Below, piece after piece: positions 1-64,000 of a stretch of 64,000 bases of DNA. The stretch is taken from assembly GCA_028280405.1 (NCBI GenBank), contig JANQLW010000032.1:9816-73815 (forward strand). Reading direction: 5' to 3'. Position 1 is the first letter of the stretch. The number at the start of each line of letters is the position of its first letter. Below the pieces are notes generated by a model that did no database searches, had not been told where the DNA came from, and worked only from the letters and a program-made list of their open reading frames with translations. A program made the translations under genes and the position numbers. This DNA comes from Bacteroidales bacterium (GTDB taxonomy: Bacteria; Bacteroidota; Bacteroidia; Bacteroidales; GCA-2711565).

Positions 1-2
1 TT

Positions 3-500
3 TTTAAGTTAATAGAAATCTATAATAAATATCCCTTAAAGGAGCTGATTGTCCATCCCCGTATAGGGAAGCAACTATATAGCGGAAGTGTTTATTACGA
101 TTATTTTGAGGAGGTCTTAAAACTATCTAAAAACCCTATGGTTTATAATGGTGACATAAAAACCAGAGAAGATTTTCTGAAAATCCGTGAAAGATTTCCA
201 AAAGTAAAAAAGATCATGATAGGTAGAGGAGTCTTAAAGGATCCATTCCTACCGGAAAAAATAAAAGGTATTTATACTGAAACCATTCCGGATTTTTATA
301 GATTCAAAGCTTTTCATGATGAACTGTCCTCTACACTTCAACCTATATTTAGGGAAGAAGATGAATTTGTGGGCAAGATGAAAGAGTACTGGCGCTCATT
401 TGCTTATTTGTTTGAAGATCGAAACGCAACCTTTAAGTATGTTGCAAGAAGCAAGAACCAGAAAGAGTTTGAAAGCAGAGTTGAAGAAGTATTAACCTAA
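3..500 (+). CDS. tRNA-dihydrouridine synthase family protein, C-terminal part (5' end lies outside the window)
   Basis: The frame is open from base 3. The motifs LIVHPRIGKQLYSG and MIGRGVLKDPFLPEKIKG look like the C-terminal half of Dus enzymes. TAA stop at 498-500. Confidence 0.6.
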   Translation, partial: FKLIEIYNKYPLKELIVHPRIGKQLYSGSVYYDYFEEVLKLSKNPMVYNGDIKTREDFLKIRERFPKVKKIMIGRGVLKDPFLPEKIKGIYTETIPDFYRFKAFHDELSSTLQPIFREEDEFVGKMKEYWRSFAYLFEDRNATFKYVARSKNQKEFESRVEEVLT

Positions 501-513
501 TCATAAGATGACC

Positions 514-1296
514 TTAATCTACTTTCCTTTTTATTTCATTCAGTTCATTTTGCATTTTATGAACCATACTTGTTAACTTTCCTAAGTTCATTTCTTCAAC
601 TTCAGGAAGTGAGAAGCAAATATATCCTAACGCTTTCCATACTTCACAGATCATTCCTGTTTCTATAGTGTAAGGATCATAATCAGGATTGTCCGATTTT
701 AAAAGAAGGGTGTCATTATCGTTTGTATATATTCGTTTATAAACAATACCGTCATCTTTTGTAATGATCATATAAGGTTTCCCATTTTTCAGGTCCTTCC
801 AGTTTTGAAGGTACTCACATATAATATAAGCATTTGGAGGTAAGGGTTCCATACTATTTCCTTCTATTTGAAATGCCCTGTAGGTTCTTTCATTCGAAAG
901 TTCCGGAAACGGGAGGTTGAATTTTGGTAGTTCTTCTATAAAGTCAGGATCAGCATAGCCACTTGTATAACCTGCGGCAGCTTTCACCGGAACTAATGTA
1001 ATTAGTTCTTTATTATCACGATCCACCAAAGTGGTCAAAATACGTAAGCCTTTCCCTGTTTTGTCAACTGCAGATTCTTCTTTTTTAACACTTAAATCTA
1101 AATTAACCATGTCATCAATGCTCACATTGAAATAATGTGAAAGAGTACTCAAGGCAGAAATTTTCGGAGTGGCTCTTCCTTCTTCATAGGAACCGATCAT
1201 AGCCCGGTTTACACCGATTTTGTTTGCAAGCTGATCTTGTGTCAGATTACGTGACTTTCGTAAGTATTTAATATTTGAACCTAAAAAGTTATTCAT
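514..1296 (-). CDS. XRE-type HTH / S24 (LexA-like) self-cleaving repressor
   Basis: N-terminal HTH (LRKSRNLTQDQLANKIGVNRAMIGSYEEG). Ala-Gly cleavage site (VKAAAGYT), Ser nucleophile (GNSMEP) and downstream Lys (VYKRIY). Confidence 0.8.
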   Translation of the reverse strand: MNNFLGSNIKYLRKSRNLTQDQLANKIGVNRAMIGSYEEGRATPKISALSTLSHYFNVSIDDMVNLDLSVKKEESAVDKTGKGLRILTTLVDRDNKELITLVPVKAAAGYTSGYADPDFIEELPKFNLPFPELSNERTYRAFQIEGNSMEPLPPNAYIICEYLQNWKDLKNGKPYMIITKDDGIVYKRIYTNDNDTLLLKSDNPDYDPYTIETGMICEVWKALGYICFSLPEVEEMNLGKLTSMVHKMQNELNEIKRKVD

Positions 1297-1315
1297 AAAT
1301 TTTGTTAGCTAAAAA

Positions 1316-1377
1316 TATTAGTATACTAAAAGTATTAGTATATTTGATTGTAAAATTAAACAAAAATTAGTAGTATT
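1316..1377. promoter_or_regulatory. Candidate operator repeats and a Bacteroidota -7 box in the divergent intergenic region
   Basis: TATTAGTATAC at 1316-1326 contains the palindrome TAGTATACTA. Related copies are TATTAGTATAT at 1333-1343 and ATTAGTAGTATT at 1366-1377. TATATTTG at 1339-1346 matches the TAnnTTTG -7 consensus and overlaps copy 2. Confidence 0.3.
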
Positions 1378-1400
1378 CCAAACTGTTGAAAATTGTATTG

Positions 1401-2684
1401 ATGAATGATAAAATATTGAAAAAGCTGGAAATTCTTACTAATTCGGCCAAGTATGATGTTTCCTGTGCATCAAGTGGTACGAACCGAAGTAATTCAGGTA
1501 AAGGCATAGGCAATGCCGCTGCCTGGGGAATTTGCCATAGCTTTACCGATGACGGGCGTTGTGTGTCTCTTTTAAAAATAATGCTCAGCAATCATTGTAT
1601 ATATGATTGTGCTTATTGTATTAATCGTAGAAGTAATGATGTTGAGCGGACAAGCCTTTCGGTTAAAGAACTTACGGAGCTTACCATCGGATTCTACAGG
1701 AGAAATTATATTGAAGGATTATTTCTAAGTTCAGGAGTAATAAAAAATCCGGATTATACGATGATACGTATGGTCTGTGTCGCAAAAGAATTGCGGACGC
1801 TGCATCGTTTCAATGGTTATATTCATTTAAAAAGCATTCCGGGAGCAAGCATGGAACTGATCCGGGAAGCAGGCCTGTATGCAGACCGGCTTAGCGTGAA
1901 TATGGAAATCCCAACGGAAACAAATTTAAAATTGCTGGCACCGGAGAAGAGTTATGCGGATATTCTGGCTCCCATGCGATCCATTCGAACAGGAATATTA
2001 ACTAGTAAAGAAGATCGAAAGAAATTTCGTTCGGCTCCAAAATTTGTTCCAGCCGGACAAAGTACTCAGCTTATCATAGGAGCTAGTTCGGATAGCGATC
2101 AACAAATTCTTAATCTTGCTTCATCTTTATACAAACAACAGGAATTGAAGCGTGTCTATTATTCCGGGTATATTCCTGTAAATACAGGAGATAAAAGACT
2201 TCCGGCTTTGACGAATCCTCCTTTAGTAAGGGAAAATCGGCTTTACCAGTCGGATTGGTTATTACGTTTTTATGGTTTTGGAGTGGATGAAATTGTAAGT
2301 GAAAAGCATCCCGACCTCGATTTGGAACTTGATCCGAAATTGAGTTATGCCCTTCGCAATCCGCATTTATTTCCCATTGATATCAATAAAGCCGATTATG
2401 AGTGGATCTTAAGAGTTCCCGGTATTGGCTTGAAATCTGCCAGGCTCATCATCATGTCCAGAAGATATGGCCGGCTTAACAGCAGGCAACTGCAAAAGAT
2501 GGGAGTGGTTATGAAACGGGCCCGTTACTTCATCACATGCAATGAACTTTCTTCTCTAACGGTGAATGAAATGAAACCGGAATACTCACGTCAACTGTTT
2601 GTCAAAAAAATTCTTTCAAAGAAATCTAAACTTCCTGGACAGTTAAGCTTGTTTGATCATGAAAGAGTAAAAATGTTAAGATAA
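1401..2684 (+). CDS. Putative DNA modification/repair radical SAM protein (TIGR03916-like)
   Basis: CIYDCAYC is a CX3CX2C radical SAM cluster motif. The N-terminus AKYDVSCASSG and a C-terminal helix-hairpin-helix-like segment (ILRVPGIGLKSARLI) fit the family. I prefer the ATG at 1401 over the TTG at 1386. Confidence 0.8.
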   Translation: MNDKILKKLEILTNSAKYDVSCASSGTNRSNSGKGIGNAAAWGICHSFTDDGRCVSLLKIMLSNHCIYDCAYCINRRSNDVERTSLSVKELTELTIGFYRRNYIEGLFLSSGVIKNPDYTMIRMVCVAKELRTLHRFNGYIHLKSIPGASMELIREAGLYADRLSVNMEIPTETNLKLLAPEKSYADILAPMRSIRTGILTSKEDRKKFRSAPKFVPAGQSTQLIIGASSDSDQQILNLASSLYKQQELKRVYYSGYIPVNTGDKRLPALTNPPLVRENRLYQSDWLLRFYGFGVDEIVSEKHPDLDLELDPKLSYALRNPHLFPIDINKADYEWILRVPGIGLKSARLIIMSRRYGRLNSRQLQKMGVVMKRARYFITCNELSSLTVNEMKPEYSRQLFVKKILSKKSKLPGQLSLFDHERVKMLR

Positions 2685-3466
2685 TGAAGACCGGAAATTC
2701 AAATACATGGATATACGATAAAACCTTTGAAGGGCTTCTAAGCCTGGTCTTTGATTGTTATGAGATAAAACAGTTTCCATCTAAAATTTTAGGGAAAACA
2801 GAGCTTCAAACTTCAATGTTTACTGCCGACTATGAAGTGATCAGTGATGAAATAAAAGCAAAAAGGGTATGGAAAGGCCTGAACAAGAAAATCTCAAAGC
2901 TTAGCTGTGAGATGATATATCATGTATTTCTTTCGGAAATGGAAGATATAGAAATTCTATTGTTGAACTATATAAGAAAGATATTTGATTCGCCTGAAAA
3001 TATTGAATATAATTTTAGGAATGAATCTGTTTTGAAAATGCTTAAAATCAATAAAAAGGTGAAGCGTGAGGCACAACGGATAATCATGTTTGTCCGCTTT
3101 CAAAAAACTGCGGATGACATTTACTATGCCTCATTTGAGCCAAAATATAATGTACTTCCTTTAACAACAAAACATTTTAAAGACCGTTTTGCCGATCAAA
3201 AATGGATCATTTACGATATGAAGCGTAATTATGGTTTTTATTATGATTTGGAAAATATGTCGGAAGTTACATTTACAGAAAGTTTGGTAGATACTTCCAG
3301 CGGACAAATAGATAAAAGTATCATGGCTCAGAGTGAAGAATTTTTCCGGGAACTCTGGAAAACCTATTTTGATTCGGCTTGTATTAAAGAAAGAATCAAT
3401 CCGAGATTACATATGCAGTTTATGCCGAAACGTTTTTGGAAGCATCTTACGGAGAAACAGAGGTAA
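2684..3466 (+). CDS. DUF4130 / TIGR03915-like putative DNA metabolism protein, partner of the radical SAM protein
   Basis: Its start overlaps the upstream stop by 1 nt (TAATG), which suggests translational coupling. Size and conserved pairing with the TIGR03916-type gene are recalled, not searched. Confidence 0.6.
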   Translation: MKTGNSNTWIYDKTFEGLLSLVFDCYEIKQFPSKILGKTELQTSMFTADYEVISDEIKAKRVWKGLNKKISKLSCEMIYHVFLSEMEDIEILLLNYIRKIFDSPENIEYNFRNESVLKMLKINKKVKREAQRIIMFVRFQKTADDIYYASFEPKYNVLPLTTKHFKDRFADQKWIIYDMKRNYGFYYDLENMSEVTFTESLVDTSSGQIDKSIMAQSEEFFRELWKTYFDSACIKERINPRLHMQFMPKRFWKHLTEKQR

Positions 3467-3546
3467 TTTTGAAGTCAACCTGTCAGGTTGAAATCAGTTT
3501 TTTATTTAGCTATCTTTAAGAAACCTAATAAATTAACCTTTTACCT

Positions 3547-4125
3547 ATGAAAAAGCATTATATCAAAATTTTAGCTGTATTACTTTTTATTGGCAGTTTA
3601 ATGAATGGGTTTGCTCAACACGAAGAAAATGAGCTCAAAGAGCGAAAGAAACAGGAAAGAATAGAACAACAAAGAGGTGAACGGGAAAAGGAAATTATAA
3701 ATGTTGTAGACCTTATCAATAAATCATTAAGTCTAAAAATTGATCCCATTACCATTAAAAATTTAAAGCCACGGTGGTATTGTCCGTATGTAGTCAATAA
3801 TCAAATGACGAGGACAGAAGTTTGTATTAGTAATTTTAGCATTAAACCTGTTACGATCAGGTTTATTATTTGGGATGAGACCGGAAAGATGGAATCTACC
3901 TTTGACCACATTATTGAAGGCAAAGCACAGCTTTGGTTTATATTAAGTTTTCTGGATCGGCAACATTTTCATTTCAAAGGATCTATGGAGTTACAGGCAG
4001 ATTCTCCAGCAGTTTTCCCTACATCACTTTTTTTTGAAGATAAGATAATATTTAGGTTTAATGATATACTTGAACCTAAGGCGTTTCGCCATTCTTTGAC
4101 CTTGGATTGGTATCGGGTGGATTAA
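3547..4125 (+). CDS. Hypothetical secreted protein
   Basis: Signal peptide MKKHYIKILAVLLFIGSLMNGFAQ, followed by a charged coiled-coil-like stretch. I recognise no family. Confidence 0.45.
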   Translation: MKKHYIKILAVLLFIGSLMNGFAQHEENELKERKKQERIEQQRGEREKEIINVVDLINKSLSLKIDPITIKNLKPRWYCPYVVNNQMTRTEVCISNFSIKPVTIRFIIWDETGKMESTFDHIIEGKAQLWFILSFLDRQHFHFKGSMELQADSPAVFPTSLFFEDKIIFRFNDILEPKAFRHSLTLDWYRVD

Positions 4126-4132
4126 AATTTAA

Positions 4133-4240
4133 TTTAGGAATAAGGATTAACGATTTTTGATTTGCGAACTTCTGAATTCTGCAATCGTTAATCCTTGTTC
4201 CTAAATCAAAAAAACCTGCCACTTCTAAAGATGCCAGGTT
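4133..4240. terminator. Bidirectional terminator region between convergent genes
   Basis: A 23-bp inverted repeat with one mismatch pairs 4133-4155 with 4183-4205. A second hairpin pairs AACCTG at 4213-4218 with CAGGTT at 4235-4240 and is flanked by an A-run and a T-run. Confidence 0.5.
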
Positions 4241-4294
4241 TATGTATATACCATTTAGATTTTAAGACCTCGATTTATATCAGAGAAGTTTTCC

Positions 4295-4792
4295 TTAATT
4301 ATTCGTATTGGAAGTGGAAACCACATCATTGGGATTGCCTTTCTCTATAGAACCATTGCAAACATGAAATACTGTATTCTCTAGATCCAGGTCATCCCCC
4401 ATAAATTTCTTCAAGTCTATGATCAATGTTTCCTCAAATGTTTTACCATCATTCTTGCAATTCTCTGCTGACCGCTTTACAAATAAGGTCGTTTGCATGG
4501 GCCAACTTTCCATAATGGCACCACTCCAGATAACTTCAAATTTATTGTTATCACAACTTCCTTCATAAGAAAGCTTAATCTCTAATTTATTATCCGTTCT
4601 GTTGACAGATACAATTTTAAATGCTTTGCTATACTCAGCTGATCTGTTATTCTCAGCTTCGGAAAATAAATTGGCACTTTTATAAAAAGTATAATTGGCT
4701 TCCTGATAACCAACATCATTCTGTATATCATCTTTACTGCAACTGATCAATACAATAAGCAAGATGGGGAGCAATACTTTTAATATCTTCAT
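4295..4792 (-). CDS. Hypothetical lipoprotein
   Basis: Lipobox LISCSKDD follows the signal peptide. I recognise no family. Confidence 0.5.
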   Translation of the reverse strand: MKILKVLLPILLIVLISCSKDDIQNDVGYQEANYTFYKSANLFSEAENNRSAEYSKAFKIVSVNRTDNKLEIKLSYEGSCDNNKFEVIWSGAIMESWPMQTTLFVKRSAENCKNDGKTFEETLIIDLKKFMGDDLDLENTVFHVCNGSIEKGNPNDVVSTSNTNN

Positions 4793-5006
4793 AATTCTAC
4801 TGTTTAATAAATGATACTCTAAATAGACTCAATCTTTAAACTATAGATGCATATAAGCTGATGAAAGTTGCGTAGGAAAAAATCACTTCAAATACCAATC
4901 GGTACCGTGCATTTCGTATTGCATTTTAGTCCATCTATCAAATTATAGTATATTAGCACAATTAAATGTGAACAACCGGTATAATTCTTTATAGCCTTAT
5001 TATTTT

Positions 5007-5561
5007 ATGAAATTAAGCGATTCACAAATTCTTGAAAAACTTAAGCAAGGCGACCCTTCGGCATATAAGCAGCTATTCGATCGCTATTATATGCCATTAA
5101 GTGTTTACGCGTTAAAATACTGTAACTCCTTTCAATTAGCAGAAGATATCGTTCAGGAATTTTTCATAAAACTATGGGATGAAAAGCTATACCTTAAGTT
5201 GAAAGGCCCAATAACTTCATATCTGTTTAGGGCAATAAGGAATAATACCTTAACGGCGGTAAAAAAGAATTCAAAATACCATTTTGAGGACATCGAAGAT
5301 CAAGTCAATAAACTATTAAATGACGATGTTGATATTGAAATGATCGAACAGGAAAAGAAAAAACTATATAAAGAAATGGAAGCCTTGCCACCAAAAATGA
5401 AGGAAGTCTTCAAAGCAATCGTGCTTGATAATCTTAAATACAAAGAGGCCGCTGAACGGTTTGGCATATCCTTAAACACTGTAAAAACACATTATTCCAG
5501 GGCCTTAAAGCAGCTTCGTAATTCACTGGATATTATCATAATGTACCTTTGCATACATTAA
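5007..5561 (+). CDS. ECF (sigma-70 family) RNA polymerase sigma factor
   Basis: Region 2 DIVQEFFIKLW. Region 4 LKYKEAAERFGISLNTVKTHYSRALKQLR. Confidence 0.85.
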   Translation: MKLSDSQILEKLKQGDPSAYKQLFDRYYMPLSVYALKYCNSFQLAEDIVQEFFIKLWDEKLYLKLKGPITSYLFRAIRNNTLTAVKKNSKYHFEDIEDQVNKLLNDDVDIEMIEQEKKKLYKEMEALPPKMKEVFKAIVLDNLKYKEAAERFGISLNTVKTHYSRALKQLRNSLDIIIMYLCIH

Positions 5562-5767
5562 TTTACTCACAATTTTCGCGGTATTAATGATATTACTCGC
5601 AAAACACGCAAAAAGCGCAGAGCCTTTGCGGACTTTGCGTAAAAAACCTTAGCGCCCTTTGCGTGGAAGATATTTTCATACTATTACACTGGTTTAAAAA
5701 AAAAGTTTAATTTTCTTGTCACCCATTTTTGGTCTTTTGATATATGTATAATACACAAGATCGTTAA

Positions 5768-7015
5768 ATGAGCAGGAACAACACCCATATCGATAAACTT
5801 TTTAGCGCCTATACGGCGCAGGAAATGACTGAAGAGCAATTCAAAACGCTTCGGGAATGGATCAATCAAAGCCCAGAAAACAAACAACAATTTTCAGACT
5901 ATCTGTTATTTTATAAAAAAGCAAGTAGAATAGGATTGGTACAAACGCTTGATAAAAGCAAAGCATGGAATCGTATCATTGCGCAATTAAAGCAGCCACT
6001 CGTGCAATCTGTGAAAAAGAAAAAACCACTAAGAAAACTATATTGGAAATATGCCGCCGCCGCTTCAATCGTCTTAATGGTAGCGCTGACTATATTTTTG
6101 AATAATAGAGAGGATATCCCTCAATTTGAAGAAGCTATTATTATTAATAACCAAATAAAAACCGGTACTGACAAAGCAACCTTAACCCTTGCTGATGGTT
6201 CTAATATCACTTTAGAAAAAGGCCGGGTGTATCAATCAGCGAACGTGAGTAGTAACGGTGAGGAAATTATATATCTGCCCGTGCGGCAGACAGACCTGTC
6301 TGCTGAACAGAAAGACTTGCCTGCCGGACAGGCAGATCAAAAAATAGCAGGCAGGGATACTTCTTACAACTACCTCACCATCCCAAGAGGCGGACAATTC
6401 CTACTAACACTATCTGACGGCAGCCGTGTATGGCTCAACTCTGAAAGCCACTTAAAATATCCCGTAACTTTTACTGAAGGCCAACCCAGGCAAGTAGAAT
6501 TGATTTATGGGGAAGCTTATTTCGACGTATCTCCGGCCACCCAGCACAAGGGTTCGGCATTTAAAGTAATCAATAATGCCCAGGAAGTCCGGGTATTAGG
6601 AACGAAATTTAACATCAAAGCCTATAAAGACGAAACGAACATATATACCACGCTCGTAGAAGGGAAAGTCGCTGTCAATGCATCAGGTTACAAGCAAACA
6701 CTAAGCCCGGGGCAACAGTCAATTTTAGACAGGGAAACCTTAACATTGGCCGTTGCTGTGGTAAATCCGGAAAATGAAACATCCTGGCGGACAGGTATAT
6801 TTAACTTTAAAAGATTGCCGTTAAAAGACATCATGAAGGTATTATCCCGTTGGTACGACATGGAAGTCATATTTGAAAATAAAGCACTCGAATCCCAACG
6901 TTTTATAGGGGCAATAAGCAAACAGCAAAGCATAGAGGAAATTTTAACAGCTATTCGAAATACCGATATTATTAATACATATGAGATCAATAATAAAACA
7001 GTCATTATTAAATAG
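5768..7015 (+). CDS. FecR family anti-sigma factor
   Basis: A central TM segment (AAAASIVLMVALTIFL) precedes the FecR core IPRGGQFLLTLSDGSRVWLNSESHLKYP. The C-terminal part is DUF4974-like. Confidence 0.85.
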   Translation: MSRNNTHIDKLFSAYTAQEMTEEQFKTLREWINQSPENKQQFSDYLLFYKKASRIGLVQTLDKSKAWNRIIAQLKQPLVQSVKKKKPLRKLYWKYAAAASIVLMVALTIFLNNREDIPQFEEAIIINNQIKTGTDKATLTLADGSNITLEKGRVYQSANVSSNGEEIIYLPVRQTDLSAEQKDLPAGQADQKIAGRDTSYNYLTIPRGGQFLLTLSDGSRVWLNSESHLKYPVTFTEGQPRQVELIYGEAYFDVSPATQHKGSAFKVINNAQEVRVLGTKFNIKAYKDETNIYTTLVEGKVAVNASGYKQTLSPGQQSILDRETLTLAVAVVNPENETSWRTGIFNFKRLPLKDIMKVLSRWYDMEVIFENKALESQRFIGAISKQQSIEEILTAIRNTDIINTYEINNKTVIIK

Positions 7016-7178
7016 AAATAAATAACCGAAGTATAACTAAAATCAGAAAATATGGTAAAATAACTACAGTAGAATAAACAAAAGAGGAACGTAACTTTCC
7101 ACCTGAACAGTAAAAGAATACATTCCCCTTAAAGTCGTATTAATTAATTTATGTAACTAACTAATAACACACAAATTT

Positions 7179-10100
7179 ATGGAAATAAAATTAACCAACC
7201 GTTTTTTTTATCTTAGAAAATGGTTCTTAACAATAAATAGTATGAGAACGCTTATTTTCTTGCTTTGCACAGCGCTTTTTAGCGTTACTCCAACCTGCGT
7301 TTTTTCACAAGAAAAAGATGCAGAAGATACAAAAATTGTGATCGATGCTGATAAAACCGTTAGTGTGGATGATGTATTCGATATCATCAAGGCACAAACC
7401 GATTATACTTTTATTTATCACGAAGACTTATTTAAAGATTTTCCGAAAGTGCAGCTTAAAAAGGGAGTCATTTCAATGGATAAACTCCTAAGTAATTGTC
7501 TATCAGGTGTATATCTTAGATTCTCCATCAAAGAAAATAATACCATAGTCATTAGAAAAAAGCCCAAAAAGGAGAAAACACCAGAACAAGAGATTTCCGG
7601 AAAAGTCACTGACTCTGAAGGAAAAGCATTGCCTAATGCTACCGTAATGATAAAAGGAACTTTTAAGGGAATAACCACTAATATTGACGGAGAATATTCT
7701 ATTACAGTTCCTGATTCAAAAACGGTATTGGTATTTTCTTATATAGGTTTTGCCAAACAGGAAATTCTAGTAGGTAACAAGACCACTATTAATGTAACCC
7801 TTGAGCAGTCTGCAACAGAACTGGAAGAAGTTGCTATTAATGCCGGCTATTATACCGTAAAGCCAAGAGAGGCCACCGGGAGTATTTCCAAAGTCAGTGC
7901 CAAAGAAATTGAACAACAACCGGTAACAGACGCTTTACAAGCAATTAAAGGCAGAATGCCGGGGGTGCAAATCGAACAAACTTCAGGAATACCCGGTAGT
8001 GAAATTAGAATTAGAATACGTGGGTTAAATAGTCTAAACGACGGTAATGATGGCCGCCCTAACGCCAACAGACCATTTTTTATTATAGATGGAGTACCTA
8101 TACCATCAACAGCAGGTGACGGATTTTCTCTTTTTAATAACGGAAGTCCATTAACATTTTTAAAGCCTTCCGATATTGAGAGCATTGAAATATTAAAAGA
8201 TGCAGATGCGACCGCTATTTATGGATCGCGCGGGGCTAATGGCGTAGTTTTAATTACGACAAAAAAAGGGGAAATAGGCAAAACCAAGGTAAATTTTGAA
8301 TATTCACATGGTTTTTCAGATATACCTGAAAGACTGGATGTGTTAACAACAGAGCCATACCTGGAAATTAGAAATGAGTATTATGATAACGGAAGTTTTA
8401 TCCAGCCAACAGAAACTAATGCACCCGATTTATTACTTTGGGATCAAAACCGCTATACCGATTGGCAAGAAGTGTTTTTCGGTACTGCAGAGCAAACAAA
8501 TGCCAATGTATCCTTATCCGGAGGAACAGAGGCAACACGCTTTTTATTTAGTAGCAGTTATTTCAAACAGAACAATGTTTTAAACTTTGATGATTCTTCC
8601 TTTGAAAATATTTCAGGAGCACTAAATGTTATTCATCGTTCAAAGGACCAACGCTTCAGGGCGAATATAACGGTAAGATATAGTTCGGTTAATAATAATC
8701 AAAGAGGAGGTGTTTCTTTAACTGATATTCTAAATTTGGCTCCCAACGCACCTGCTTTATTTGATGAAAATGGTAATATTAACTGGGAAAATGAAAGTTT
8801 TACCAATAATCCTTTGGGTCGATTTGCACAAATGGTTGAAGTTAGATCTCATAAGTTAATTGTCAATGCCAATCTTGCTTATACGATTGCGAAAAATTTA
8901 AATTTTGAACTGACTACAGGTTATACATTAGATAGAGAGGATCAAGCCTGGTTAAACCCTTTAAGTTCACGTTCACCCGGAAATCAAGGAAGTGGTGGTA
9001 ACGTAAATTATCTCGATAAAAAAGGCAAGACATGGATTATAGAACCACAATTAAAATATAATACCATGCTGGGCAAAGGTAAATTAAGCGCGCTTTTGGC
9101 TACCTCACTTCAAAGCTCTTCATCAGAGCAGGAGCGTCTGTTCGCCTTTGGTTATGTCTCCGATATTTTTATTAGAGATATTGCTTCAGCTTCCGGCCTA
9201 ACAAGCTCTAATGCATCTTCAGACTATAAATACAACGCTATATTTGCACGTTTAAATTATAATTACAGCGGCAAATATATTTTAAACCTTACAGGACGTC
9301 GCGATGGTTCTTCTCGTTTTGGCCCTGGTAAGCAATGGGGTAATTTTGGTGCAATTGGTGCAGCCTGGATATTTTCAGAAGAAAGCTTTTTTAAGAATAT
9401 GAAATCTTTTTTTAATCATGCAAAACTTCGTACCAGCTATGGTATTACCGGTAATGACCAAATTGGGGATTATGGGTTCCTGGAAACCTATGCTTCCTTA
9501 CGTGAAGGTGTATATAATGAAGATGCCGGTGTTATTATCACCAGGGCGGCCAACCCCAACTATTCCTGGGAAGAAAATAAAAAATTCGATTTAAGCTTGG
9601 ACCTCGGGATGTTTAATAATAGAATAGAATTGAGTTTAACATGGTATCAAAACAGATCAGGCAATCAATTAATCCAGAGGCCATTGGCCACCACAACCGG
9701 TTTTACTCAATTACAGTTTAATTTACCGGCATTAATTGAGAATAAAGGATTGGAATTCGAAATAAGCACCATCAATATTAGATCTAATAGTTTTACCTGG
9801 ACCACAAGTTTTAATATTACACGTGAACGAAATAAATTGTTAAAATTTGATAATATAGAGAATTTTTCTTCTTTTAACAACCGCTATGTAGTCGGTAAAA
9901 GCTTTCAGGGGCAAAAAAGCTATAAATCCCTGGGTTTAGATCCAAATACCGGCCAGTATATAATTGTTGATTTTAATAATGACGGTGTCATATCTGCTTA
10001 TTCACCGGAGGACAAGCAAGATTTTGTAGATACTCAAAGAGATTTTTATGGTGGTTTGAGCAATAGTTTGTCGTATAAAGGTTTTCAATTGGACTTCTTT

Positions 10101-10505
10101 TTTGAGTTTGTAAAGCAGAAAGGATGGAACCCAATAGCAAATTTTATTCCATCGTCAGCTAGAAATTTACCTGCAGCTATGATCAATCGCTGGCAAAATC
10201 CCGGAGATGTAACAGACATTCAACAAGTGAATTCAGATTTTAGCTTTATCCTAAGTCACCAACAGCATTATGCTTCAAATCTATCCAGGGTAGATGCTTC
10301 TTTTATTCGTTTACAAAATGTTGCTTTATCTTATACTATTCCGGAAAAAATCAATAAGCGGTTAGGCTTAAGTAGTGCCATCATTTATTTAAGGGCCCAA
10401 AACCTGTTTACCATCACCGGTTTTGATGGTATAGACCCTGAAACACAACGGGTGAAATTCCCGCCTTTAAGAAATATTACTGCAGGCTTACGATTAACGT
10501 TTTAA
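7179..10505 (+). CDS. SusC/RagA-type TonB-dependent outer-membrane transducer with an N-terminal STN signalling domain
   Basis: STN-like N-terminus, then a CarboxypepD_reg-like segment ([16 protein letters not shown]). Plug motif [29 protein letters not shown] and a C-terminal Phe. Confidence 0.9.
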   Translation: [1108 protein letters not shown]

Positions 10506-10516
10506 AAATTTTAGTT

Positions 10517-11923
10517 ATGAAACATATTAAATATACGCTAATAAATATATTGCTTCTGGGTCTCATGACTTCTTGCGAGGACCTTATTGAGATAGATGTA
10601 CCAAAGAATGAAATAGTAAGTGAAACACTTTTTACTACTGACCAAACAGCAACCTCTGCCCTTATTGGAACCTATGGATTATTATCAAACTACTCCACAG
10701 GAATCACCGCTAACTTGGAGTTGGTTTCAGGTTTGGCTTCAGACGAACTTTTTAACCATACAACGAATACCTCAAGAGTTGAATTGAGTAGTAATAACAT
10801 AGCAGCAGATAATGCAGTTCTTTTTGGTATTTGGAGTGGTTTTTACAGAGTTATCAATAATGCGAACGGTATTCTGGTGGGACTGGAAAATAATGATATG
10901 GTTTCGCAGGAAGCAATTGATCAGTTAACAGGCGAAGCTCTGTTTTTACGTGCTTTGTCGCACTTTTATTTAGTAAACCTTTTTAATGAGGTGCCTTATA
11001 TTACCACTACAAATGTTGAAGCTAATAATATGGTATCAAGAGATGAAGTATCTTTTGTTTATGAGCAGATAACAGCTGATCTTAACAATGCAATCCTGTT
11101 GTTACCCAATGATTATTCTTTTAATAATGGGGAACGTATTCGGGCCAATCAAAGTGCAGCACGAGCCTTGCTGGCACGTCTTTATTTGTATACCGAAAAT
11201 TGGGAGGCGGCTGAAGAGCAGGCTACTTTGGTATTAGATCAAACCACCCTTTATAGACTTGAGGATAATTTATCAGATATATTCCTGGATAACCCTTCGA
11301 ATAATAAAGAGGCTATTTGGCAATTAGCGTCATTAGGCTGGTTAGAAACCCCGGGAAGCACTTTTATTGGTGATATCCTTGTTCCATTGTCTTTTGGCCC
11401 AATAAACAGTGTAGCAGGAGGTACCACCCTTTCCGATGAAGTGATTAAGCTTTTTGAGCTTGAGCCTGATGATGAGCGCTTCAATCAATGGGTGGGTACC
11501 GCTGGAGCTTATAAATTTGTTAATAAATACAAAAATGGGATTTATAACTTTAATCCGGGCCCTCCTGAACATGTGATGATGTTGCGTCTGGCGGAGACTT
11601 ATCTTATTCGTGCAGAGGCCAGGGTCCGCTTAGGAGATATTCCCGGTGCACAAAGCGATTTAAATGCTATCCGTAACCGTGCAGGTTTGTCGAATACTTC
11701 CGCAACTACTTCAGAAGAAATGTTAGATGCTATTGCAAAAGAAAGACAAGTAGAGTTATTTGCAGAAGCACACCGTTGGTTCGATTTAAAGCGTACGGGC
11801 AAAGCATCTGAAGTGCTATCGCTAATTCAAAGGAAAGACTGGCAAGCTACAGATGTTTTATTTCCAATCCCTGCACAAGAAATTTTTAATAATTCTAATT
11901 TAACCCAAAATCCTGGGTACTAA
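10517..11923 (+). CDS. SusD/RagB family lipoprotein
   Basis: Lipobox LMTSCEDL. SusD-like motifs RALSHFYLVNLF and RWFDLKRTG. The C-terminus is NLTQNPGY. Confidence 0.9.
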   Translation: MKHIKYTLINILLLGLMTSCEDLIEIDVPKNEIVSETLFTTDQTATSALIGTYGLLSNYSTGITANLELVSGLASDELFNHTTNTSRVELSSNNIAADNAVLFGIWSGFYRVINNANGILVGLENNDMVSQEAIDQLTGEALFLRALSHFYLVNLFNEVPYITTTNVEANNMVSRDEVSFVYEQITADLNNAILLLPNDYSFNNGERIRANQSAARALLARLYLYTENWEAAEEQATLVLDQTTLYRLEDNLSDIFLDNPSNNKEAIWQLASLGWLETPGSTFIGDILVPLSFGPINSVAGGTTLSDEVIKLFELEPDDERFNQWVGTAGAYKFVNKYKNGIYNFNPGPPEHVMMLRLAETYLIRAEARVRLGDIPGAQSDLNAIRNRAGLSNTSATTSEEMLDAIAKERQVELFAEAHRWFDLKRTGKASEVLSLIQRKDWQATDVLFPIPAQEIFNNSNLTQNPGY

Positions 11924-12051
11924 AACTATCAGTATTATAATCTAACCAACCCACCCTAATTATTATTTAATCAATTAGGGTGGGATTGCTAAAGCCAAGA
12001 TGCCAGGAGTTTAAACTTCTGCTGCTTAGTAATTACAAAAAATATATCAAC

Positions 12052-13656
12052 ATGAACAGGAAATCCCAAATTGCAATAATCACTTTTATTCTATGTGTAA
12101 TCAATTATGGCTTTGCACAAAAAGGAACGTTAAAAATAGGAGATAAAGCACCTGCTTTGGAACCATATGAATGGATAAAAGGAAAACCTATTAAATCCTT
12201 CAAAAAAGGAAAACCTTATGTAATCGAGTTTGGAGCTACCTGGTGCGGTCCTTGTGCCAGGGCTATTCCTAAATTATCTGCCTTATCTAAAAAATATAAA
12301 GGTAAGGTAGAAATCGTTGGCGTTTTTGTTCAGGAATTAAACAATGAACCTCCCGGCACACCCAAACCAAAATATATCGATGATGTTCGCGAATATGTAA
12401 AAAAACTAGGTGATCAATTAAGTTATACGGTTGCAGTTGATGGCCCTGAAAAAACCATTGAAAAACAATGGATAGACGGTATGGGTAAAAGCAGAGGGGT
12501 TCCTCAAACTTTTATAATAGATAAACAAGGTAGAATCGCAGCACATTTTGTAGGAGTACAAATGGATATTATAGATAAACTACTCACAGCTATTTTAGAT
12601 GATTCTTTTGATATTGAAGCTCAAAAAGAAAATGACGCTGCAATAGCTGCAAATCAAGTTGTTTATGATTACTTAAAACCCTTATATATTGATGGTAATG
12701 GAGGAAACCGTACAGATTTCGAATTTAGATCTATTCTAAAAAAATCTACTGGAAAAATTTCACATAATAGCCCAAGCCTTTTCTTGTTTAGTTTTAGATT
12801 CCTTAACGATCCCGAATTTATGGAGTGGCTAGCAGAAAGTGTTGGAAAAACTGAAGTAGAAGCCTACAGAGAGAAGCATCTGGGAGGTCTGGACAGAGTT
12901 CAGGAAGTAAATATACCGTTGGCTTATTTATATAACCTGGCATATACTGATACCTTGGCTAACTCGCCTATGGAAAGACTACAGGCTACTGGTTTATATC
13001 CCGACACTATCAGGTTTCCCAAATATAAAAAAGCCTATGGTAAGTACTGGCCGGCACCAGTAATAGAGTTATCAGGTGAATCTCCTTACAACTTATTCGA
13101 GAAATACGATTATGTACGTAAGGTTCCTAAAGGTAGAGGTACTATGAAATTTTTACAGGAATGTATGCGACGTGACCTGATGAGTTACTTTGGGTTTGAG
13201 GCATATGTTGAAGTAAGAGAAATGCCATGTTGGTTTTTAAAAGCCCGGCCAGGTGCAAAAGAAAAATTGAAGACTAAAACTCCCGGTGAAAAATACAAAA
13301 CATTTATCAAATCTACTTCTGCTGATGGTAAGAAAATTTATGGCAGAAGCAATGCAGATATGAGAGATGTTATAAGAATGATAAGTATGGTTCATAGAAA
13401 GGCGAGGTTGAATAAATATAATGGAAAAGATGATTATTTTGAATTCATTTTTAATAACCCTCTTCCGCCTACTATAAATCAAACGGGTTTAACAAATGAA
13501 ATAGATTTTTTCTTCCACGAGAAAATTGTGGAGGCGGTAGTAAAAACCGGAGACATAAGTGTTATTTCAAGTACTCTGGAACCATTAGGCCTTTATATAG
13601 AAAAGGGTACTAAACCTATGAAAGTAGTTGTAATTCGAGATACTAAAAACCAATAA
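12052..13656 (+). CDS. TlpA-like thioredoxin-fold protein (Cys form, WCGPC) fused to a DUF3738/TIGR03435-like C-terminal domain
   Basis: Signal peptide, then GATWCGPCARAIP. The C-terminus LEPLGLYIEKGTKPMKVVVIRD resembles TIGR03435 ends (recalled). I prefer the ATG at 12052 because the GTG at 11980 lies inside the SusD terminator hairpin. Confidence 0.75.
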   Translation: MNRKSQIAIITFILCVINYGFAQKGTLKIGDKAPALEPYEWIKGKPIKSFKKGKPYVIEFGATWCGPCARAIPKLSALSKKYKGKVEIVGVFVQELNNEPPGTPKPKYIDDVREYVKKLGDQLSYTVAVDGPEKTIEKQWIDGMGKSRGVPQTFIIDKQGRIAAHFVGVQMDIIDKLLTAILDDSFDIEAQKENDAAIAANQVVYDYLKPLYIDGNGGNRTDFEFRSILKKSTGKISHNSPSLFLFSFRFLNDPEFMEWLAESVGKTEVEAYREKHLGGLDRVQEVNIPLAYLYNLAYTDTLANSPMERLQATGLYPDTIRFPKYKKAYGKYWPAPVIELSGESPYNLFEKYDYVRKVPKGRGTMKFLQECMRRDLMSYFGFEAYVEVREMPCWFLKARPGAKEKLKTKTPGEKYKTFIKSTSADGKKIYGRSNADMRDVIRMISMVHRKARLNKYNGKDDYFEFIFNNPLPPTINQTGLTNEIDFFFHEKIVEAVVKTGDISVISSTLEPLGLYIEKGTKPMKVVVIRDTKNQ

Positions 13657-13831
13657 ACTTTAAGTTATAAATAAAGAGGCTAACAATTGTTGTTTTTATA
13701 AGGGTGTAATGGCCTGCCTTATGAGGTAAAATATAACTATGTCTTACGTTATAAAAATAAACCTGGGGCCGGTTTGTGATAGGTGAAAAGACTTTATAAT
13801 AAAATTAAAACTAATTAAAATATTATTCAAA

Positions 13832-15961
13832 ATGAGTTTTTTTATGAGGAATTCAAATAAAACAATGACATTGTTCTTCGTGCTATTTTGTTTATTCTAT
13901 ACAGATATTACCATAGCGCAAAGCAAATTAAAAAACATGCCTGGTTATATACAGTATAAAGAAGCATGGCCTAAACTGGTAAAAGTTTTTCCCAGGGTAC
14001 CAGCATTTATTTGGGCAAAAGATGGTAAATCTTTTACATATGAAGAAAACGATACTTTATATACATACGATGTAAGAAAAAAAAGAGTAGTAAATGCGAT
14101 AAAAAAAGCATCGCCCCCACATCCTGTAGCTCAACTTTTTAAAACAAGTCCGGGAGTAGCGGATTTGGAAGAAAGGATAGCCAAGATGACTATAATAAGG
14201 CAAGACACCTTTTCCTTGTCTCCTGATAAAAAGTTAAAAGCATTTACGAAAAATAGAAACATGTACTTTAGCAATGCAGATGGATCCAATACCATTGCAA
14301 TTACTACCGATGGAAATGATGAAAATAAAGTAAAATATGGTGCTGCAACCTGGGTTTATGGTGAGGAATTACGTCAACGCACAGCGATGTGGTGGTCGCC
14401 CGATAATAAAAAAATTGCCTTCTATCGTTTTGATGAAAAGGATGCCGTAAACTATTATTTAATTTATGACCAAACGAAAATACAAAATACCGTACGAGCT
14501 GAACCCTATACAAAAGTGGGTGCTAAAAACTTGCCGGTAGATCTATTAGTCTACGATTTGGAAACTAAAAAAACAATAACCCTCGATACCAGGGATGGAC
14601 GCCCATTTAGTGATGGACCCCTGGGAACCTATCTATACGGTATTGAGTGGTCACCGGACGGTACAGAATTGCTTTTTCATAGTACAAACCGTAAGCAAGA
14701 TATTATGGAGTATAAAGCAGCAGATCCGAATACAGGAAAAACCAGAGTTATAGCTAGAGAAGAGTGGCCGGCAAGCTTCACAAAAAATTCTCCCCCAATT
14801 TACAAGTTAAAAGATAAAAAGCATTTCATTTGGGCCTCAGAGCGAACAGGTTTTAAGAATTATTACCTCTATAATTATAATGGTACATTAGTAAGTACAT
14901 TAACAAATCATGACTTTGAAGTTTATAGTATTATAAAAGTTGATGAAGAAAAAAAATTACTTTATTATATGGCACGTAGTGGAGATAACCATATGAAACT
15001 CCAGTTGCACCGTGTAAAATTAGATGGAACAGGCGATGTTCGTTTAACGGACCCTTCTTACAATCATTATGTTAGATTATCTCCCACACAAAAATATTTT
15101 ATAGATGTTGCACAGACACACAATATAGCACCATTTGTAAACCTTGTAAATGAAAAAGGAAAAATAGTAGCAGAGATTACTAAAGCAGATATGACAAAAC
15201 TTAAAGAAATAGGATATAAACCTGCTGAGGCTTTTACATTTACATCTGCAGATGGTGAAACAGAGCTTCATGGTATAATTCATTTTCCATCAAATTTCGA
15301 TCCTTCTAAGAAGTACCCGGTATTGTTAGATAATTATGGCGGGCCAGCCACTAATGCTTTTAAAGAAACCTTTGCACATCCAAGCGCATATGCCGAATTC
15401 GGATTTTTAGTAGTTAATATTGATGGAAGAAATGTTAAGGGTAGAGGAAAACGACTATTGGACAAAATTTATGGTAAATTATGTATCGCAGAGATAGATG
15501 ATTTTGCGGCTGGGATTAAATCCTTGTATAATCGCCCTTATGTGTATAAAGACCGGGTAGGTGCGTATGGTAATTCTTATGGAGGTACAACGGCTGCAGC
15601 AAGCTTATTAAGATATCCTGATGTGTACCACGCCGCCGTGTCTAACTCGCCTGTGACAAACTGGAGAAACTACGATAATATATATACAGAGCGTTACATG
15701 AATTTGTTAGAGAATAATGAAGAAGGGTACGAGCTTTCCAATTTATCGAAATATGCCAAAGACCTAAAAGGAGAATTGATGCTCTTTTATGGTACCGTAG
15801 ATAATAACGTACATCCATCAAACTCATTGCAATTAATAAAGGCTTTGCAACAAGCAGGAAAAAGCTTTGAAGTTCAGGTAGGTCCGGATAAAGGTCATAC
15901 CGGTGTACATGCGGGTAGAATGATGGAATTTCTTATTCAGCACTTAATTTTAAAAGACTAA
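13832..15961 (+). CDS. Dipeptidyl-peptidase IV family serine peptidase (S9B)
   Basis: N-terminal DPP-IV beta-propeller region. Catalytic GNSYGG and the later motifs VDNNVH and GHTG. Confidence 0.85.
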   Translation: MSFFMRNSNKTMTLFFVLFCLFYTDITIAQSKLKNMPGYIQYKEAWPKLVKVFPRVPAFIWAKDGKSFTYEENDTLYTYDVRKKRVVNAIKKASPPHPVAQLFKTSPGVADLEERIAKMTIIRQDTFSLSPDKKLKAFTKNRNMYFSNADGSNTIAITTDGNDENKVKYGAATWVYGEELRQRTAMWWSPDNKKIAFYRFDEKDAVNYYLIYDQTKIQNTVRAEPYTKVGAKNLPVDLLVYDLETKKTITLDTRDGRPFSDGPLGTYLYGIEWSPDGTELLFHSTNRKQDIMEYKAADPNTGKTRVIAREEWPASFTKNSPPIYKLKDKKHFIWASERTGFKNYYLYNYNGTLVSTLTNHDFEVYSIIKVDEEKKLLYYMARSGDNHMKLQLHRVKLDGTGDVRLTDPSYNHYVRLSPTQKYFIDVAQTHNIAPFVNLVNEKGKIVAEITKADMTKLKEIGYKPAEAFTFTSADGETELHGIIHFPSNFDPSKKYPVLLDNYGGPATNAFKETFAHPSAYAEFGFLVVNIDGRNVKGRGKRLLDKIYGKLCIAEIDDFAAGIKSLYNRPYVYKDRVGAYGNSYGGTTAAASLLRYPDVYHAAVSNSPVTNWRNYDNIYTERYMNLLENNEEGYELSNLSKYAKDLKGELMLFYGTVDNNVHPSNSLQLIKALQQAGKSFEVQVGPDKGHTGVHAGRMMEFLIQHLILKD

Positions 15962-15966
15962 TTATC

Positions 15967-16113
15967 CCGTTCGGCTAAGGCTCTGCCTTAGTCGAATCTA
16001 TCTTAACAGGCTTTGCCTGTTATTCTGCAATATTCTTTATTAGTTTTATATAAATTCTTATGCAGGCAGAGCCTGCCCGGATATGTTCGACTAAGGCAGA
16101 GCCTTAGCCGAAC
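15967..16113. repeat. REP hairpin cluster (BIME-like) on one side of the RAYT gene
   Basis: The unit TTCGGCTAAGGC-TCT-GCCTTAGTCGAA lies within 15967-15996, and its exact inverted copy is at 16086-16113. Between them are the small hairpins AACAGGC-TTT-GCCTGTT and GCAGGC-AGA-GCCTGC. Confidence 0.75.
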
Positions 16114-16115
16114 TA

Positions 16116-16676
16116 CTAATAAGTTTTCCAATTTCTGTCCAACAATATAACTTCTAACATAGAATCTAAACCCGCATAGTTTCTGGCACTTGAATATAAA
16201 TAGTCCTCGGGATTAGCTACTAAACCATTTCGAACGGGATTTTGGTGAATATAATTTAACTTTTGTTCAATGAATTTTTGACTGTAAATAACTTCGGCAT
16301 GGTTGTCATGTGCCCAGATTTTATAGGTTTGCTTTTCTTTATATTTCCCATAATATAGAAATACCATTTCCATCCAATCTCTTCTGCTTTCTACATTAGT
16401 AAACATAACTTCCCTGAATTTTTTGGAAGTATAACTTTTGAAATCCCTGATGCATCCACTCAAATCGCTATGCTCACTTTGAACTAATAAATGAATATGA
16501 TTGGACATAATTACATAGCCAAAAATGTTTAAGCCTTTATGTTTTTGACAGTATGATAATCCGTCAATTGCTATATCACGATAAATTTGTCTGGTGAAAA
16601 TATCTACCCATCCAACAATCCTGAATGTTACAAAGTAAAGACTATCATCTCTTTCTATTTTATAACCAGTTGACAT
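16116..16676 (-). mobile_element. REP-associated tyrosine transposase (RAYT, IS200/IS605 Y1 superfamily)
   Basis: HUH motif in VIMSNHIHLLV. C-terminal catalytic Tyr region YIHQNPVRNGLV. REP clusters flank both sides. Confidence 0.85.
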
Positions 16677-16736
16677 CTTTTTATTTTAGTATGTATTAGT
16701 TAATACCATAAAATAAAAAATGTCCCTGTTTCGAAA

Positions 16737-16829
16737 GTTCGGCTGAGGCTTTGCCTCAGTCAAATATATCTTTTCAGGCTCAGCCTGAATTAATAATTAC
16801 GACTAAGGCAGAGCCTTAGCCGAACGGGG
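16737..16829. repeat. REP hairpin cluster on the other side of the RAYT gene
   Basis: TTCGGCTGAGGC-TTT-GCCTCAGTCAAA, then TTCAGGC-TCA-GCCTGAA, then ACGACTAAGGCAGAGCCTTAGCCGAACGGGG. The last unit matches the one at 16086-16113. Confidence 0.75.
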
Positions 16830-18983
16830 TTATTTACGTGATTCGATAAGAATTTCTAATAGTTTAATTCCGGCTTCGGTTACAACGGAACCAGGACCAA
16901 AGATTGCTGCTGCACCGGCTTTGTACAGATAATCATAGTCTTGTGGAGGAATTACACCACCAACGATTACGATGATATCTTCTCGACCTAATTTCTTTAA
17001 TTCTTCAATTACCTGAGGAACCAAGGTTTTGTGGCCTGCTGCCAATGAAGAAACTCCTAAAATATGAACATCATTCTCAACGGCTTGTCTTGCTGATTCA
17101 GCAGGCGTTTGGAATAATGGCCCCATATCTACGTCAAATCCGATATCGGCATATCCGGTAGCAACTACTTTACCACCACGATCGTGACCATCTTGTCCCA
17201 TTTTAGCAATCATAATACGTGGACGACGGCCTTCCATTTCTGCGAAGTCGTCTGCCATTTTACAAGCTAATGCAAAACGGTCGTCATCTGCAGATTCTGC
17301 TGAGTATACTCCTGATATAGATCTGATCACGGCTTTATATCTCCCGAATACTTTTTCACATGCGTCGGAAATTTCACCTAAGGAAGCACGTTTTTGTGCA
17401 GCATCAACTGCCAGTGCCAATAGGTTACCTTCTCCGGTTTCACATGCTTTGGTTATTTTTTCTAAAGCAATTTGTACTTCTTTATTATTTCTGTTAGCAC
17501 GTAATTCAGCTAAACGCTCAATTTGTGCTTTTCTTACAGCTGTATTGTCAACCTCCAACGTTTCGATCGGATCTTCCTTCTCCAAACGATATTTGTTCAC
17601 ACCCACAATGGTATCTTTCTTCGCATCGATACGCGCTTGCTTACGGGCAGCTGCTTCTTCTATACGCATTTTTGGCAATCCGGTTTCAATCGCTTTGGCC
17701 ATTCCGCCAAGTTCTTCAACCTCTTCAATTAATTTCCAGGCTTTATGTGCAATTTCGTGTGTAAGTTTTTCTACATAATAACTTCCTGCCCATGGGTCAA
17801 CCGAACGACAAACATTGGTTTCTTCCTGGATATAGATCTGCGTATTACGTGCAATACGTGCAGAGAAATCAGTAGGAAGTGCAATTGCTTCATCCAATGC
17901 ATTGGTGTGAAGAGACTGCGTATGACCTAAAGCTGCTCCCATTGCTTCAACACATGTACGAGCTACATTATTGAACGGATCTTGCTCCGTTAAACTCCAC
18001 CCTGAAGTCTGGCTGTGCGTACGTAAAGCTAATGACTTAGGATTCTTCGGATTGAATTTCTTCACGATCTTCGCCCAAAGCATACGTGCTGCTCTCATCT
18101 TAGCAATTTCCATGAAGTGATTCATGCCAATTGCCCAGAAGAATGAAAGCCTTGGCGCGAAGCTATCGATATCCATACCTGCATTCACACCTGCTTTAAG
18201 GTATTCCATACCATCAGCCAATGTATAAGCTAATTCAATATCAGCGGTTGCACCGGCTTCCTGCATGTGGTATCCTGAAATAGAAATTGAATTGAACTTC
18301 GGCATATTTTGAGAAGTGTACTCAAAAATATCCGCGATGATCTTCATCGATGGAAGCGGTGGATAAATATAAGTATTACGTACCATGAATTCTTTTAGAA
18401 TGTCATTTTGGATGGTACCGCTTAATTGCTCTAATTTCACACCTTGTTCCAAACCGGCAACAATGTAAAATGCCAATACCGGAAGTACGGCGCCGTTCAT
18501 GGTCATGGATACAGACATCTTATCCAGTGGAATCTGATCGAATAAGATTTTCATGTCAAGGATAGAGTCGATGGCTACACCGGCTTTTCCAACATCACCT
18601 TCTACACGTTCGTGATCGGAATCATAACCACGGTGAGTCGCAAGGTCGAATGCTACGGATAAACCTTTTTGTCCGGCTGCTAAGTTTCTTCTGTAAAATG
18701 CATTTGATTCTTCAGCAGTAGAGAATCCTGCATACTGGCGAATCGTCCATGGGCGCATTACATACATGGTAGAATAAGGCCCACGTAAGTTAGGTGCTTT
18801 CCCTGCTGCATAGTTAAGGTGTTCCATGCCTTCCAAATCATCTTTGGTAAAGCTTGGCTTAATTTCAATGCGTTCCGGAGTCATCCAGTCGGCAGAAATA
18901 TGATTTTCGCTTTCCCATTCTTTGGCAGATTTTTCTGCGTTTTGGGTAGCTTTGATGTTTATATCTTTAAATTTTGGTTTCAT
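16830..18983 (-). CDS. mutB: Methylmalonyl-CoA mutase large (catalytic, B12-binding) subunit
   Basis: [47 protein letters not shown]. The C-terminal B12 motif DGHDRGG fits DxHxxG. Confidence 0.93.
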
Positions 18984-19017
18984 TGTTCTTTATTAACGAT
19001 TAACCTTTGTTTTGGTT

Positions 19018-19109
19018 GTCATCCTGATCCCGATTGAATCGGGAGAAGAATCTCCTAAATAAACTTCTATCGTAAATAGAAAGAGGTCCTTCGCTGCGCT
19101 CAGGATGAC
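19018..19109. repeat. GTCATCCTGA...TCAGGATGAC palindromic intergenic element (family copy 1)
   Basis: Inverted termini GTCATCCTGA and TCAGGATGAC, plus the internal palindrome TCCCGAT-TGA-ATCGGGA. It sits between the mutA stop and the mutB start. Confidence 0.7.
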
Positions 19110-19121
19110 AAGCCATATAAA

Positions 19122-20984
19122 TTAATTTATTCCTAATTCAGTTTGAAATCCATTTAATGTTTCCAAAACATTGCTCTTAACATGAATGAAATGCTGTATC
19201 CCTTTTGCTTTTAAGTCTTCCATAATTTCTTTTGGATAACCTGCTACAACGATAATAGCATCTTCAGCTAACTCTTTAACTTGTGGAGCCAAGTTAGCAT
19301 ACTCATCATCCGAAGAACAGATCACGATGATATCTGCTTTTGCTTCTTTCGCAGCATTTACGCCTTCTTCCGCAGATTTGAAACCATTGTTATCCTGTAC
19401 TTCAAAGCCTGCACAAGCGAAGAAGTTAGAAGCAAAAGTTGCTCTTGCTTTACGCATTGCTAAGTTTCCGTAAGTCAACATGAAAGCTAATGGACGTTTG
19501 TTGTTTTTCGCAAAAGTATCTGTTCTGTAACGAAGCGCTTCAAAAGCCTGAGCACCACGATATGGTTTTAATGTTTCAATTTCTGCACCTTCAACGGAGC
19601 AATCTACAGCTTCGAATTGATAATCTTCGAAGTCTTTTTCTGCTTTTTCGGTGAAGTTAGGGAACTGGTTAGTTCCTAAAAGAATCTCTTTGCGGTTTGC
19701 AATGTCCATATTACGCTTGTTAGCCATTTCGTTAACCTGTTCCTGAATGTAACCGGCTTTCAAAGCAGCAACAAATCCGCCTTGTTCTTCTACAGCAAGG
19801 AAAATTTTCCATGCTTCAGCAGCGATAGAGTTGGTTAGGTTTTCGATATAGTAAGAACCAGCAGATGGGTCTACTACTTTATCAAGATAAGATTCTTCTT
19901 TTAATAATAATTGTTGGTTACGTGCGATACGTTCACCAAATTCGGAAGGAGTTTCGAATGACTCATCAAAAGCATTTACGGTTAATGAATCGGTTCCTCC
20001 GATTACTGAAGACATAGCCTCAGTAGTTGTTCTCAACATATTTACATATGGATCATAAACTGTTTTGTTCCAGTTTGAAGTGGTTGAGTGTACAAACATT
20101 CGTGCGATCGATTTGCAACAAGGATTGTAAGCATCGATCATCTTAGCCCAAAGTAATCTGGCTGCTCTGATCTTTGCAATCTCCATGAAGTAATTGCTAC
20201 CCACTGCGAAATCAAATCTCATTTTCGGAGCAATCTCTTCAATTTTAATTCCTGCTTCAGTCAACTGATCCAGATATTCAGCAGCCGTTGCCAAAGCGAA
20301 GCCTAATTCCTGAACAATGCTTGAGCCTGAATTATGGAAAATGCTTCCGTGTACAGCTACCACTTTGAATTGAAGATCTTTGGTGATCTCCAATAATTGT
20401 TTTGCTTCTAAAACAGAAGAAGATTTACCTGCTAATGCAAGCTCGGTTAACGGATTGAAAGTAATAGATCCGAAAACTTTAGATAAATCATAATTCTTTT
20501 CTTTTAGGAAGCTTATGTACGACTTAAGCATAGCTTTGAAATTATCTTCAATGATGAAGTTGATCTCAATCGCATCTGCAACGATGCCTTTAAGAAGCAC
20601 ATTTAGTTGCTCAACGCTTAAGCTTTCAGGAAGGATAAATCCTAAAGATTCAATTCCTCTGTCAAGCACGAATAAAGCCTTTTTGTTGGCTTCTTCCAGG
20701 TCTTCAACAATAATATCCTGACGAATGAACCAGTTATTGTTGTTCTTTTTGTTTCCTCTTACGAATGGAAAATCTCCCGGGAAAGTTTCCAGATGTTCAA
20801 GCCCTTGTAAATCTTCAGCACGGTAATAAGGTTTTACCTCAAACCCTTCATTGGTTCTCCAAATTAATTTTCTGGCATAGTCAGCACCTTTTAAGTCTTT
20901 GGTGATCACTTCTTCCCATTCTTCAGTGGAGATGGGAGGAAACTCAGAAAATAATTTTTCGAAGCCTTTTTCTTTTGATTCCAT
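19122..20984 (-). CDS. mutA: Methylmalonyl-CoA mutase small subunit
   Basis: Mutase-fold similarity to the large subunit (FMEIAKIRAARLLWAKM) but no DxHxxG B12 motif. It lies directly upstream of mutB. Confidence 0.85.
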   Translation of the reverse strand: MESKEKGFEKLFSEFPPISTEEWEEVITKDLKGADYARKLIWRTNEGFEVKPYYRAEDLQGLEHLETFPGDFPFVRGNKKNNNNWFIRQDIIVEDLEEANKKALFVLDRGIESLGFILPESLSVEQLNVLLKGIVADAIEINFIIEDNFKAMLKSYISFLKEKNYDLSKVFGSITFNPLTELALAGKSSSVLEAKQLLEITKDLQFKVVAVHGSIFHNSGSSIVQELGFALATAAEYLDQLTEAGIKIEEIAPKMRFDFAVGSNYFMEIAKIRAARLLWAKMIDAYNPCCKSIARMFVHSTTSNWNKTVYDPYVNMLRTTTEAMSSVIGGTDSLTVNAFDESFETPSEFGERIARNQQLLLKEESYLDKVVDPSAGSYYIENLTNSIAAEAWKIFLAVEEQGGFVAALKAGYIQEQVNEMANKRNMDIANRKEILLGTNQFPNFTEKAEKDFEDYQFEAVDCSVEGAEIETLKPYRGAQAFEALRYRTDTFAKNNKRPLAFMLTYGNLAMRKARATFASNFFACAGFEVQDNNGFKSAEEGVNAAKEAKADIIVICSSDDEYANLAPQVKELAEDAIIVVAGYPKEIMEDLKAKGIQHFIHVKSNVLETLNGFQTELGIN

Positions 20985-21236
20985 AGTTTTATATAATGTC
21001 GATTTATTTTTTTAATAAAAAAATGCGGCTGCAAAGTTAATACAAAAAAGTGTTGATAGTCAAACTTTCAGACACTTATTGTTATCTTTTTCACAATGAT
21101 TTTTATCAATAATATAAAAGTTGTTACGCAAAGAACGCAAAGGTGTCGCAGAGATGCGCAAAGAATAAAATAAAGAAAGGATATTTCTTTATTGGGCTCT
21201 GTCTTTTTTCATGACGACAGTAATTGTCTGTCATTA

Positions 21237-21382
21237 GCCCCGGGCTTTAGCCGGGGGGGGAAATGTCCATAAATAATTGAGGGGCTTTAGCCCCTGTGTT
21301 CGGCTTCCAACCTTAGTCGTTTTATGATTATAGGCTGAGCCTATTTGGATATATTCGACTGAGGTAGAACCTCAGCCGAACG
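21237..21382. repeat. Third REP-type hairpin cluster
   Basis: GGGGC-TTTA-GCCCC, TAGGC-TGA-GCCTA and TTCGACTGAGG-TAGAA-CCTCAGCCGAA. The last belongs to the same family as the RAYT-flanking REPs. Confidence 0.6.
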
Positions 21383-21389
21383 CCAGCCA

Positions 21390-22082
21390 TTAAAGGCTTG
21401 CCAAGAGTTTCTCTTTGTAAGATGCTCCAATCGGAATCGTTTCCTCATTCACATGAATCATATTCCCTTCAATGGATTTAATATGTTTTAAAGATGCGAT
21501 ATAGGATTTATGAACCCTGATAAACTGATCGGAAGGAATTTCATCTTCTATGCTTTTCATGGTACGATGGATGGTGATATTTCCTTCATTGGTAACCACT
21601 TTTACATAATCGCCATAAGCTTGGAAGTAATAGATGTGTTGGTATTCTACTTTAAAGGTTTTCTTGTCGGATTTTAGCAGGATGTAATCATTCCCAATCA
21701 GGTTATTCCCATTCGATAATTGCGCAATTACTTTATTAACTGCCTTTACAAATCTTTCAAAGCGGATTGGCTTTAACAGATAATCCACTGCTTCCAACTC
21801 AAAACCTTCCACGGCATATTCAGGGTAAGCAGTTGTAAAAATTACCAGAGGTGGATTTGAAAGTGTTTTCAGCATTTCAATCCCACTCAGTTTTGGCATA
21901 TTGATATCCAAAAATATCAAATCGATAGATTGTGATTTTAAAACCTCTATAGCTTGAATGGCATTGGAACAACTATCCACTAACTGAAGATCAGGAAGCT
22001 CATTTATATACTCAATAATATTGTCACGGGCTAATGGTTCATCATCGACAACCAGGCAATTTATCTTTTTAATGTTATTCAT
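21390..22082 (-). CDS. LytTR-family response regulator
   Basis: Receiver domain (VVDDEPLARD, DLIFLDINMP) and a LytTR DNA-binding domain (FIRVHKSYI). Confidence 0.9.
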   Translation of the reverse strand: MNNIKKINCLVVDDEPLARDNIIEYINELPDLQLVDSCSNAIQAIEVLKSQSIDLIFLDINMPKLSGIEMLKTLSNPPLVIFTTAYPEYAVEGFELEAVDYLLKPIRFERFVKAVNKVIAQLSNGNNLIGNDYILLKSDKKTFKVEYQHIYYFQAYGDYVKVVTNEGNITIHRTMKSIEDEIPSDQFIRVHKSYIASLKHIKSIEGNMIHVNEETIPIGASYKEKLLASL

Positions 22083-23109
22083 GAATATCTTTTAAAATTA
22101 ATGCTACTTTAAAATCGGTATTAGATTCAGTGTTGTTAAATTCAAATTTATCAGGATAAAGAAGTTCCAGTCTCCTTTGCACATTTTTAAGCCCAATACC
22201 GGATTTATTCTCATTCAAATCTTTTCCTTCCCCTCTGTTATTCTCAATTAAAACTGAAATTTGATCAGAAATGTCAATTTCTATTTTTACAAAAGTATTT
22301 TCTATATCACCTTTTAATCCATGCTTAAATGCATTTTCAATTAGCGGTAGCAAAAGCAAAGGTGCTATCTTCTTTTGTTTAACATTGCCTGATATTTCGA
22401 ATTGCACAACATTTTCATCCTCCAGCCGTATTTTTTGAAGTTCGATATAATCTTTTATGAAATTCAACTCCTCTTCAAGGGAAACAAAATTATCTTTGGT
22501 TTCATACAACATATACCTCAGCATATCCGATAAATTCAATACCAGCTCTTTGGTTTTCTTCGCCGATTTGGAAGCCATGGTATGAATATTATTCAATGAG
22601 TTAAATAAAAAGTGAGGATTAATCTGTGCTTTCAGGGCATCTAATTCAGAGGCAGCTTTTTCTTTTTCGAGGCTCATCATTTTTTCCCGGGTAACTACTA
22701 GTTCTTTTATTACGGTGAATAAACCTGTAATAATAAGATAGGCCAAATGAAATTGCATAATTTCATCAAACTCATAGTAGGAAATAAAATAATAGCCTGG
22801 AAAAACCAATATTTTATCAAAAAGCCAGATATTTAGTTGGGTAAATACAAGTAAGCTTCCACCGCTTAAGACTACATTTAGAATCGTGTATTTGCGATTT
22901 AAAATGTTAGGGGCAAATACTTTCAGATTCAAATAAACATAAGCAATAATTGTTGAATGAAAGAATAGGGTATAGATGACATCAATAACTTGAATCTGAT
23001 CTTCTCCTTTAAATACGTTAAGTAAAATGAAGTAGGAGATTAGCCAGAACCCGATGTGTTGGACCCATCGAGTTCTGAGTAGTTTATCTATAATGTAATT
23101 GCCTCTCAT
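22075..23109 (-). CDS. LytS-type sensor histidine kinase (membrane)
   Basis: Multi-TM N-terminus. His_kinase motif NPHFLFNSLNNI and a C-terminal ATPase region. It overlaps the response-regulator gene by 8 nt. Confidence 0.85.
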   Translation of the reverse strand: MRGNYIIDKLLRTRWVQHIGFWLISYFILLNVFKGEDQIQVIDVIYTLFFHSTIIAYVYLNLKVFAPNILNRKYTILNVVLSGGSLLVFTQLNIWLFDKILVFPGYYFISYYEFDEIMQFHLAYLIITGLFTVIKELVVTREKMMSLEKEKAASELDALKAQINPHFLFNSLNNIHTMASKSAKKTKELVLNLSDMLRYMLYETKDNFVSLEEELNFIKDYIELQKIRLEDENVVQFEISGNVKQKKIAPLLLLPLIENAFKHGLKGDIENTFVKIEIDISDQISVLIENNRGEGKDLNENKSGIGLKNVQRRLELLYPDKFEFNNTESNTDFKVALILKDIHE

Positions 23110-23714
23110 TATTCTTGTATCGGACTTAAAATATCAGGTTTTTTAAAGGCTTTTTCTTCATTGGCATATTTGGTCATGAACTTTTGTAATTCTTTTGTAG
23201 ATGCAGTTAACACAATGCCATCATCTGATTGCAGTCTTTCGTGTTTAATCCGGATTCTTTTGCTCTTGATCATTTTTTCCAGCCATTCGTCATCCATTTC
23301 CTGAATCTGAGGTTTTCCATCTACAATAAGTATTTTATAAAATGAATGAATCCCAACTAAATGAAAGGCTAAAGTTGTTTGCAGCTTATCCATTTGTTCA
23401 TTATCACCCGGGAATAAGTCCATAAATATCTGGCCTCCAAGTTTAAGAAAATGAGCATCCATATAGGCAGTGTCATTTACAGGGGCCATCTTGCCTACAT
23501 TTTTCTTATTAATGTGAATAAATGAATAACTTTTTCCTTTTTCCTTTTTAATAAAGATATATTCATCTCCATCTTTATTTAACCATTTTCCTACTATTTC
23601 AGGAACTAGGATTAAATCTTTTTCAGTATAAAGTGGATGTATTGACCTTACCAAACATCCAGAAAGAAAAATAGCTATGATAGCTAAAATCAAAAATAAT
23701 TTTCTTGTTTTCAT
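23109..23714 (-). CDS. Hypothetical lipoprotein, first gene of the kinase/regulator operon
   Basis: Lipobox FLSGCLV. Its stop overlaps the kinase start. Confidence 0.5.
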   Translation of the reverse strand: MKTRKLFLILAIIAIFLSGCLVRSIHPLYTEKDLILVPEIVGKWLNKDGDEYIFIKKEKGKSYSFIHINKKNVGKMAPVNDTAYMDAHFLKLGGQIFMDLFPGDNEQMDKLQTTLAFHLVGIHSFYKILIVDGKPQIQEMDDEWLEKMIKSKRIRIKHERLQSDDGIVLTASTKELQKFMTKYANEEKAFKKPDILSPIQE

Positions 23715-23847
23715 AATACAGCAATTTAAAGTTAAAAAATTTACACAGACAAAGGAAGGATGCTTTGGGCTTTGCTCAAATTAATTTCGTTGAACAGGTT
23801 TTTACTGTCGGTGAAATAGGAACGAAAAGAGTTATTTAATTAAGCCT

Positions 23848-23929
23848 GTCATCCTGAGCGAAGCGAAGGATCTCATTCTGTTTAGGCAGGTCGTTTATTT
23901 AGGAGGTCCTTCGCTTCGCTCAGGATGAC
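23848..23929. repeat. GTCATCCTGAGCGAAGCGAAGGA palindromic element (copy 2)
   Basis: GTCATCCTGAGCGAAGCGAAGGATCTC ... GGTCCTTCGCTTCGCTCAGGATGAC. Confidence 0.7.
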
Positions 23930-23984
23930 ACGTCCTTTGTAGTTTACTTTTTTCTTATCTTGCTATATCCAAATTAAAACCAAT

Positions 23985-25652
23985 ATGAAAAGAATCATAA
24001 TCCCCGTCTTTATTGCCCTTGTTGTGGGAACAATCTGTTTTTATGCAGGAATGAATTTTAATAATTCTAAGGCTGAAAAACTGAACAAAACTGATTTAGT
24101 TGCTGCCAGCAAAATAATAGGTATTGAATTTTCTGAAGCAGAGATAGACAGTGCCTTTAATGAAGTATCTTCTTTTAAAGAAAGCTATGAATATATCCGT
24201 GAGATGAAAATTCCAAACCATGTTTGGCCGGCACAATTATTTAACCCCATCCCCATTGGAGCAAAATTTGAAACTAAACAAGAACATATCAAATTTACCA
24301 GTTATAAAAAAGCTAAGCTTCCAGGAAATATAAATGATTTAGCTTTTTATCCTATTGGAAAACTGGCAGCTTTGATTAAATCAAAACAAATTAGTTCAAC
24401 TGAGCTCACTAAATTCTTTTTGGAAAGATTAAAAAAATATGATCCACAATTGCATTGTGTAGTTACCCTTACAGAAGACCTTGCTCTAAAACAAGCACAA
24501 AGAGCTGATAAAGAAATCAGAGCTGGTAAATATAGAGGGCTATTACATGGAATTCCATATGGAGCTAAAGATCTGTTAAATACGAAGAAATATAAAACTA
24601 CCTATGGAGCCATGACTTATAAAGATCAACTTATTGATGAAGATGCAGTGGTAGTTAAGAAGCTGGAAGAGGCAGGTGCAGTATTAGTGGCCAAACTCAC
24701 TTTAGGAGCTTTAGCTATGGGTGATGTTTGGTATGATGAAAAAACGCGAAATCCTTGGAATCTGGAACAAGGATCAAGTGGTTCATCAGCCGGACCGGCA
24801 TCTGCAGTTAGTGCAGGATTAGTTCCTTTTGCCATAGGAAGTGAAACCTGGGGAAGTATTGTTTCTCCATCTACAAGGTGTGGTGTTACCGGATTAAGAC
24901 CAACTTATGGTAGAGTAAGCAGAACCGGAGCAATGGCCTTGTCCTGGTCAATGGATAAGTTAGGCCCCATTTGTAATTATGCCGAAGATTGCGCTATTGT
25001 TTTAGATGCTATTAGAGGGCCTGATGGTAAGGATCATACACTTTATAATTACGCTTTTAATTATAAAAATAAAAAGAATTTGAAAGGAATGAAGATAGGC
25101 TATTTAAAATCTTCATTTGATAGAGATTCTGCAAGAATGGAATACAATAATCATTGCTTAAGCATTTTAAAAGAATTAGGTGCTGAATTAATTCCATTCG
25201 AACTTCCTGAAATGAATGTTTACAACTTATCTTTTATTTTATCAGCCGAGGCTGCAACTGCTTTTGATGAATTAACTTTATCTGATAAAGATGACTTATT
25301 GGTACAACAACATCAAAATGCCTGGCCGAATATTTTCAGAACTTCACGTTTTATAACAGCTGTCGAATTCATTCAGGCAAGTCGTGCACGCCAAATGTTA
25401 ATTCAGGAAATGGATAAAAGAATGAAAGATATTGATCTTTATGTAACTCCTAGTTTTGGCAAAAATTTATTATTAACCAACCTGACAGGTCACCCTTGTG
25501 TTGTCATTCCAAATGGATTTCCTGAAAAAAACAGTCCTATTAGTATATCATTTGTAGGAAAATTATTTGGTGAAGCTGATATTATTGCTGTGGCAAAAGC
25601 CTATCAGGATCTGAATAATTTTCATGCACGGATCCCTTTGGGGATAAAATAG
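23985..25652 (+). CDS. Amidase-signature family amidase with an N-terminal membrane anchor or signal
   Basis: GSSGSSAGPASAVSAGLVPFAIGSETWGSI is a Gly/Ser-rich amidase signature. Confidence 0.85.
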   Translation: MKRIIIPVFIALVVGTICFYAGMNFNNSKAEKLNKTDLVAASKIIGIEFSEAEIDSAFNEVSSFKESYEYIREMKIPNHVWPAQLFNPIPIGAKFETKQEHIKFTSYKKAKLPGNINDLAFYPIGKLAALIKSKQISSTELTKFFLERLKKYDPQLHCVVTLTEDLALKQAQRADKEIRAGKYRGLLHGIPYGAKDLLNTKKYKTTYGAMTYKDQLIDEDAVVVKKLEEAGAVLVAKLTLGALAMGDVWYDEKTRNPWNLEQGSSGSSAGPASAVSAGLVPFAIGSETWGSIVSPSTRCGVTGLRPTYGRVSRTGAMALSWSMDKLGPICNYAEDCAIVLDAIRGPDGKDHTLYNYAFNYKNKKNLKGMKIGYLKSSFDRDSARMEYNNHCLSILKELGAELIPFELPEMNVYNLSFILSAEAATAFDELTLSDKDDLLVQQHQNAWPNIFRTSRFITAVEFIQASRARQMLIQEMDKRMKDIDLYVTPSFGKNLLLTNLTGHPCVVIPNGFPEKNSPISISFVGKLFGEADIIAVAKAYQDLNNFHARIPLGIK

Positions 25653-25860
25653 ATTATCCTGTCAGTACTTATCCTAATTTGAGAAATTACTGCAAAGCAG
25701 TAAAAAAATAACTCGTGTATAAACCTGTAATACTGCGTCTTACATTGATGAAGTATACAGACTTAGCTATTTTAAAAAATAAACCTGCACTTGCTATTTA
25801 AATAAAAAAAAATATTTTTGTTTCTATATTACATGAATTTTGTAATATCTTTTGCACATA

Positions 25861-26150
25861 GTGAACTTTCGTTTTAGTAGATCAAAAGCGCTTAACAGTG
25901 AACAATTCAAAGAGATATTTGAAGAATATTATCCCTCTTTATATCATTATGCTCTCAGATTAATTACTGATGAAGAAGCTGCCGATGATATTGTGTAGGA
26001 TGCTTTTTTACATCTATGGAAGGTTCGGAATAAAAGCAATCTTCATTTTATAAAAGGATATTTGTACACTAGTGTGCGCAATAATTGTATGAACTATTTG
26101 CGACACGAGAAGGTAAAGGCCCACTATGCTGGGAATAGCAGCAGTTCATC
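25861..26150 (+). pseudogene. ECF sigma factor remnant (region 2) with an in-frame TAG
   Basis: The translation ...EEAADDIV*DAFLHLWKVRN... has TAG at 25996-25998 where ECF sigmas carry a conserved Gln (DIVQ-). The reading frame then loses similarity near 26140. Confidence 0.7.
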
Positions 26151-26326
26151 CGAACTCTACATTCTACATTCTACATTTTCCATTCTGGCATCTCCAATTT
26201 ACCCTTTTGAGTTTTATACCGTTTCTTAATTGATATTACCGCAATGAAAATTGTGGTAATCAATTATAGAACGGCATAAACCATTCTAAAGTTGAAAAGG
26301 TATTTTCAACTAAGAATTGGTATTAG

Positions 26327-27568
26327 TTAAAGCCTAACTATATCTATAGTGTTTTCAAGATTTACTTCTTTGCTTACAAGGTTTAGGGGGAATCCAGAGT
26401 ATGCCTTCATAAACTTTTTATATTTTGATAGTTTAAAAGTAAGATCATTGTATTTTACTTCGTAGGCAAATCCTTTCCGGAAGCTTTTCTCCGCGATAAA
26501 GTCAACCTCATTGCCATCGGCTGTACGCCAATAGTAAAGTGCATCCTGTCCGTACAAGCCTCGAAGACGCGTATATACATAATTTTCTAACAGCATCCCT
26601 TTGTCAGCCCTATTGGATGGGAGGGTATAATTGTTAACAAGGGCATTACGCAAACCGTTATCGTTAAAAAATACTTTAGGCATTTTAGTAAGCTCCTTTC
26701 TTATATTGCCAAATAAGGGAGGCATCAGATGAATAATAAAACTTTTTTTTAACAAGTAAAGATAGTTTTCAACAGTCTTGCCTGACATTTGCAGGGTATT
26801 GCCCAATTCATGTTGATTTACTAACTGACCTGCCTGATCAGCAAGTATCCGGGCCAATTGAAAAAATTTCAGTTCTTCACGGATTCCCGCTTCCAAGGCA
26901 TCCTTTTTCATGAAACTGTTTACCAATTCACCGAGTAATGCCTGCTTTTCTTTTTCTGTATTAGCCAATACCACGGCCGGATATCCTCCATATACCAAAT
27001 ACTCTCCGAACATTTTATTGATCTTATGTTTCTGAGGACTTTGGTAAAGTTTTCGGCTTTGCATTTCCTCCCATTCGTCTAATAATCTGTCCTCTTTTTT
27101 AAAATGAAGAAACTCTCCAAAATCCAGGGGGTAAAGTTCAAATACCTGTTTCCGGCCTGCTAGGCTATCTTTAAAATTTTTATCGATATAAAAAGCACTG
27201 CTTCCTGTAGCAATTATTTTGATTTTTGCAGCGTATTTGTCGTAAAGTAACTTTAAAAAATTACTTGGATTCTCAGCGTATTGAACTTCGTCAATGATAA
27301 GAAATAAGCGTTTATTATCTGGAAGGTCAGCCGGAAGGCGTGTGTAATTAAAAATGTTTTCAGGATGTTTATTAATGGATTTTAGGATTGTAGGGTCTTC
27401 AAAAGTTAAAAAATGAAACTGTTCTCCTTCTTTTTCCAAAAGGTTTCCCAATTGCTTTACCAGGGTAGTTTTTCCTACCTGCCGTGCTCCTACAAGAATC
27501 GTATGCTGTGGATGTGACAGGTGTTGTTTTATAGCTTCCAGGCTTTTTTTTCTTTCCATATTATACAC
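26327..27568 (-). CDS. AAA+ ATPase with a DUF4143-type C-terminal domain
   Basis: Walker A GARQVGKTT and Walker B LFLIIDEVQY. The family assignment is recalled. It sits between the two halves of a broken sigma gene. Confidence 0.8.
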   Translation of the reverse strand: MYNMERKKSLEAIKQHLSHPQHTILVGARQVGKTTLVKQLGNLLEKEGEQFHFLTFEDPTILKSINKHPENIFNYTRLPADLPDNKRLFLIIDEVQYAENPSNFLKLLYDKYAAKIKIIATGSSAFYIDKNFKDSLAGRKQVFELYPLDFGEFLHFKKEDRLLDEWEEMQSRKLYQSPQKHKINKMFGEYLVYGGYPAVVLANTEKEKQALLGELVNSFMKKDALEAGIREELKFFQLARILADQAGQLVNQHELGNTLQMSGKTVENYLYLLKKSFIIHLMPPLFGNIRKELTKMPKVFFNDNGLRNALVNNYTLPSNRADKGMLLENYVYTRLRGLYGQDALYYWRTADGNEVDFIAEKSFRKGFAYEVKYNDLTFKLSKYKKFMKAYSGFPLNLVSKEVNLENTIDIVRL

Positions 27569-27652
27569 TTATTTTCGATAATATTGCTATAAAAGTATGA
27601 AATTATCCGATAATTTTGAATTGTTATTACGAAAATATCGATTTTTAAATTA

Positions 27653-27750
27653 AAAAATTGCCTTCAAAAACTTGGTATTTCTGTAAATACCGTAAAAACA
27701 CAAAACTCCCTTTACGCAAGTTTCTATGCGATGAATTTAAAATGAGTTAA
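27653..27750 (+). pseudogene. ECF sigma factor remnant (region 4.2)
   Basis: Translates to ...QKLGISVNTVKTQ..., the typical sigma region 4 HTH. The tail looks frameshifted. Confidence 0.5.
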
Positions 27751-27910
27751 TTTGAAAATATAGTAATTCGTTGATTAGCAAATGAAATAAACGACTTAAA
27801 CATAGAATAATTTTCCCCATATCTTTAGCCCTTTAATTGGCGAATTTTCAAATTAACCTGTCACCCCAAAAGCTTTCTGAAAACATGTATAAGTATATAA
27901 GTATTCTTAA

Positions 27911-28490
27911 ATGGATAAACAAATTAAAAACGATTTTCATTTAGCTTCCCGTATGGCAGACGAGCGGTCTAATCAACCATTGAATATAAATTGGCGAAGA
28001 TCCTTTTTGCGTGTTGCTTTCGTGCTGCTACCATATATTTATTGTGGCTACTTTATATTATTGGTATTATGATAAGCCTTCAGAAGATATTCAGAAAATA
28101 ACCATTAATCAATCTCTTATTGTGCCCGGCAGTAATAAAGCTATGTTGACTTTAGGTAATGGTTCACGTATCGTACTGGATAATGTTCAAATCGGTACCC
28201 TGGCAAAAGAAGGCAATACCCATATCATAAAATCAGATGATGGGAAATTGGTGTATAATGATTCTATTTCCGAAATAGGAGATGAAAATCCCCCTAGCCC
28301 CCTTAAGAAGGGGAAATTAGTGAGACCGCAGTTTAATACTTTGACGACACCTCGTGGTGGTCAACATCAAATTATACTGTCTGATGGTACCCGTGTGTGG
28401 CTTAATGCAGCCTCGTCCATCCGTTTTCCTTCGTCATTTTACAGTACAATTGGTATAACTTCCCATTTTTCAAATTTCGATAAATTTTAA
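27911..28490 (+). pseudogene. FecR anti-sigma remnant, frameshifted and truncated at the 3' end
   Basis: A short N-terminal ORF (MDKQIKNDF...) stops, and the TM and FecR core continue in another frame (TTPRGGQHQIILSDGTRVWLNAASSIRFP). The C-terminal half is missing. Confidence 0.65.
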
Positions 28491-28497
28491 AGGCATA

Positions 28498-29568
28498 TTA
28501 ATACAAATAAACCTTTCTTAGTTTTGCTTTAACTTTCTTAGTAACTCCCAATTCGCTTTCCAGGAATGCATCCAGGCTGCCATATTGTTTTTCAATAGTT
28601 TCAAAGATTTCTTTCATATAAAAACCCTTTACACCCATTAGGACCATCCCTATTCCCGGATCTATTCCATATTGTGTGAACATCTTGGTATATTCCTTAT
28701 TTGCTTCTTTTCTGTAGTAATTTGAAAGTTCATATTCCTTCATAATCAAATCCATATCCACACCTAAAGTGTATAAGAATAATGCAGAAGCAATACCAGT
28801 ACGATCTTTTCCGGCAGTACAGTGAAATACTAAAGGAGGGGATTTCTTATTTGCAAATTCTTTAAAAAGGCTTTTATAATTTGATGTCCATTTTAATGGA
28901 ATTTGCTTATAAAACCCGATCATAAATTCATCCAATTGATCTCTTTTAACTTTACGCAAAGAGTCAAGCCAGGCCATCGCAACCATGTTTTCTTCACCGG
29001 TTGGTAAATGGACATATTTGATTTTCTGGTTCTGAGGTAGATTATCCGGTTCTTCTTTCGTTTCTCGATTTGTTCTAAAATCCACAACGGTTTGAATATT
29101 TAGTTCTTTAAACTTTGCATGATCCTTATCAGATAGTTCAGATAATTTATCGGCACGGTAAATCAATCCCCATTTTACCTGTTTCCCCTCTTTGGTTTTC
29201 AGTCCGCCAACATCTCTGAAATTCACCGGACCATCCATTTCAATATGTCTTTCGGTAAGTATGCTTTTATCACCTGCAACATTCATAATTCCAAAAAACA
29301 TTCTGTCTGCATGTTTCCCTTTGATCAGGATTTCAGTATCTTTTACATTTTTGTATAATGGTTTTGACCAATCGATGGATTTTGCATCTTTTCCGGCATA
29401 TATGGTTAATACATCCCCACGATTATTCAGTATCTTATATTCTCCACCCATACTTCTGGTAACTTCAACAGCTTCTACCAGGCTTTTTTCTGTTTCATCT
29501 CCATTATTTGCCTGAATAGCAGAAGTGGAAACGAGTATCAATATTAATAATTGAATGATATATTTCAT
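28498..29568 (-). CDS. Secreted tyrosine-phosphatase-fold protein (Y_phosphatase3-like)
   Basis: Signal peptide and the CX5R active site HCTAGKDRTG. Confidence 0.8.
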   Translation of the reverse strand: MKYIIQLLILILVSTSAIQANNGDETEKSLVEAVEVTRSMGGEYKILNNRGDVLTIYAGKDAKSIDWSKPLYKNVKDTEILIKGKHADRMFFGIMNVAGDKSILTERHIEMDGPVNFRDVGGLKTKEGKQVKWGLIYRADKLSELSDKDHAKFKELNIQTVVDFRTNRETKEEPDNLPQNQKIKYVHLPTGEENMVAMAWLDSLRKVKRDQLDEFMIGFYKQIPLKWTSNYKSLFKEFANKKSPPLVFHCTAGKDRTGIASALFLYTLGVDMDLIMKEYELSNYYRKEANKEYTKMFTQYGIDPGIGMVLMGVKGFYMKEIFETIEKQYGSLDAFLESELGVTKKVKAKLRKVYLY

Positions 29569-29593
29569 ATTCTTTTATTTAAAAAATTATTGA

Positions 29594-32455
29594 TTAAAAC
29601 AAACTTACATTGAGACCTAACATCCCTCTTAATGAATAGTATTCAGTTTGTTCAGGACGTTCTGAACTCCCTTGATAATATCGTAATGGTTCGTTAGTAA
29701 GATTATTGATCTCAATATAAAGTTTGATCTTATTGGTAATATTATAAGACGCAGTCAAATCAAGCGTAAAGTTTTTATCATACCATCTGTAGTTTTCAGG
29801 ATTTCCCTGAACAACAGCTAAAGCAGCTCCTTTGTAATTTCCTGCAACTCTAACAGAAAGTTTGTTCTTTTCATAAAATAATCCAACATTGAAAATATTT
29901 TTGGATTGGTTTGGTAATGCTTCTTTAGTAGTCGTTTTAGTAACATTTCCAAGATCATCTATGCTATATTTCGGAACATCCATTTCTGACTTCGTATACG
30001 TATAGTTAAACTCTACACCGAAACCACTTAAAAATCCGGGAAGCTTTGTTAAACGACGCGAAATTCCGATTTCGAAACCTGCTAACATACCATTTTCCGA
30101 ATTTTCCGGCTGGTACAATTCGTAGCGTTCTCCGTTGTAATCTACGATGCTCCGTGTATTGTAAATTACGTTACTAAGGCTTTTATAGAATACACTAAAG
30201 GAAACGAGTCCCAGGTTTTGAAAAAAGTACTCTCCCATTAAATCAAAGTTATTTGAGAAAGTAGGTTTTAGATTGATATTGCCCTGGTTAATCATTTTAA
30301 AAATATCGTTTCTGCTAACCGTTGGGTTTAAGTCAGAAAAATTTGCACGTGCATAAGTTCTTGTATAGGCAAAACGGAAATTTACATTTTCCATTGGTGA
30401 ATATTTTAAGTGCGCCATTGGTAAAAATGCTCCAAAATCACTGGAGTTATTTACTTTAACAATGGTCTTAACACTTTTACCTTCTGCATCTTTTGTTGTT
30501 ATTACAGAATGTCCGTCATATTCAATACCTGTGTGCTCATAACGTGCACCGACAATTAATGTAAACTGATCGTTCAGGTTTACCTGGGTCATCCCGTAAG
30601 CTGCGTTTACTGTTTCGTAACCATCAAAAAAACCAGGAGCCGATGAAGGATTATCTACGTCGTTCGTTATTTCATAAAAAGGATTTTTCTGGAAATCATC
30701 ACCAAATAACTTGTCTAATTCTTCAAAAGTTATTGGGTCCTGTAATAAATCGTTATATGGTTCATTAATTTCGGTTAAATAACCCCCATTGTGAGGAAAG
30801 CCGGTTGAGTTTAATTCAGCCATGTTCAAATGAACGCCCAAACCATAAGCAGGAATATTAACATCGATAAATGCAGGAGCTCCACGCTCCAGATACTTTT
30901 TTTTAAACTTATAACCAGCTTTTAATTTTACATTTTCATTTAAGTCATACATCAAATCTAATTGGGCATTTAAATCTTCCTCCAAGCTGGCAATCTGGAA
31001 TCCATAAAGCATATCAAGCGCAAGTGTACTAGGATCTAAAGAACCTGTGGGATTTGGTTGAATATTATTGAAGTGGTCGCCAGTGTATGAAGCAGGTGCG
31101 TCAATATCCAGGTATTTTTTACCGTTAGAAGCCAATCCTGAATAGGTCATTGGTTTTGTCCACATCACCATTTGATAAACAGGCTCTGAAGTACGTGTTG
31201 TGTTTGGTAAATGACGGGCTCCAAATTCAACGGTGTTATCAGATAATTTCCAATCAATGTTTAATTTATTTTCAAGCAAAGCAAAATGCCCCCCAAGTTC
31301 AAAACCTTTTAAAGTAATTCCAAGGATACCACGTCTTTGGCGGAATGTAAATTCTTCATCTGCAATGCCAAAAATATGTTCTACGGCAGTTTCGTCATCC
31401 TGAAAATCGGTATAAATACCACGGGCAAAAATCTTATTGTTATCATTTAAATTGTACTCTAGCCCTATATTGATACCGTAAGTAGTTCTTTTTCCCAGAT
31501 AGTCGCGTAACTCTATTTTCTGAATGGCAAAATCTTCTTCGGCATACTCTACTTCGTAGTTATCAGTACCCCAGTTACGATTCCAATACGAACCGGATAC
31601 AAGGAATCCGAACTTATCATTGAATAAACGATCACCATATAATAACGAAACACCCTCAATAGGTTTTTCAGCCTGTGCATTATGTCCATATCCAACATTC
31701 AATTTTAAGGTGCGTTTTACTGGTGCCGTTTTTGTAACAAAGTTTACAGAACCACCAATAGCATCCCCCTCCATATCAGGAGTAATGGCTTTAGACACAA
31801 ATACATATTCGATCATTTCCGAAGGGAAAATATCCAATGGAGAAGTTCTACCTCCTGCATCGTTAGAAGTTCCTTCAGAAGAAGGCATTCTGTTGCCATT
31901 CAACAAAGTTGAGTTCCATGCAAGTGGTGTGCCACGAACAATAACATAACGGCCTTCACCATGGTCACGCTCAATAGAAACACCAGAAATACGCTGTACT
32001 GCTTCCGCAGCATTTCTGTCCGGTAATTTACCGATTGCATCAGCAGCAAGAACATCCATAATACCGGGAGCAGTCTTCTTAATATTTAAAGCTCTTGCCT
32101 GTGAAGGGAAAAATGTACCATTTATAACAACTTCATCCAATACAATACTGGATTCAACCATATCAATAACGCCAAGGTCAACATTTCTAGCTTCTTTAAC
32201 TTCTACTTCTATCTCTTTCGATTCGTATCCAATAAAGCTTAAAGTAAGTGTTTGTTTACCAACCGGAACATTACTTAACTGAAATTTCCCGGAAGCATCT
32301 GTAGTACTACCATTTAAGGTATTTTTTACAACAAGGGTAACACCTGGTAGCTTTCCGTGTGTATCTTTAATGATACCGCTTACGGAACCTGTTTTTTGTG
32401 CATAAATAAAACTTATAGTAAATAAAAATATTACTACAAGCAAAATAGTTTTCAT
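29594..32455 (-). CDS. TonB-dependent receptor (not SusC type) with a carboxypeptidase-regulatory-like N-domain
   Basis: The signal peptide MKTILLVVIFLFTISFIYAQ sets the preferred start at 32455. Also present are GIIKDTHGKLPGVTLVV, a plug domain and a C-terminal Phe. Confidence 0.85.
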   Translation of the reverse strand: MKTILLVVIFLFTISFIYAQKTGSVSGIIKDTHGKLPGVTLVVKNTLNGSTTDASGKFQLSNVPVGKQTLTLSFIGYESKEIEVEVKEARNVDLGVIDMVESSIVLDEVVINGTFFPSQARALNIKKTAPGIMDVLAADAIGKLPDRNAAEAVQRISGVSIERDHGEGRYVIVRGTPLAWNSTLLNGNRMPSSEGTSNDAGGRTSPLDIFPSEMIEYVFVSKAITPDMEGDAIGGSVNFVTKTAPVKRTLKLNVGYGHNAQAEKPIEGVSLLYGDRLFNDKFGFLVSGSYWNRNWGTDNYEVEYAEEDFAIQKIELRDYLGKRTTYGINIGLEYNLNDNNKIFARGIYTDFQDDETAVEHIFGIADEEFTFRQRRGILGITLKGFELGGHFALLENKLNIDWKLSDNTVEFGARHLPNTTRTSEPVYQMVMWTKPMTYSGLASNGKKYLDIDAPASYTGDHFNNIQPNPTGSLDPSTLALDMLYGFQIASLEEDLNAQLDLMYDLNENVKLKAGYKFKKKYLERGAPAFIDVNIPAYGLGVHLNMAELNSTGFPHNGGYLTEINEPYNDLLQDPITFEELDKLFGDDFQKNPFYEITNDVDNPSSAPGFFDGYETVNAAYGMTQVNLNDQFTLIVGARYEHTGIEYDGHSVITTKDAEGKSVKTIVKVNNSSDFGAFLPMAHLKYSPMENVNFRFAYTRTYARANFSDLNPTVSRNDIFKMINQGNINLKPTFSNNFDLMGEYFFQNLGLVSFSVFYKSLSNVIYNTRSIVDYNGERYELYQPENSENGMLAGFEIGISRRLTKLPGFLSGFGVEFNYTYTKSEMDVPKYSIDDLGNVTKTTTKEALPNQSKNIFNVGLFYEKNKLSVRVAGNYKGAALAVVQGNPENYRWYDKNFTLDLTASYNITNKIKLYIEINNLTNEPLRYYQGSSERPEQTEYYSLRGMLGLNVSLF

Positions 32456-32693
32456 TTCTAGAAATACCATCTTTTTCATAAGATTTTTGTTTTTTGTTTT
32501 TAAGAAAATTTGATTTTGCATTTTCACTGCAAAAGTCTCTCTAAGTTTAATTTTATGCGACCTAGTTAAAAAGGAAGAACGTAAAACACGTTCTCGTCAA
32601 AAAACAAGCACGAAAATAAAATGCAAAGAACTATATTCCAGTTCTTTATAAAGGTTACATTCGTATTAACTCTTTATTAGATTTCTGTTAAAC

Positions 32694-33773
32694 CTATTTT
32701 TCAGCGTCTTTGGACAAGGATAAATTTTGACGGTATTCTGTTGGAGTAAAACCTGTAAGGGTTTTAAAATAGTTGTTAAAAGAAGATTTGGTATTAAACC
32801 CACAAGCAAAAGCGATATCGAGGATACTTGTTTCATGATCGACTTTGAGTTTTTGCTTTACAGTATTCACTCTCAGGGAATTAATATATTGGTAAAAATT
32901 TTTTTCAAAATGTTCGTTCAATAACTGGGTTAAATGATGTTTCGGAATTTCCATTTCCTCAGCCAGAATTTCCAGTGTAAGTTCTGCATTCAGGTATAGT
33001 TTCTTTTTAGACATGAGCTTTTCCAGTTTAACGGCATACTTATCTATGGCTTCTGGTTTTAGTCTGTATTTTTCATACTTAAGCTTATTTTTACCGGATT
33101 CCTCCTCTTCCCTTTTCTCCAAATGAATTGTATGAAAATAGTGCTGTACAATAAACACTACCGATAAAATGATCAATATATAGATTATAGAGCGAACAAT
33201 TAGCACAATATCTATAAAGCTAAAAACCAAAGGAGCAAAGCTAAATAGCAGCGAGAAAAGCATCATGATTACGATAAAACGGATATTTTTTAAAGAATCA
33301 TACTTATTTCTTTGTTCCTTTTTAGCGCGATTCAATAAAACAAGGCTTGCGATATAATATCCCGTAAATGGGAAAAATAGAACATAAGAAGTAAGCTTTC
33401 TATACATGATGATCAATTCCTTATCGTATTGAATAAATGCACTAATAAAAACAACGATGTATAAGGTTATAGCAATGGTAAAAGCAATTGCATGAATCAG
33501 ATAGGATGACTTTTTCTTAGATTTCTGCAAATATTTTTTGATATATAGGTAGATCAGGAGACTGTATGCGTATGCGAACCCAGTAATTAGGTTTTCAAAC
33601 AGAAACTCATCTTTAATTACGGCATACAAAACAAGTTTAATGGAAAAATGTAGAATTGCAATGATCACATATAGATACAGAAAGAGTTTAGCTTTATGCC
33701 TGGATTTACTCGAAAGCAATAAATATAATGCTATTAATACCTGAGATACAGCTATTCCTAGAACAAATTCCAT
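32694..33773 (-). CDS. Membrane-anchored AraC-family transcriptional regulator
   Basis: Multi-TM N-terminal half. The C-terminal HTH is IAFACGFNTKSSFNNYFKTLTGFTPTEYR. Confidence 0.8.
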   Translation of the reverse strand: MEFVLGIAVSQVLIALYLLLSSKSRHKAKLFLYLYVIIAILHFSIKLVLYAVIKDEFLFENLITGFAYAYSLLIYLYIKKYLQKSKKKSSYLIHAIAFTIAITLYIVVFISAFIQYDKELIIMYRKLTSYVLFFPFTGYYIASLVLLNRAKKEQRNKYDSLKNIRFIVIMMLFSLLFSFAPLVFSFIDIVLIVRSIIYILIILSVVFIVQHYFHTIHLEKREEEESGKNKLKYEKYRLKPEAIDKYAVKLEKLMSKKKLYLNAELTLEILAEEMEIPKHHLTQLLNEHFEKNFYQYINSLRVNTVKQKLKVDHETSILDIAFACGFNTKSSFNNYFKTLTGFTPTEYRQNLSLSKDAEK

Positions 33774-33900
33774 TTTACCTCTAACTAATTCAGCAAAAAT
33801 ATATATTTAAGTCTACATTTTTTTACAATTGATAATTAAGTAATAATTAAGTAACTCCATTATAAATGACCGAAGAGGTGACACCTTAAGGTGTCACCTC

Positions 33901-35907
33901 TTATTGCCCAAAGCTTTCAAGCCAGAAATCTTTTTGAAGTTTATTATAATGCAATCTTTGCTTTCCACCCCATCCATGTCGTGCGTTCGGGTAAAGCATA
34001 AGGTTAAAATCTTTTTCTGCATTTTGAAGGTTTTCAATAAACTGAATTACATGTTGCATATGCACATTATCATCCATGGTACCATGAGTGATCCATAATT
34101 TCCCTTTCAGCTTATCTACAAAAAGATTTGCATTGCCCTGATCATACCCTTCTTTATTATCTACATAGCGATCCATATATCTTTCGGTATATACATTATC
34201 GTATAATCTCCAATCGATCACGGAGTATGCTGCCCAGCCATGAGTAAAATAATCGGCTCCTTTGGTAACAGCCAATGCTGACATATATCCCCCATAACTT
34301 CCACCGGTCATACCCATTTTGTTAGGATCCACAAATTTGTGTTTTCTCAACCATTTTACCGCTTCAATATAGTCACCGATATCATGTTTGCCTAATACGC
34401 GATAAATCTGATTTAAACCCTTTTTCCCAAAATGACCGCTTCCACGATGATCTACTTTAAAAATAATGATGCCATTCTCTGTCATATAATTTCCTTGAGT
34501 ATTGACATATCTATTTCTGATGTTTTTACTGTCTGGTCCACCATAGATCTGGAATACAACACCATATCTTTTATTCGGATCGAAATTTACAGGAAGAATC
34601 CAGTAAGCCGGCATATCAAATCCATCCGGATGAGGAATTTTAAACACTTCTAATTTTCCTGCCGGTTTTGTAGGATCAATTCCTTTTGCTTTTTTCAGGT
34701 TTCTAATTAGTTTCCCTTTTGCAGATATAAGGTCGGTAGTTCTTGGAGTTGTAAAATTGCTCCAGCTATCAATAAAATATGAAAACTCAGGAGACAGTTT
34801 TACAGAATGAGTTCCGGGTTCAATCGTTAACTTTGTCAATTTCTTACCATCTAACCTTACACTATACAAATGATTATCAGCTGAATTTTCTCCGGTACCC
34901 ATAAAGTAAAGGGTATTCTTTTTCTCATTATATTTAAGAATAGCATTTACTCTCCATTCATTATTCGTGATCTGATTTAAAAGTTTTCCATCCAAATCAT
35001 AGTGATATAGATTTCTCCATCCACTTTTGTCACTTCTTAAAATAAATTCTGCACCCCCCTTAATAAAAAAGATATCGTCATAGAACTCAACCCAGGTTGG
35101 TTGTTTTTCATTATAAATTTGTTTCTTTTCACCAGATTTTGCATCAGCAACATAAATATTTAAATCATTCTGATCACGATTTAATGTTTGATATAATAAT
35201 TTTTTAGAATCAGGAGTCCAGAATGGAAAAGCAACATATTTATCTTCGGTATCATTATTATCTAACCAAATAATGTCTTTAGAATCCAGATGAACTACTC
35301 CTAATTTTACGCCAGGGTTAGTATCTCCAACTTTAGGATATCTGGTTAATTCCAGTTCTCCATGCAGGCCATTTGCACGATACAATGGAAATTCAGGAAC
35401 ATTGGTATCATCAAATCTTAAGAAGGCTATTTTTTTACTGTCATGCGACCACCAATAAGCCTTATGGCGGGTAGAACGGCCCAGGATTTCTTCCATATAC
35501 ACCCATGAAGACCAACCATTATAAATCAAGTTAGTCCCATCATGTGTTAAACGGGTTTCTTTTCCCGTTGTGACTTCAACAACATATAAATCTCTGTTTT
35601 TTGTATATGCTATCAGGCTTTTATCTGGAGAATATTCAGGATTATTCCCTTTAATTGAAAAAGCTTTTAATTGATCCCAGGAGTTCATAGATGTTTTAAC
35701 TTCCTTTTCAGAAACATATACTTCAGATTTCCCGGTTTTTACATTTACCTTATATGTATGAGGTTTCCCTTCAACATATTTTGTTTCAAGATAGTGAGTG
35801 TCATCCAACCATTTATAAGGGCTGGGTATTCTGAATCTTTGTCCGAAAGATGACGAAGAAATAAGAATAGCAAAAAGTAAGATTGAGCTAAATAGTATTT
35901 TTTTCAT
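33901..35907 (-). CDS. Dipeptidyl-peptidase IV family serine peptidase (S9B), second copy
   Basis: Signal peptide, propeller region, catalytic GGSYGGY, and the motifs MDDNVH and ARHGW. Confidence 0.85.
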   Translation of the reverse strand: MKKILFSSILLFAILISSSSFGQRFRIPSPYKWLDDTHYLETKYVEGKPHTYKVNVKTGKSEVYVSEKEVKTSMNSWDQLKAFSIKGNNPEYSPDKSLIAYTKNRDLYVVEVTTGKETRLTHDGTNLIYNGWSSWVYMEEILGRSTRHKAYWWSHDSKKIAFLRFDDTNVPEFPLYRANGLHGELELTRYPKVGDTNPGVKLGVVHLDSKDIIWLDNNDTEDKYVAFPFWTPDSKKLLYQTLNRDQNDLNIYVADAKSGEKKQIYNEKQPTWVEFYDDIFFIKGGAEFILRSDKSGWRNLYHYDLDGKLLNQITNNEWRVNAILKYNEKKNTLYFMGTGENSADNHLYSVRLDGKKLTKLTIEPGTHSVKLSPEFSYFIDSWSNFTTPRTTDLISAKGKLIRNLKKAKGIDPTKPAGKLEVFKIPHPDGFDMPAYWILPVNFDPNKRYGVVFQIYGGPDSKNIRNRYVNTQGNYMTENGIIIFKVDHRGSGHFGKKGLNQIYRVLGKHDIGDYIEAVKWLRKHKFVDPNKMGMTGGSYGGYMSALAVTKGADYFTHGWAAYSVIDWRLYDNVYTERYMDRYVDNKEGYDQGNANLFVDKLKGKLWITHGTMDDNVHMQHVIQFIENLQNAEKDFNLMLYPNARHGWGGKQRLHYNKLQKDFWLESFGQ

Positions 35908-35919
35908 ATTTGTATATTT

Positions 35920-37539
35920 TTAAAATCCGTTAAGGTCCATAACAACTGTTGGGATTAATAATAGCAAACCTAAAACGATAAGGATAATCATTAAAGGAGT
36001 GATCCATTTCACCCATTTTTCATATGGTATTTTTGCAATTCCTAATACTGCTATTAATATACCAGAGGTAGGCGTAATCATATTAGTAAATCCGTCGCCA
36101 AACTGATAAGCCATAATTGTAGCTTGTCTGGAAACTCCAATCAGATCAGAGAATGGAGCCATAATTGGCATCGTTAATGCAGCTTTAGCAGATCCTGAAG
36201 GAATAATAATATTGATTAAGTTTTGCATAACATACATAATGCTAATTGAACCATATTTCCCAACATCATTCATTGTTTGAGATAATGAGTTAAGCATTGT
36301 ATCAATTATTTTTCCTTCCTGAAGTATAATAATAATACCTCCTGCTAAACCAACAACCATGGCTGCGCCCATAATATCCGTAACACCTTCCATAAATAGT
36401 TTGGTGATTTTATTAGGAGAATAATTCATGGCTATTCCACTGGATAGGCCCATTACAAAAAAGAGTGTTGCAATTTCCATGATAAACCATTTATGTCCCA
36501 TTACACCAACAATCAAGAAAAATATTGTAAACATTAAGATTTGTAATATAAACGATTGTGCTGATTTTCTAAGCGACAAGAATCCTGTTATCGCAAACAT
36601 GCCGGTTAATATTGGGATAATAGGTAAAATTTTTGAACTTCCTCCTATTTCAAATTTAGTTTGACGAATGGAATTCATTTCAAAATCATAACAGAACAAG
36701 ATCATCACAACAAGTAAGATTGCCCAGCAAATCCACGCACTAATAGGCGTTTTAACTGCTTCAGCTTGCTGACTTTCTGATGATTTATCTCTCCAATACT
36801 TATCTTCATTAAACACTAAAGATTTGGTTGGATCTTTCTTAATTTTAGCAGCATATCTTAAAACAAATGCAATACCTACTATATTAATTATAACCCAACA
36901 GAAAAATCTATATTCTATTCCCGTAAATAAAGGAACATCCGAAAGACCTTGTGCAATTCCAATCGTGAAAGGGTTTAACATTGCGCCTGCAAATCCAAGT
37001 CCAGCAGCAACAAAACATAAGCAAACACCCATTATAGAGTCATATCCCATGCTAACTGCCAAAGGAACAAAAATGATCACAAATGCTATTGTTTCTTCAC
37101 TCATCCCAAAAACGGCTCCGAATATACTGAACAACAACATTATCAGTGTAATGATAATATTATTTACACCAATTGCCCTAATTAATTTAGCTTTTTCTAA
37201 TTTTTTAGTGAACCTGAGAAAAGAAAATATAGCTACATCTATAGATTTACTCGCATTCATAATCCAGAATGCACCTCCAATTAGAAGAATGAATATTATA
37301 ATATCAGCTTTGTCTATAAATCCATGGTACAAAGCAGAAAAGACTTCCCAGGTTTGGGGAGAGTTGTCTACATAATTGAAAGATCCAGGGACTATGATCG
37401 TTTTGCTTGATCCATCAGGAAGTAATTTAGTTTGTCTTTCAAATTCTCCACCCGGAACAACCCAGGTACAAATAGCGGCGATCACAATTATGTAAAAGAT
37501 GATTACATAAGTGTGTGGCATTTTTAAGTTTTTTAACAT
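35920..37539 (-). CDS. YfcC / DcuC-like (C4-dicarboxylate anaerobic carrier family) membrane transporter
   Basis: Polytopic membrane protein of about 540 aa. The family call is recalled from overall sequence character. It is adjacent to DPP-IV. Confidence 0.7.
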   Translation of the reverse strand: MLKNLKMPHTYVIIFYIIVIAAICTWVVPGGEFERQTKLLPDGSSKTIIVPGSFNYVDNSPQTWEVFSALYHGFIDKADIIIFILLIGGAFWIMNASKSIDVAIFSFLRFTKKLEKAKLIRAIGVNNIIITLIMLLFSIFGAVFGMSEETIAFVIIFVPLAVSMGYDSIMGVCLCFVAAGLGFAGAMLNPFTIGIAQGLSDVPLFTGIEYRFFCWVIINIVGIAFVLRYAAKIKKDPTKSLVFNEDKYWRDKSSESQQAEAVKTPISAWICWAILLVVMILFCYDFEMNSIRQTKFEIGGSSKILPIIPILTGMFAITGFLSLRKSAQSFILQILMFTIFFLIVGVMGHKWFIMEIATLFFVMGLSSGIAMNYSPNKITKLFMEGVTDIMGAAMVVGLAGGIIIILQEGKIIDTMLNSLSQTMNDVGKYGSISIMYVMQNLINIIIPSGSAKAALTMPIMAPFSDLIGVSRQATIMAYQFGDGFTNMITPTSGILIAVLGIAKIPYEKWVKWITPLMIILIVLGLLLLIPTVVMDLNGF

Positions 37540-37652
37540 AGGATTCTAAATTTTATGAGGGGCTAAAATATGAATTTTTGGGTAGAAGTTTATGGAGTAA
37601 GAAGCAGAATCTTTTACCAAATATACAATGCGTGGAAATTTTTATACGAATT

Positions 37653-37735
37653 GTCATTCTGAGCGTAGCGAAGAATCTCCTAAATGTTGCGAATGTCTTT
37701 TATTTTAGGAGATTCTTCGCTACGCTCAGAATGAC
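37653..37735. repeat. GTCATTCTGAGCGTAGCGAAGAATCTCCTAAA palindromic element (copy 3, perfect arms)
   Basis: A perfect 32-bp inverted repeat separated by about 19 nt. Confidence 0.8.
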
Positions 37736-37759
37736 AGCATTATTTAATATCTTTGTGCC

Positions 37760-37990
37760 ATGTTTGTTATATTTGGCTTCGGAGATCAAAAGGGAGAGGA
37801 AAAACAAGGTTCAAGAGTTGAACATTGTTTTCATTGTAATAATGACAGAGTATGGATTGCTTCAAAAGTAACGGAGAATTTTTCTTTATTTTTTCTTCCG
37901 GTTTTTCCTTATAAAACAACATATACCTATCGTTGTCCGATATGTAATCATGGACATCAGATAAGTAAAGAAGATTTTGAGAGAATGTAG
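37760..37990 (+). CDS. Small zinc-ribbon protein
   Basis: Two CxxC pairs (CFHC ... CPIC) with a hydrophobic segment between them. Confidence 0.5.
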   Translation: MFVIFGFGDQKGEEKQGSRVEHCFHCNNDRVWIASKVTENFSLFFLPVFPYKTTYTYRCPICNHGHQISKEDFERM

Positions 37991-37992
37991 TT

Positions 37993-39465
37993 TTAAAATC
38001 TGCTGCTAATTCTTAACTCAACGCCTTTAAAGTCAAGAACCTCATAACAAATTCCTGAATTACATGCCGGGCCTCCTCTTCGGTTTCCGGCAAATAACTG
38101 AATTTGATGCTTCGAATTTATCTTATAGTTGAAGTTTGTCCCTAACCAGGTCCGGTTTGATTCATTATCATTTAACAGAAACGGATCATTAGACCTTTCT
38201 AAAATTAGATTACAACTAAATTTTGATTTTATGGTCATGCCAACTGATAATAACTGATTAGTCACATTACTTCCGAAGCGCTTAAAATTTTGATATTCAT
38301 AATCTAAGTTTATGCCGCTTGTTTTTGTAAGCATCCACTGTGAATTCATGCCAGTGGTAATCCGTTTTTCTTCCTGTTTAAAAGGATCTTTTGCATAATC
38401 GATAAATAATTTTAAGTCATGTTTATCGGCAAGGCCGGTTGAATACTCCAAAAAATATTCCTCAAAAACATATTTTTGTTCAAAATTATTTTCAGCCCTG
38501 GTTATGTTAAAAGTTAAAATGGAAGATTCCGACAAACTGTAAAATAATTCCAGTTGATACCCTTTTTCATTAGTGGGTTGCAATACATGGGTACTCCTGT
38601 TTAGTAATCTGTAAGCATGTTCTTTTACAAGGGCCGGAGGTTCATTTATTCCTGAGCCTATGAGAAAATTATTATATTCCTTAAGTTCTAAACTCATTCC
38701 CAGATTCCCAAAAGAAGAGCTTAAGCTTAAATAAAATCCATAAGCCCCATCATCGTTCAAATTCAAAAAGTTGCCTTTATTTATATTATGAGCTAATTCG
38801 GCATAATAGGACACAGAAGAGAATAGTAATCCCGAAAGATTTAAAGAATTATAATACATGGTTTCAGGGGAGTCATTCTTCAATTGCATTACAGAAACTC
38901 CCAAGGTTTGATTTAAAAAACCATATTCAGTAGTAATAGCAGCCACTTCATCCGGACGCCTTAAGTCATCATCAAAGGTAGGTGGAAACAAGTAATTGAG
39001 CGGGTTTCCATAAAGTACTTTTAGAGAGAAAGATTTATAACGGTATTTTGCACTTACTCCTCGAATATCCTTATGAAAATAATGCCGGGAACGATAGCTT
39101 AAATCTTCAAGAATGGCACCCGGTATTTCAAAAGACCGTAATAATAATCCCCGGCCGATTGTTTCGTAAAAATGACCTGCTTTAATGTCAAACGATTTCG
39201 TTTTATACTGAAGTTTAAACTGACTTAAGCGGGTATAATTTCGATCTTCAATGGGCGAATAAAAATTTTCCAGGGTTATTCCAGCTTTAAATTTCTGAAG
39301 AGAATAATTTAACATAAACCTGTCATAGATCGAAGAAAATGAATCTTCATTATTATCAGGCAGTTTGCCATATTGATATTCCATTAAATTATAAGCACTA
39401 AATTGTGCTTTTACAGATCCAATTATTAGTAATAAACAAATTAGGTATACGTATTTCTTTTTCAT
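37993..39465 (-). CDS. Predicted outer-membrane beta-barrel protein (DUF6029-like), last gene of the thioredoxin operon
   Basis: Signal peptide MKKKYVYLICLLLIIGSVKAQ, alternating beta-strand pattern and a terminal Phe (ELRISSRF). The family name is recalled. Confidence 0.55.
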   Translation of the reverse strand: MKKKYVYLICLLLIIGSVKAQFSAYNLMEYQYGKLPDNNEDSFSSIYDRFMLNYSLQKFKAGITLENFYSPIEDRNYTRLSQFKLQYKTKSFDIKAGHFYETIGRGLLLRSFEIPGAILEDLSYRSRHYFHKDIRGVSAKYRYKSFSLKVLYGNPLNYLFPPTFDDDLRRPDEVAAITTEYGFLNQTLGVSVMQLKNDSPETMYYNSLNLSGLLFSSVSYYAELAHNINKGNFLNLNDDGAYGFYLSLSSSFGNLGMSLELKEYNNFLIGSGINEPPALVKEHAYRLLNRSTHVLQPTNEKGYQLELFYSLSESSILTFNITRAENNFEQKYVFEEYFLEYSTGLADKHDLKLFIDYAKDPFKQEEKRITTGMNSQWMLTKTSGINLDYEYQNFKRFGSNVTNQLLSVGMTIKSKFSCNLILERSNDPFLLNDNESNRTWLGTNFNYKINSKHQIQLFAGNRRGGPACNSGICYEVLDFKGVELRISSRF

Positions 39466-39501
39466 AGGTAATAATTATAAAATCAGCTAAGCAATTAATG
39501 A

Positions 39502-39990
39502 TTAAAGTGAGAGGAGTTTGTCAATTTTATTTTTAATAACTACTTCATCACCAGACTGGAAACCTTCATGAATCCACAAGATTTTACCTGTATCATTTAC
39601 GATAATTAAACTGGGGAAGGCCGAAAGGTTTAATTCTTTCATCAGTTCAGAATCTAAATCAAGCAGGATTGGATACTTTATCTTTAAGACTTTAGTTAAA
39701 GGCTTTACTTTTGCAACAGAGCGAGGGCCATCGCAATTTATTCCGATGACCTTTACTCCTTTTTCCTGATAATCAACACTGATCTTGTTCAGTTCTTTGA
39801 TCGCCTTTTTACATGGTTTACACCAACTTGCCCAGAAATCGATGAGTGTTAATTTTTCTCCTTTTAATTCTTCAAATGATTGATATGAATTATTCAAATC
39901 TTTATAAGAAAAATTACTTATTTGTTGAGCATATAATCCATGGGCAATCAACAATAAGAAAGTAATAAAGAACACTTTTCTTATTCTCAT
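39502..39990 (-). CDS. TlpA-family periplasmic thiol:disulfide oxidoreductase (Cys form)
   Basis: Signal peptide and DFWASWCKPCKKAIKEL. Confidence 0.85.
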   Translation of the reverse strand: MRIRKVFFITFLLLIAHGLYAQQISNFSYKDLNNSYQSFEELKGEKLTLIDFWASWCKPCKKAIKELNKISVDYQEKGVKVIGINCDGPRSVAKVKPLTKVLKIKYPILLDLDSELMKELNLSAFPSLIIVNDTGKILWIHEGFQSGDEVVIKNKIDKLLSL

Positions 39991-40012
39991 AACATTTTAA
40001 ATTAGATGATGA

Positions 40013-40612
40013 TTATTCAATATTATCAAGTAAATTTTTAACCTTGGTTACCACTCCATCAAGGTCACTACTTACATTCTTAGAACCTTTATGATGAATT
40101 TTCCCAGCGGTATCAATTACAATCAGGCGATCATATGTTGTTCCATAATCGGATGCCACTGAAGAAGCATTCTTAAGAAGCGGGAATGTAACATTGGTAG
40201 CATCTTTAAATCCTTGTACCGCAGAATTATTGCCATTCCATTGATCAAGGCCTAAAATTGCAAAATTGCTATCGGATTTATATTCATCGTTCAATTTACT
40301 TTCTACACTCGGAGCAACTGCTCTGCATGAAGATCATCCATTGCCGAAAAAGAATAAGACTACAACTTTATCTTTATAATCAGATAATGAAATGGTACTA
40401 CCTGATAAGGCTGTTAAACTAAAACTTGGTGCTGTAGTTGCACTTCCTCCATCACCATTGCCGTTTCCATTGCCGTTTCCGTTCCCATTTCCATTGTCAG
40501 GATTCATTCCATCCATTTCGTCTCCACTACAAGAAAACATTAACCCTGCAGAGACTAAAATGAAGACAGATTGAAGAAAATACTTGTAAATATCTTTTGT
40601 TAGATTTTTCAT
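40013..40612 (-). CDS. Candidate selenoprotein: thioredoxin-fold lipoprotein with UxxC (in-frame TGA at 40334-40336, residue 93 of 199)
   Basis: Two same-frame ORFs are joined by one TGA, reading ...KVVVLFFFGNG-U-SSC-RAVAP... The lipobox is LMFSC and a (GN)7 linker follows. A hairpin GAGC-AGUU-GCUC starts 10 nt after the UGA (plus-strand coordinates 40312-40323). Confidence 0.6.
40453..40497. repeat. Hexanucleotide tandem repeat encoding the (Gly-Asn)n linker
   Basis: The repeat ccattgccgtttcc encodes NGNGNGNGNGNGNGD just after the lipobox Cys. Confidence 0.7.
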
Positions 40613-40735
40613 GTTTATATGTTTTTTAATTATTTTAATTGTTTTTATTTAGAATGATTCTAAATATACAACAATAATTATTATGGTTTAAACTCAGATT
40701 ATTAAAATCAGCTTATTTAACAAAAAATTAACCAT

Positions 40736-40895
40736 TTCGATTGCTCTATTGTTCTATTGTTAAACTGTTCAATTGTTGAAAGTCCATAAAAACTGATAGC
40801 CTTTTGGCAAGCAATATAACCACCCTTTGCTAAAGCTGCGGGTGGAGATGCAATTTAAACAAGCAATGTAACAATAGAACAATAGAGCAATCGAA
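40736..40895. repeat. MITE-like element with perfect 27-bp terminal inverted repeats
   Basis: TTCGATTGCTCTATTGTTCTATTGTTA at 40736-40762 has its exact reverse complement at 40869-40895. An internal hairpin pairs CCACCC with GGGTGG. Confidence 0.7.
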
Positions 40896-40970
40896 CATGA
40901 AATAATAATTTTTCACCCTTTTTCACCATGCGTTTGTCAACATATTGTAAAAGCGCTTAAAAAAACATTT

Positions 40971-42134
40971 ATGAAAATTACGAGCCAAATATGGAACTTA
41001 TTAGCCCTCATCCTTTCAGGTGAAGCCTCTGAAAAAGACAGGCATGACTTTGAAAGCTGGCTGGCAGAAGCGCCTGAAAATCCTTACTTATTTGAAGAGC
41101 TAAAAGCCATTAGTGAGCAATCCCGTCCCACTGCTAAGTTTCAGACTAAAGATATTGAAGAGGCCTGGGCTCAGGTGAAAGCCCAGACACTTGGCCGAAA
41201 AAAGAAGATTGTTCCATTCCGGAAGTTTGTAAAATATGCTGCAGCTGCTTTTTTGATATTGGGAATCTCAGCTGTTATACTGATGCAACAGAAAAAGATT
41301 ACTCCTACTGTTGAGTTTTCAGAATCAACAGTCAAGCCAGGTAAAAGCAAAGCCATTCTCATATTGGATGATGGAAAAGAAATTGGGCTGACTGATGAAA
41401 AAATCAATTTATCCACTAAAGGCGTTCAGATACAAAACAATGCTAGTGGGCTCAGATACATTGCCGACAATAAAATAACTGAATCCGTAATAAACAAACT
41501 TATTGTTCCTAAAGGTGGGGAGTATCCCCTCACTCTTTCCGACGGCACAAAAATATGGTTAAACTCAGAATCGGAAATTACATATCCTGCTCCTTTTAGT
41601 GGAGAAATACGCAAGGTAAATATTATTAGTGGTGAAGTATATTTTGAAGTAGCTAAAGATACTGCCAAGCCTTTTATCGTCAGTATTAATAATAAAGCTG
41701 AAGTAGAAGTTCTGGGTACCCATTTCAATGTAAATGCATACCATGATGAAGCCGCAATCAAAACTACACTCGTTGAAGGTTCGGTTAAAGTCTCATCACT
41801 AATTACGAATGACAGATCACTGATCACACCCGGCCAACAAGCAGGTATCAATGAAGGCGGATATATTGAGGTAAAAGAAGTGGATACAAAATTATATACT
41901 TCATGGAAAGACGGGCAATTTTACTTCAACGATTGTACATTGGAAGCTTTGATGCATTCTTTATCCCGTTGGTACGATTTTGAGGTAGATTATGAGGATG
42001 AGAGTCTGAAAGGCCTCCGTTTTACCGGACTGATAGAAAAACACAACCCTATCGAATACGGATTAAAATTGATAAGCTATACCACTGTGGTATCGTTTAA
42101 GATCGTAGGGAATGCTATTATAGTGAAAAAGTAA
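40971..42134 (+). CDS. FecR family anti-sigma factor
   Basis: TM segment AAAAFLILGISAVILM and FecR core VPKGGEYPLTLSDGTKIWLNSESEITYP. Confidence 0.85.
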   Translation: MKITSQIWNLLALILSGEASEKDRHDFESWLAEAPENPYLFEELKAISEQSRPTAKFQTKDIEEAWAQVKAQTLGRKKKIVPFRKFVKYAAAAFLILGISAVILMQQKKITPTVEFSESTVKPGKSKAILILDDGKEIGLTDEKINLSTKGVQIQNNASGLRYIADNKITESVINKLIVPKGGEYPLTLSDGTKIWLNSESEITYPAPFSGEIRKVNIISGEVYFEVAKDTAKPFIVSINNKAEVEVLGTHFNVNAYHDEAAIKTTLVEGSVKVSSLITNDRSLITPGQQAGINEGGYIEVKEVDTKLYTSWKDGQFYFNDCTLEALMHSLSRWYDFEVDYEDESLKGLRFTGLIEKHNPIEYGLKLISYTTVVSFKIVGNAIIVKK

Positions 42135-42351
42135 TTTGAAAAGGAGACAACTTGACAATGAACGTAATTTTAGAAATAAGACAGCAGATATTGACTTTAG
42201 AAATCCAACATCCAAAAAAGAAAGGAGGAATATCGATTAACTAACAATAAAGCTTAAAACAAAAAAAGGGAGATGCTCCAACATCCCCCTAAATAAACAA
42301 TTCACAAACCGAATAACTAAAACAATTTATGAACTTGTAAACTACAAAAGT

Positions 42352-45300
42352 ATGAAAAAAAACGTACTATTGAATTTTGGGGTTTTTCCCAATAATTGGA
42401 AAAAAATCCTATTGATTATGAAGCTAAGTTTGATCTTTATTTTTTCTGCGATGCTGGCTACAGCTGCCAACAGCTATGGGCAGGAAGGGAAAATTAGTTT
42501 GTCGCTAAAAAACACAAATATTGAGCAGGTACTTAAAAACATTACTGCTCAAACCGGCTATGAATTTATTTACAATAATGATGCCTTTGATGCCGAACTT
42601 AAGGTGGATATTGATGTAAAACAGGCTGACATCCAAAATGTGCTTACACAACTGCTGGATGAGCAATATAGTTATAAGATAGAGGATAAATTTATTGTAA
42701 TCTTTCCGGCATCCTCCACTTCAGAATTAGCATCCATTACCGTAACCGGTAAAGTAACGGACTCAGATGGAAAACCCCTGCCCGGTGCTACTGTATTAAT
42801 AAAAGGCACCTTTAAGGGTATAATCACGGATCAGGAAGGAAAATATAAAATCTCTGAGGTAACCCCTGAGACAATATTGGTATTTTCTTATATCGGTTTT
42901 GCAAAGCAGGAAATTACGGTAGGCAACAAGACCACCATCAATGTTACCTTGGAGCAATCTGCTACCGAATTGGAAGAAGTGACGATTAACGCCGGCTATT
43001 ATACCGTAAAACAAAAAGAAGCAACAGGAAATATCACTAAGGTAGCTGCCAAAGCAATAGAACAGCAGCCGGTAACCAACCCCTTACAAGCCCTGCAAGG
43101 CAGAACCCCGGGTGTTTTTATTTCTCAAAGAACCGGGCTCCCCGGAAGCGGCTTTGATATAGAAATAAGGGGTCGAAACAGCATTAGAAATTGGTCAAAT
43201 AATGATGGAAATCTTCCTTTATACATCATAGATGGAGTCCCTTATGTTTCCGAGTCACTTTCTACAAATCAGTTTGGTTCTATGATTTCTCGTTCAAGTC
43301 CTTTGAACAATATTAATCCCTCTGATATTGAAAGTATTGAAATTCTGAAGGATGCGGATGCAACGGCCATTTATGGTTCGAGGGGAGCCAACGGGGTGGT
43401 ATTGATCACAACGAAAAAGGCCAGGGCCAGCCAGACAAGCCTAGAAATAAACCATTGGATGGGAATTGAACAGGTGCCGCGCAAAATGGAGCTGTTAAAT
43501 ACCGAGCAATACCTGGAAATGCGCCTGGAGGCCTTTAAAAATGACGGGCAAACACCCGATCCAAATAATCCACAGCACTTGGATGTGTTGGAATGGGGGA
43601 GCCGCTATACAGATTGGCAGGAAGAGTTCATAGGAGGAACCGCGAACCTCTCCAACACAAATATCGTCATATCCGGTGGTAATGAAAATACAAGGTTTTC
43701 GCTTGGAGGAACCCTGTACCGCACAACCACCGTTTTCCCGGGAGATTTTTCCTATTTGCGTGGATCAGGCCGCTTTAACCTGAATCATACGAGCCATAAT
43801 AAGAAGTTCAATATAGACTTTACAAGCTTTTACAATACAGGCAGAAATGAGCTTCCTAATGGTGATCTTACTCGTGCTGCTTTAACCCGAGTACCTAATG
43901 CTCCCTCCCTTTTGAACGAAGATGGGAGCCTTAAGTGGGATGATCCTATTGGAGGAAATCCGTTAGCAACACTAAGGAGACAATATCTTGTAAAAACAAG
44001 TAATTTTAATACTAATCTAAGGCTATCCTGGCAATTTACCCCAAAGCTGAAATTAAGCACAAGTTTAGGCTATAACCGGTTACAGCAAAGCGAATTAAGG
44101 ACTAGACCTATCTCAGCTAACAATCCTGCATGGGGTAATACTACCGGAGAGGCTGACTTTACGGAGGGATTGAATTATTTATGGATTATCGAACCCCAAC
44201 TTAAATATACTACTCAATTAGGACCCGGAAGGCTTGGAGTCATTATAGGGGGGACTTTTCAGGAAAATATCAATGAACTTGAAACCACAAGGGCAAGAGG
44301 TTTTCAGGACGATAATTCATTAGAAAACATTGCTGCGGCCGGCGAAACATCCATTCTGGAATATCGCTATACTCAGTATCGATACAGCGCTATTTACGGA
44401 CGTATCAATTACAAGCTGGATGATAAGTACATCCTTAACCTAACTGGCCGTAGAGATGGTTCCAGTAAATTCGGGTCCGACAAAAAATTTGGGAATTTCG
44501 GAGCTATAGGAGCGGCTTGGATCTTTTCAAAGGAAGAATTTTTCAAAGAAAATTCGATATTAAGTTTTGGAAAACTAAGAAGTAGTTACGGTATTATCGG
44601 GAGCGATCAGATCCCGGATTATCAGTACCTGAGCTCCTATCGTTATACAGGTGATTCATACCAGGGAACCCCTTCGCTCTTACCGAACAGAATTGCCAAT
44701 CCTGAATTTAGCTGGGAATCAACCAGGCAATTGGAAGTGGGACTGGAACTGGGTTTCTTTGACGACAGGATCAATACATCTGCAAGCTATTTCAGAAAAC
44801 GGACATCCAATCAACTGGTAGGTTTTGACCTACCCGATATTACCGGCTTCTCCTCCTTTCAATTCAATATGCCGGCTACGGTTGAAAACAAAGGCTGGGA
44901 ATTTTTACTCTCGACCACAAACATCCGTACCAAAGATTTCAGGTGGACTTCCAGCTTAAATCTAAGTGCCTTACGTAATAAACTCATTGAATACCCGAAT
45001 ATTGAAAGTTCCCCTTATGCTAATCGATATCGTATTGGTAAGTCTCTTTACATAAGAGGCTTTTATGACACCTCTGTGGATCCCGAAATTGGTATGTATA
45101 CCTTTGAAGATCTCAATGGAGATGGAAGGGTTACTTATGCAGATGACCGGAGATTTTATGACTTCAGGAAAGATTACTTCGGTGGTTTTCGAAATAATCT
45201 CAGATACAAAAATATTGAGCTGGATTTTCTTTTCCGCTTTGTCAAACAAAAAGGACAAAGTTACTTTACATACTTTGGGCCTCAGGGTTTTCCCGGAAAC

Positions 45301-45645
45301 CAGCCAACAGCAGTTTTAGATCGTTGGCAACAAGCCGGAGATGTAAGCGATATCCAACAATTCACCCAAGGTTTTACATCAGCCCTATGGAAGTGGTTTG
45401 ATGCATTCTATAATTCGGATGAAATAATTATAAATGCTTCCTTTATAAGGCTGGAAAATGTTTCCTTAGCCTACAACTTCCCAGCTCAGCTTCTTAAACA
45501 AATAAATGTAAAACAATTAAGGATTTATTTGCAGGTCCAGAATCTTTTTACCATTACGAATTTTAAAGGCTTGGATCCTGAAACTTGGTATATGTCCTTG
45601 CCACGCCTAAGGAGTATTACAGCAGGTATTCAGTTAAAATTTTAA
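42352..45645 (+). CDS. SusC/RagA-type TonB-dependent transducer with an STN domain (paralog of 7179-10505)
   Basis: STN segment (LKNTNIEQVLKNITAQTGYEFIY). It shares blocks with the first SusC (FSYIGFAKQEI.VGNKTTINVTLEQSATELEEV, IEILKDADATAIYGSRGANGVVLITTKK) and ends in Phe. Confidence 0.9.
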   Translation: MKKNVLLNFGVFPNNWKKILLIMKLSLIFIFSAMLATAANSYGQEGKISLSLKNTNIEQVLKNITAQTGYEFIYNNDAFDAELKVDIDVKQADIQNVLTQLLDEQYSYKIEDKFIVIFPASSTSELASITVTGKVTDSDGKPLPGATVLIKGTFKGIITDQEGKYKISEVTPETILVFSYIGFAKQEITVGNKTTINVTLEQSATELEEVTINAGYYTVKQKEATGNITKVAAKAIEQQPVTNPLQALQGRTPGVFISQRTGLPGSGFDIEIRGRNSIRNWSNNDGNLPLYIIDGVPYVSESLSTNQFGSMISRSSPLNNINPSDIESIEILKDADATAIYGSRGANGVVLITTKKARASQTSLEINHWMGIEQVPRKMELLNTEQYLEMRLEAFKNDGQTPDPNNPQHLDVLEWGSRYTDWQEEFIGGTANLSNTNIVISGGNENTRFSLGGTLYRTTTVFPGDFSYLRGSGRFNLNHTSHNKKFNIDFTSFYNTGRNELPNGDLTRAALTRVPNAPSLLNEDGSLKWDDPIGGNPLATLRRQYLVKTSNFNTNLRLSWQFTPKLKLSTSLGYNRLQQSELRTRPISANNPAWGNTTGEADFTEGLNYLWIIEPQLKYTTQLGPGRLGVIIGGTFQENINELETTRARGFQDDNSLENIAAAGETSILEYRYTQYRYSAIYGRINYKLDDKYILNLTGRRDGSSKFGSDKKFGNFGAIGAAWIFSKEEFFKENSILSFGKLRSSYGIIGSDQIPDYQYLSSYRYTGDSYQGTPSLLPNRIANPEFSWESTRQLEVGLELGFFDDRINTSASYFRKRTSNQLVGFDLPDITGFSSFQFNMPATVENKGWEFLLSTTNIRTKDFRWTSSLNLSALRNKLIEYPNIESSPYANRYRIGKSLYIRGFYDTSVDPEIGMYTFEDLNGDGRVTYADDRRFYDFRKDYFGGFRNNLRYKNIELDFLFRFVKQKGQSYFTYFGPQGFPGNQPTAVLDRWQQAGDVSDIQQFTQGFTSALWKWFDAFYNSDEIIINASFIRLENVSLAYNFPAQLLKQINVKQLRIYLQVQNLFTITNFKGLDPETWYMSLPRLRSITAGIQLKF

Positions 45646-45656
45646 ACAAAGTCATT

Positions 45657-47069
45657 ATGAAAAATACAATCTATACAACTAAGCTGACATATAAAAAGCC
45701 ATTGAGCTTTCTAACGATCATTTTTTGTCTATGCCTAATCTTTTCATGCGAAAAATTCGTAGACATTGACTCCCCCATTACGGAAGTCATTACCGAAGAT
45801 GTTTTTTCCAGTGATGCTACCGCAAATGCTGCTATCATAGGGATGTACTCCAATATGTTTGATAATTCCAGTATTTCAACCCAGTTAACGCGGGAAACAA
45901 GTCTAGCCTCAGATGAGTTGATCGATGTTTCAACGCAATTACCTTTGGGACAATTTTTCAATAACGGCTTAACCTCTGATAATTCTCATGTCTCCCGATT
46001 TTGGACTCAACTATACAAACTCATTTTCTCTGCCAATGATGCGATTGAAGGATTGAAAATTTCAAATCGGGTATCGAAAAACTTAAAAAATCAACTCATG
46101 GGCGAAGCTTATTTTATGAGGGCTTTTTGTCATTTCTATCTAGTTTCTTTATGGAGTGACGTTCCTTTGGTAACTTCTACGGATTATAGAGTGAATAGAC
46201 TAGCCTCAAGAAGCCCGGAAGTTGATGTATTTCAACAGATCATTGATGATTTGACGGAGTCTAAAAGCCTTTTATCGGAAGATTATTCTTTTTCTGGTGG
46301 AGAACGGTTCCGTCCGAATAAATTTACAGCTTCTGCTTTGTTGGCAAGGGTTTACCTGTATACAGAGGCCTGGGAAAATGCAGAAACGGAATCGACCATG
46401 GTCATCAATCATTCAGCCTATGAACTCTTATCCGATTTAAATGCGATTTTTCTTGAAAACAGCCGGGAGGCCATTTGGCAATTGCAATCATTTAATAATG
46501 AAGGTACCAATACCCATGATGGAAACATATATATCATTCTGCAAACACCTCCAACAATTGTAACATTGAGAGATGAACTTGCTGATTCGTTTGAATCCAA
46601 TGATGACAGAAAAAATCATTGGATTGACAGTATCTCTGATGATTCTCAAACCTATTATTTTGCTTATAAATATAAAATCCGGGGTGCTAATACGACGCTT
46701 CCTATCACAGAAGCTATGGTATTCTTCCGCTTGGCTGAGCAATACCTGATCCGGGCTGAAGCACGTGCAAATACCGGAAATATTTCCGGAGCCCAGGCCG
46801 ATATTAATATGATCCGTAACCGGGCCGGCCTTCCGAACACAACAGCAACTGATCAGGCATCCTTGCTGCTGGCCATTGAAAAGGAGAGAAAGCATGAACT
46901 CTTTACAGAAGGCAGCCACCGATGGATGGATTTAAAACGAACAGGCCGGATAGATGAGGTCTTAGGTTTAGTCAAACCGGGTTGGGACCCGCATGACAAA
47001 CTATTTCCCATCCCGAAAGATGAACTTACGGATAATCCGAATTTGACTCAAAATCCGGGATATAATTAA
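45657..47069 (+). CDS. SusD/RagB family lipoprotein
   Basis: The preferred ATG at 45657 gives MKNTIYTT... with the lipobox LIFSCEKF. Motifs RAFCHFYLVSLW and RWMDLKRTG. The C-terminus is NLTQNPGYN. Confidence 0.9.
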   Translation: MKNTIYTTKLTYKKPLSFLTIIFCLCLIFSCEKFVDIDSPITEVITEDVFSSDATANAAIIGMYSNMFDNSSISTQLTRETSLASDELIDVSTQLPLGQFFNNGLTSDNSHVSRFWTQLYKLIFSANDAIEGLKISNRVSKNLKNQLMGEAYFMRAFCHFYLVSLWSDVPLVTSTDYRVNRLASRSPEVDVFQQIIDDLTESKSLLSEDYSFSGGERFRPNKFTASALLARVYLYTEAWENAETESTMVINHSAYELLSDLNAIFLENSREAIWQLQSFNNEGTNTHDGNIYIILQTPPTIVTLRDELADSFESNDDRKNHWIDSISDDSQTYYFAYKYKIRGANTTLPITEAMVFFRLAEQYLIRAEARANTGNISGAQADINMIRNRAGLPNTTATDQASLLLAIEKERKHELFTEGSHRWMDLKRTGRIDEVLGLVKPGWDPHDKLFPIPKDELTDNPNLTQNPGYN

Positions 47070-47168
47070 AGGCTCTTCGGCGAAGGCACGTTTGGCGAAG
47101 GCTTCGGCCTTCGTCAATAACCACACAACCACTAAATAGATCATTAAAAATTAAATAAATAGAAAAAA

Positions 47169-48446
47169 ATGAGAAGAAAAACATTATTCCTCACTTTTGC
47201 CTTATTTACCAGCACATTATTTGCTCAAAACAATGCCGGGCAATCAACAATTTCCATTGGAGATGAGGTACCCAATCTGAAATTTTCAAAAATGGTTAAC
47301 TATCCTGCAAAAGAGATAGCCTTGCATGAGCTGAAAGACAAACTAATTATTCTTGATTTTTGGGCCAAATGGTGATGGGGTTGTATCAAAGACTTTCCAA
47401 GGTTGGATAAGCTACAACGACAATTTGACGGGGAAATTCAAATTTTGCCCTATGCGGAAGAAAAGCTGGAAAAAGTTGAAGATATTTTTGCCAGGATAAA
47501 AAAACAAATGGATCTTATTTTGCCCAGTGCTTCGGAGACAAGCATTCCCAAAGTAATTAACTCGAATAAGAAAATATGGATATACAAAGGTAAATTAATT
47601 GCTAAAACCGGAACACTTGAAGTAAATGCTGAAAATATTGAAGCCGTATTGAACGGTGGTGAGATTAAGTATAAAGGACTCAGAAATAAAAAAAAGAAAG
47701 AGTTTGAACATTTAAATGATTTTAACGGACTGCAATTAAATCATTCCGTATTGAGGAAAAATATTGGGGAAAAATTCCAATCAGCATTATCCAAAGGAAT
47801 GAAAGGGTATGATGTTGACTCGAAATATAAAATGCCCAAAGAAGATGATAAGGTTTACGGAAGAAGATACATTAATTTTACTATTTCTCTACTATATATT
47901 AGAGCTTATGATCTTCCTTCCATATCAGAATGGGTTATTGAAGTCGCGGATAAAAAACATTTTTATCCCGGGTATGGAATGGAAAATGCATCCAATACCT
48001 ATTGCTATGAAATAATGGCTTCGAATGATGAAAACATGGGTTTTAGAGATATCCATAAAGAGGCTAATAAAATAATGCAGAAAGACCTGGAAAAGGTATT
48101 TAACATTACAGTAAAAAAAGAGAAAAGAAATATTAAGGTATACGTACTTAGGAAAATGAAGGGTTATGAGAAATTGATTAGCAAAGGCGGTGAAAAAAAA
48201 ATGGAAGCAACAGCCTTTTTTATCAATTATCAAAACATGCCTTTTTCTGCTTTGGTAAAAAAAATTGAATACTGTTTGGAAACAGGTTTTTTAATTGATG
48301 AAACCGGGCTTGATATAAATGTTGACCTTGACATTAATGTACGAACCTATGATTATAAAGAAATGAAACAAGCCCTAAAAGAATATGGCCTTGAATTAAC
48401 AATAGAAGAAAGAGAACGGGAAGTGTTTGTGATAAAAGAAATTTAA
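47169..48446 (+). CDS. Candidate selenoprotein: TlpA-like thioredoxin domain with UxxC (TGA at 47373-47375, residue 69 of 425) fused to a DUF3738/TIGR03435-like domain
   Basis: Same-frame ORFs 47169-47375 and 47403-48446 read ...LIILDFWAKW-U-WGC-IKDFPRLDKLQ... This aligns with the WCGPC and WCKPC motifs of the Cys paralogs at 12052-13656 and 39502-39990. A signal peptide is present and a candidate hairpin lies at 47380-47418. Confidence 0.6.
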
Positions 48447-48474
48447 GACGTTTGAAGTTTATGTTTATGTCTAC

Positions 48475-48590
48475 GTCATCCTGTCTGCCAGAGGTCGAAG
48501 CTAGCTCTTACCCTAATCGATTGCAACCACGCCTCGACAAGCTCGGCGGCCTGGGTCATTGAGCGAAGCGTAGCGTAGTCGAAATGCGAC
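48475..48590. repeat. Degenerate member of the GTCATCCTG / GAGCGAAGCG repeat family
   Basis: GTCATCCTG..., CCTCGACAAGCTCG and GTCATTGAGCGAAGCGTAGCG lie between the two candidate selenoprotein genes. Confidence 0.4.
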
Positions 48591-48648
48591 CAATACCAAC
48601 AAGGCCGAACGAAATAGAGATAAAAAAACAAAAATTAATTTATAAATA

Positions 48649-50526
48649 ATGAAAACTAAATACTTATCATTTTTACTGGGAATAGTACTTTCATCAACAC
48701 TATTTGCCCAGCATTCAAAAACAGACAAACAAAGATCAACCAACTTTCCAATATTCCCTGAAATTCTAAATACTAATATTCCGGGAGCACCTTTATTAGG
48801 GAAGCCGGTACTGATAAATGGCAAGAAACAGGAGATCCGGGTTGAAAAGCACGGGCTGGCTTACCCGGCCCTTTTTGACTGGGACAGGGATGGAAAAAAA
48901 GATCTTTTGATTGGCGAATTTGAAACCGGCCAAACAGGTTCAAATATCAAAGTATACCTTAACCGGGGATCCAACAAAAAGCCCAAATATTCCGGTGAAT
49001 ACTTTTATGCCCTGAATACTAAAGGCGATACGATTACGACTCACCAGTGGTGATGTATTGGCACACATCCTCAGTTTGTGGATTTAAATAATGACGGCTA
49101 TATGGATATGTTAAGCGGCCAGTACAATCCCGGAAAAATTTCGTGGTGGAGAGGATCGGAAAATGGTTTTCTTCCAAGGGTTTTTGTTGAACAAAAGGGC
49201 TATGTTGAAGGTGCCCAACCGAATTATGATATGGCTCCCTGGGATCCTAAATCAACTAACTATTGGGAATTTACCTCTGCCGGATTTGCAGATTTTAATG
49301 GTGATGGTTTACAGGATTTATTTGTAGGAGGGTTTAGGGAGTTCCGTGTAGCTTTAAATAAAGGGACAAAAACGGATCCGAAATTTGGATTACGTAAATA
49401 TTTGTTAGGGCTTGACGGAGAACCTCTATCTATAAAAAGGTCCGGTAAAAAAGAAATTGAAGAAAGCCGTAAAAAAGGACAGTATCTCAACCTTTCAGGG
49501 GTATCTAAAAGTTTTATAAACCCTGTTGATTGGGATGGTGATGGAGTACTGGACTTACTAATTACCCATTCTTATTCAAAAAAAGGGGGGAATCCCGTTG
49601 AATTTTTTCGTGGTGTTCAAACAGATAAAGGTCTGCGATTTGAGCCCCCTAAGCCTTTATTTACAGCTAAAAAAGGGCAAAAGACTTTCCCGGGCTGTTG
49701 CCCCAATATTAAGGTGGCGGATTATAATAATGATGGGGTGCTGGATTTGATCTTTGGCCTTTCTATTCCAACGATTAATGGGTTTGAAATTGATTCATCA
49801 GTTGCATGGAATTATAATGATAATCTGAAGCTTAATACACCTGGAAAAGATGTAGGCCGACAAATTAAAATTTATAGCAATAAACAAATTGCTGAAATAA
49901 AGAAAAGGCTTGATGGTAACCCTTCTCCGGATTTAAGACGATCGTATATAGGAGATTTGGAAGATAGTAAGTATATCACATTACGTCACCGGGGGTATAT
50001 ATATGTGATGCTGGGGAGAAAGAATCCTGTAAAAGCCGTAGCTGAAAAACTAAAAGCTAAGGCAGAGGTTAAACGAAAGGTCATAAAAAATGAGACCATC
50101 AAAACAGGTGGAGGCAATAGCCCCCTACAATTTGAGGTAAAAGCTCCCCAGCGTATAAAATACAATAAAGAATACCTGGTAGAAGTTGTTATGAATTTTG
50201 ATCAAGGATGGTATGGCTACGCCAATACAAAAGGGAATATTTCCCTTGGTTTAATTCCAACAAAAATTGAGTATAAATTCCCCGAAGGCTTTGAATTGGT
50301 TGGAAAAGCCGTAGAACCTAAACCTCTGCAAAAAAGGGGGACTGATGTGTATCAAAACATGAACCAGGTCTTCTTTCAGAAATTCAAAGTACCCTATATC
50401 CAGGGAAAAGAAGGAACAGGTGAATACACCATTGCAGTCATTGTTCATTACCAGGTTTGTGATGAGAACGGATGTTTGCCGCCAACAAAGGAAAATATAA
50501 AAATGAAAGCTTGGTTATTCTGGTAA
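48649..50526 (+). CDS. Candidate selenoprotein: secreted FG-GAP/VCBS-repeat protein (TGA at 49051-49053, residue 135 of 625) with a DsbD-alpha-like C-terminal domain
   Basis: The same-frame ORFs read ...TITTHQW-U-CIGTHPQFVDLNNDGYMDM... There are five DxDxDG repeats (FDWDRDGKKDLL, VDLNNDGYMDML, ADFNGDGLQDLF, VDWDGDGVLDLL, ADYNNDGVLDLI). The split cuts one repeat. The C-terminus HYQVCDENGCLPP resembles the DsbD N-terminal domain motif. Confidence 0.55.
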
Positions 50527-50736
50527 ATGATAATAAAATAAATAAAAATGATAGCTATGTAAAAAGGTGTGGGCTTCCTTGATAGGATTCCAGGAGCTCC
50601 CCAGGGGGCTCGGAGAACTTCTCTGAGATTCCCCTCTTCCTTATTGAAGACTGAAAGACTAAAGGACGAAAAAATGTTTGTAGTAATAGACCTGATTGCC
50701 TCAGGTAAGTTTGTCAATAGAAGGTATCACATGCAA

Positions 50737-51273
50737 TTATAAAAATGAGCCTAATTCCTTTCTCATAATCTTATAAGCAATGCCAATCTGCGTTTTGACT
50801 GTATTGATGGAAATATTCAGTACTTGTGCAATTTCGGCATATTTGAGTCCGGCTACATTACTCATGATAAATATCTTTCGGCATTTTTTGGGCAGTTTAA
50901 GTAATGCCTTCCTTAGCCTTTTATGTGTGTCTTCTATTAAGCTTTCATCTTCCGAATGAGTTTCTGCTTCTTGTGTTTGACGATATTGTGTAAATACTCT
51001 TTCCACAAAAGAATCATGGTTTATATAATTAATGCAGCTATTTCTCACAGCCTGGCGTGCATAGGATTGGAATGAACCTTTAATAGTTAGTTTGTCCCTT
51101 TTTTCCCAGAACTTGATAAAAAATTCCTGAACAATATCATCTGCCGTTTGATTGTCTCTGATAAAGATAAAAGCATGCTCGCATAGCATTTCATAATGTA
51201 AACGGAACAATGACTCGAATATAGTTTCAGTGATTCCCTGATCGGGATCGATATGTTCATGATTCTTTGTCAA
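50737..51273 (-). CDS. ECF sigma factor, convergent with the end of the SusC/SusD/selenoprotein locus
   Basis: Region 2 DIVQEFFIKFW. Region 4 LKYAEIAQVLNISINTVKTQIGIAYKIMR. Confidence 0.85.
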   Translation of the reverse strand: MTKNHEHIDPDQGITETIFESLFRLHYEMLCEHAFIFIRDNQTADDIVQEFFIKFWEKRDKLTIKGSFQSYARQAVRNSCINYINHDSFVERVFTQYRQTQEAETHSEDESLIEDTHKRLRKALLKLPKKCRKIFIMSNVAGLKYAEIAQVLNISINTVKTQIGIAYKIMRKELGSFL

Positions 51274-51464
51274 AATGGGTTATTAGTAAGTAGTTCGTAT
51301 GTCAAAAATAGTAGATATTAACAGATAAACAAAGTTATTATATAAGTATCTGAATTGATTGGTAAGCATTGAGTAGCTCAACAATGTAACAATTGAGTAA
51401 TGTAACAATTGAACAATGAAACCGTAAATCTTTTTACATCCAACTTACGTTATTTAATTCAGGT

Positions 51465-52514
51465 TTAAGACTCTTGTTTTTTAGGAAAAACCAGTGATGC
51501 AATCATACTTGAACCTAATATTCCCAGCACCACATATAGTGAATGTATGGTTTCAAAGCCTATGTCTTTCAGCCAATGGTGAATAATAAGCTTAACTCCT
51601 ATAAAAGTTAACAGAACAGCCAGCCCCACTTTTAAATAATGGAAATAAGTTATTGCATTCATTAATAAGAAGAATAGTGCCCTTAAACCAATAATGGCGA
51701 AAACATTTGAGAAGAAAACAATGTACGGATCTTTAGTAATAGAAAATATTGCAGGAACTGAATCAACGGCGAAAATCACATCTGTAAATTCAATGACTAA
51801 TAAAACAATAAATAAAGGGGTGATAAATCTTTTTCCATTTTTTTTAATAAAAAATTTTCGTCCTTTATAATTCGGATCAACAGAAAAATATTTAGAAGCA
51901 AAACGGACAACCGGATGATTAGCAGTATCTATTTTGTCTTCTTGATTTCTTCCAATAAACATTTTAATACCGGTATAAATCAATAAACCGCCAAATAAAT
52001 ATAAAGTCCATACAAACTCCTGAATTAAAGCAGAAGCCGTAAAAATGAATAAGAATCTCATTACTACAGCGCCTAATATACCCCAGAATAATACACGATG
52101 ATAATACTGTTTTTCAATTCCAAAAGCCATGAAGATCATCATTATTACAAAAACATTATCTATAGAAAGCGCTTTTTCAATTAAGTAACCTGTAATATAT
52201 TCAAGGCTGAGATTATTTTTATAAAGACGAAGAGCTTCTTCAAAATTTAATCCGGAATAATCTATTGGATGGCCGAACTTATCAATGATCATTTTCAACT
52301 GATCAAATTCTGTAATACCGTGAATGAGTTGACCATTTGTTTTGACTAATACATAAAATCCCAATGCAAATAAGACCCATATAATGGTCCAGATTAAAGA
52401 TTCCTTAGAGGAAATAACATGAGTTTTCTTATTAAACACTCCAAGGTCAATTAATAGAATGGCTAAGATAAAAACTAAAAATAATCCAAAAAATAAAAGT
52501 TCATTCACGTTCAT
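51465..52514 (-). CDS. TerC family integral membrane protein
   Basis: Polytopic protein. The TerC-like start MNVNELLFFGLFLVFILAILLIDLGVF sets the preferred start at 52514. The family call is recalled. Confidence 0.75.
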   Translation of the reverse strand: MNVNELLFFGLFLVFILAILLIDLGVFNKKTHVISSKESLIWTIIWVLFALGFYVLVKTNGQLIHGITEFDQLKMIIDKFGHPIDYSGLNFEEALRLYKNNLSLEYITGYLIEKALSIDNVFVIMMIFMAFGIEKQYYHRVLFWGILGAVVMRFLFIFTASALIQEFVWTLYLFGGLLIYTGIKMFIGRNQEDKIDTANHPVVRFASKYFSVDPNYKGRKFFIKKNGKRFITPLFIVLLVIEFTDVIFAVDSVPAIFSITKDPYIVFFSNVFAIIGLRALFFLLMNAITYFHYLKVGLAVLLTFIGVKLIIHHWLKDIGFETIHSLYVVLGILGSSMIASLVFPKKQES

Positions 52515-52772
52515 TACACAAATATCAAAAATCGATTTACAAAAGTAGCTAAAGATATTTATACTCAATAAAAATATTTCTCAGTTCTTTGATGTTTTGG
52601 GAATTATCTCATAAAGTTTTAGTAAGTTTGGCATCCGGTAGAAATTGTGTGTAAAAACACATTAAAAAACCGGGAATTGCAATTTTTGAATAAAATTAGC
52701 TGCATTTTAGTAGGTAAATTTTCAAAAAAAGCATTTTTGTTAGACTTTTTGTGAATTTTTAGAAAAAAAGAA

Positions 52773-54275
52773 ATGAGTAGAACTATTGAAATGAACCCTA
52801 ATCCGCTGGTTCAATATCTGAACAAATATCCACATGAATTTACAAAGGCTGATTTGATCAAATACATTGAAGATAACGACATTCAGATGGTGAATTTCCG
52901 ATATGTAGGATGGGATTTAAGATTAAAAACATTAAACTTTGTAATAAATGATCGTAGTCATCTGGATGCTATTCTTACTGCCGGAGAACGTGTAGATGGT
53001 TCCAGTTTATTTTCATTTATGGAAGCAGGGTCAAGTGACCTGTATATTATACCAAGATATAAAACGGCATTTTTAAATCCATTTTCAGATATCCCTGCGG
53101 TTGATATATTATGTTCCTATTATACCAAAGATGGAGTTCCTTTTGAAAGCTCTCCGGAATTTATATTAAGAAAATCTCATGAAGCCTTAAAAGAAACAAC
53201 CGGATATTCCTTTGAGGTTATGGGCGAATTGGAATATTATGTAATCAGTGAAAAAGATGATTTGTTCCTTGCACAAGATCAAAAAGGTTATCATGAAAGT
53301 TCGCCTTTCTGCAAATGGGGAGAGATTCGTGAAAGAGCCATGCAATATATTTCATTATGCGGAGGATATATAAAATATTCTCATGCTGAGGTTGGAAACT
53401 TTACAAAGGATAACTTCATCTATGAGCAAAATGAAATTGAATTTTTGCCCACGAATCTCGAAGATGCTGCCGATCAGTTAATCATTGCTAAATGGATATT
53501 ACGTACATTGGCTTATGAATATGGGGTTACAGTGACTTTTGCTCCTAAAATCACTGTTGGAAAGGCGGGAAGTGGATTACACATTCATACTAAATTGATT
53601 AAAGATGGAAAAACTGCTATGATATCAGGAGATTCTTTAAGTGATACTGCTAAAAAAGCAATCGCAGGATATCTTGACCTTGCACCTTCATTGACAGCCT
53701 TCGGAAATACAAATCCGACATCTTACTTCAGGTTAGTTCCTCATCAGGAAGCTCCTACTAATATTTGTTGGGGCGACAGAAACCGCTCTGTATTGGTTCG
53801 TGTTCCTTTAGGATGGTCAGGAAAAAATAATATGATTAAACATGCTAACCCTCAGGAACCGGATATTGACTTCAATTTTCATGATAAACAAACCGTGGAG
53901 TTCCGTTGTCCTGATGGCTCTGCAGATGTGCATCTGTTATTAGCTGGATTAACAGTAGCGGCTCGTCATGGACTTGAAATGAAAAATGCACTTCAGTATG
54001 CAGAGGAAAGATATGTCGATGTAAACATCTTTGAAGATGAAAACAAAGAGACATTAAATAAATTAGATCAATTGCCAACCTCTTGTTATGAATCCGGATT
54101 ACGTCTGGAAGCACAAAAAGATATTTATATGAAATATGGTGTATTCACCGAAAACATACTGGATTGGTTCATAAACTATTTAAAAGATTTTGATGATCAG
54201 AATTTGCGCGCTGAATTAAATGATGATGGCGACAAGATCATGCATATGGTAAATACTTATTTCCATTGCGGATAA
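52773..54275 (+). CDS. glnA: Glutamine synthetase family protein (about 500 aa, type I-like)
   Basis: Beta-grasp N-domain followed by a catalytic domain (HAEVG...QNEIEF, GSGLHIH). Confidence 0.75.
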   Translation: MSRTIEMNPNPLVQYLNKYPHEFTKADLIKYIEDNDIQMVNFRYVGWDLRLKTLNFVINDRSHLDAILTAGERVDGSSLFSFMEAGSSDLYIIPRYKTAFLNPFSDIPAVDILCSYYTKDGVPFESSPEFILRKSHEALKETTGYSFEVMGELEYYVISEKDDLFLAQDQKGYHESSPFCKWGEIRERAMQYISLCGGYIKYSHAEVGNFTKDNFIYEQNEIEFLPTNLEDAADQLIIAKWILRTLAYEYGVTVTFAPKITVGKAGSGLHIHTKLIKDGKTAMISGDSLSDTAKKAIAGYLDLAPSLTAFGNTNPTSYFRLVPHQEAPTNICWGDRNRSVLVRVPLGWSGKNNMIKHANPQEPDIDFNFHDKQTVEFRCPDGSADVHLLLAGLTVAARHGLEMKNALQYAEERYVDVNIFEDENKETLNKLDQLPTSCYESGLRLEAQKDIYMKYGVFTENILDWFINYLKDFDDQNLRAELNDDGDKIMHMVNTYFHCG

Positions 54276-54297
54276 TAAGTAAGTTTTGAAGTTTTCT

Positions 54298-54331
54298 AAA
54301 AGGTGGAGTTAATAAGCTTCACCTTTTTTTT
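54298..54331 (+). terminator. Rho-independent terminator after the glutamine synthetase gene
   Basis: The AAGGTG ... CACCTT stem is followed by a T-run. Confidence 0.6.
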
Positions 54332-54455
54332 ATTTCATTTTGCTACTAGATAATATTTCTTTTGATAATAGGATTGAATAAGTATAACTTTTGTAAAGTT
54401 GAGATACTTCCTTTAATAAATCTAATTTATTTAAAGAAAAAGAAATGGTTGAAAA

Positions 54456-54486
54456 AGTGGTTGTCCGGAATTCCCGGACAACCACT
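54456..54486 (-). terminator. Strong GC-rich hairpin terminator downstream of the murF-alr operon
   Basis: AGTGGTTGTCCGG-AATTC-CCGGACAACCACT is a 13-bp perfect stem. TTTTT follows it on the minus strand. Confidence 0.6.
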
Positions 54487-54635
54487 AAACATGTTGCTAT
54501 TACTGATAAGACGCAAAGTAGACATATTAATCTCTATAATTTGGATGACATGGAAAATCCTTAGCTCCAGTGATTAGGATGATTAAAGGCTTTGATTTCT
54601 ATAGAACAATAAAAGTCAATGATATAACAGAATTT

Positions 54636-57131
54636 TTATTCCTGGTAGTAAACACGTTTTACTCTTTTCCCAATTCCGGTTAGAATTTCATAAGGAATGG
54701 TTTCCATATCTTTTGCAATTTCTGTAATAGGATATTCCTTCCCGAATATGATGACTTCATCACCCTCTTTTGCAGGAATATCACTGATGTCAATCATGCA
54801 CATATCCATACAAATGTTTCCGACAATTGGTGCAAATTTTCCATTCACAAATAGCTTGCCCTGTCCATTGCTTAATTTTCTGCTAATACCATCTGCATAA
54901 CCAACCGGGACAATGGCAATGATCATATCCTTATCTGTAATAAAGTTCCTGCTATAACCGATAGAACCTTTTTCAGGTACTTTTTTAATTTGTGATATAC
55001 TGGATTTTAAAGTAATTGCATTCTCCAAAGCAGGAGTATCATCAGGATTTACTCCAATGCCATACATACTGATACCTAAGCGTACCATGTCAAACTGTGC
55101 ATCAGTAAATTTATTGATGCCTGCAGAATTTAGAATATGAAAAAGTATAGGATGATCAGCAATTTCTTTAAATTTTTCACTCATTGATTTAAACCTTCTG
55201 ATCTGCAATTGTGTAAATTCATCTTGTGAAGGATCATCGCTGGCAGCTAAATGTGAAAAAACAGATTGAACATAAATAGAAGGATTTGATTTTAAGCGTT
55301 CAATGAGTTCATCCAGCTCAGTATCGTCAAATCCAAGTCGGTGCATGCCTGTATCCAGTTTTATGTGGATCTTAACAGGCTTATTATCCGGTATGATATT
55401 TTTTCGAATGGATCTTTCCAGTAGATTCAATATTCTGAAACTGTAAATTTCCGGTTCCAGGTTATGCTTGATCATGGCATCAAAGCCCTGAGCATCCGGA
55501 TTCATTACCATTAAAGGTGTTTTGATTCCTGCTTTCCTTAATTCTACACCTTCGTCAATATAAGCAACTGTTAAATAATCAATCTGATGATATTGAAGCA
55601 GGTTGGCTATTTCAAAACTTCCACTTCCATAGGAAGAAGCTTTAACCATAGCCATAATCTTAGTATCCGGGTTTTTTAATTTTGATCTGAAATAATTAAC
55701 ATTATTTACAACCGAACTCAGATTGATTTCCAGCACTGTTTCGTGAGCCTTTTGTTGTAATGCTTTACTAATATGTTCAAACTCAAATTTACGTGCTCCT
55801 TTGAGCAATATACATTCATTACTGAAACTTCCAAATGGATGTTTACTTAGAAATTCATCAGTTGAAGCATAAAAATATTTTTCAATATTGAAACGATCGG
55901 CTTGCTCAGTAATGGATTGGCCTATACCAATAATTTTCTGAACATCTTTAGCTTCCAGCAAACTATTGATATGATCATATAGGTTTACTTCGTTTCTTCC
56001 ACTTTGAAGTACATCCGAAAGGATCAGGGTTTTCTTTTTGTCCTGCTTTTGCTGAGCCAGAAAATCCAAAGCAATTCGAATGGAATTAATATCAGAATTA
56101 TAGCTGTCGTTGATAATAGAACAATTATTAATTCCTTCCTTCAGCTCGAGCCGCATGGCAATTTGATTCAGTTTGGGAATGCGTTTGGCAACATCATCCA
56201 TGCGATAACCCAAATGCAGCAATGTAGCCCAACAATGAATAGCATTCTCAATAGAGGCATCATCTGAAAAAGGTAAGAGAACATCTTTCTGTTCATTCTT
56301 ATATATTCCGGTTAACTTGCATCCATTAGTGCCTTTTTCTTTATTGGAAATAAAAAGATTGCAATCTTTAGACTTCGTACTCCAGGTAAATGGCTTTATA
56401 TTCTCCAGAATTCCGGAACGAATTACAACTCCTTGGATCTCGGAATGATCAATGCAATAAATTAAAGTGTCTACTTTAGTAAACAATTTTAATTTTTCGC
56501 CGGCCTTTTGTTGCATATTGATAAAACCCTCGTCATGTGCATGGCCGATATTGGTAAATATCCCAATATTGGGTTGAATAATGGCCTGAAGCTTTTCCAT
56601 TTCTTCGGGTTCTGAGATACCTGCTTCAAATATACCCAGTTCATGTTTTGCATTAATTTGCCATACAGATAGAGGAACGCCTATCTGAGAATTATAACTC
56701 TTTGGGCTTCTAATAATATTTTTGTCTTCATTCATTAACTGGTATAACCATTCTTTTACAATGGTTTTCCCATTACTTCCTGTAATCCCAATTACTGGGA
56801 TGTCAAATTTTTTTCGATGACTGGCACCTAATTTCTGAAGTGCTTTGAGTGTATTATCGACTTGAATAAAATTGGCTTTGCTAAATTTATCCGTATCCGG
56901 TAATTGTGATACTACAAAATGCCTGATCCCTCTTTTGTAGAGTTCCTCAATATATTTATGACCGTTATTTTTTTTAGTAATTAATGCAAAGAAAACACAC
57001 TGGCTTGCAGCTATTAAACGGCGACTGTCAATCAAGATATCACTGATCTTTGATTGTGTAGTGCTTCCTTTATGTAGTTGGCCATCAATTATTTCAGTAA
57101 ACTCGGAAATCGCATACTCAAAATTTAACAT
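54636..57131 (-). CDS. Bifunctional UDP-MurNAc-pentapeptide synthetase (MurF) / alanine racemase (Alr) fusion
   Basis: The N-terminal Mur ligase part has the P-loop GITGSNGKT. The C-terminal alanine racemase part has the PLP-Lys region MVKASSYGSG. Confidence 0.85.
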   Translation of the reverse strand: MLNFEYAISEFTEIIDGQLHKGSTTQSKISDILIDSRRLIAASQCVFFALITKKNNGHKYIEELYKRGIRHFVVSQLPDTDKFSKANFIQVDNTLKALQKLGASHRKKFDIPVIGITGSNGKTIVKEWLYQLMNEDKNIIRSPKSYNSQIGVPLSVWQINAKHELGIFEAGISEPEEMEKLQAIIQPNIGIFTNIGHAHDEGFINMQQKAGEKLKLFTKVDTLIYCIDHSEIQGVVIRSGILENIKPFTWSTKSKDCNLFISNKEKGTNGCKLTGIYKNEQKDVLLPFSDDASIENAIHCWATLLHLGYRMDDVAKRIPKLNQIAMRLELKEGINNCSIINDSYNSDINSIRIALDFLAQQKQDKKKTLILSDVLQSGRNEVNLYDHINSLLEAKDVQKIIGIGQSITEQADRFNIEKYFYASTDEFLSKHPFGSFSNECILLKGARKFEFEHISKALQQKAHETVLEINLSSVVNNVNYFRSKLKNPDTKIMAMVKASSYGSGSFEIANLLQYHQIDYLTVAYIDEGVELRKAGIKTPLMVMNPDAQGFDAMIKHNLEPEIYSFRILNLLERSIRKNIIPDNKPVKIHIKLDTGMHRLGFDDTELDELIERLKSNPSIYVQSVFSHLAASDDPSQDEFTQLQIRRFKSMSEKFKEIADHPILFHILNSAGINKFTDAQFDMVRLGISMYGIGVNPDDTPALENAITLKSSISQIKKVPEKGSIGYSRNFITDKDMIIAIVPVGYADGISRKLSNGQGKLFVNGKFAPIVGNICMDMCMIDISDIPAKEGDEVIIFGKEYPITEIAKDMETIPYEILTGIGKRVKRVYYQE

Positions 57132-57139
57132 AAGCGGTA

Positions 57140-58243
57140 TTATTCTTCAGTATCAACTAATGTTTCATCTTCACCATTTCCATTTTCAATCTCAGCTTTT
57201 TGTAATGGATTTTTGGTGATCTGCTCATGCATTTTGCGATTGTTATAAATGTCAATCCCTAAATAAATAGCTTTATGGAACGATTCTGTGGAAGCAATAT
57301 TTTTTCCTGCTAAATCGTAAGCAGTTCCATGAGCAGGAGAAGTTCTGATAATTGGCAAACCTGCTGTGAAATTGACTCCGGAATCAAATGCTAAGGATTT
57401 AAAAGCAATCATTCCCTGATCATGATACATGGCTAATACTCCGTCAAAATTTTTATATGACCTGGATCCGACAAAACCGTCAGCAGGATAAGGCCCAAAA
57501 GCAATGATATCTTCTTCGGCAGCTTGTTTGATAGCCGGAATGATGATTTCACTTTCTTCCTTTCCAAGAAGTCCGTCATCACCAGCATGCGGATTCAGTG
57601 CCAGTAATGCAATTTTGGGTTTACGAATTCCAAAGTCTTTTATCAGGCTATCATGCATAATGCGAACTTTACGCATGATTAACTCAGTAGTTAACCTGGA
57701 AGAAACTTCCTGTAAGGGCATATGCCCTGTAATTACACCTAAACGTAAGTTTTCACAAACCATTAACATTAGATAATCTTCGGTATCAAATTTTTTCGCT
57801 AAATATTCAGTATGGCCTGGAAAATCAAATTGATCTGATTGGATGTTTTTTTTGTTAATAGGTGCCGTAACCATCACATCATATTGCTGGTTCTTTATTC
57901 CTTCAACAGCTTTTTCTAATGATTTAAAAGCGAGTTCACCGGCAATTTGGGTTGATTTGCCCGGTTCAACTTTTTCTTCTTTATCATGAATGCTGATAAG
58001 GTTTGTTCTCTTATGCTGAAGTTTTTCACCATTTTTAATGATGTTTAAATTCAGTTCTTTAGCATTCAACATTTTTTTGAAGTAGCCTGCAATTTTTGCC
58101 GAACCATAAATAACCGGAGTAAACATCTCCAGCATACGGTTATCCGACAAAGATTTAATGATTAATTCATAACTTACTCCATTAAAATCACCATGAGTAA
58201 TTCCAATTCTGACTTTCTTATTTTTATCCTGAGGTTTGTGCAT
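57140..58243 (-). CDS. pdxA: 4-hydroxythreonine-4-phosphate dehydrogenase
   Basis: PdxA-like length and motifs (GITHGD.NG, FPGHTEYL, SPAHGTAYD). Confidence 0.8.
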   Translation of the reverse strand: MHKPQDKNKKVRIGITHGDFNGVSYELIIKSLSDNRMLEMFTPVIYGSAKIAGYFKKMLNAKELNLNIIKNGEKLQHKRTNLISIHDKEEKVEPGKSTQIAGELAFKSLEKAVEGIKNQQYDVMVTAPINKKNIQSDQFDFPGHTEYLAKKFDTEDYLMLMVCENLRLGVITGHMPLQEVSSRLTTELIMRKVRIMHDSLIKDFGIRKPKIALLALNPHAGDDGLLGKEESEIIIPAIKQAAEEDIIAFGPYPADGFVGSRSYKNFDGVLAMYHDQGMIAFKSLAFDSGVNFTAGLPIIRTSPAHGTAYDLAGKNIASTESFHKAIYLGIDIYNNRKMHEQITKNPLQKAEIENGNGEDETLVDTEE

Positions 58244-58306
58244 CTTAACTCATTTTTTGTGTTGCAAATATATGATTTTAAAGGGAATCATATTTGTTAA
58301 AAATGT

Positions 58307-59749
58307 TTAGCTCTTCACTTTTTGTTTGATAAAGTTGAATAGAAGCCTAACTCCAATGCCTGTCCCTCCTTGTGGCCTGTAATGACTTTTCTTATTAAGA
58401 AATGCAGGGCCGGCAATATCCAGATGGATAAATGGATAATCCGTAAAGTGAGCCAGGAATTTTCCAGCTGTAATAGCTCCTCCTAATGAACTTCCGAGGT
58501 TTTTAATATCGGCAACAGGTGACTTGATTTCTTCTCCGTATTCATCCCAGAAGGGGAATACGGCTAAACGTTCATAACTTTTTTCTCCGGCTTCTTTAAG
58601 AAGGCTGAATTCTTTAATGTCATCATCACCCATAGCAACTATACCATAAGTTCCGATTGCTCTATGGGCTGCACCGGTCAATGTTGCAAGATCAATTACC
58701 AGTTCAGGGTCGTATTGCTTTGCATAGACAAGGGCATCAGCTAAAATCAAACGGCCTTCGGCATCCGTATTTTTTATTTCAACCGTTGTTCCGTCATACA
58801 TTGTAATGATATCATCCGGTACATGAGCATTTCCATCAGGGCGATTATCCGTTGCCGGAATTAATCCAATAACGTAAACAGGTAACTCAGCTTTTGCTAT
58901 AGAATATAAAGCTCCGGCTACTGCTGCACCACCTGCCATATCACTCTTCATATCATTCATGAATTCACCGGTTTTTAAGTTTAAGCCCCCGGTATCAAAT
59001 ACTACACCTTTGCCAACAAAAATATATGGCTTTTCATTGATTGCGTTTTCCGGCTTCCATTCTATGATTGAAAAAGTTGGCGGATCAATGCTCCCTTTGT
59101 TTACTGCAAGTAAACCACCCATTTTTAAGCTCTGTATTTGTTTTTTGTTCAGGATTTCAACTTTTGCTTTAGTTTCTGAAAATAATGAGGTAATCTCTTC
59201 AGATAATTTTTCAGCATTTAAATAGACTACAGGTTCATTAACAAAGCTGCGTGCAGCATTGGTTCCTTTAATTAATGCATTTAAAGCATCAATTTCTGTA
59301 TCAGCTATATCATTACTCAATAAAGAAATTTCCTTAATGCTGAATTTTTTCTTGTCCAGATCCTTTGTAAAGTACTTGTCAAATTGGTAATTGGCCAGTC
59401 CCATACCTTCAGTAATTGCTAATGTAATATCTTTTTGTTCCGTATTGTCAATTACAACTAACTGTTTTAGTTTTTGTTCATTAGCCAGCTCAATCACTTT
59501 TGTTCCACTTTGACGGGCTTTCTCCAATTTTTTGCTTTCAGTTTTTTCTTCATTCAGATGAATAATAAATATCCACTTCGGATAATGATTTAAAGCAATA
59601 ACTTCTTTTTTTTCTTCAATTTGTTTTTTGATAAAGCCAAGTTCATTTTTGGGGACAAAAGTTTCCGGAATGTCCTTTATATTATTAATGATAAGTACAA
59701 GATTGTCACTTTCCTTATGCAAATCTATTTTAGTGATGAATGTATTCAT
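58307..59749 (-). CDS. pepA: Leucyl aminopeptidase (M17)
   Basis: M17 signature NTDAEGRLILADAL and the metal-ligand region VGKGVVFDTGG. Confidence 0.85.
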   Translation of the reverse strand: MNTFITKIDLHKESDNLVLIINNIKDIPETFVPKNELGFIKKQIEEKKEVIALNHYPKWIFIIHLNEEKTESKKLEKARQSGTKVIELANEQKLKQLVVIDNTEQKDITLAITEGMGLANYQFDKYFTKDLDKKKFSIKEISLLSNDIADTEIDALNALIKGTNAARSFVNEPVVYLNAEKLSEEITSLFSETKAKVEILNKKQIQSLKMGGLLAVNKGSIDPPTFSIIEWKPENAINEKPYIFVGKGVVFDTGGLNLKTGEFMNDMKSDMAGGAAVAGALYSIAKAELPVYVIGLIPATDNRPDGNAHVPDDIITMYDGTTVEIKNTDAEGRLILADALVYAKQYDPELVIDLATLTGAAHRAIGTYGIVAMGDDDIKEFSLLKEAGEKSYERLAVFPFWDEYGEEIKSPVADIKNLGSSLGGAITAGKFLAHFTDYPFIHLDIAGPAFLNKKSHYRPQGGTGIGVRLLFNFIKQKVKS

Positions 59750-59953
59750 GATTTATCTGTTTATAAACGGTTCAATAAAATATAATGTTCAGACACAAAT
59801 GTGAACATTATTATAATCTTTGCAAATATCTGATATTTTTTTCTTGAAAATTGAAAACCTGGTTTTGTTTTTAACCGGATGAATAAAAATTGTTCAATAA
59901 TAATGGTTTTATCTTAATGCATTTTATAAATTTACTGACCCAAAACTTAGGAT

Positions 59954-60973
59954 ATGAAAATATTGGTTACAGGTGGTGTAGGGTATATTGGATCTCACAC
60001 CGTTGTTGAATTACAACAAAAAGGGTATGAAGTTATTATCGTTGATAATCTTTCAAATTCAAATATTGGTGTGCTTGATGCTATTGCTGAAATTACAGAT
60101 ATTAAACCAGCATTTGAAGAATTCGATTTAGTTGATAAAAACCTGACTGAAGATTTCTTTAAACGCCATTCAGATATCAAAGGTATTATTCATTTTGCTG
60201 CTTATAAAGCCGTGGGTGAATCGGTTGCTGAGCCGCTTATGTACTACAGGAATAATCTTTATTCTTTAGTAAATATTTTACAGGGAATGAAGGACAATAA
60301 TATAGAAAACCTGGTGTTTTCATCCAGTTGTACGGTTTATGGACAGCCTGAAGAATTACCGGTGACTGAAAATGCACCTGTTCAAAAAGCAGAGTCTCCT
60401 TATGGAAATACCAAGCAAATTTCTGAAGAAGTGATTTTGGATACCGTGAAATCTACAGATATAAAAGGGATTGCCCTTAGGTATTTTAATCCGATAGGAG
60501 CACATGAAAGCGCTATTATTGGTGAACTGCCTTTAGGTATTCCGAATAATTTAATGCCATTTATTACACAAACTGCGATAGGAATACGTGAACAATTAAG
60601 TGTATTTGGTGATGATTATAATACACCTGATGGGACTGCTATACGCGATTATATCCATGTAGTTGATTTAGCTAAAGCTCATGTTATTGCCGTAGAGCGC
60701 ATGGTTAACAAGAAAATGAAAAAGAGTTTTGAATACTTTAATTTGGGTACCGGAAACGGGTATTCAGTATTGGAAGTAATTAAATCGTTTGAAAGAGTAA
60801 CAGAACAGAAACTTAACTATAAAATCGTTGGCAGAAGGGCAGGCGATGTTGAACAAGTTTGGGCAGATACCAATTTTGCTAATGATGAGTTAGGCTGGAA
60901 AGCAGAACAATCTTTAGATAAAATGACTTTATCTGCATGGAAATGGGAACAAAAATTAGCGAGTAATAAATAA
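59954..60973 (+). CDS. galE: UDP-glucose 4-epimerase
   Basis: Rossmann motif GGVGYIGSH and the SDR catalytic motif YGNTK. Confidence 0.9.
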   Translation: MKILVTGGVGYIGSHTVVELQQKGYEVIIVDNLSNSNIGVLDAIAEITDIKPAFEEFDLVDKNLTEDFFKRHSDIKGIIHFAAYKAVGESVAEPLMYYRNNLYSLVNILQGMKDNNIENLVFSSSCTVYGQPEELPVTENAPVQKAESPYGNTKQISEEVILDTVKSTDIKGIALRYFNPIGAHESAIIGELPLGIPNNLMPFITQTAIGIREQLSVFGDDYNTPDGTAIRDYIHVVDLAKAHVIAVERMVNKKMKKSFEYFNLGTGNGYSVLEVIKSFERVTEQKLNYKIVGRRAGDVEQVWADTNFANDELGWKAEQSLDKMTLSAWKWEQKLASNK

Positions 60974-60987
60974 ACAGAAGTTGTAAT

Positions 60988-62040
60988 ATGAAAACAATCT
61001 TGATTACCGGTGGAGCAGGATTTATTGGTTCACACGTTGTACGTCTATTTGTAAATAAATATCCTGATTATAATATTATAAATCTTGATAAGCTTACCTA
61101 TGCAGGAAATTTAGCAAATTTAAAAGATGTGGAGTCTGCCTCTAATTATGAGTTTGTTAAGGGTGATATCGTGGATGGCGATTTTATTCAAAAATTATTT
61201 GAGGAAAAACAATTTGACGGAATAATTCACTTAGCTGCTGAATCTCATGTAGATCGTTCCATTAGCAATCCTATGGAGTTTATTCATACCAATATAGTCG
61301 GTACTGTAAACTTATTAAATGCAGCCCGCCATATTTGGGGTGATCAAATGGAAGGTAAGAGATTTTACCATATTTCCACAGATGAAGTTTATGGTTCATT
61401 AGGTGAAGAAGGATTCTTTACGGAAACTACTGCTTATGATCCTCACAGTCCTTATTCAGCTTCGAAAGCAAGTTCGGATCATCTTGTAAGAGCTTATCAT
61501 GATACTTTCGGTTTACCTACGGTAATTTCAAATTGTTCGAATAATTACGGAGGATATCAGTTTCCTGAAAAATTAATTCCTCTTTTCATTCATAATATCA
61601 GAAACAATAAACCGCTTCCGGTTTATGGTAAAGGTGAAAATGTACGTGACTGGCTATATGTAGAAGATCATGCCAATGCTATTGATTTGATTTACCATAA
61701 AGGAGTTATTGGAGAGACTTATAATATTGGTGGAAATAACGAATGGAAAAACATTGACCTGATCAAGGTGCTTTGTGAGAAAATGGATGTAAAACTGGGA
61801 CGTGAAAAAGGAACTTCTGAAAAATTGATCACTTATGTGAAGGATAGAGCCGGACATGATTTACGTTATGCTATTGATTCGTCCAAAATTCAAAAAGAAT
61901 TAGGATGGGAACCATCCCTTCAATTTGAAGAAGGTATTGAAATAACCATCAACTGGTATGTGGAGAACCAGGATTGGCTGGATAATGTTACCTCTGGAGA
62001 TTATCTTAAATATTACGAAAAACAATACATAGATCGTTAG
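60988..62040 (+). CDS. rfbB: dTDP-glucose 4,6-dehydratase
   Basis: GGAGFIGSH, STDEVYG and YSASK. Confidence 0.9.
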   Translation: MKTILITGGAGFIGSHVVRLFVNKYPDYNIINLDKLTYAGNLANLKDVESASNYEFVKGDIVDGDFIQKLFEEKQFDGIIHLAAESHVDRSISNPMEFIHTNIVGTVNLLNAARHIWGDQMEGKRFYHISTDEVYGSLGEEGFFTETTAYDPHSPYSASKASSDHLVRAYHDTFGLPTVISNCSNNYGGYQFPEKLIPLFIHNIRNNKPLPVYGKGENVRDWLYVEDHANAIDLIYHKGVIGETYNIGGNNEWKNIDLIKVLCEKMDVKLGREKGTSEKLITYVKDRAGHDLRYAIDSSKIQKELGWEPSLQFEEGIEITINWYVENQDWLDNVTSGDYLKYYEKQYIDR

Positions 62041-62145
62041 TTTCCTGAAAAATCAGATTACACTGGTTTAACTGATATTCGCAGATAATTGGAGTGATCA
62101 GTTTTATTATGCTATTACTTTTTTATAAATTGATATAGCTAGAAA

Positions 62146-63399
62146 TTATCGTCTTCCATTATTTGCATTGCTACCATGAAAGCGCGGGGATCCGGCATTA
62201 TGTAACAGCCCTCCCGCATCCGTTGGAAACCCGAATACATAGCCTTTTTCATCTTCACCAGGCATGCATCCTACATAAACTACACCGCTTGCGGAAATGG
62301 CCGGGGAACTCCATGTTATGTCCGAGGCCAATTGTTTTGACCAGATAATATCTCCCGTAGCCATATCGATGGCATGAAAACGTTTTCCATCAATATATTC
62401 CGATCCAATATAAAGAACCCTATTATTTCCCAGGGCAGGTGAACAATATAGATCAGCACCCATAGGATTGCTCCAAAGTAAGCCTGTACCGTCTGATTTA
62501 ATAGCATATAAAACACTCTTCTCATTGGCTTTAGTGCCGATATAAACATTTCCCAAATCATCAATTGCCGGAGTTGCACGAAATCCTCCCTGAGCTCCCT
62601 GAGGCGTATAATTCCAAATTTCGTTGCCAGTAGCAGTTTCAAAACAATGAATACTTAGCCCTCGGGGTGCATACACCTTAGAATAATCATATGAGAAAGC
62701 ACAACTTCCACTTGATTCATTCCAGTCTTCTTTACTCCAACGTTCGGTGCCATCCGGAGCCAAGGAAACAACCGAGCTAAGATTCCCGAAATAAATATTT
62801 CCATTATCATCAATAATAGGAGCATTCATACAATTCATTTTTGAACTGCCAGCAGCAGGATATTCCCACTGAAGATTGCCATCACTGTCAAATGCATATA
62901 ATTTATCACCTCCAACGTAAATCTTATTGTCGACCGAAATTGCAGGTGTTAGCATTCCAATATCAGGTACATCTCCAACACCCATAACTTTTTGCTTCCA
63001 GCGTAAACTAAGCCCGTCTCCTGTAATGGAATATAAATAAAGTTCTGAATTACTCATGTCATTTGCAGCGCGGTTTTCCTGAACAACAAAATAAATATTG
63101 CCTTGTGAATCAAGGGCAGCAGACCCCCTTACTTCTTTTGTCCCAAGAGCGTACTCCCAAACTTTATTTAAATCAGCATCCAATTTGAACATAAAATTAG
63201 CATTGCGGGGTGCTTCAAATAGTTTGTGAGAAGTTCCGATGAAAAGGGCATTATTAACTATAGTAGGCGGATTATAATAGTATCCGCATAAATCCTGGCT
63301 GAAAGTTTTGTCGTTATTTCCAAGATCATTATTCTCTTTACTACAAGAAATTAGTAGAACGAATAATACGATAATAAAAGAACTCAGTGGTTTTTTCAT
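62146..63399 (-). CDS. PQQ-like beta-propeller repeat lipoprotein
   Basis: Lipobox LLISCSKE. Repeated blades of the type G..Y.....G.L.A....G...W. Confidence 0.6.
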   Translation of the reverse strand: MKKPLSSFIIVLFVLLISCSKENNDLGNNDKTFSQDLCGYYYNPPTIVNNALFIGTSHKLFEAPRNANFMFKLDADLNKVWEYALGTKEVRGSAALDSQGNIYFVVQENRAANDMSNSELYLYSITGDGLSLRWKQKVMGVGDVPDIGMLTPAISVDNKIYVGGDKLYAFDSDGNLQWEYPAAGSSKMNCMNAPIIDDNGNIYFGNLSSVVSLAPDGTERWSKEDWNESSGSCAFSYDYSKVYAPRGLSIHCFETATGNEIWNYTPQGAQGGFRATPAIDDLGNVYIGTKANEKSVLYAIKSDGTGLLWSNPMGADLYCSPALGNNRVLYIGSEYIDGKRFHAIDMATGDIIWSKQLASDITWSSPAISASGVVYVGCMPGEDEKGYVFGFPTDAGGLLHNAGSPRFHGSNANNGRR

Positions 63400-63589
63400 A
63401 GCTTATCGTTTTAAAATTAGGTTATCTAAATATAAGCTTAATTTCTTTTATATTAGTTGTTTAGTATAAAAGAATGAAAATTGGCCTCAATAATCAGTCT
63501 TAATCAGTTACATCTGTGTTATCAGTGTTCCATAAAAAGTAAATAGAATACTGATATCACTGATTTCCCCCAATAATTAAATAAAAATC

Positions 63590-64000
63590 TTATAAATTCA
63601 AAATAATCAATTTCCCGGCATTCTTAAAAATTTCCAAAATTCGTTTATCATTCCTTTTATCGGATATGCTTTGATTTTCTAATAGTCCAGGATAACCCAG
63701 TTTTACATACAACTCATTTTTGATCTTTAGCGATAACGGATCTGCGGTTATCCAATCACAACTCAAAGATGAATAAAGCGGCCAGAAATAGGCGCTGTAA
63801 ATAATTTCATTATTAGCTACAACTGCAAAAGCTACTCCAAAAACTGAGTGCTGTAAATTTTGAATTGCTGTACTGCCTTTTTCAGATAATTTAAAGGTAT
63901 AAGTGCTGGGTGTATAAGAAAGAATATCTTCGAATTCTACTAAGGGTGTATTTTTAAGTACAATGCCCGATTCCTTAATCTGAAGTGTATTCTCGACTTT
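63590..64000 (-). CDS. Hypothetical protein, C-terminal part (5' end lies outside the window)
   Basis: My own translation of the minus strand is open from 64000 to the TAA at 63590-63592 (...NNEIIYSAYFWPLYSSLSCDWITADP...). It is not in the ORF track because it runs off the window edge. Confidence 0.4.
   Translation of the reverse strand, partial: KVENTLQIKESGIVLKNTPLVEFEDILSYTPSTYTFKLSEKGSTAIQNLQHSVFGVAFAVVANNEIIYSAYFWPLYSSLSCDWITADPLSLKIKNELYVKLGYPGLLENQSISDKRNDKRILEIFKNAGKLIILNL

What the first reader, a model, noticed from the sequence alone, without database searches (positions are those of the whole stretch)
48649..50526. In-frame TGA (W-U-C) inside an FG-GAP repeat protein carrying a DsbD-alpha-like thiol-exchange domain
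ORFs 48649-49053 and 49078-50526 share a frame and are split by one TGA. The split falls within a DxDxDG FG-GAP/VCBS repeat (Q-F-VDLNNDGYMDM), so two independent genes are implausible. The read-through sequence has adjacent Sec-Cys (HQW-U-C-IGTH), which could form a selenenylsulfide. The last roughly 120 aa end in HYQVCDENGCLPP. That resembles the Cys pair of the DsbD N-terminal immunoglobulin-like domain. I do not recall a beta-propeller plus DsbD-alpha fusion with Sec being described. Only short hairpins follow the UGA. One pairs 49062-49065 and 49067 with 49075 and 49077-49080. The alternative pairs ATCC at 49067-49070 with GGAT at 49080-49083. The SECIS evidence here is therefore weak.
Basis: partly seen in the sequence, partly recalled or inferred. 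Interest (0 to 1): 0.85.

Follow-up and report, generated by a model that had tools for sequence, protein, structure and literature searches.

The report
New selenocysteine beta-propeller redox protein
The in-frame TGA most likely encodes selenocysteine, next to a cysteine, in a secreted beta-propeller protein with a built-in DsbD-type electron-relay domain, and this widespread protein family is missing from current catalogues of bacterial selenoproteins.

Summary
A single TGA (49051-49053) splits one 625-codon reading frame (48649-50526). It lies in W-U-C-I-G, just before a DxDxDG FG-GAP repeat. Pfam and a fold search confirm an FG-GAP propeller plus a C-terminal DsbD-alpha-like domain.

Full-length homologs have invariant Cys-Cys at this column and an invariant C-x4-C pair at the C-terminus. 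About 40 other public sequences stop at this same column. All 15 other distinct Sec-form sequences that I read as DNA have TGA there, with the frame continuing. They come from Bacteroidota, Planctomycetota and unplaced lineages.

The Sec forms share a hairpin, (AU)CCACA-GUU-UGUGG(AU), 20 nt after UGA. It has compensatory changes and strong synonymous-site conservation. It is absent from 35 Cys forms. This is a family-specific bacterial SECIS.

The window's own copy is the weakest, with one U.U mismatch and -4.1 kcal/mol. Two neighbouring thioredoxin-fold genes also carry UGA at U-x-x-C.

No Sec machinery lies in the window, and selenium incorporation is untested. The family is not among the 119 selenoprotein families of a 2026 review and has no NCBIfam model.

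Verdict: a real and probably undescribed selenoprotein family, a new member of a known kind. Its function as a periplasmic thiol/selenol reductase is inferred.

The parts
48649..50526 (+). Complete read-through gene, 625 codons plus TAA: signal peptide, FG-GAP beta-propeller, helical linker and DsbD-alpha-like domain
   Evidence: One frame with a single internal TGA. It is 44-64% identical over 95-99% of its length to more than 100 full-length homologs.
48649..48711 (+). Predicted Sec-type signal peptide (MKTKYLSFLLGIVLSSTLFAQ). There is no lipobox Cys, so the mature protein is probably periplasmic.
   Evidence: Read from the sequence. The hydrophobic N-terminus ending in A-Q is conserved in homologs (Q21 in at least 90%). 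The model shows an N-terminal helix at residues 2-17. No signal-peptide predictor was run.
49051..49053 (+). UGA read as selenocysteine (U135)
   Evidence: The column is invariant Cys in 84 full-length homologs. It is TGA in 16 distinct Sec-form sequences, this one included. 41 of 63 short database proteins end exactly at the preceding Trp.
49054..49056 (+). Cys136 (TGT), the vicinal partner of U135
   Evidence: Invariant in 84 homologs and in all Sec forms.
49067..49083 (+). Apical SECIS-like hairpin AUCCUCA-GUU-UGUGGAU: 7 positions per arm, a U.U mismatch at 49071/49079, and a GUU loop that starts 20 nt after UGA
   Evidence: Alignment A3 columns 23-39. 89% of cells are paired, with compensatory changes. 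RNAalifold finds the same helix. It is specific to Sec forms. Synonymous sites are conserved.
49056..49093 (+). Possible lower SECIS stem: 49056-49060 (UAUUG) pairing with 49089-49093 (UAAUG), enclosing the apical hairpin
   Evidence: RNAalifold consensus columns 12-16 with 45-49, including several two-sided changes. This stem is weaker evidence than the apical helix.
48751..49788 (+). FG-GAP/VCBS beta-propeller region (about aa 35-380) with DxDxDG loops
   Evidence: Pfam FG-GAP_3 81.3 bits in 4 stretches and FG-GAP 36.7 bits. The model of homolog P0002 matches integrin alpha-M and the PVL lectin propeller.
50176..50505 (+). DsbD-alpha-like immunoglobulin-fold domain (aa 510-619)
   Evidence: Pfam DsbD_N 26.8 bits against a cut-off of 25. 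Foldseek matches 1l6p, 1jpe, 3pfu, 1jzd and 1vrs at probability 1.00 with TM 0.45-0.50, and ScsB 6c29.
50458..50475 (+). C604-x4-C609 (YQVCDENGCLPP), the putative relay disulfide
   Evidence: Q602, C604 and C609 are invariant, and P611 and P612 are in at least 90% of 84 homologs. The match to the E. coli DsbD-alpha motif YQGCADAGFCYPP is from my own memory.
47169..48446 (+). Upstream gene for a TlpA/ResA-like thioredoxin domain plus DUF3738, with its own in-frame TGA at 47373-47375 (FWAKW-U-WGC). It is the probable redox partner.
   Evidence: Some homologs have a thioredoxin domain (WATWCAPC) fused to the N-terminus of the propeller protein. Thioredoxin-like genes adjoin the Sec forms in L002, L008, L009 and L010.
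40013..40648 (-). AhpC/TSA-like gene with an in-frame TGA at 40334-40336 (GNG-U-SSC). It is the third selenoprotein candidate in the window.
40878..47069 (+). FecR anti-sigma (40878-42134), SusC-like TonB receptor with an STN domain (42241-45645) and SusD-like protein (45585-47069), upstream on the same strand
   Evidence: Pfam. The same SusC/SusD neighbourhood occurs next to Sec forms in L003, L008 and L010.
50737..51273 (-). ECF sigma factor, convergent with the gene
   Evidence: Pfam.

Best explanation
The TGA at 49051-49053 is a selenocysteine codon. The gene makes one secreted protein of about 600 aa. It consists of an FG-GAP beta-propeller carrying an adjacent Sec135-Cys136 pair, followed by a DsbD-alpha-like Ig domain carrying a C604-x4-C609 pair.

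Decoding is directed by a small hairpin inside the coding sequence, 20 nt after the UGA, with a GUU loop. The hairpin is built from the codons for P-Q-F-V-D.

The proposed working cycle is inferred, not shown. Reducing equivalents would arrive through the thioredoxin-fold selenoprotein encoded directly upstream. They would pass to the C604/C609 disulfide of the DsbD-alpha-like domain, as in the gamma-to-alpha step of DsbD. They would then reduce a vicinal selenenylsulfide U135-C136 on the propeller, which acts on a periplasmic substrate. The gene's place in a sigma/anti-sigma-SusC-SusD locus suggests that the substrate is linked to nutrient uptake.

Shown here: the single frame, the Cys/Sec column, the domain identities, and a conserved hairpin specific to Sec forms. 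Inferred: actual Sec insertion in this organism, the direction of electron flow, the Se-S bond and the substrate.
For: 1. The gene is one frame with one TGA.
2. C135, C136, C604 and C609 are invariant in 84 full-length homologs.
3. TGA sits at the same column in 15 other distinct Sec-form sequences read as DNA, with the ORF continuing. Their source loci have 34-67% G+C, the four taken from the genome collection are titled Planctomycetota or Brocadiaceae, and one is titled Rikenellaceae.
4. 41 of 63 short database proteins end exactly at the Trp before the column.
5. The hairpin has all 5 core Watson-Crick pairs in 13 of 16 Sec forms and in 0 of 35 Cys forms. Local MFE averages -8.0 against -2.9 kcal/mol.
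6. Compensatory changes keep the stem: CCACA/UGUGG becomes CCGCA/UGCGG, at the cost of a Val-to-Ala change, and planctomycete forms have UCCGC/GCGGA.
7. RNAalifold recovers the helix independently.
8. Pairwise codon identity at the P-Q-F-V-D codons is 0.78, against 0.38 at 110 other conserved columns. None of 10,000 random sets reaches that value.
9. The loop and spacing fit the published bSECIS model, which asks for a G in loop positions 1-2 and 16-37 nt of spacing.
10. Two more UGA codons in the window fall at U-x-x-C of thioredoxin-fold proteins, each followed by a small hairpin with an AGUU or AGGU loop.
11. Domain identities are supported.
12. Thioredoxin-propeller fusions, and thioredoxin genes next to the propeller gene (some of them also UGA-split), tie the two proteins together.
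Against: The window holds no selA, selB or selD, no tRNA-Sec, and no Rfam hit, so the decoding trait is only inferred for this organism.

The window's own hairpin has a U.U mismatch caused by CCT instead of CCA. The same CCT appears in a second assembly. Its MFE is -4.1 kcal/mol over 51 nt. That misses the -7.5 criterion, which 14 of 16 Sec forms meet.

No coordinates were available to test whether the two redox centres are close. The direction of electron flow and the substrate are unknown. No membrane DsbD/CcdA gene was identified in the window.
Confidence: 0.8

Rival explanations
1. The family really does use Sec at this column, but this particular copy is decaying. Its weakened SECIS makes decoding inefficient, so the gene is poorly expressed or on its way to becoming a pseudogene.
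For: The window copy has the weakest hairpin of the 16 Sec forms: a U.U mismatch, -3.2 kcal/mol locally and -4.1 over 51 nt. The CCT is reproduced in a second assembly. Two paralogous Sec forms with perfect hairpins occur in the same sequencing run (L001).
Against: The rest of the 625-codon frame is intact, with every invariant residue kept. 4+2 base pairs and the GUU loop remain, and a lower stem can form. Tolerance of single mismatches by SelB is plausible but was not tested here.
Confidence: 0.12
2. The site is a nonsense mutation or a sequencing error (TGT/TGC to TGA) in an ordinary Cys-Cys protein, so the gene is a pseudogene.
For: A single base change converts a Cys codon to TGA. No Sec machinery is seen in the window.
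Against: The same TGA occurs in 15 other distinct sequences that are only 41-74% identical, with intact downstream frames and a co-evolving hairpin. Two further TGAs in the window fall exactly at U-x-x-C. An independent assembly gives the identical sequence.
Confidence: 0.03
3. In this organism UGA is reassigned or generally read through (for example as Trp, Gly or Cys), so no selenium is involved.
For: None of about 43 genes in the window ends in TGA.
Against: In-frame TGA is found only three times in the window's long ORFs, always at a redox Cys column and never at Trp or Gly positions. Trp is encoded by TGG next to it. Organisms with Sec forms of the same protein use TGA as a normal stop, and the L014 gene itself ends in TGA. 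The SECIS-type hairpin has no role under this model.
Confidence: 0.02
4. This rival concerns function only and accepts Sec at position 135. The vicinal U-C/C-C site would bind or transfer a metal, metalloid or chalcogen (Hg, As, Cu, Se, persulfide) instead of acting as a disulfide/selenenylsulfide reductase. The DsbD-alpha-like domain would only keep the site reduced.
For: Several catalogued selenoproteins with adjacent Cys and Sec (CU or UC motifs) are metal-related: MerB-like SaoL, HgcA, MbdU and CopZ-like GxUC. L013 and L014 have U-C-V-C. A TerC-family gene lies nearby at 51465-52568.
Against: The genomic company is thioredoxin-fold proteins and SusC/SusD, not metal-resistance genes. No metal-binding family matched.
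Confidence: 0.2

Closest known systems
DsbD N-terminal (alpha) domain, E. coli nDsbD (PDB 1L6P, 1JPE, 1VRS) and the ScsB N-terminal domain (6C29)
   Same: Both have an Ig-like fold with a Cys pair in a YQxC....C.PP motif at the end of the domain. Pfam DsbD_N scores above its cut-off and Foldseek gives probability 1.00. Both are associated with thioredoxin-fold partners.
   Different: The domain here is not attached to a DsbD beta membrane domain or a gamma domain. It sits at the C-terminus of a soluble beta-propeller. Its spacing is C-x4-C, against C-x5-C in E. coli (from memory). Sequence identity is only 14-17%, and a single-sequence search of the PDB finds nothing.
C-terminal Gly-Cys-Sec-Gly redox centre of mammalian thioredoxin reductase (established knowledge)
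   Same: Cys and Sec are adjacent and could form an eight-membered selenenylsulfide ring. That ring would be reduced by a second dithiol centre and would then reduce the substrate.
   Different: The order here is Sec-Cys, not Cys-Sec. The pair is internal, on a propeller loop, not on a flexible C-terminal tail. There is no flavin or NADPH domain, and the protein is extracytoplasmic. The Se-S bond here is hypothetical.
Catalogued bacterial thioredoxin-fold selenoproteins (Prx-like thiol:disulfide oxidoreductase, thiol:disulfide interchange protein, UGC-containing TlpA family, redoxin family; Table 1 of PMC13188914)
   Same: All share Sec in place of a redox Cys, abundant Cys homologs, a SECIS inside the ORF just after the UGA, and an exported redox function. 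The two neighbouring genes in the window belong to this class.
   Different: The propeller protein has no thioredoxin fold and no UxxC motif. Its motif is W-U-C. Neither its domain combination nor its motif is in the 119-family table.
FG-GAP/VCBS seven-bladed propellers (integrin alpha subunits, Psathyrella velutina lectin 4UP4)
   Same: Repeat type, DxDxDG calcium-type loops and overall fold match.
   Different: To my knowledge the known members are adhesion or lectin modules with no redox-active vicinal Cys/Sec pair and no DsbD-alpha domain.

Membership tests
Bacterial selenoprotein gene (Sec-UGA recoding) | An in-frame UGA flanked on both sides by conserved coding sequence in one frame | tested here: met
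   Both halves align to full-length homologs.
Bacterial selenoprotein gene (Sec-UGA recoding) | A Sec/Cys pair: homologs carry Cys at the UGA column | tested here: met
   C135 is invariant in 84 full-length homologs.
Bacterial selenoprotein gene (Sec-UGA recoding) | UGA-containing homologs in other organisms | tested here: met
   15 other distinct sequences were read as DNA. About 40 cluster representatives end at the preceding Trp.
Bacterial selenoprotein gene (Sec-UGA recoding) | bSECIS model criteria i-iii (PMC13188914 Fig. 2): 3-9 nt apical loop on a 4-16 bp stem, G in the first two loop positions, 16-37 nt between UGA and the loop | tested here: met
   The loop is GUU, the stem has 7 positions (one U.U mismatch in the window), and the spacing is 20 nt.
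Bacterial selenoprotein gene (Sec-UGA recoding) | bSECIS model criterion iv: MFE of -7.5 kcal/mol or lower | tested here: not met
   The window copy gives -4.1 kcal/mol over UGA+48 nt. 14 of 16 Sec forms meet the criterion. It is therefore met for the family but not for this copy.
Bacterial selenoprotein gene (Sec-UGA recoding) | selA, selB, selC (tRNA-Sec) and selD present in the same genome | not testable with these tools
   None is in the 64-kb window, and the rest of the genome is not available. Two more Sec-type UGAs in the window are indirect support.
Bacterial selenoprotein gene (Sec-UGA recoding) | Selenium actually incorporated at the position | not testable with these tools
   This needs 75Se labelling or mass spectrometry.
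FG-GAP / VCBS beta-propeller | Repeat profile above the curated threshold, and a propeller fold | tested here: met
   FG-GAP_3 scores 81.3 bits (cut-off 26.9) and FG-GAP 36.7 bits (cut-off 22.1). The model has pLDDT 93 and matches integrin and PVL propellers (model of the 64%-identical homolog P0002).
DsbD N-terminal (alpha) domain | Profile match above the gathering score | tested here: met
   PF11412 scores 26.8 bits against a cut-off of 25, over aa 510-619 and profile positions 21-117 of 119. The margin is narrow.
DsbD N-terminal (alpha) domain | Ig-like fold of DsbD-alpha | tested here: met
   Foldseek probability 1.00 to 1l6p, 1jpe, 3pfu, 1jzd and 1vrs, with target TM 0.45-0.50, on the homolog model.
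DsbD N-terminal (alpha) domain | Conserved redox Cys pair | tested here: met
   C604 and C609 are invariant in 84 sequences.
DsbD protein (full electron transporter) | Membrane beta domain and thioredoxin-like gamma domain in the same polypeptide | tested here: not met
   No such domains were found in the 625-aa protein. It is therefore not a DsbD, only a carrier of the alpha-type domain.
Vicinal selenenylsulfide redox centre (TrxR type) | Adjacent Cys and Sec that form a reversible Se-S bond | tested here: inconclusive
   Adjacency is shown by the sequence. Bond formation and redox cycling cannot be tested here, and the residue order is reversed (U-C).

The most novel reading that the evidence does not exclude
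This gene represents an unrecognised, widespread family of extracytoplasmic selenoenzymes. In this reading, a beta-propeller uses a vicinal Sec-Cys selenenylsulfide as its catalytic centre. A DsbD-alpha-type relay domain on the same chain recharges it, fed in turn by Sec-containing thioredoxin-like partners. The system works inside SusC/SusD uptake loci, for example to reduce disulfide-bonded protein or peptide substrates before import or digestion.

A further-out reading, at about 5% and not included in the probability given, is that the source organism no longer uses UGA as a stop at all. That would relax its dependence on a strong SECIS.
Probability: 0.3. Interest if true: 0.72.

Novelty: new member of a known kind. 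Interest (0 to 1): 0.6.

Why it matters
If confirmed, this adds a selenoprotein family with a fold (FG-GAP propeller) and a motif (W-U-C) unlike the thioredoxin-fold UxxC/CxxU proteins that dominate the bacterial selenoproteome.

It would also place selenium use in environmental Bacteroidales and in SusC/SusD loci, where it is scarcely documented.

Current pipelines split these genes into fragments of about 134 aa and 480 aa. A family model together with the SECIS described here would therefore fix many annotations.

The Sec and Cys forms differ in a way that can be read directly. R becomes Q, and sometimes V becomes A, to build the hairpin. The neighbouring His is also lost. This makes the family a clean natural example of an RNA signal shaping a protein sequence.

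The Cys forms, with their invariant C-C and C-x4-C pairs, point to an uncharacterised periplasmic redox enzyme that is open to direct biochemical testing.

Tried and rejected
- **DNA pattern scans.** A strict pattern for T-x-x-Q-W-U-C-I-G-x-H-P found nothing in genome contigs or in JGI metagenomes. The Sec forms there have other residues before the Trp, and most Sec forms come from Logan or ENA assemblies.
- **Folding the window sequence alone.** This gave no significant structure (z = +1.35). Only comparison across orthologs revealed the hairpin.
- **Whole-segment MFE.** It does not separate Sec forms from Cys forms, because many Cys forms come from G+C-rich genomes. The register-specific pair count does separate them.
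- **RNA and tRNA searches.** Rfam and ARAGORN found nothing in the window.
- **Sequence searches of the PDB.** Neither a single sequence nor a profile found DsbD. Only Pfam and Foldseek did.
- **Organism names.** Cluster look-ups gave no organism names for the Sec forms held at NCBI.
- **Literature.** Searches for FG-GAP, VCBS or DsbD together with selenoprotein found no relevant paper. The BSepDB supplement was not available.
- **Explanations considered and rejected.** These were two independent genes, a nonsense mutation and a reassigned genetic code. See the rival explanations.
Full report
**1. Observation**

ORF 48649-49053 and ORF 49078-50526 share a frame and are separated by one TGA at 49051-49053. 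Read through, they give 625 codons:
- a hydrophobic N-terminus ending in LFA-Q;
- ...GDTITTHQW-U-CIGTHPQFVDLNNDGYMDM..., where the DxDxDG loop follows the TGA directly;
- ...HYQVCDENGCLPP... near the C-terminus.

I also scanned the whole window with TGA treated as sense. Only three long frames have an internal TGA:
- this gene;
- the gene immediately upstream (47169-48446), with TGA at 47373-47375 in DFWAKW-U-WGC;
- a minus-strand gene (40013-40648), with TGA at 40334-40336 in GNG-U-SSC.

Both of the other genes are thioredoxin-fold proteins (AhpC/TSA, Redoxin, Thioredoxin), and each has the TGA at the first Cys of a CxxC motif.

**2. Domains**

Pfam gives FG-GAP_3 at 81.3 bits, FG-GAP at 36.7 bits, and DsbD_N at 26.8 bits against a cut-off of 25, over aa 510-619. 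NCBIfam has no specific model for the protein, only a borderline XAC2610-type repeat hit.

I modelled the 64%-identical Cys homolog P0002 from an 87-sequence alignment. The model is confident, with mean pLDDT 93.2 and pTM 0.89. In a Foldseek search of the PDB:
- its C-terminal domain matches DsbD-alpha (1l6p, 1jpe, 3pfu, 1jzd, 1vrs; probability 1.00, target TM 0.45-0.50) and the ScsB N-terminal domain;
- its propeller matches integrin alpha-M and the PVL lectin.

Sequence-only searches of the PDB find nothing. The protein has no DsbD membrane domain or gamma domain. It carries a DsbD-alpha-type domain but is not a DsbD.

**3. The Cys/Sec column**

The protein search returned 451 homologs. In an alignment of 84 full-length ones, C135, C136, C604 and C609 are invariant, as is Q602. 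The family therefore has two conserved Cys pairs: a vicinal C-C in QWCCIG and a C-x4-C in YQxC....CLPP.

Two top hits (P0042, P0058) begin at MDLD..., exactly like the window's second ORF. Their contigs show an upstream ORF of 133-134 aa ending in QW, then TGA, then the frame continuing.

A profile search with the N-terminal fragments returned 63 short proteins. Of these, 41 end exactly at the Trp before the column...QW, FW, YW, AW, SW, LW or TW.

I read every such case that I could fetch as DNA, plus four loci from the species-representative genome collection. All have TGA followed by C-[IV]-[GC]-x-x-P. Counting the window, that makes 16 distinct Sec-form sequences in the hairpin comparison. 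They come from loci with 34% to 67% G+C. Record titles name a Rikenellaceae MAG, a Brocadiaceae MAG and three other Planctomycetota MAGs.

The N-terminal fragments are only 41-74% identical to the window's. On a rough NJ tree of that region, the Sec forms fall into seven pure clades, and at least three Sec/Cys switches are needed. A nonsense mutation or a sequencing error cannot explain this pattern.

**4. SECIS**

Folded alone, the window's downstream sequence is unimpressive (z = +1.35). Aligned in register, the Sec forms share a hairpin (AU)CCACA-GUU-UGUGG(AU), built from the codons for (H/D/N)-P-Q-F-V-D.
- **Pairing.** With the structure imposed, 89% of cells pair, against 18-56% when the 3' arm is slid by 1-3 columns. 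Two pairs show two-sided changes.
- **Independent recovery.** RNAalifold predicts the same helix on its own, plus a possible lower stem.
- **Compensatory changes.** L003 has CCGCA/UGCGG, which costs a Val-to-Ala replacement. The planctomycete forms have UCCGC-AGUUG-GCGGA, GUCCGC-AUGGC-GCGGAC and UCCGC-AGGUU-GCGGA.
- **Specificity.** 13 of 16 distinct Sec forms have all five core pairs as Watson-Crick pairs. None of 35 Cys forms does (3 of 35 if G.U is allowed). The mean local MFE is -8.0 against -2.9 kcal/mol.
- **Synonymous sites.** Within the Sec forms, pairwise codon identity at the P-Q-F-V-D codons is 0.78. At 110 other columns with a conserved amino acid it is 0.38. None of 10,000 random five-column sets reaches the hairpin value.
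- **Fit to the published model.** The loop begins 20 nt after the UGA and starts with G-U. The bSECIS model asks for a 3-9 nt loop, G in loop position 1 or 2, and 16-37 nt of spacing (PMC13188914).
- **Imprint on the protein.** Sec forms read P-Q-F-[V/A]-D in 11 of 16 and keep P-Q in 15 of 16, where 33 of 35 Cys forms read P-R. The His two residues earlier is kept in 31 of 35 Cys forms but in only 5 of 16 Sec forms.

I conclude that the family has a genuine SECIS that is specific to it.

**5. A caveat for this copy**

The window has CCT instead of CCA at the Pro codon. This puts a U.U mismatch in the middle of the stem. The same base is present in an independent Logan assembly of run SRR20820735.

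Its MFE over UGA+48 nt is -4.1 kcal/mol. That fails the model's -7.5 criterion, which 14 of 16 Sec forms pass. The frame is otherwise intact. I keep a 12% rival that this copy is inefficiently decoded or decaying.

**6. Sec machinery**

The window contains no selA, selB, selD or tRNA-Sec. The rest of the genome is not available. The two other Sec-type UGAs in the window each have a small downstream hairpin with an AGUU or AGGU loop. That is indirect evidence that the organism decodes Sec.

The methylmalonyl-CoA mutase in the window is 88% identical to those of uncultured Bacteroidetes/Bacteroidales MAGs. The SusC/SusD pairs also place the organism in Bacteroidota.

**7. Context and proposed mechanism**

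The gene is last in a same-strand series, with a convergent ECF sigma factor downstream:
- FecR anti-sigma;
- SusC-like receptor with an STN signalling domain;
- SusD-like protein;
- thioredoxin(Sec)-DUF3738;
- the propeller(Sec) gene.

A paralogous locus at 4995-15961 has sigma, FecR, SusC, SusD and a thioredoxin(WCGPC)-DUF3738 gene, followed by a DPP-IV peptidase in place of the propeller.

Sec forms elsewhere sit in similar company:
- SusC/SusD in L003, L008 and L010;
- thioredoxin-like genes in L002, L008, L009 and L010;
- UGA-split U-G-P-C thioredoxin-like genes in L003 and L009;
- in L003, a trypsin-like protease.

Nine homologs fuse a TlpA-like thioredoxin domain (WATWCAPC) to the N-terminus of the propeller protein.

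By analogy with the gamma-to-alpha step of DsbD (established knowledge), I propose this path: thioredoxin-like partner, then C604/C609 of the alpha-like domain, then the U135-C136 selenenylsulfide on the propeller, then a periplasmic substrate. A vicinal Cys-Sec redox centre is known from mammalian thioredoxin reductase, although there the order is C-U and the pair is C-terminal.

All of this is inference. The high pTM suggests a fixed arrangement of the two domains, but I could not read distances. A metal- or chalcogen-binding role for the U-C site remains a serious alternative at about 20%.

**8. Novelty**

A May 2026 review tabulates 119 prokaryotic selenoprotein families and subfamilies. 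None is an FG-GAP, VCBS, propeller or DsbD-alpha protein with a U-C motif. Other sources gave the same negative result:
- the deep-Sep, BSepDB, GOS and 2022 review texts do not mention it;
- no paper in the library links FG-GAP with bacterial selenoproteins;
- NCBIfam release 20 has no model;
- public annotation splits the genes into two fragments.

The way the gene works is entirely conventional: Sec replaces a redox Cys and is decoded through a hairpin inside the ORF. I therefore file it as a new member of a known kind. The unusual features are the fold, the motif and the association with SusC/SusD loci.

**9. Side observation**

None of about 43 genes in the window ends in TGA, although TGA trinucleotides outnumber TAG. 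Close relatives use TGA for roughly one stop in five. This is unexplained and needs a whole-genome census.

Noticed in passing
window 47169-48446 (+), TGA at 47373-47375: The upstream gene is a TlpA/ResA-like thioredoxin domain fused to DUF3738, with an in-frame TGA at the first position of the active site (FWAKW-U-WGC). It is followed by a hairpin with UCCA-AGGU-UGGA at its tip. It is probably a selenoprotein and the redox partner of the propeller protein.
   Followed up: partly
window 40013-40648 (-), TGA at 40334-40336: This AhpC/TSA-like lipoprotein candidate has an in-frame TGA in GNG-U-SSC, followed by a GAGC-AGUU-GCUC hairpin. A Cys-form paralog (WCKPC) lies next to it at 39502-39996.
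   Followed up: partly
whole window, compared with L096-L098: None of about 43 real genes ends in TGA (42 TAA, 5-7 TAG), although TGA trinucleotides are 1.8 times as common as TAG. Genomes whose methylmalonyl-CoA mutase is 91% identical use TGA for about 5 of 24 stops. For example, the radical-SAM ortholog ends in TGA there but in TAA at window 2682-2684. The organism may be avoiding UGA as a stop.
   Followed up: partly
window 4995-15961 (+): This is a paralogous locus: ECF sigma, FecR, SusC, SusD and a thioredoxin(WCGPC)-DUF3738 gene, followed by a DPP-IV/S9 peptidase where the other locus has the propeller gene. A second DPP-IV lies at 33901-35919. This hints that these SusC/SusD loci handle peptides or proteins.
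   Followed up: partly
L003 4784 and 6060; L009 1625: Thioredoxin-like genes beside the Sec-form propeller genes are themselves split by TGA at a U-G-P-C motif (STTL-U-GPC, TKDN-U-GPC, YTTW-U-GPC). Whole loci therefore appear to have switched to selenium.
   Followed up: no
L013 6409; L014 8439: A subgroup of Sec forms has W-U-C-V-C instead of W-U-C-I-G, which adds a third Cys two residues after the Sec.
   Followed up: no
proteins P0062, P0063, P0067, P0071, P0099: Some close Cys-form homologs, for example from Pseudobacter ginsenosidimutans, end before the DsbD-alpha-like domain. Others (P0007, P0008, P0017, P0020-22, P0028, P0073) carry an N-terminal thioredoxin domain. The redox modules of this family are shuffled between fused and separate forms.
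   Followed up: no
window 49696-49701 (aa 350-351): The window protein has a second adjacent Cys pair (FPGCCPNI). C350 is common in homologs (FPGCQP), while C351 is Q or A elsewhere.
   Followed up: no
window 16116-16685 (-): An IS200/Y1-type transposase gene lies next to the methylmalonyl-CoA mutase genes. The relative L096 has one at the equivalent place.
   Followed up: no
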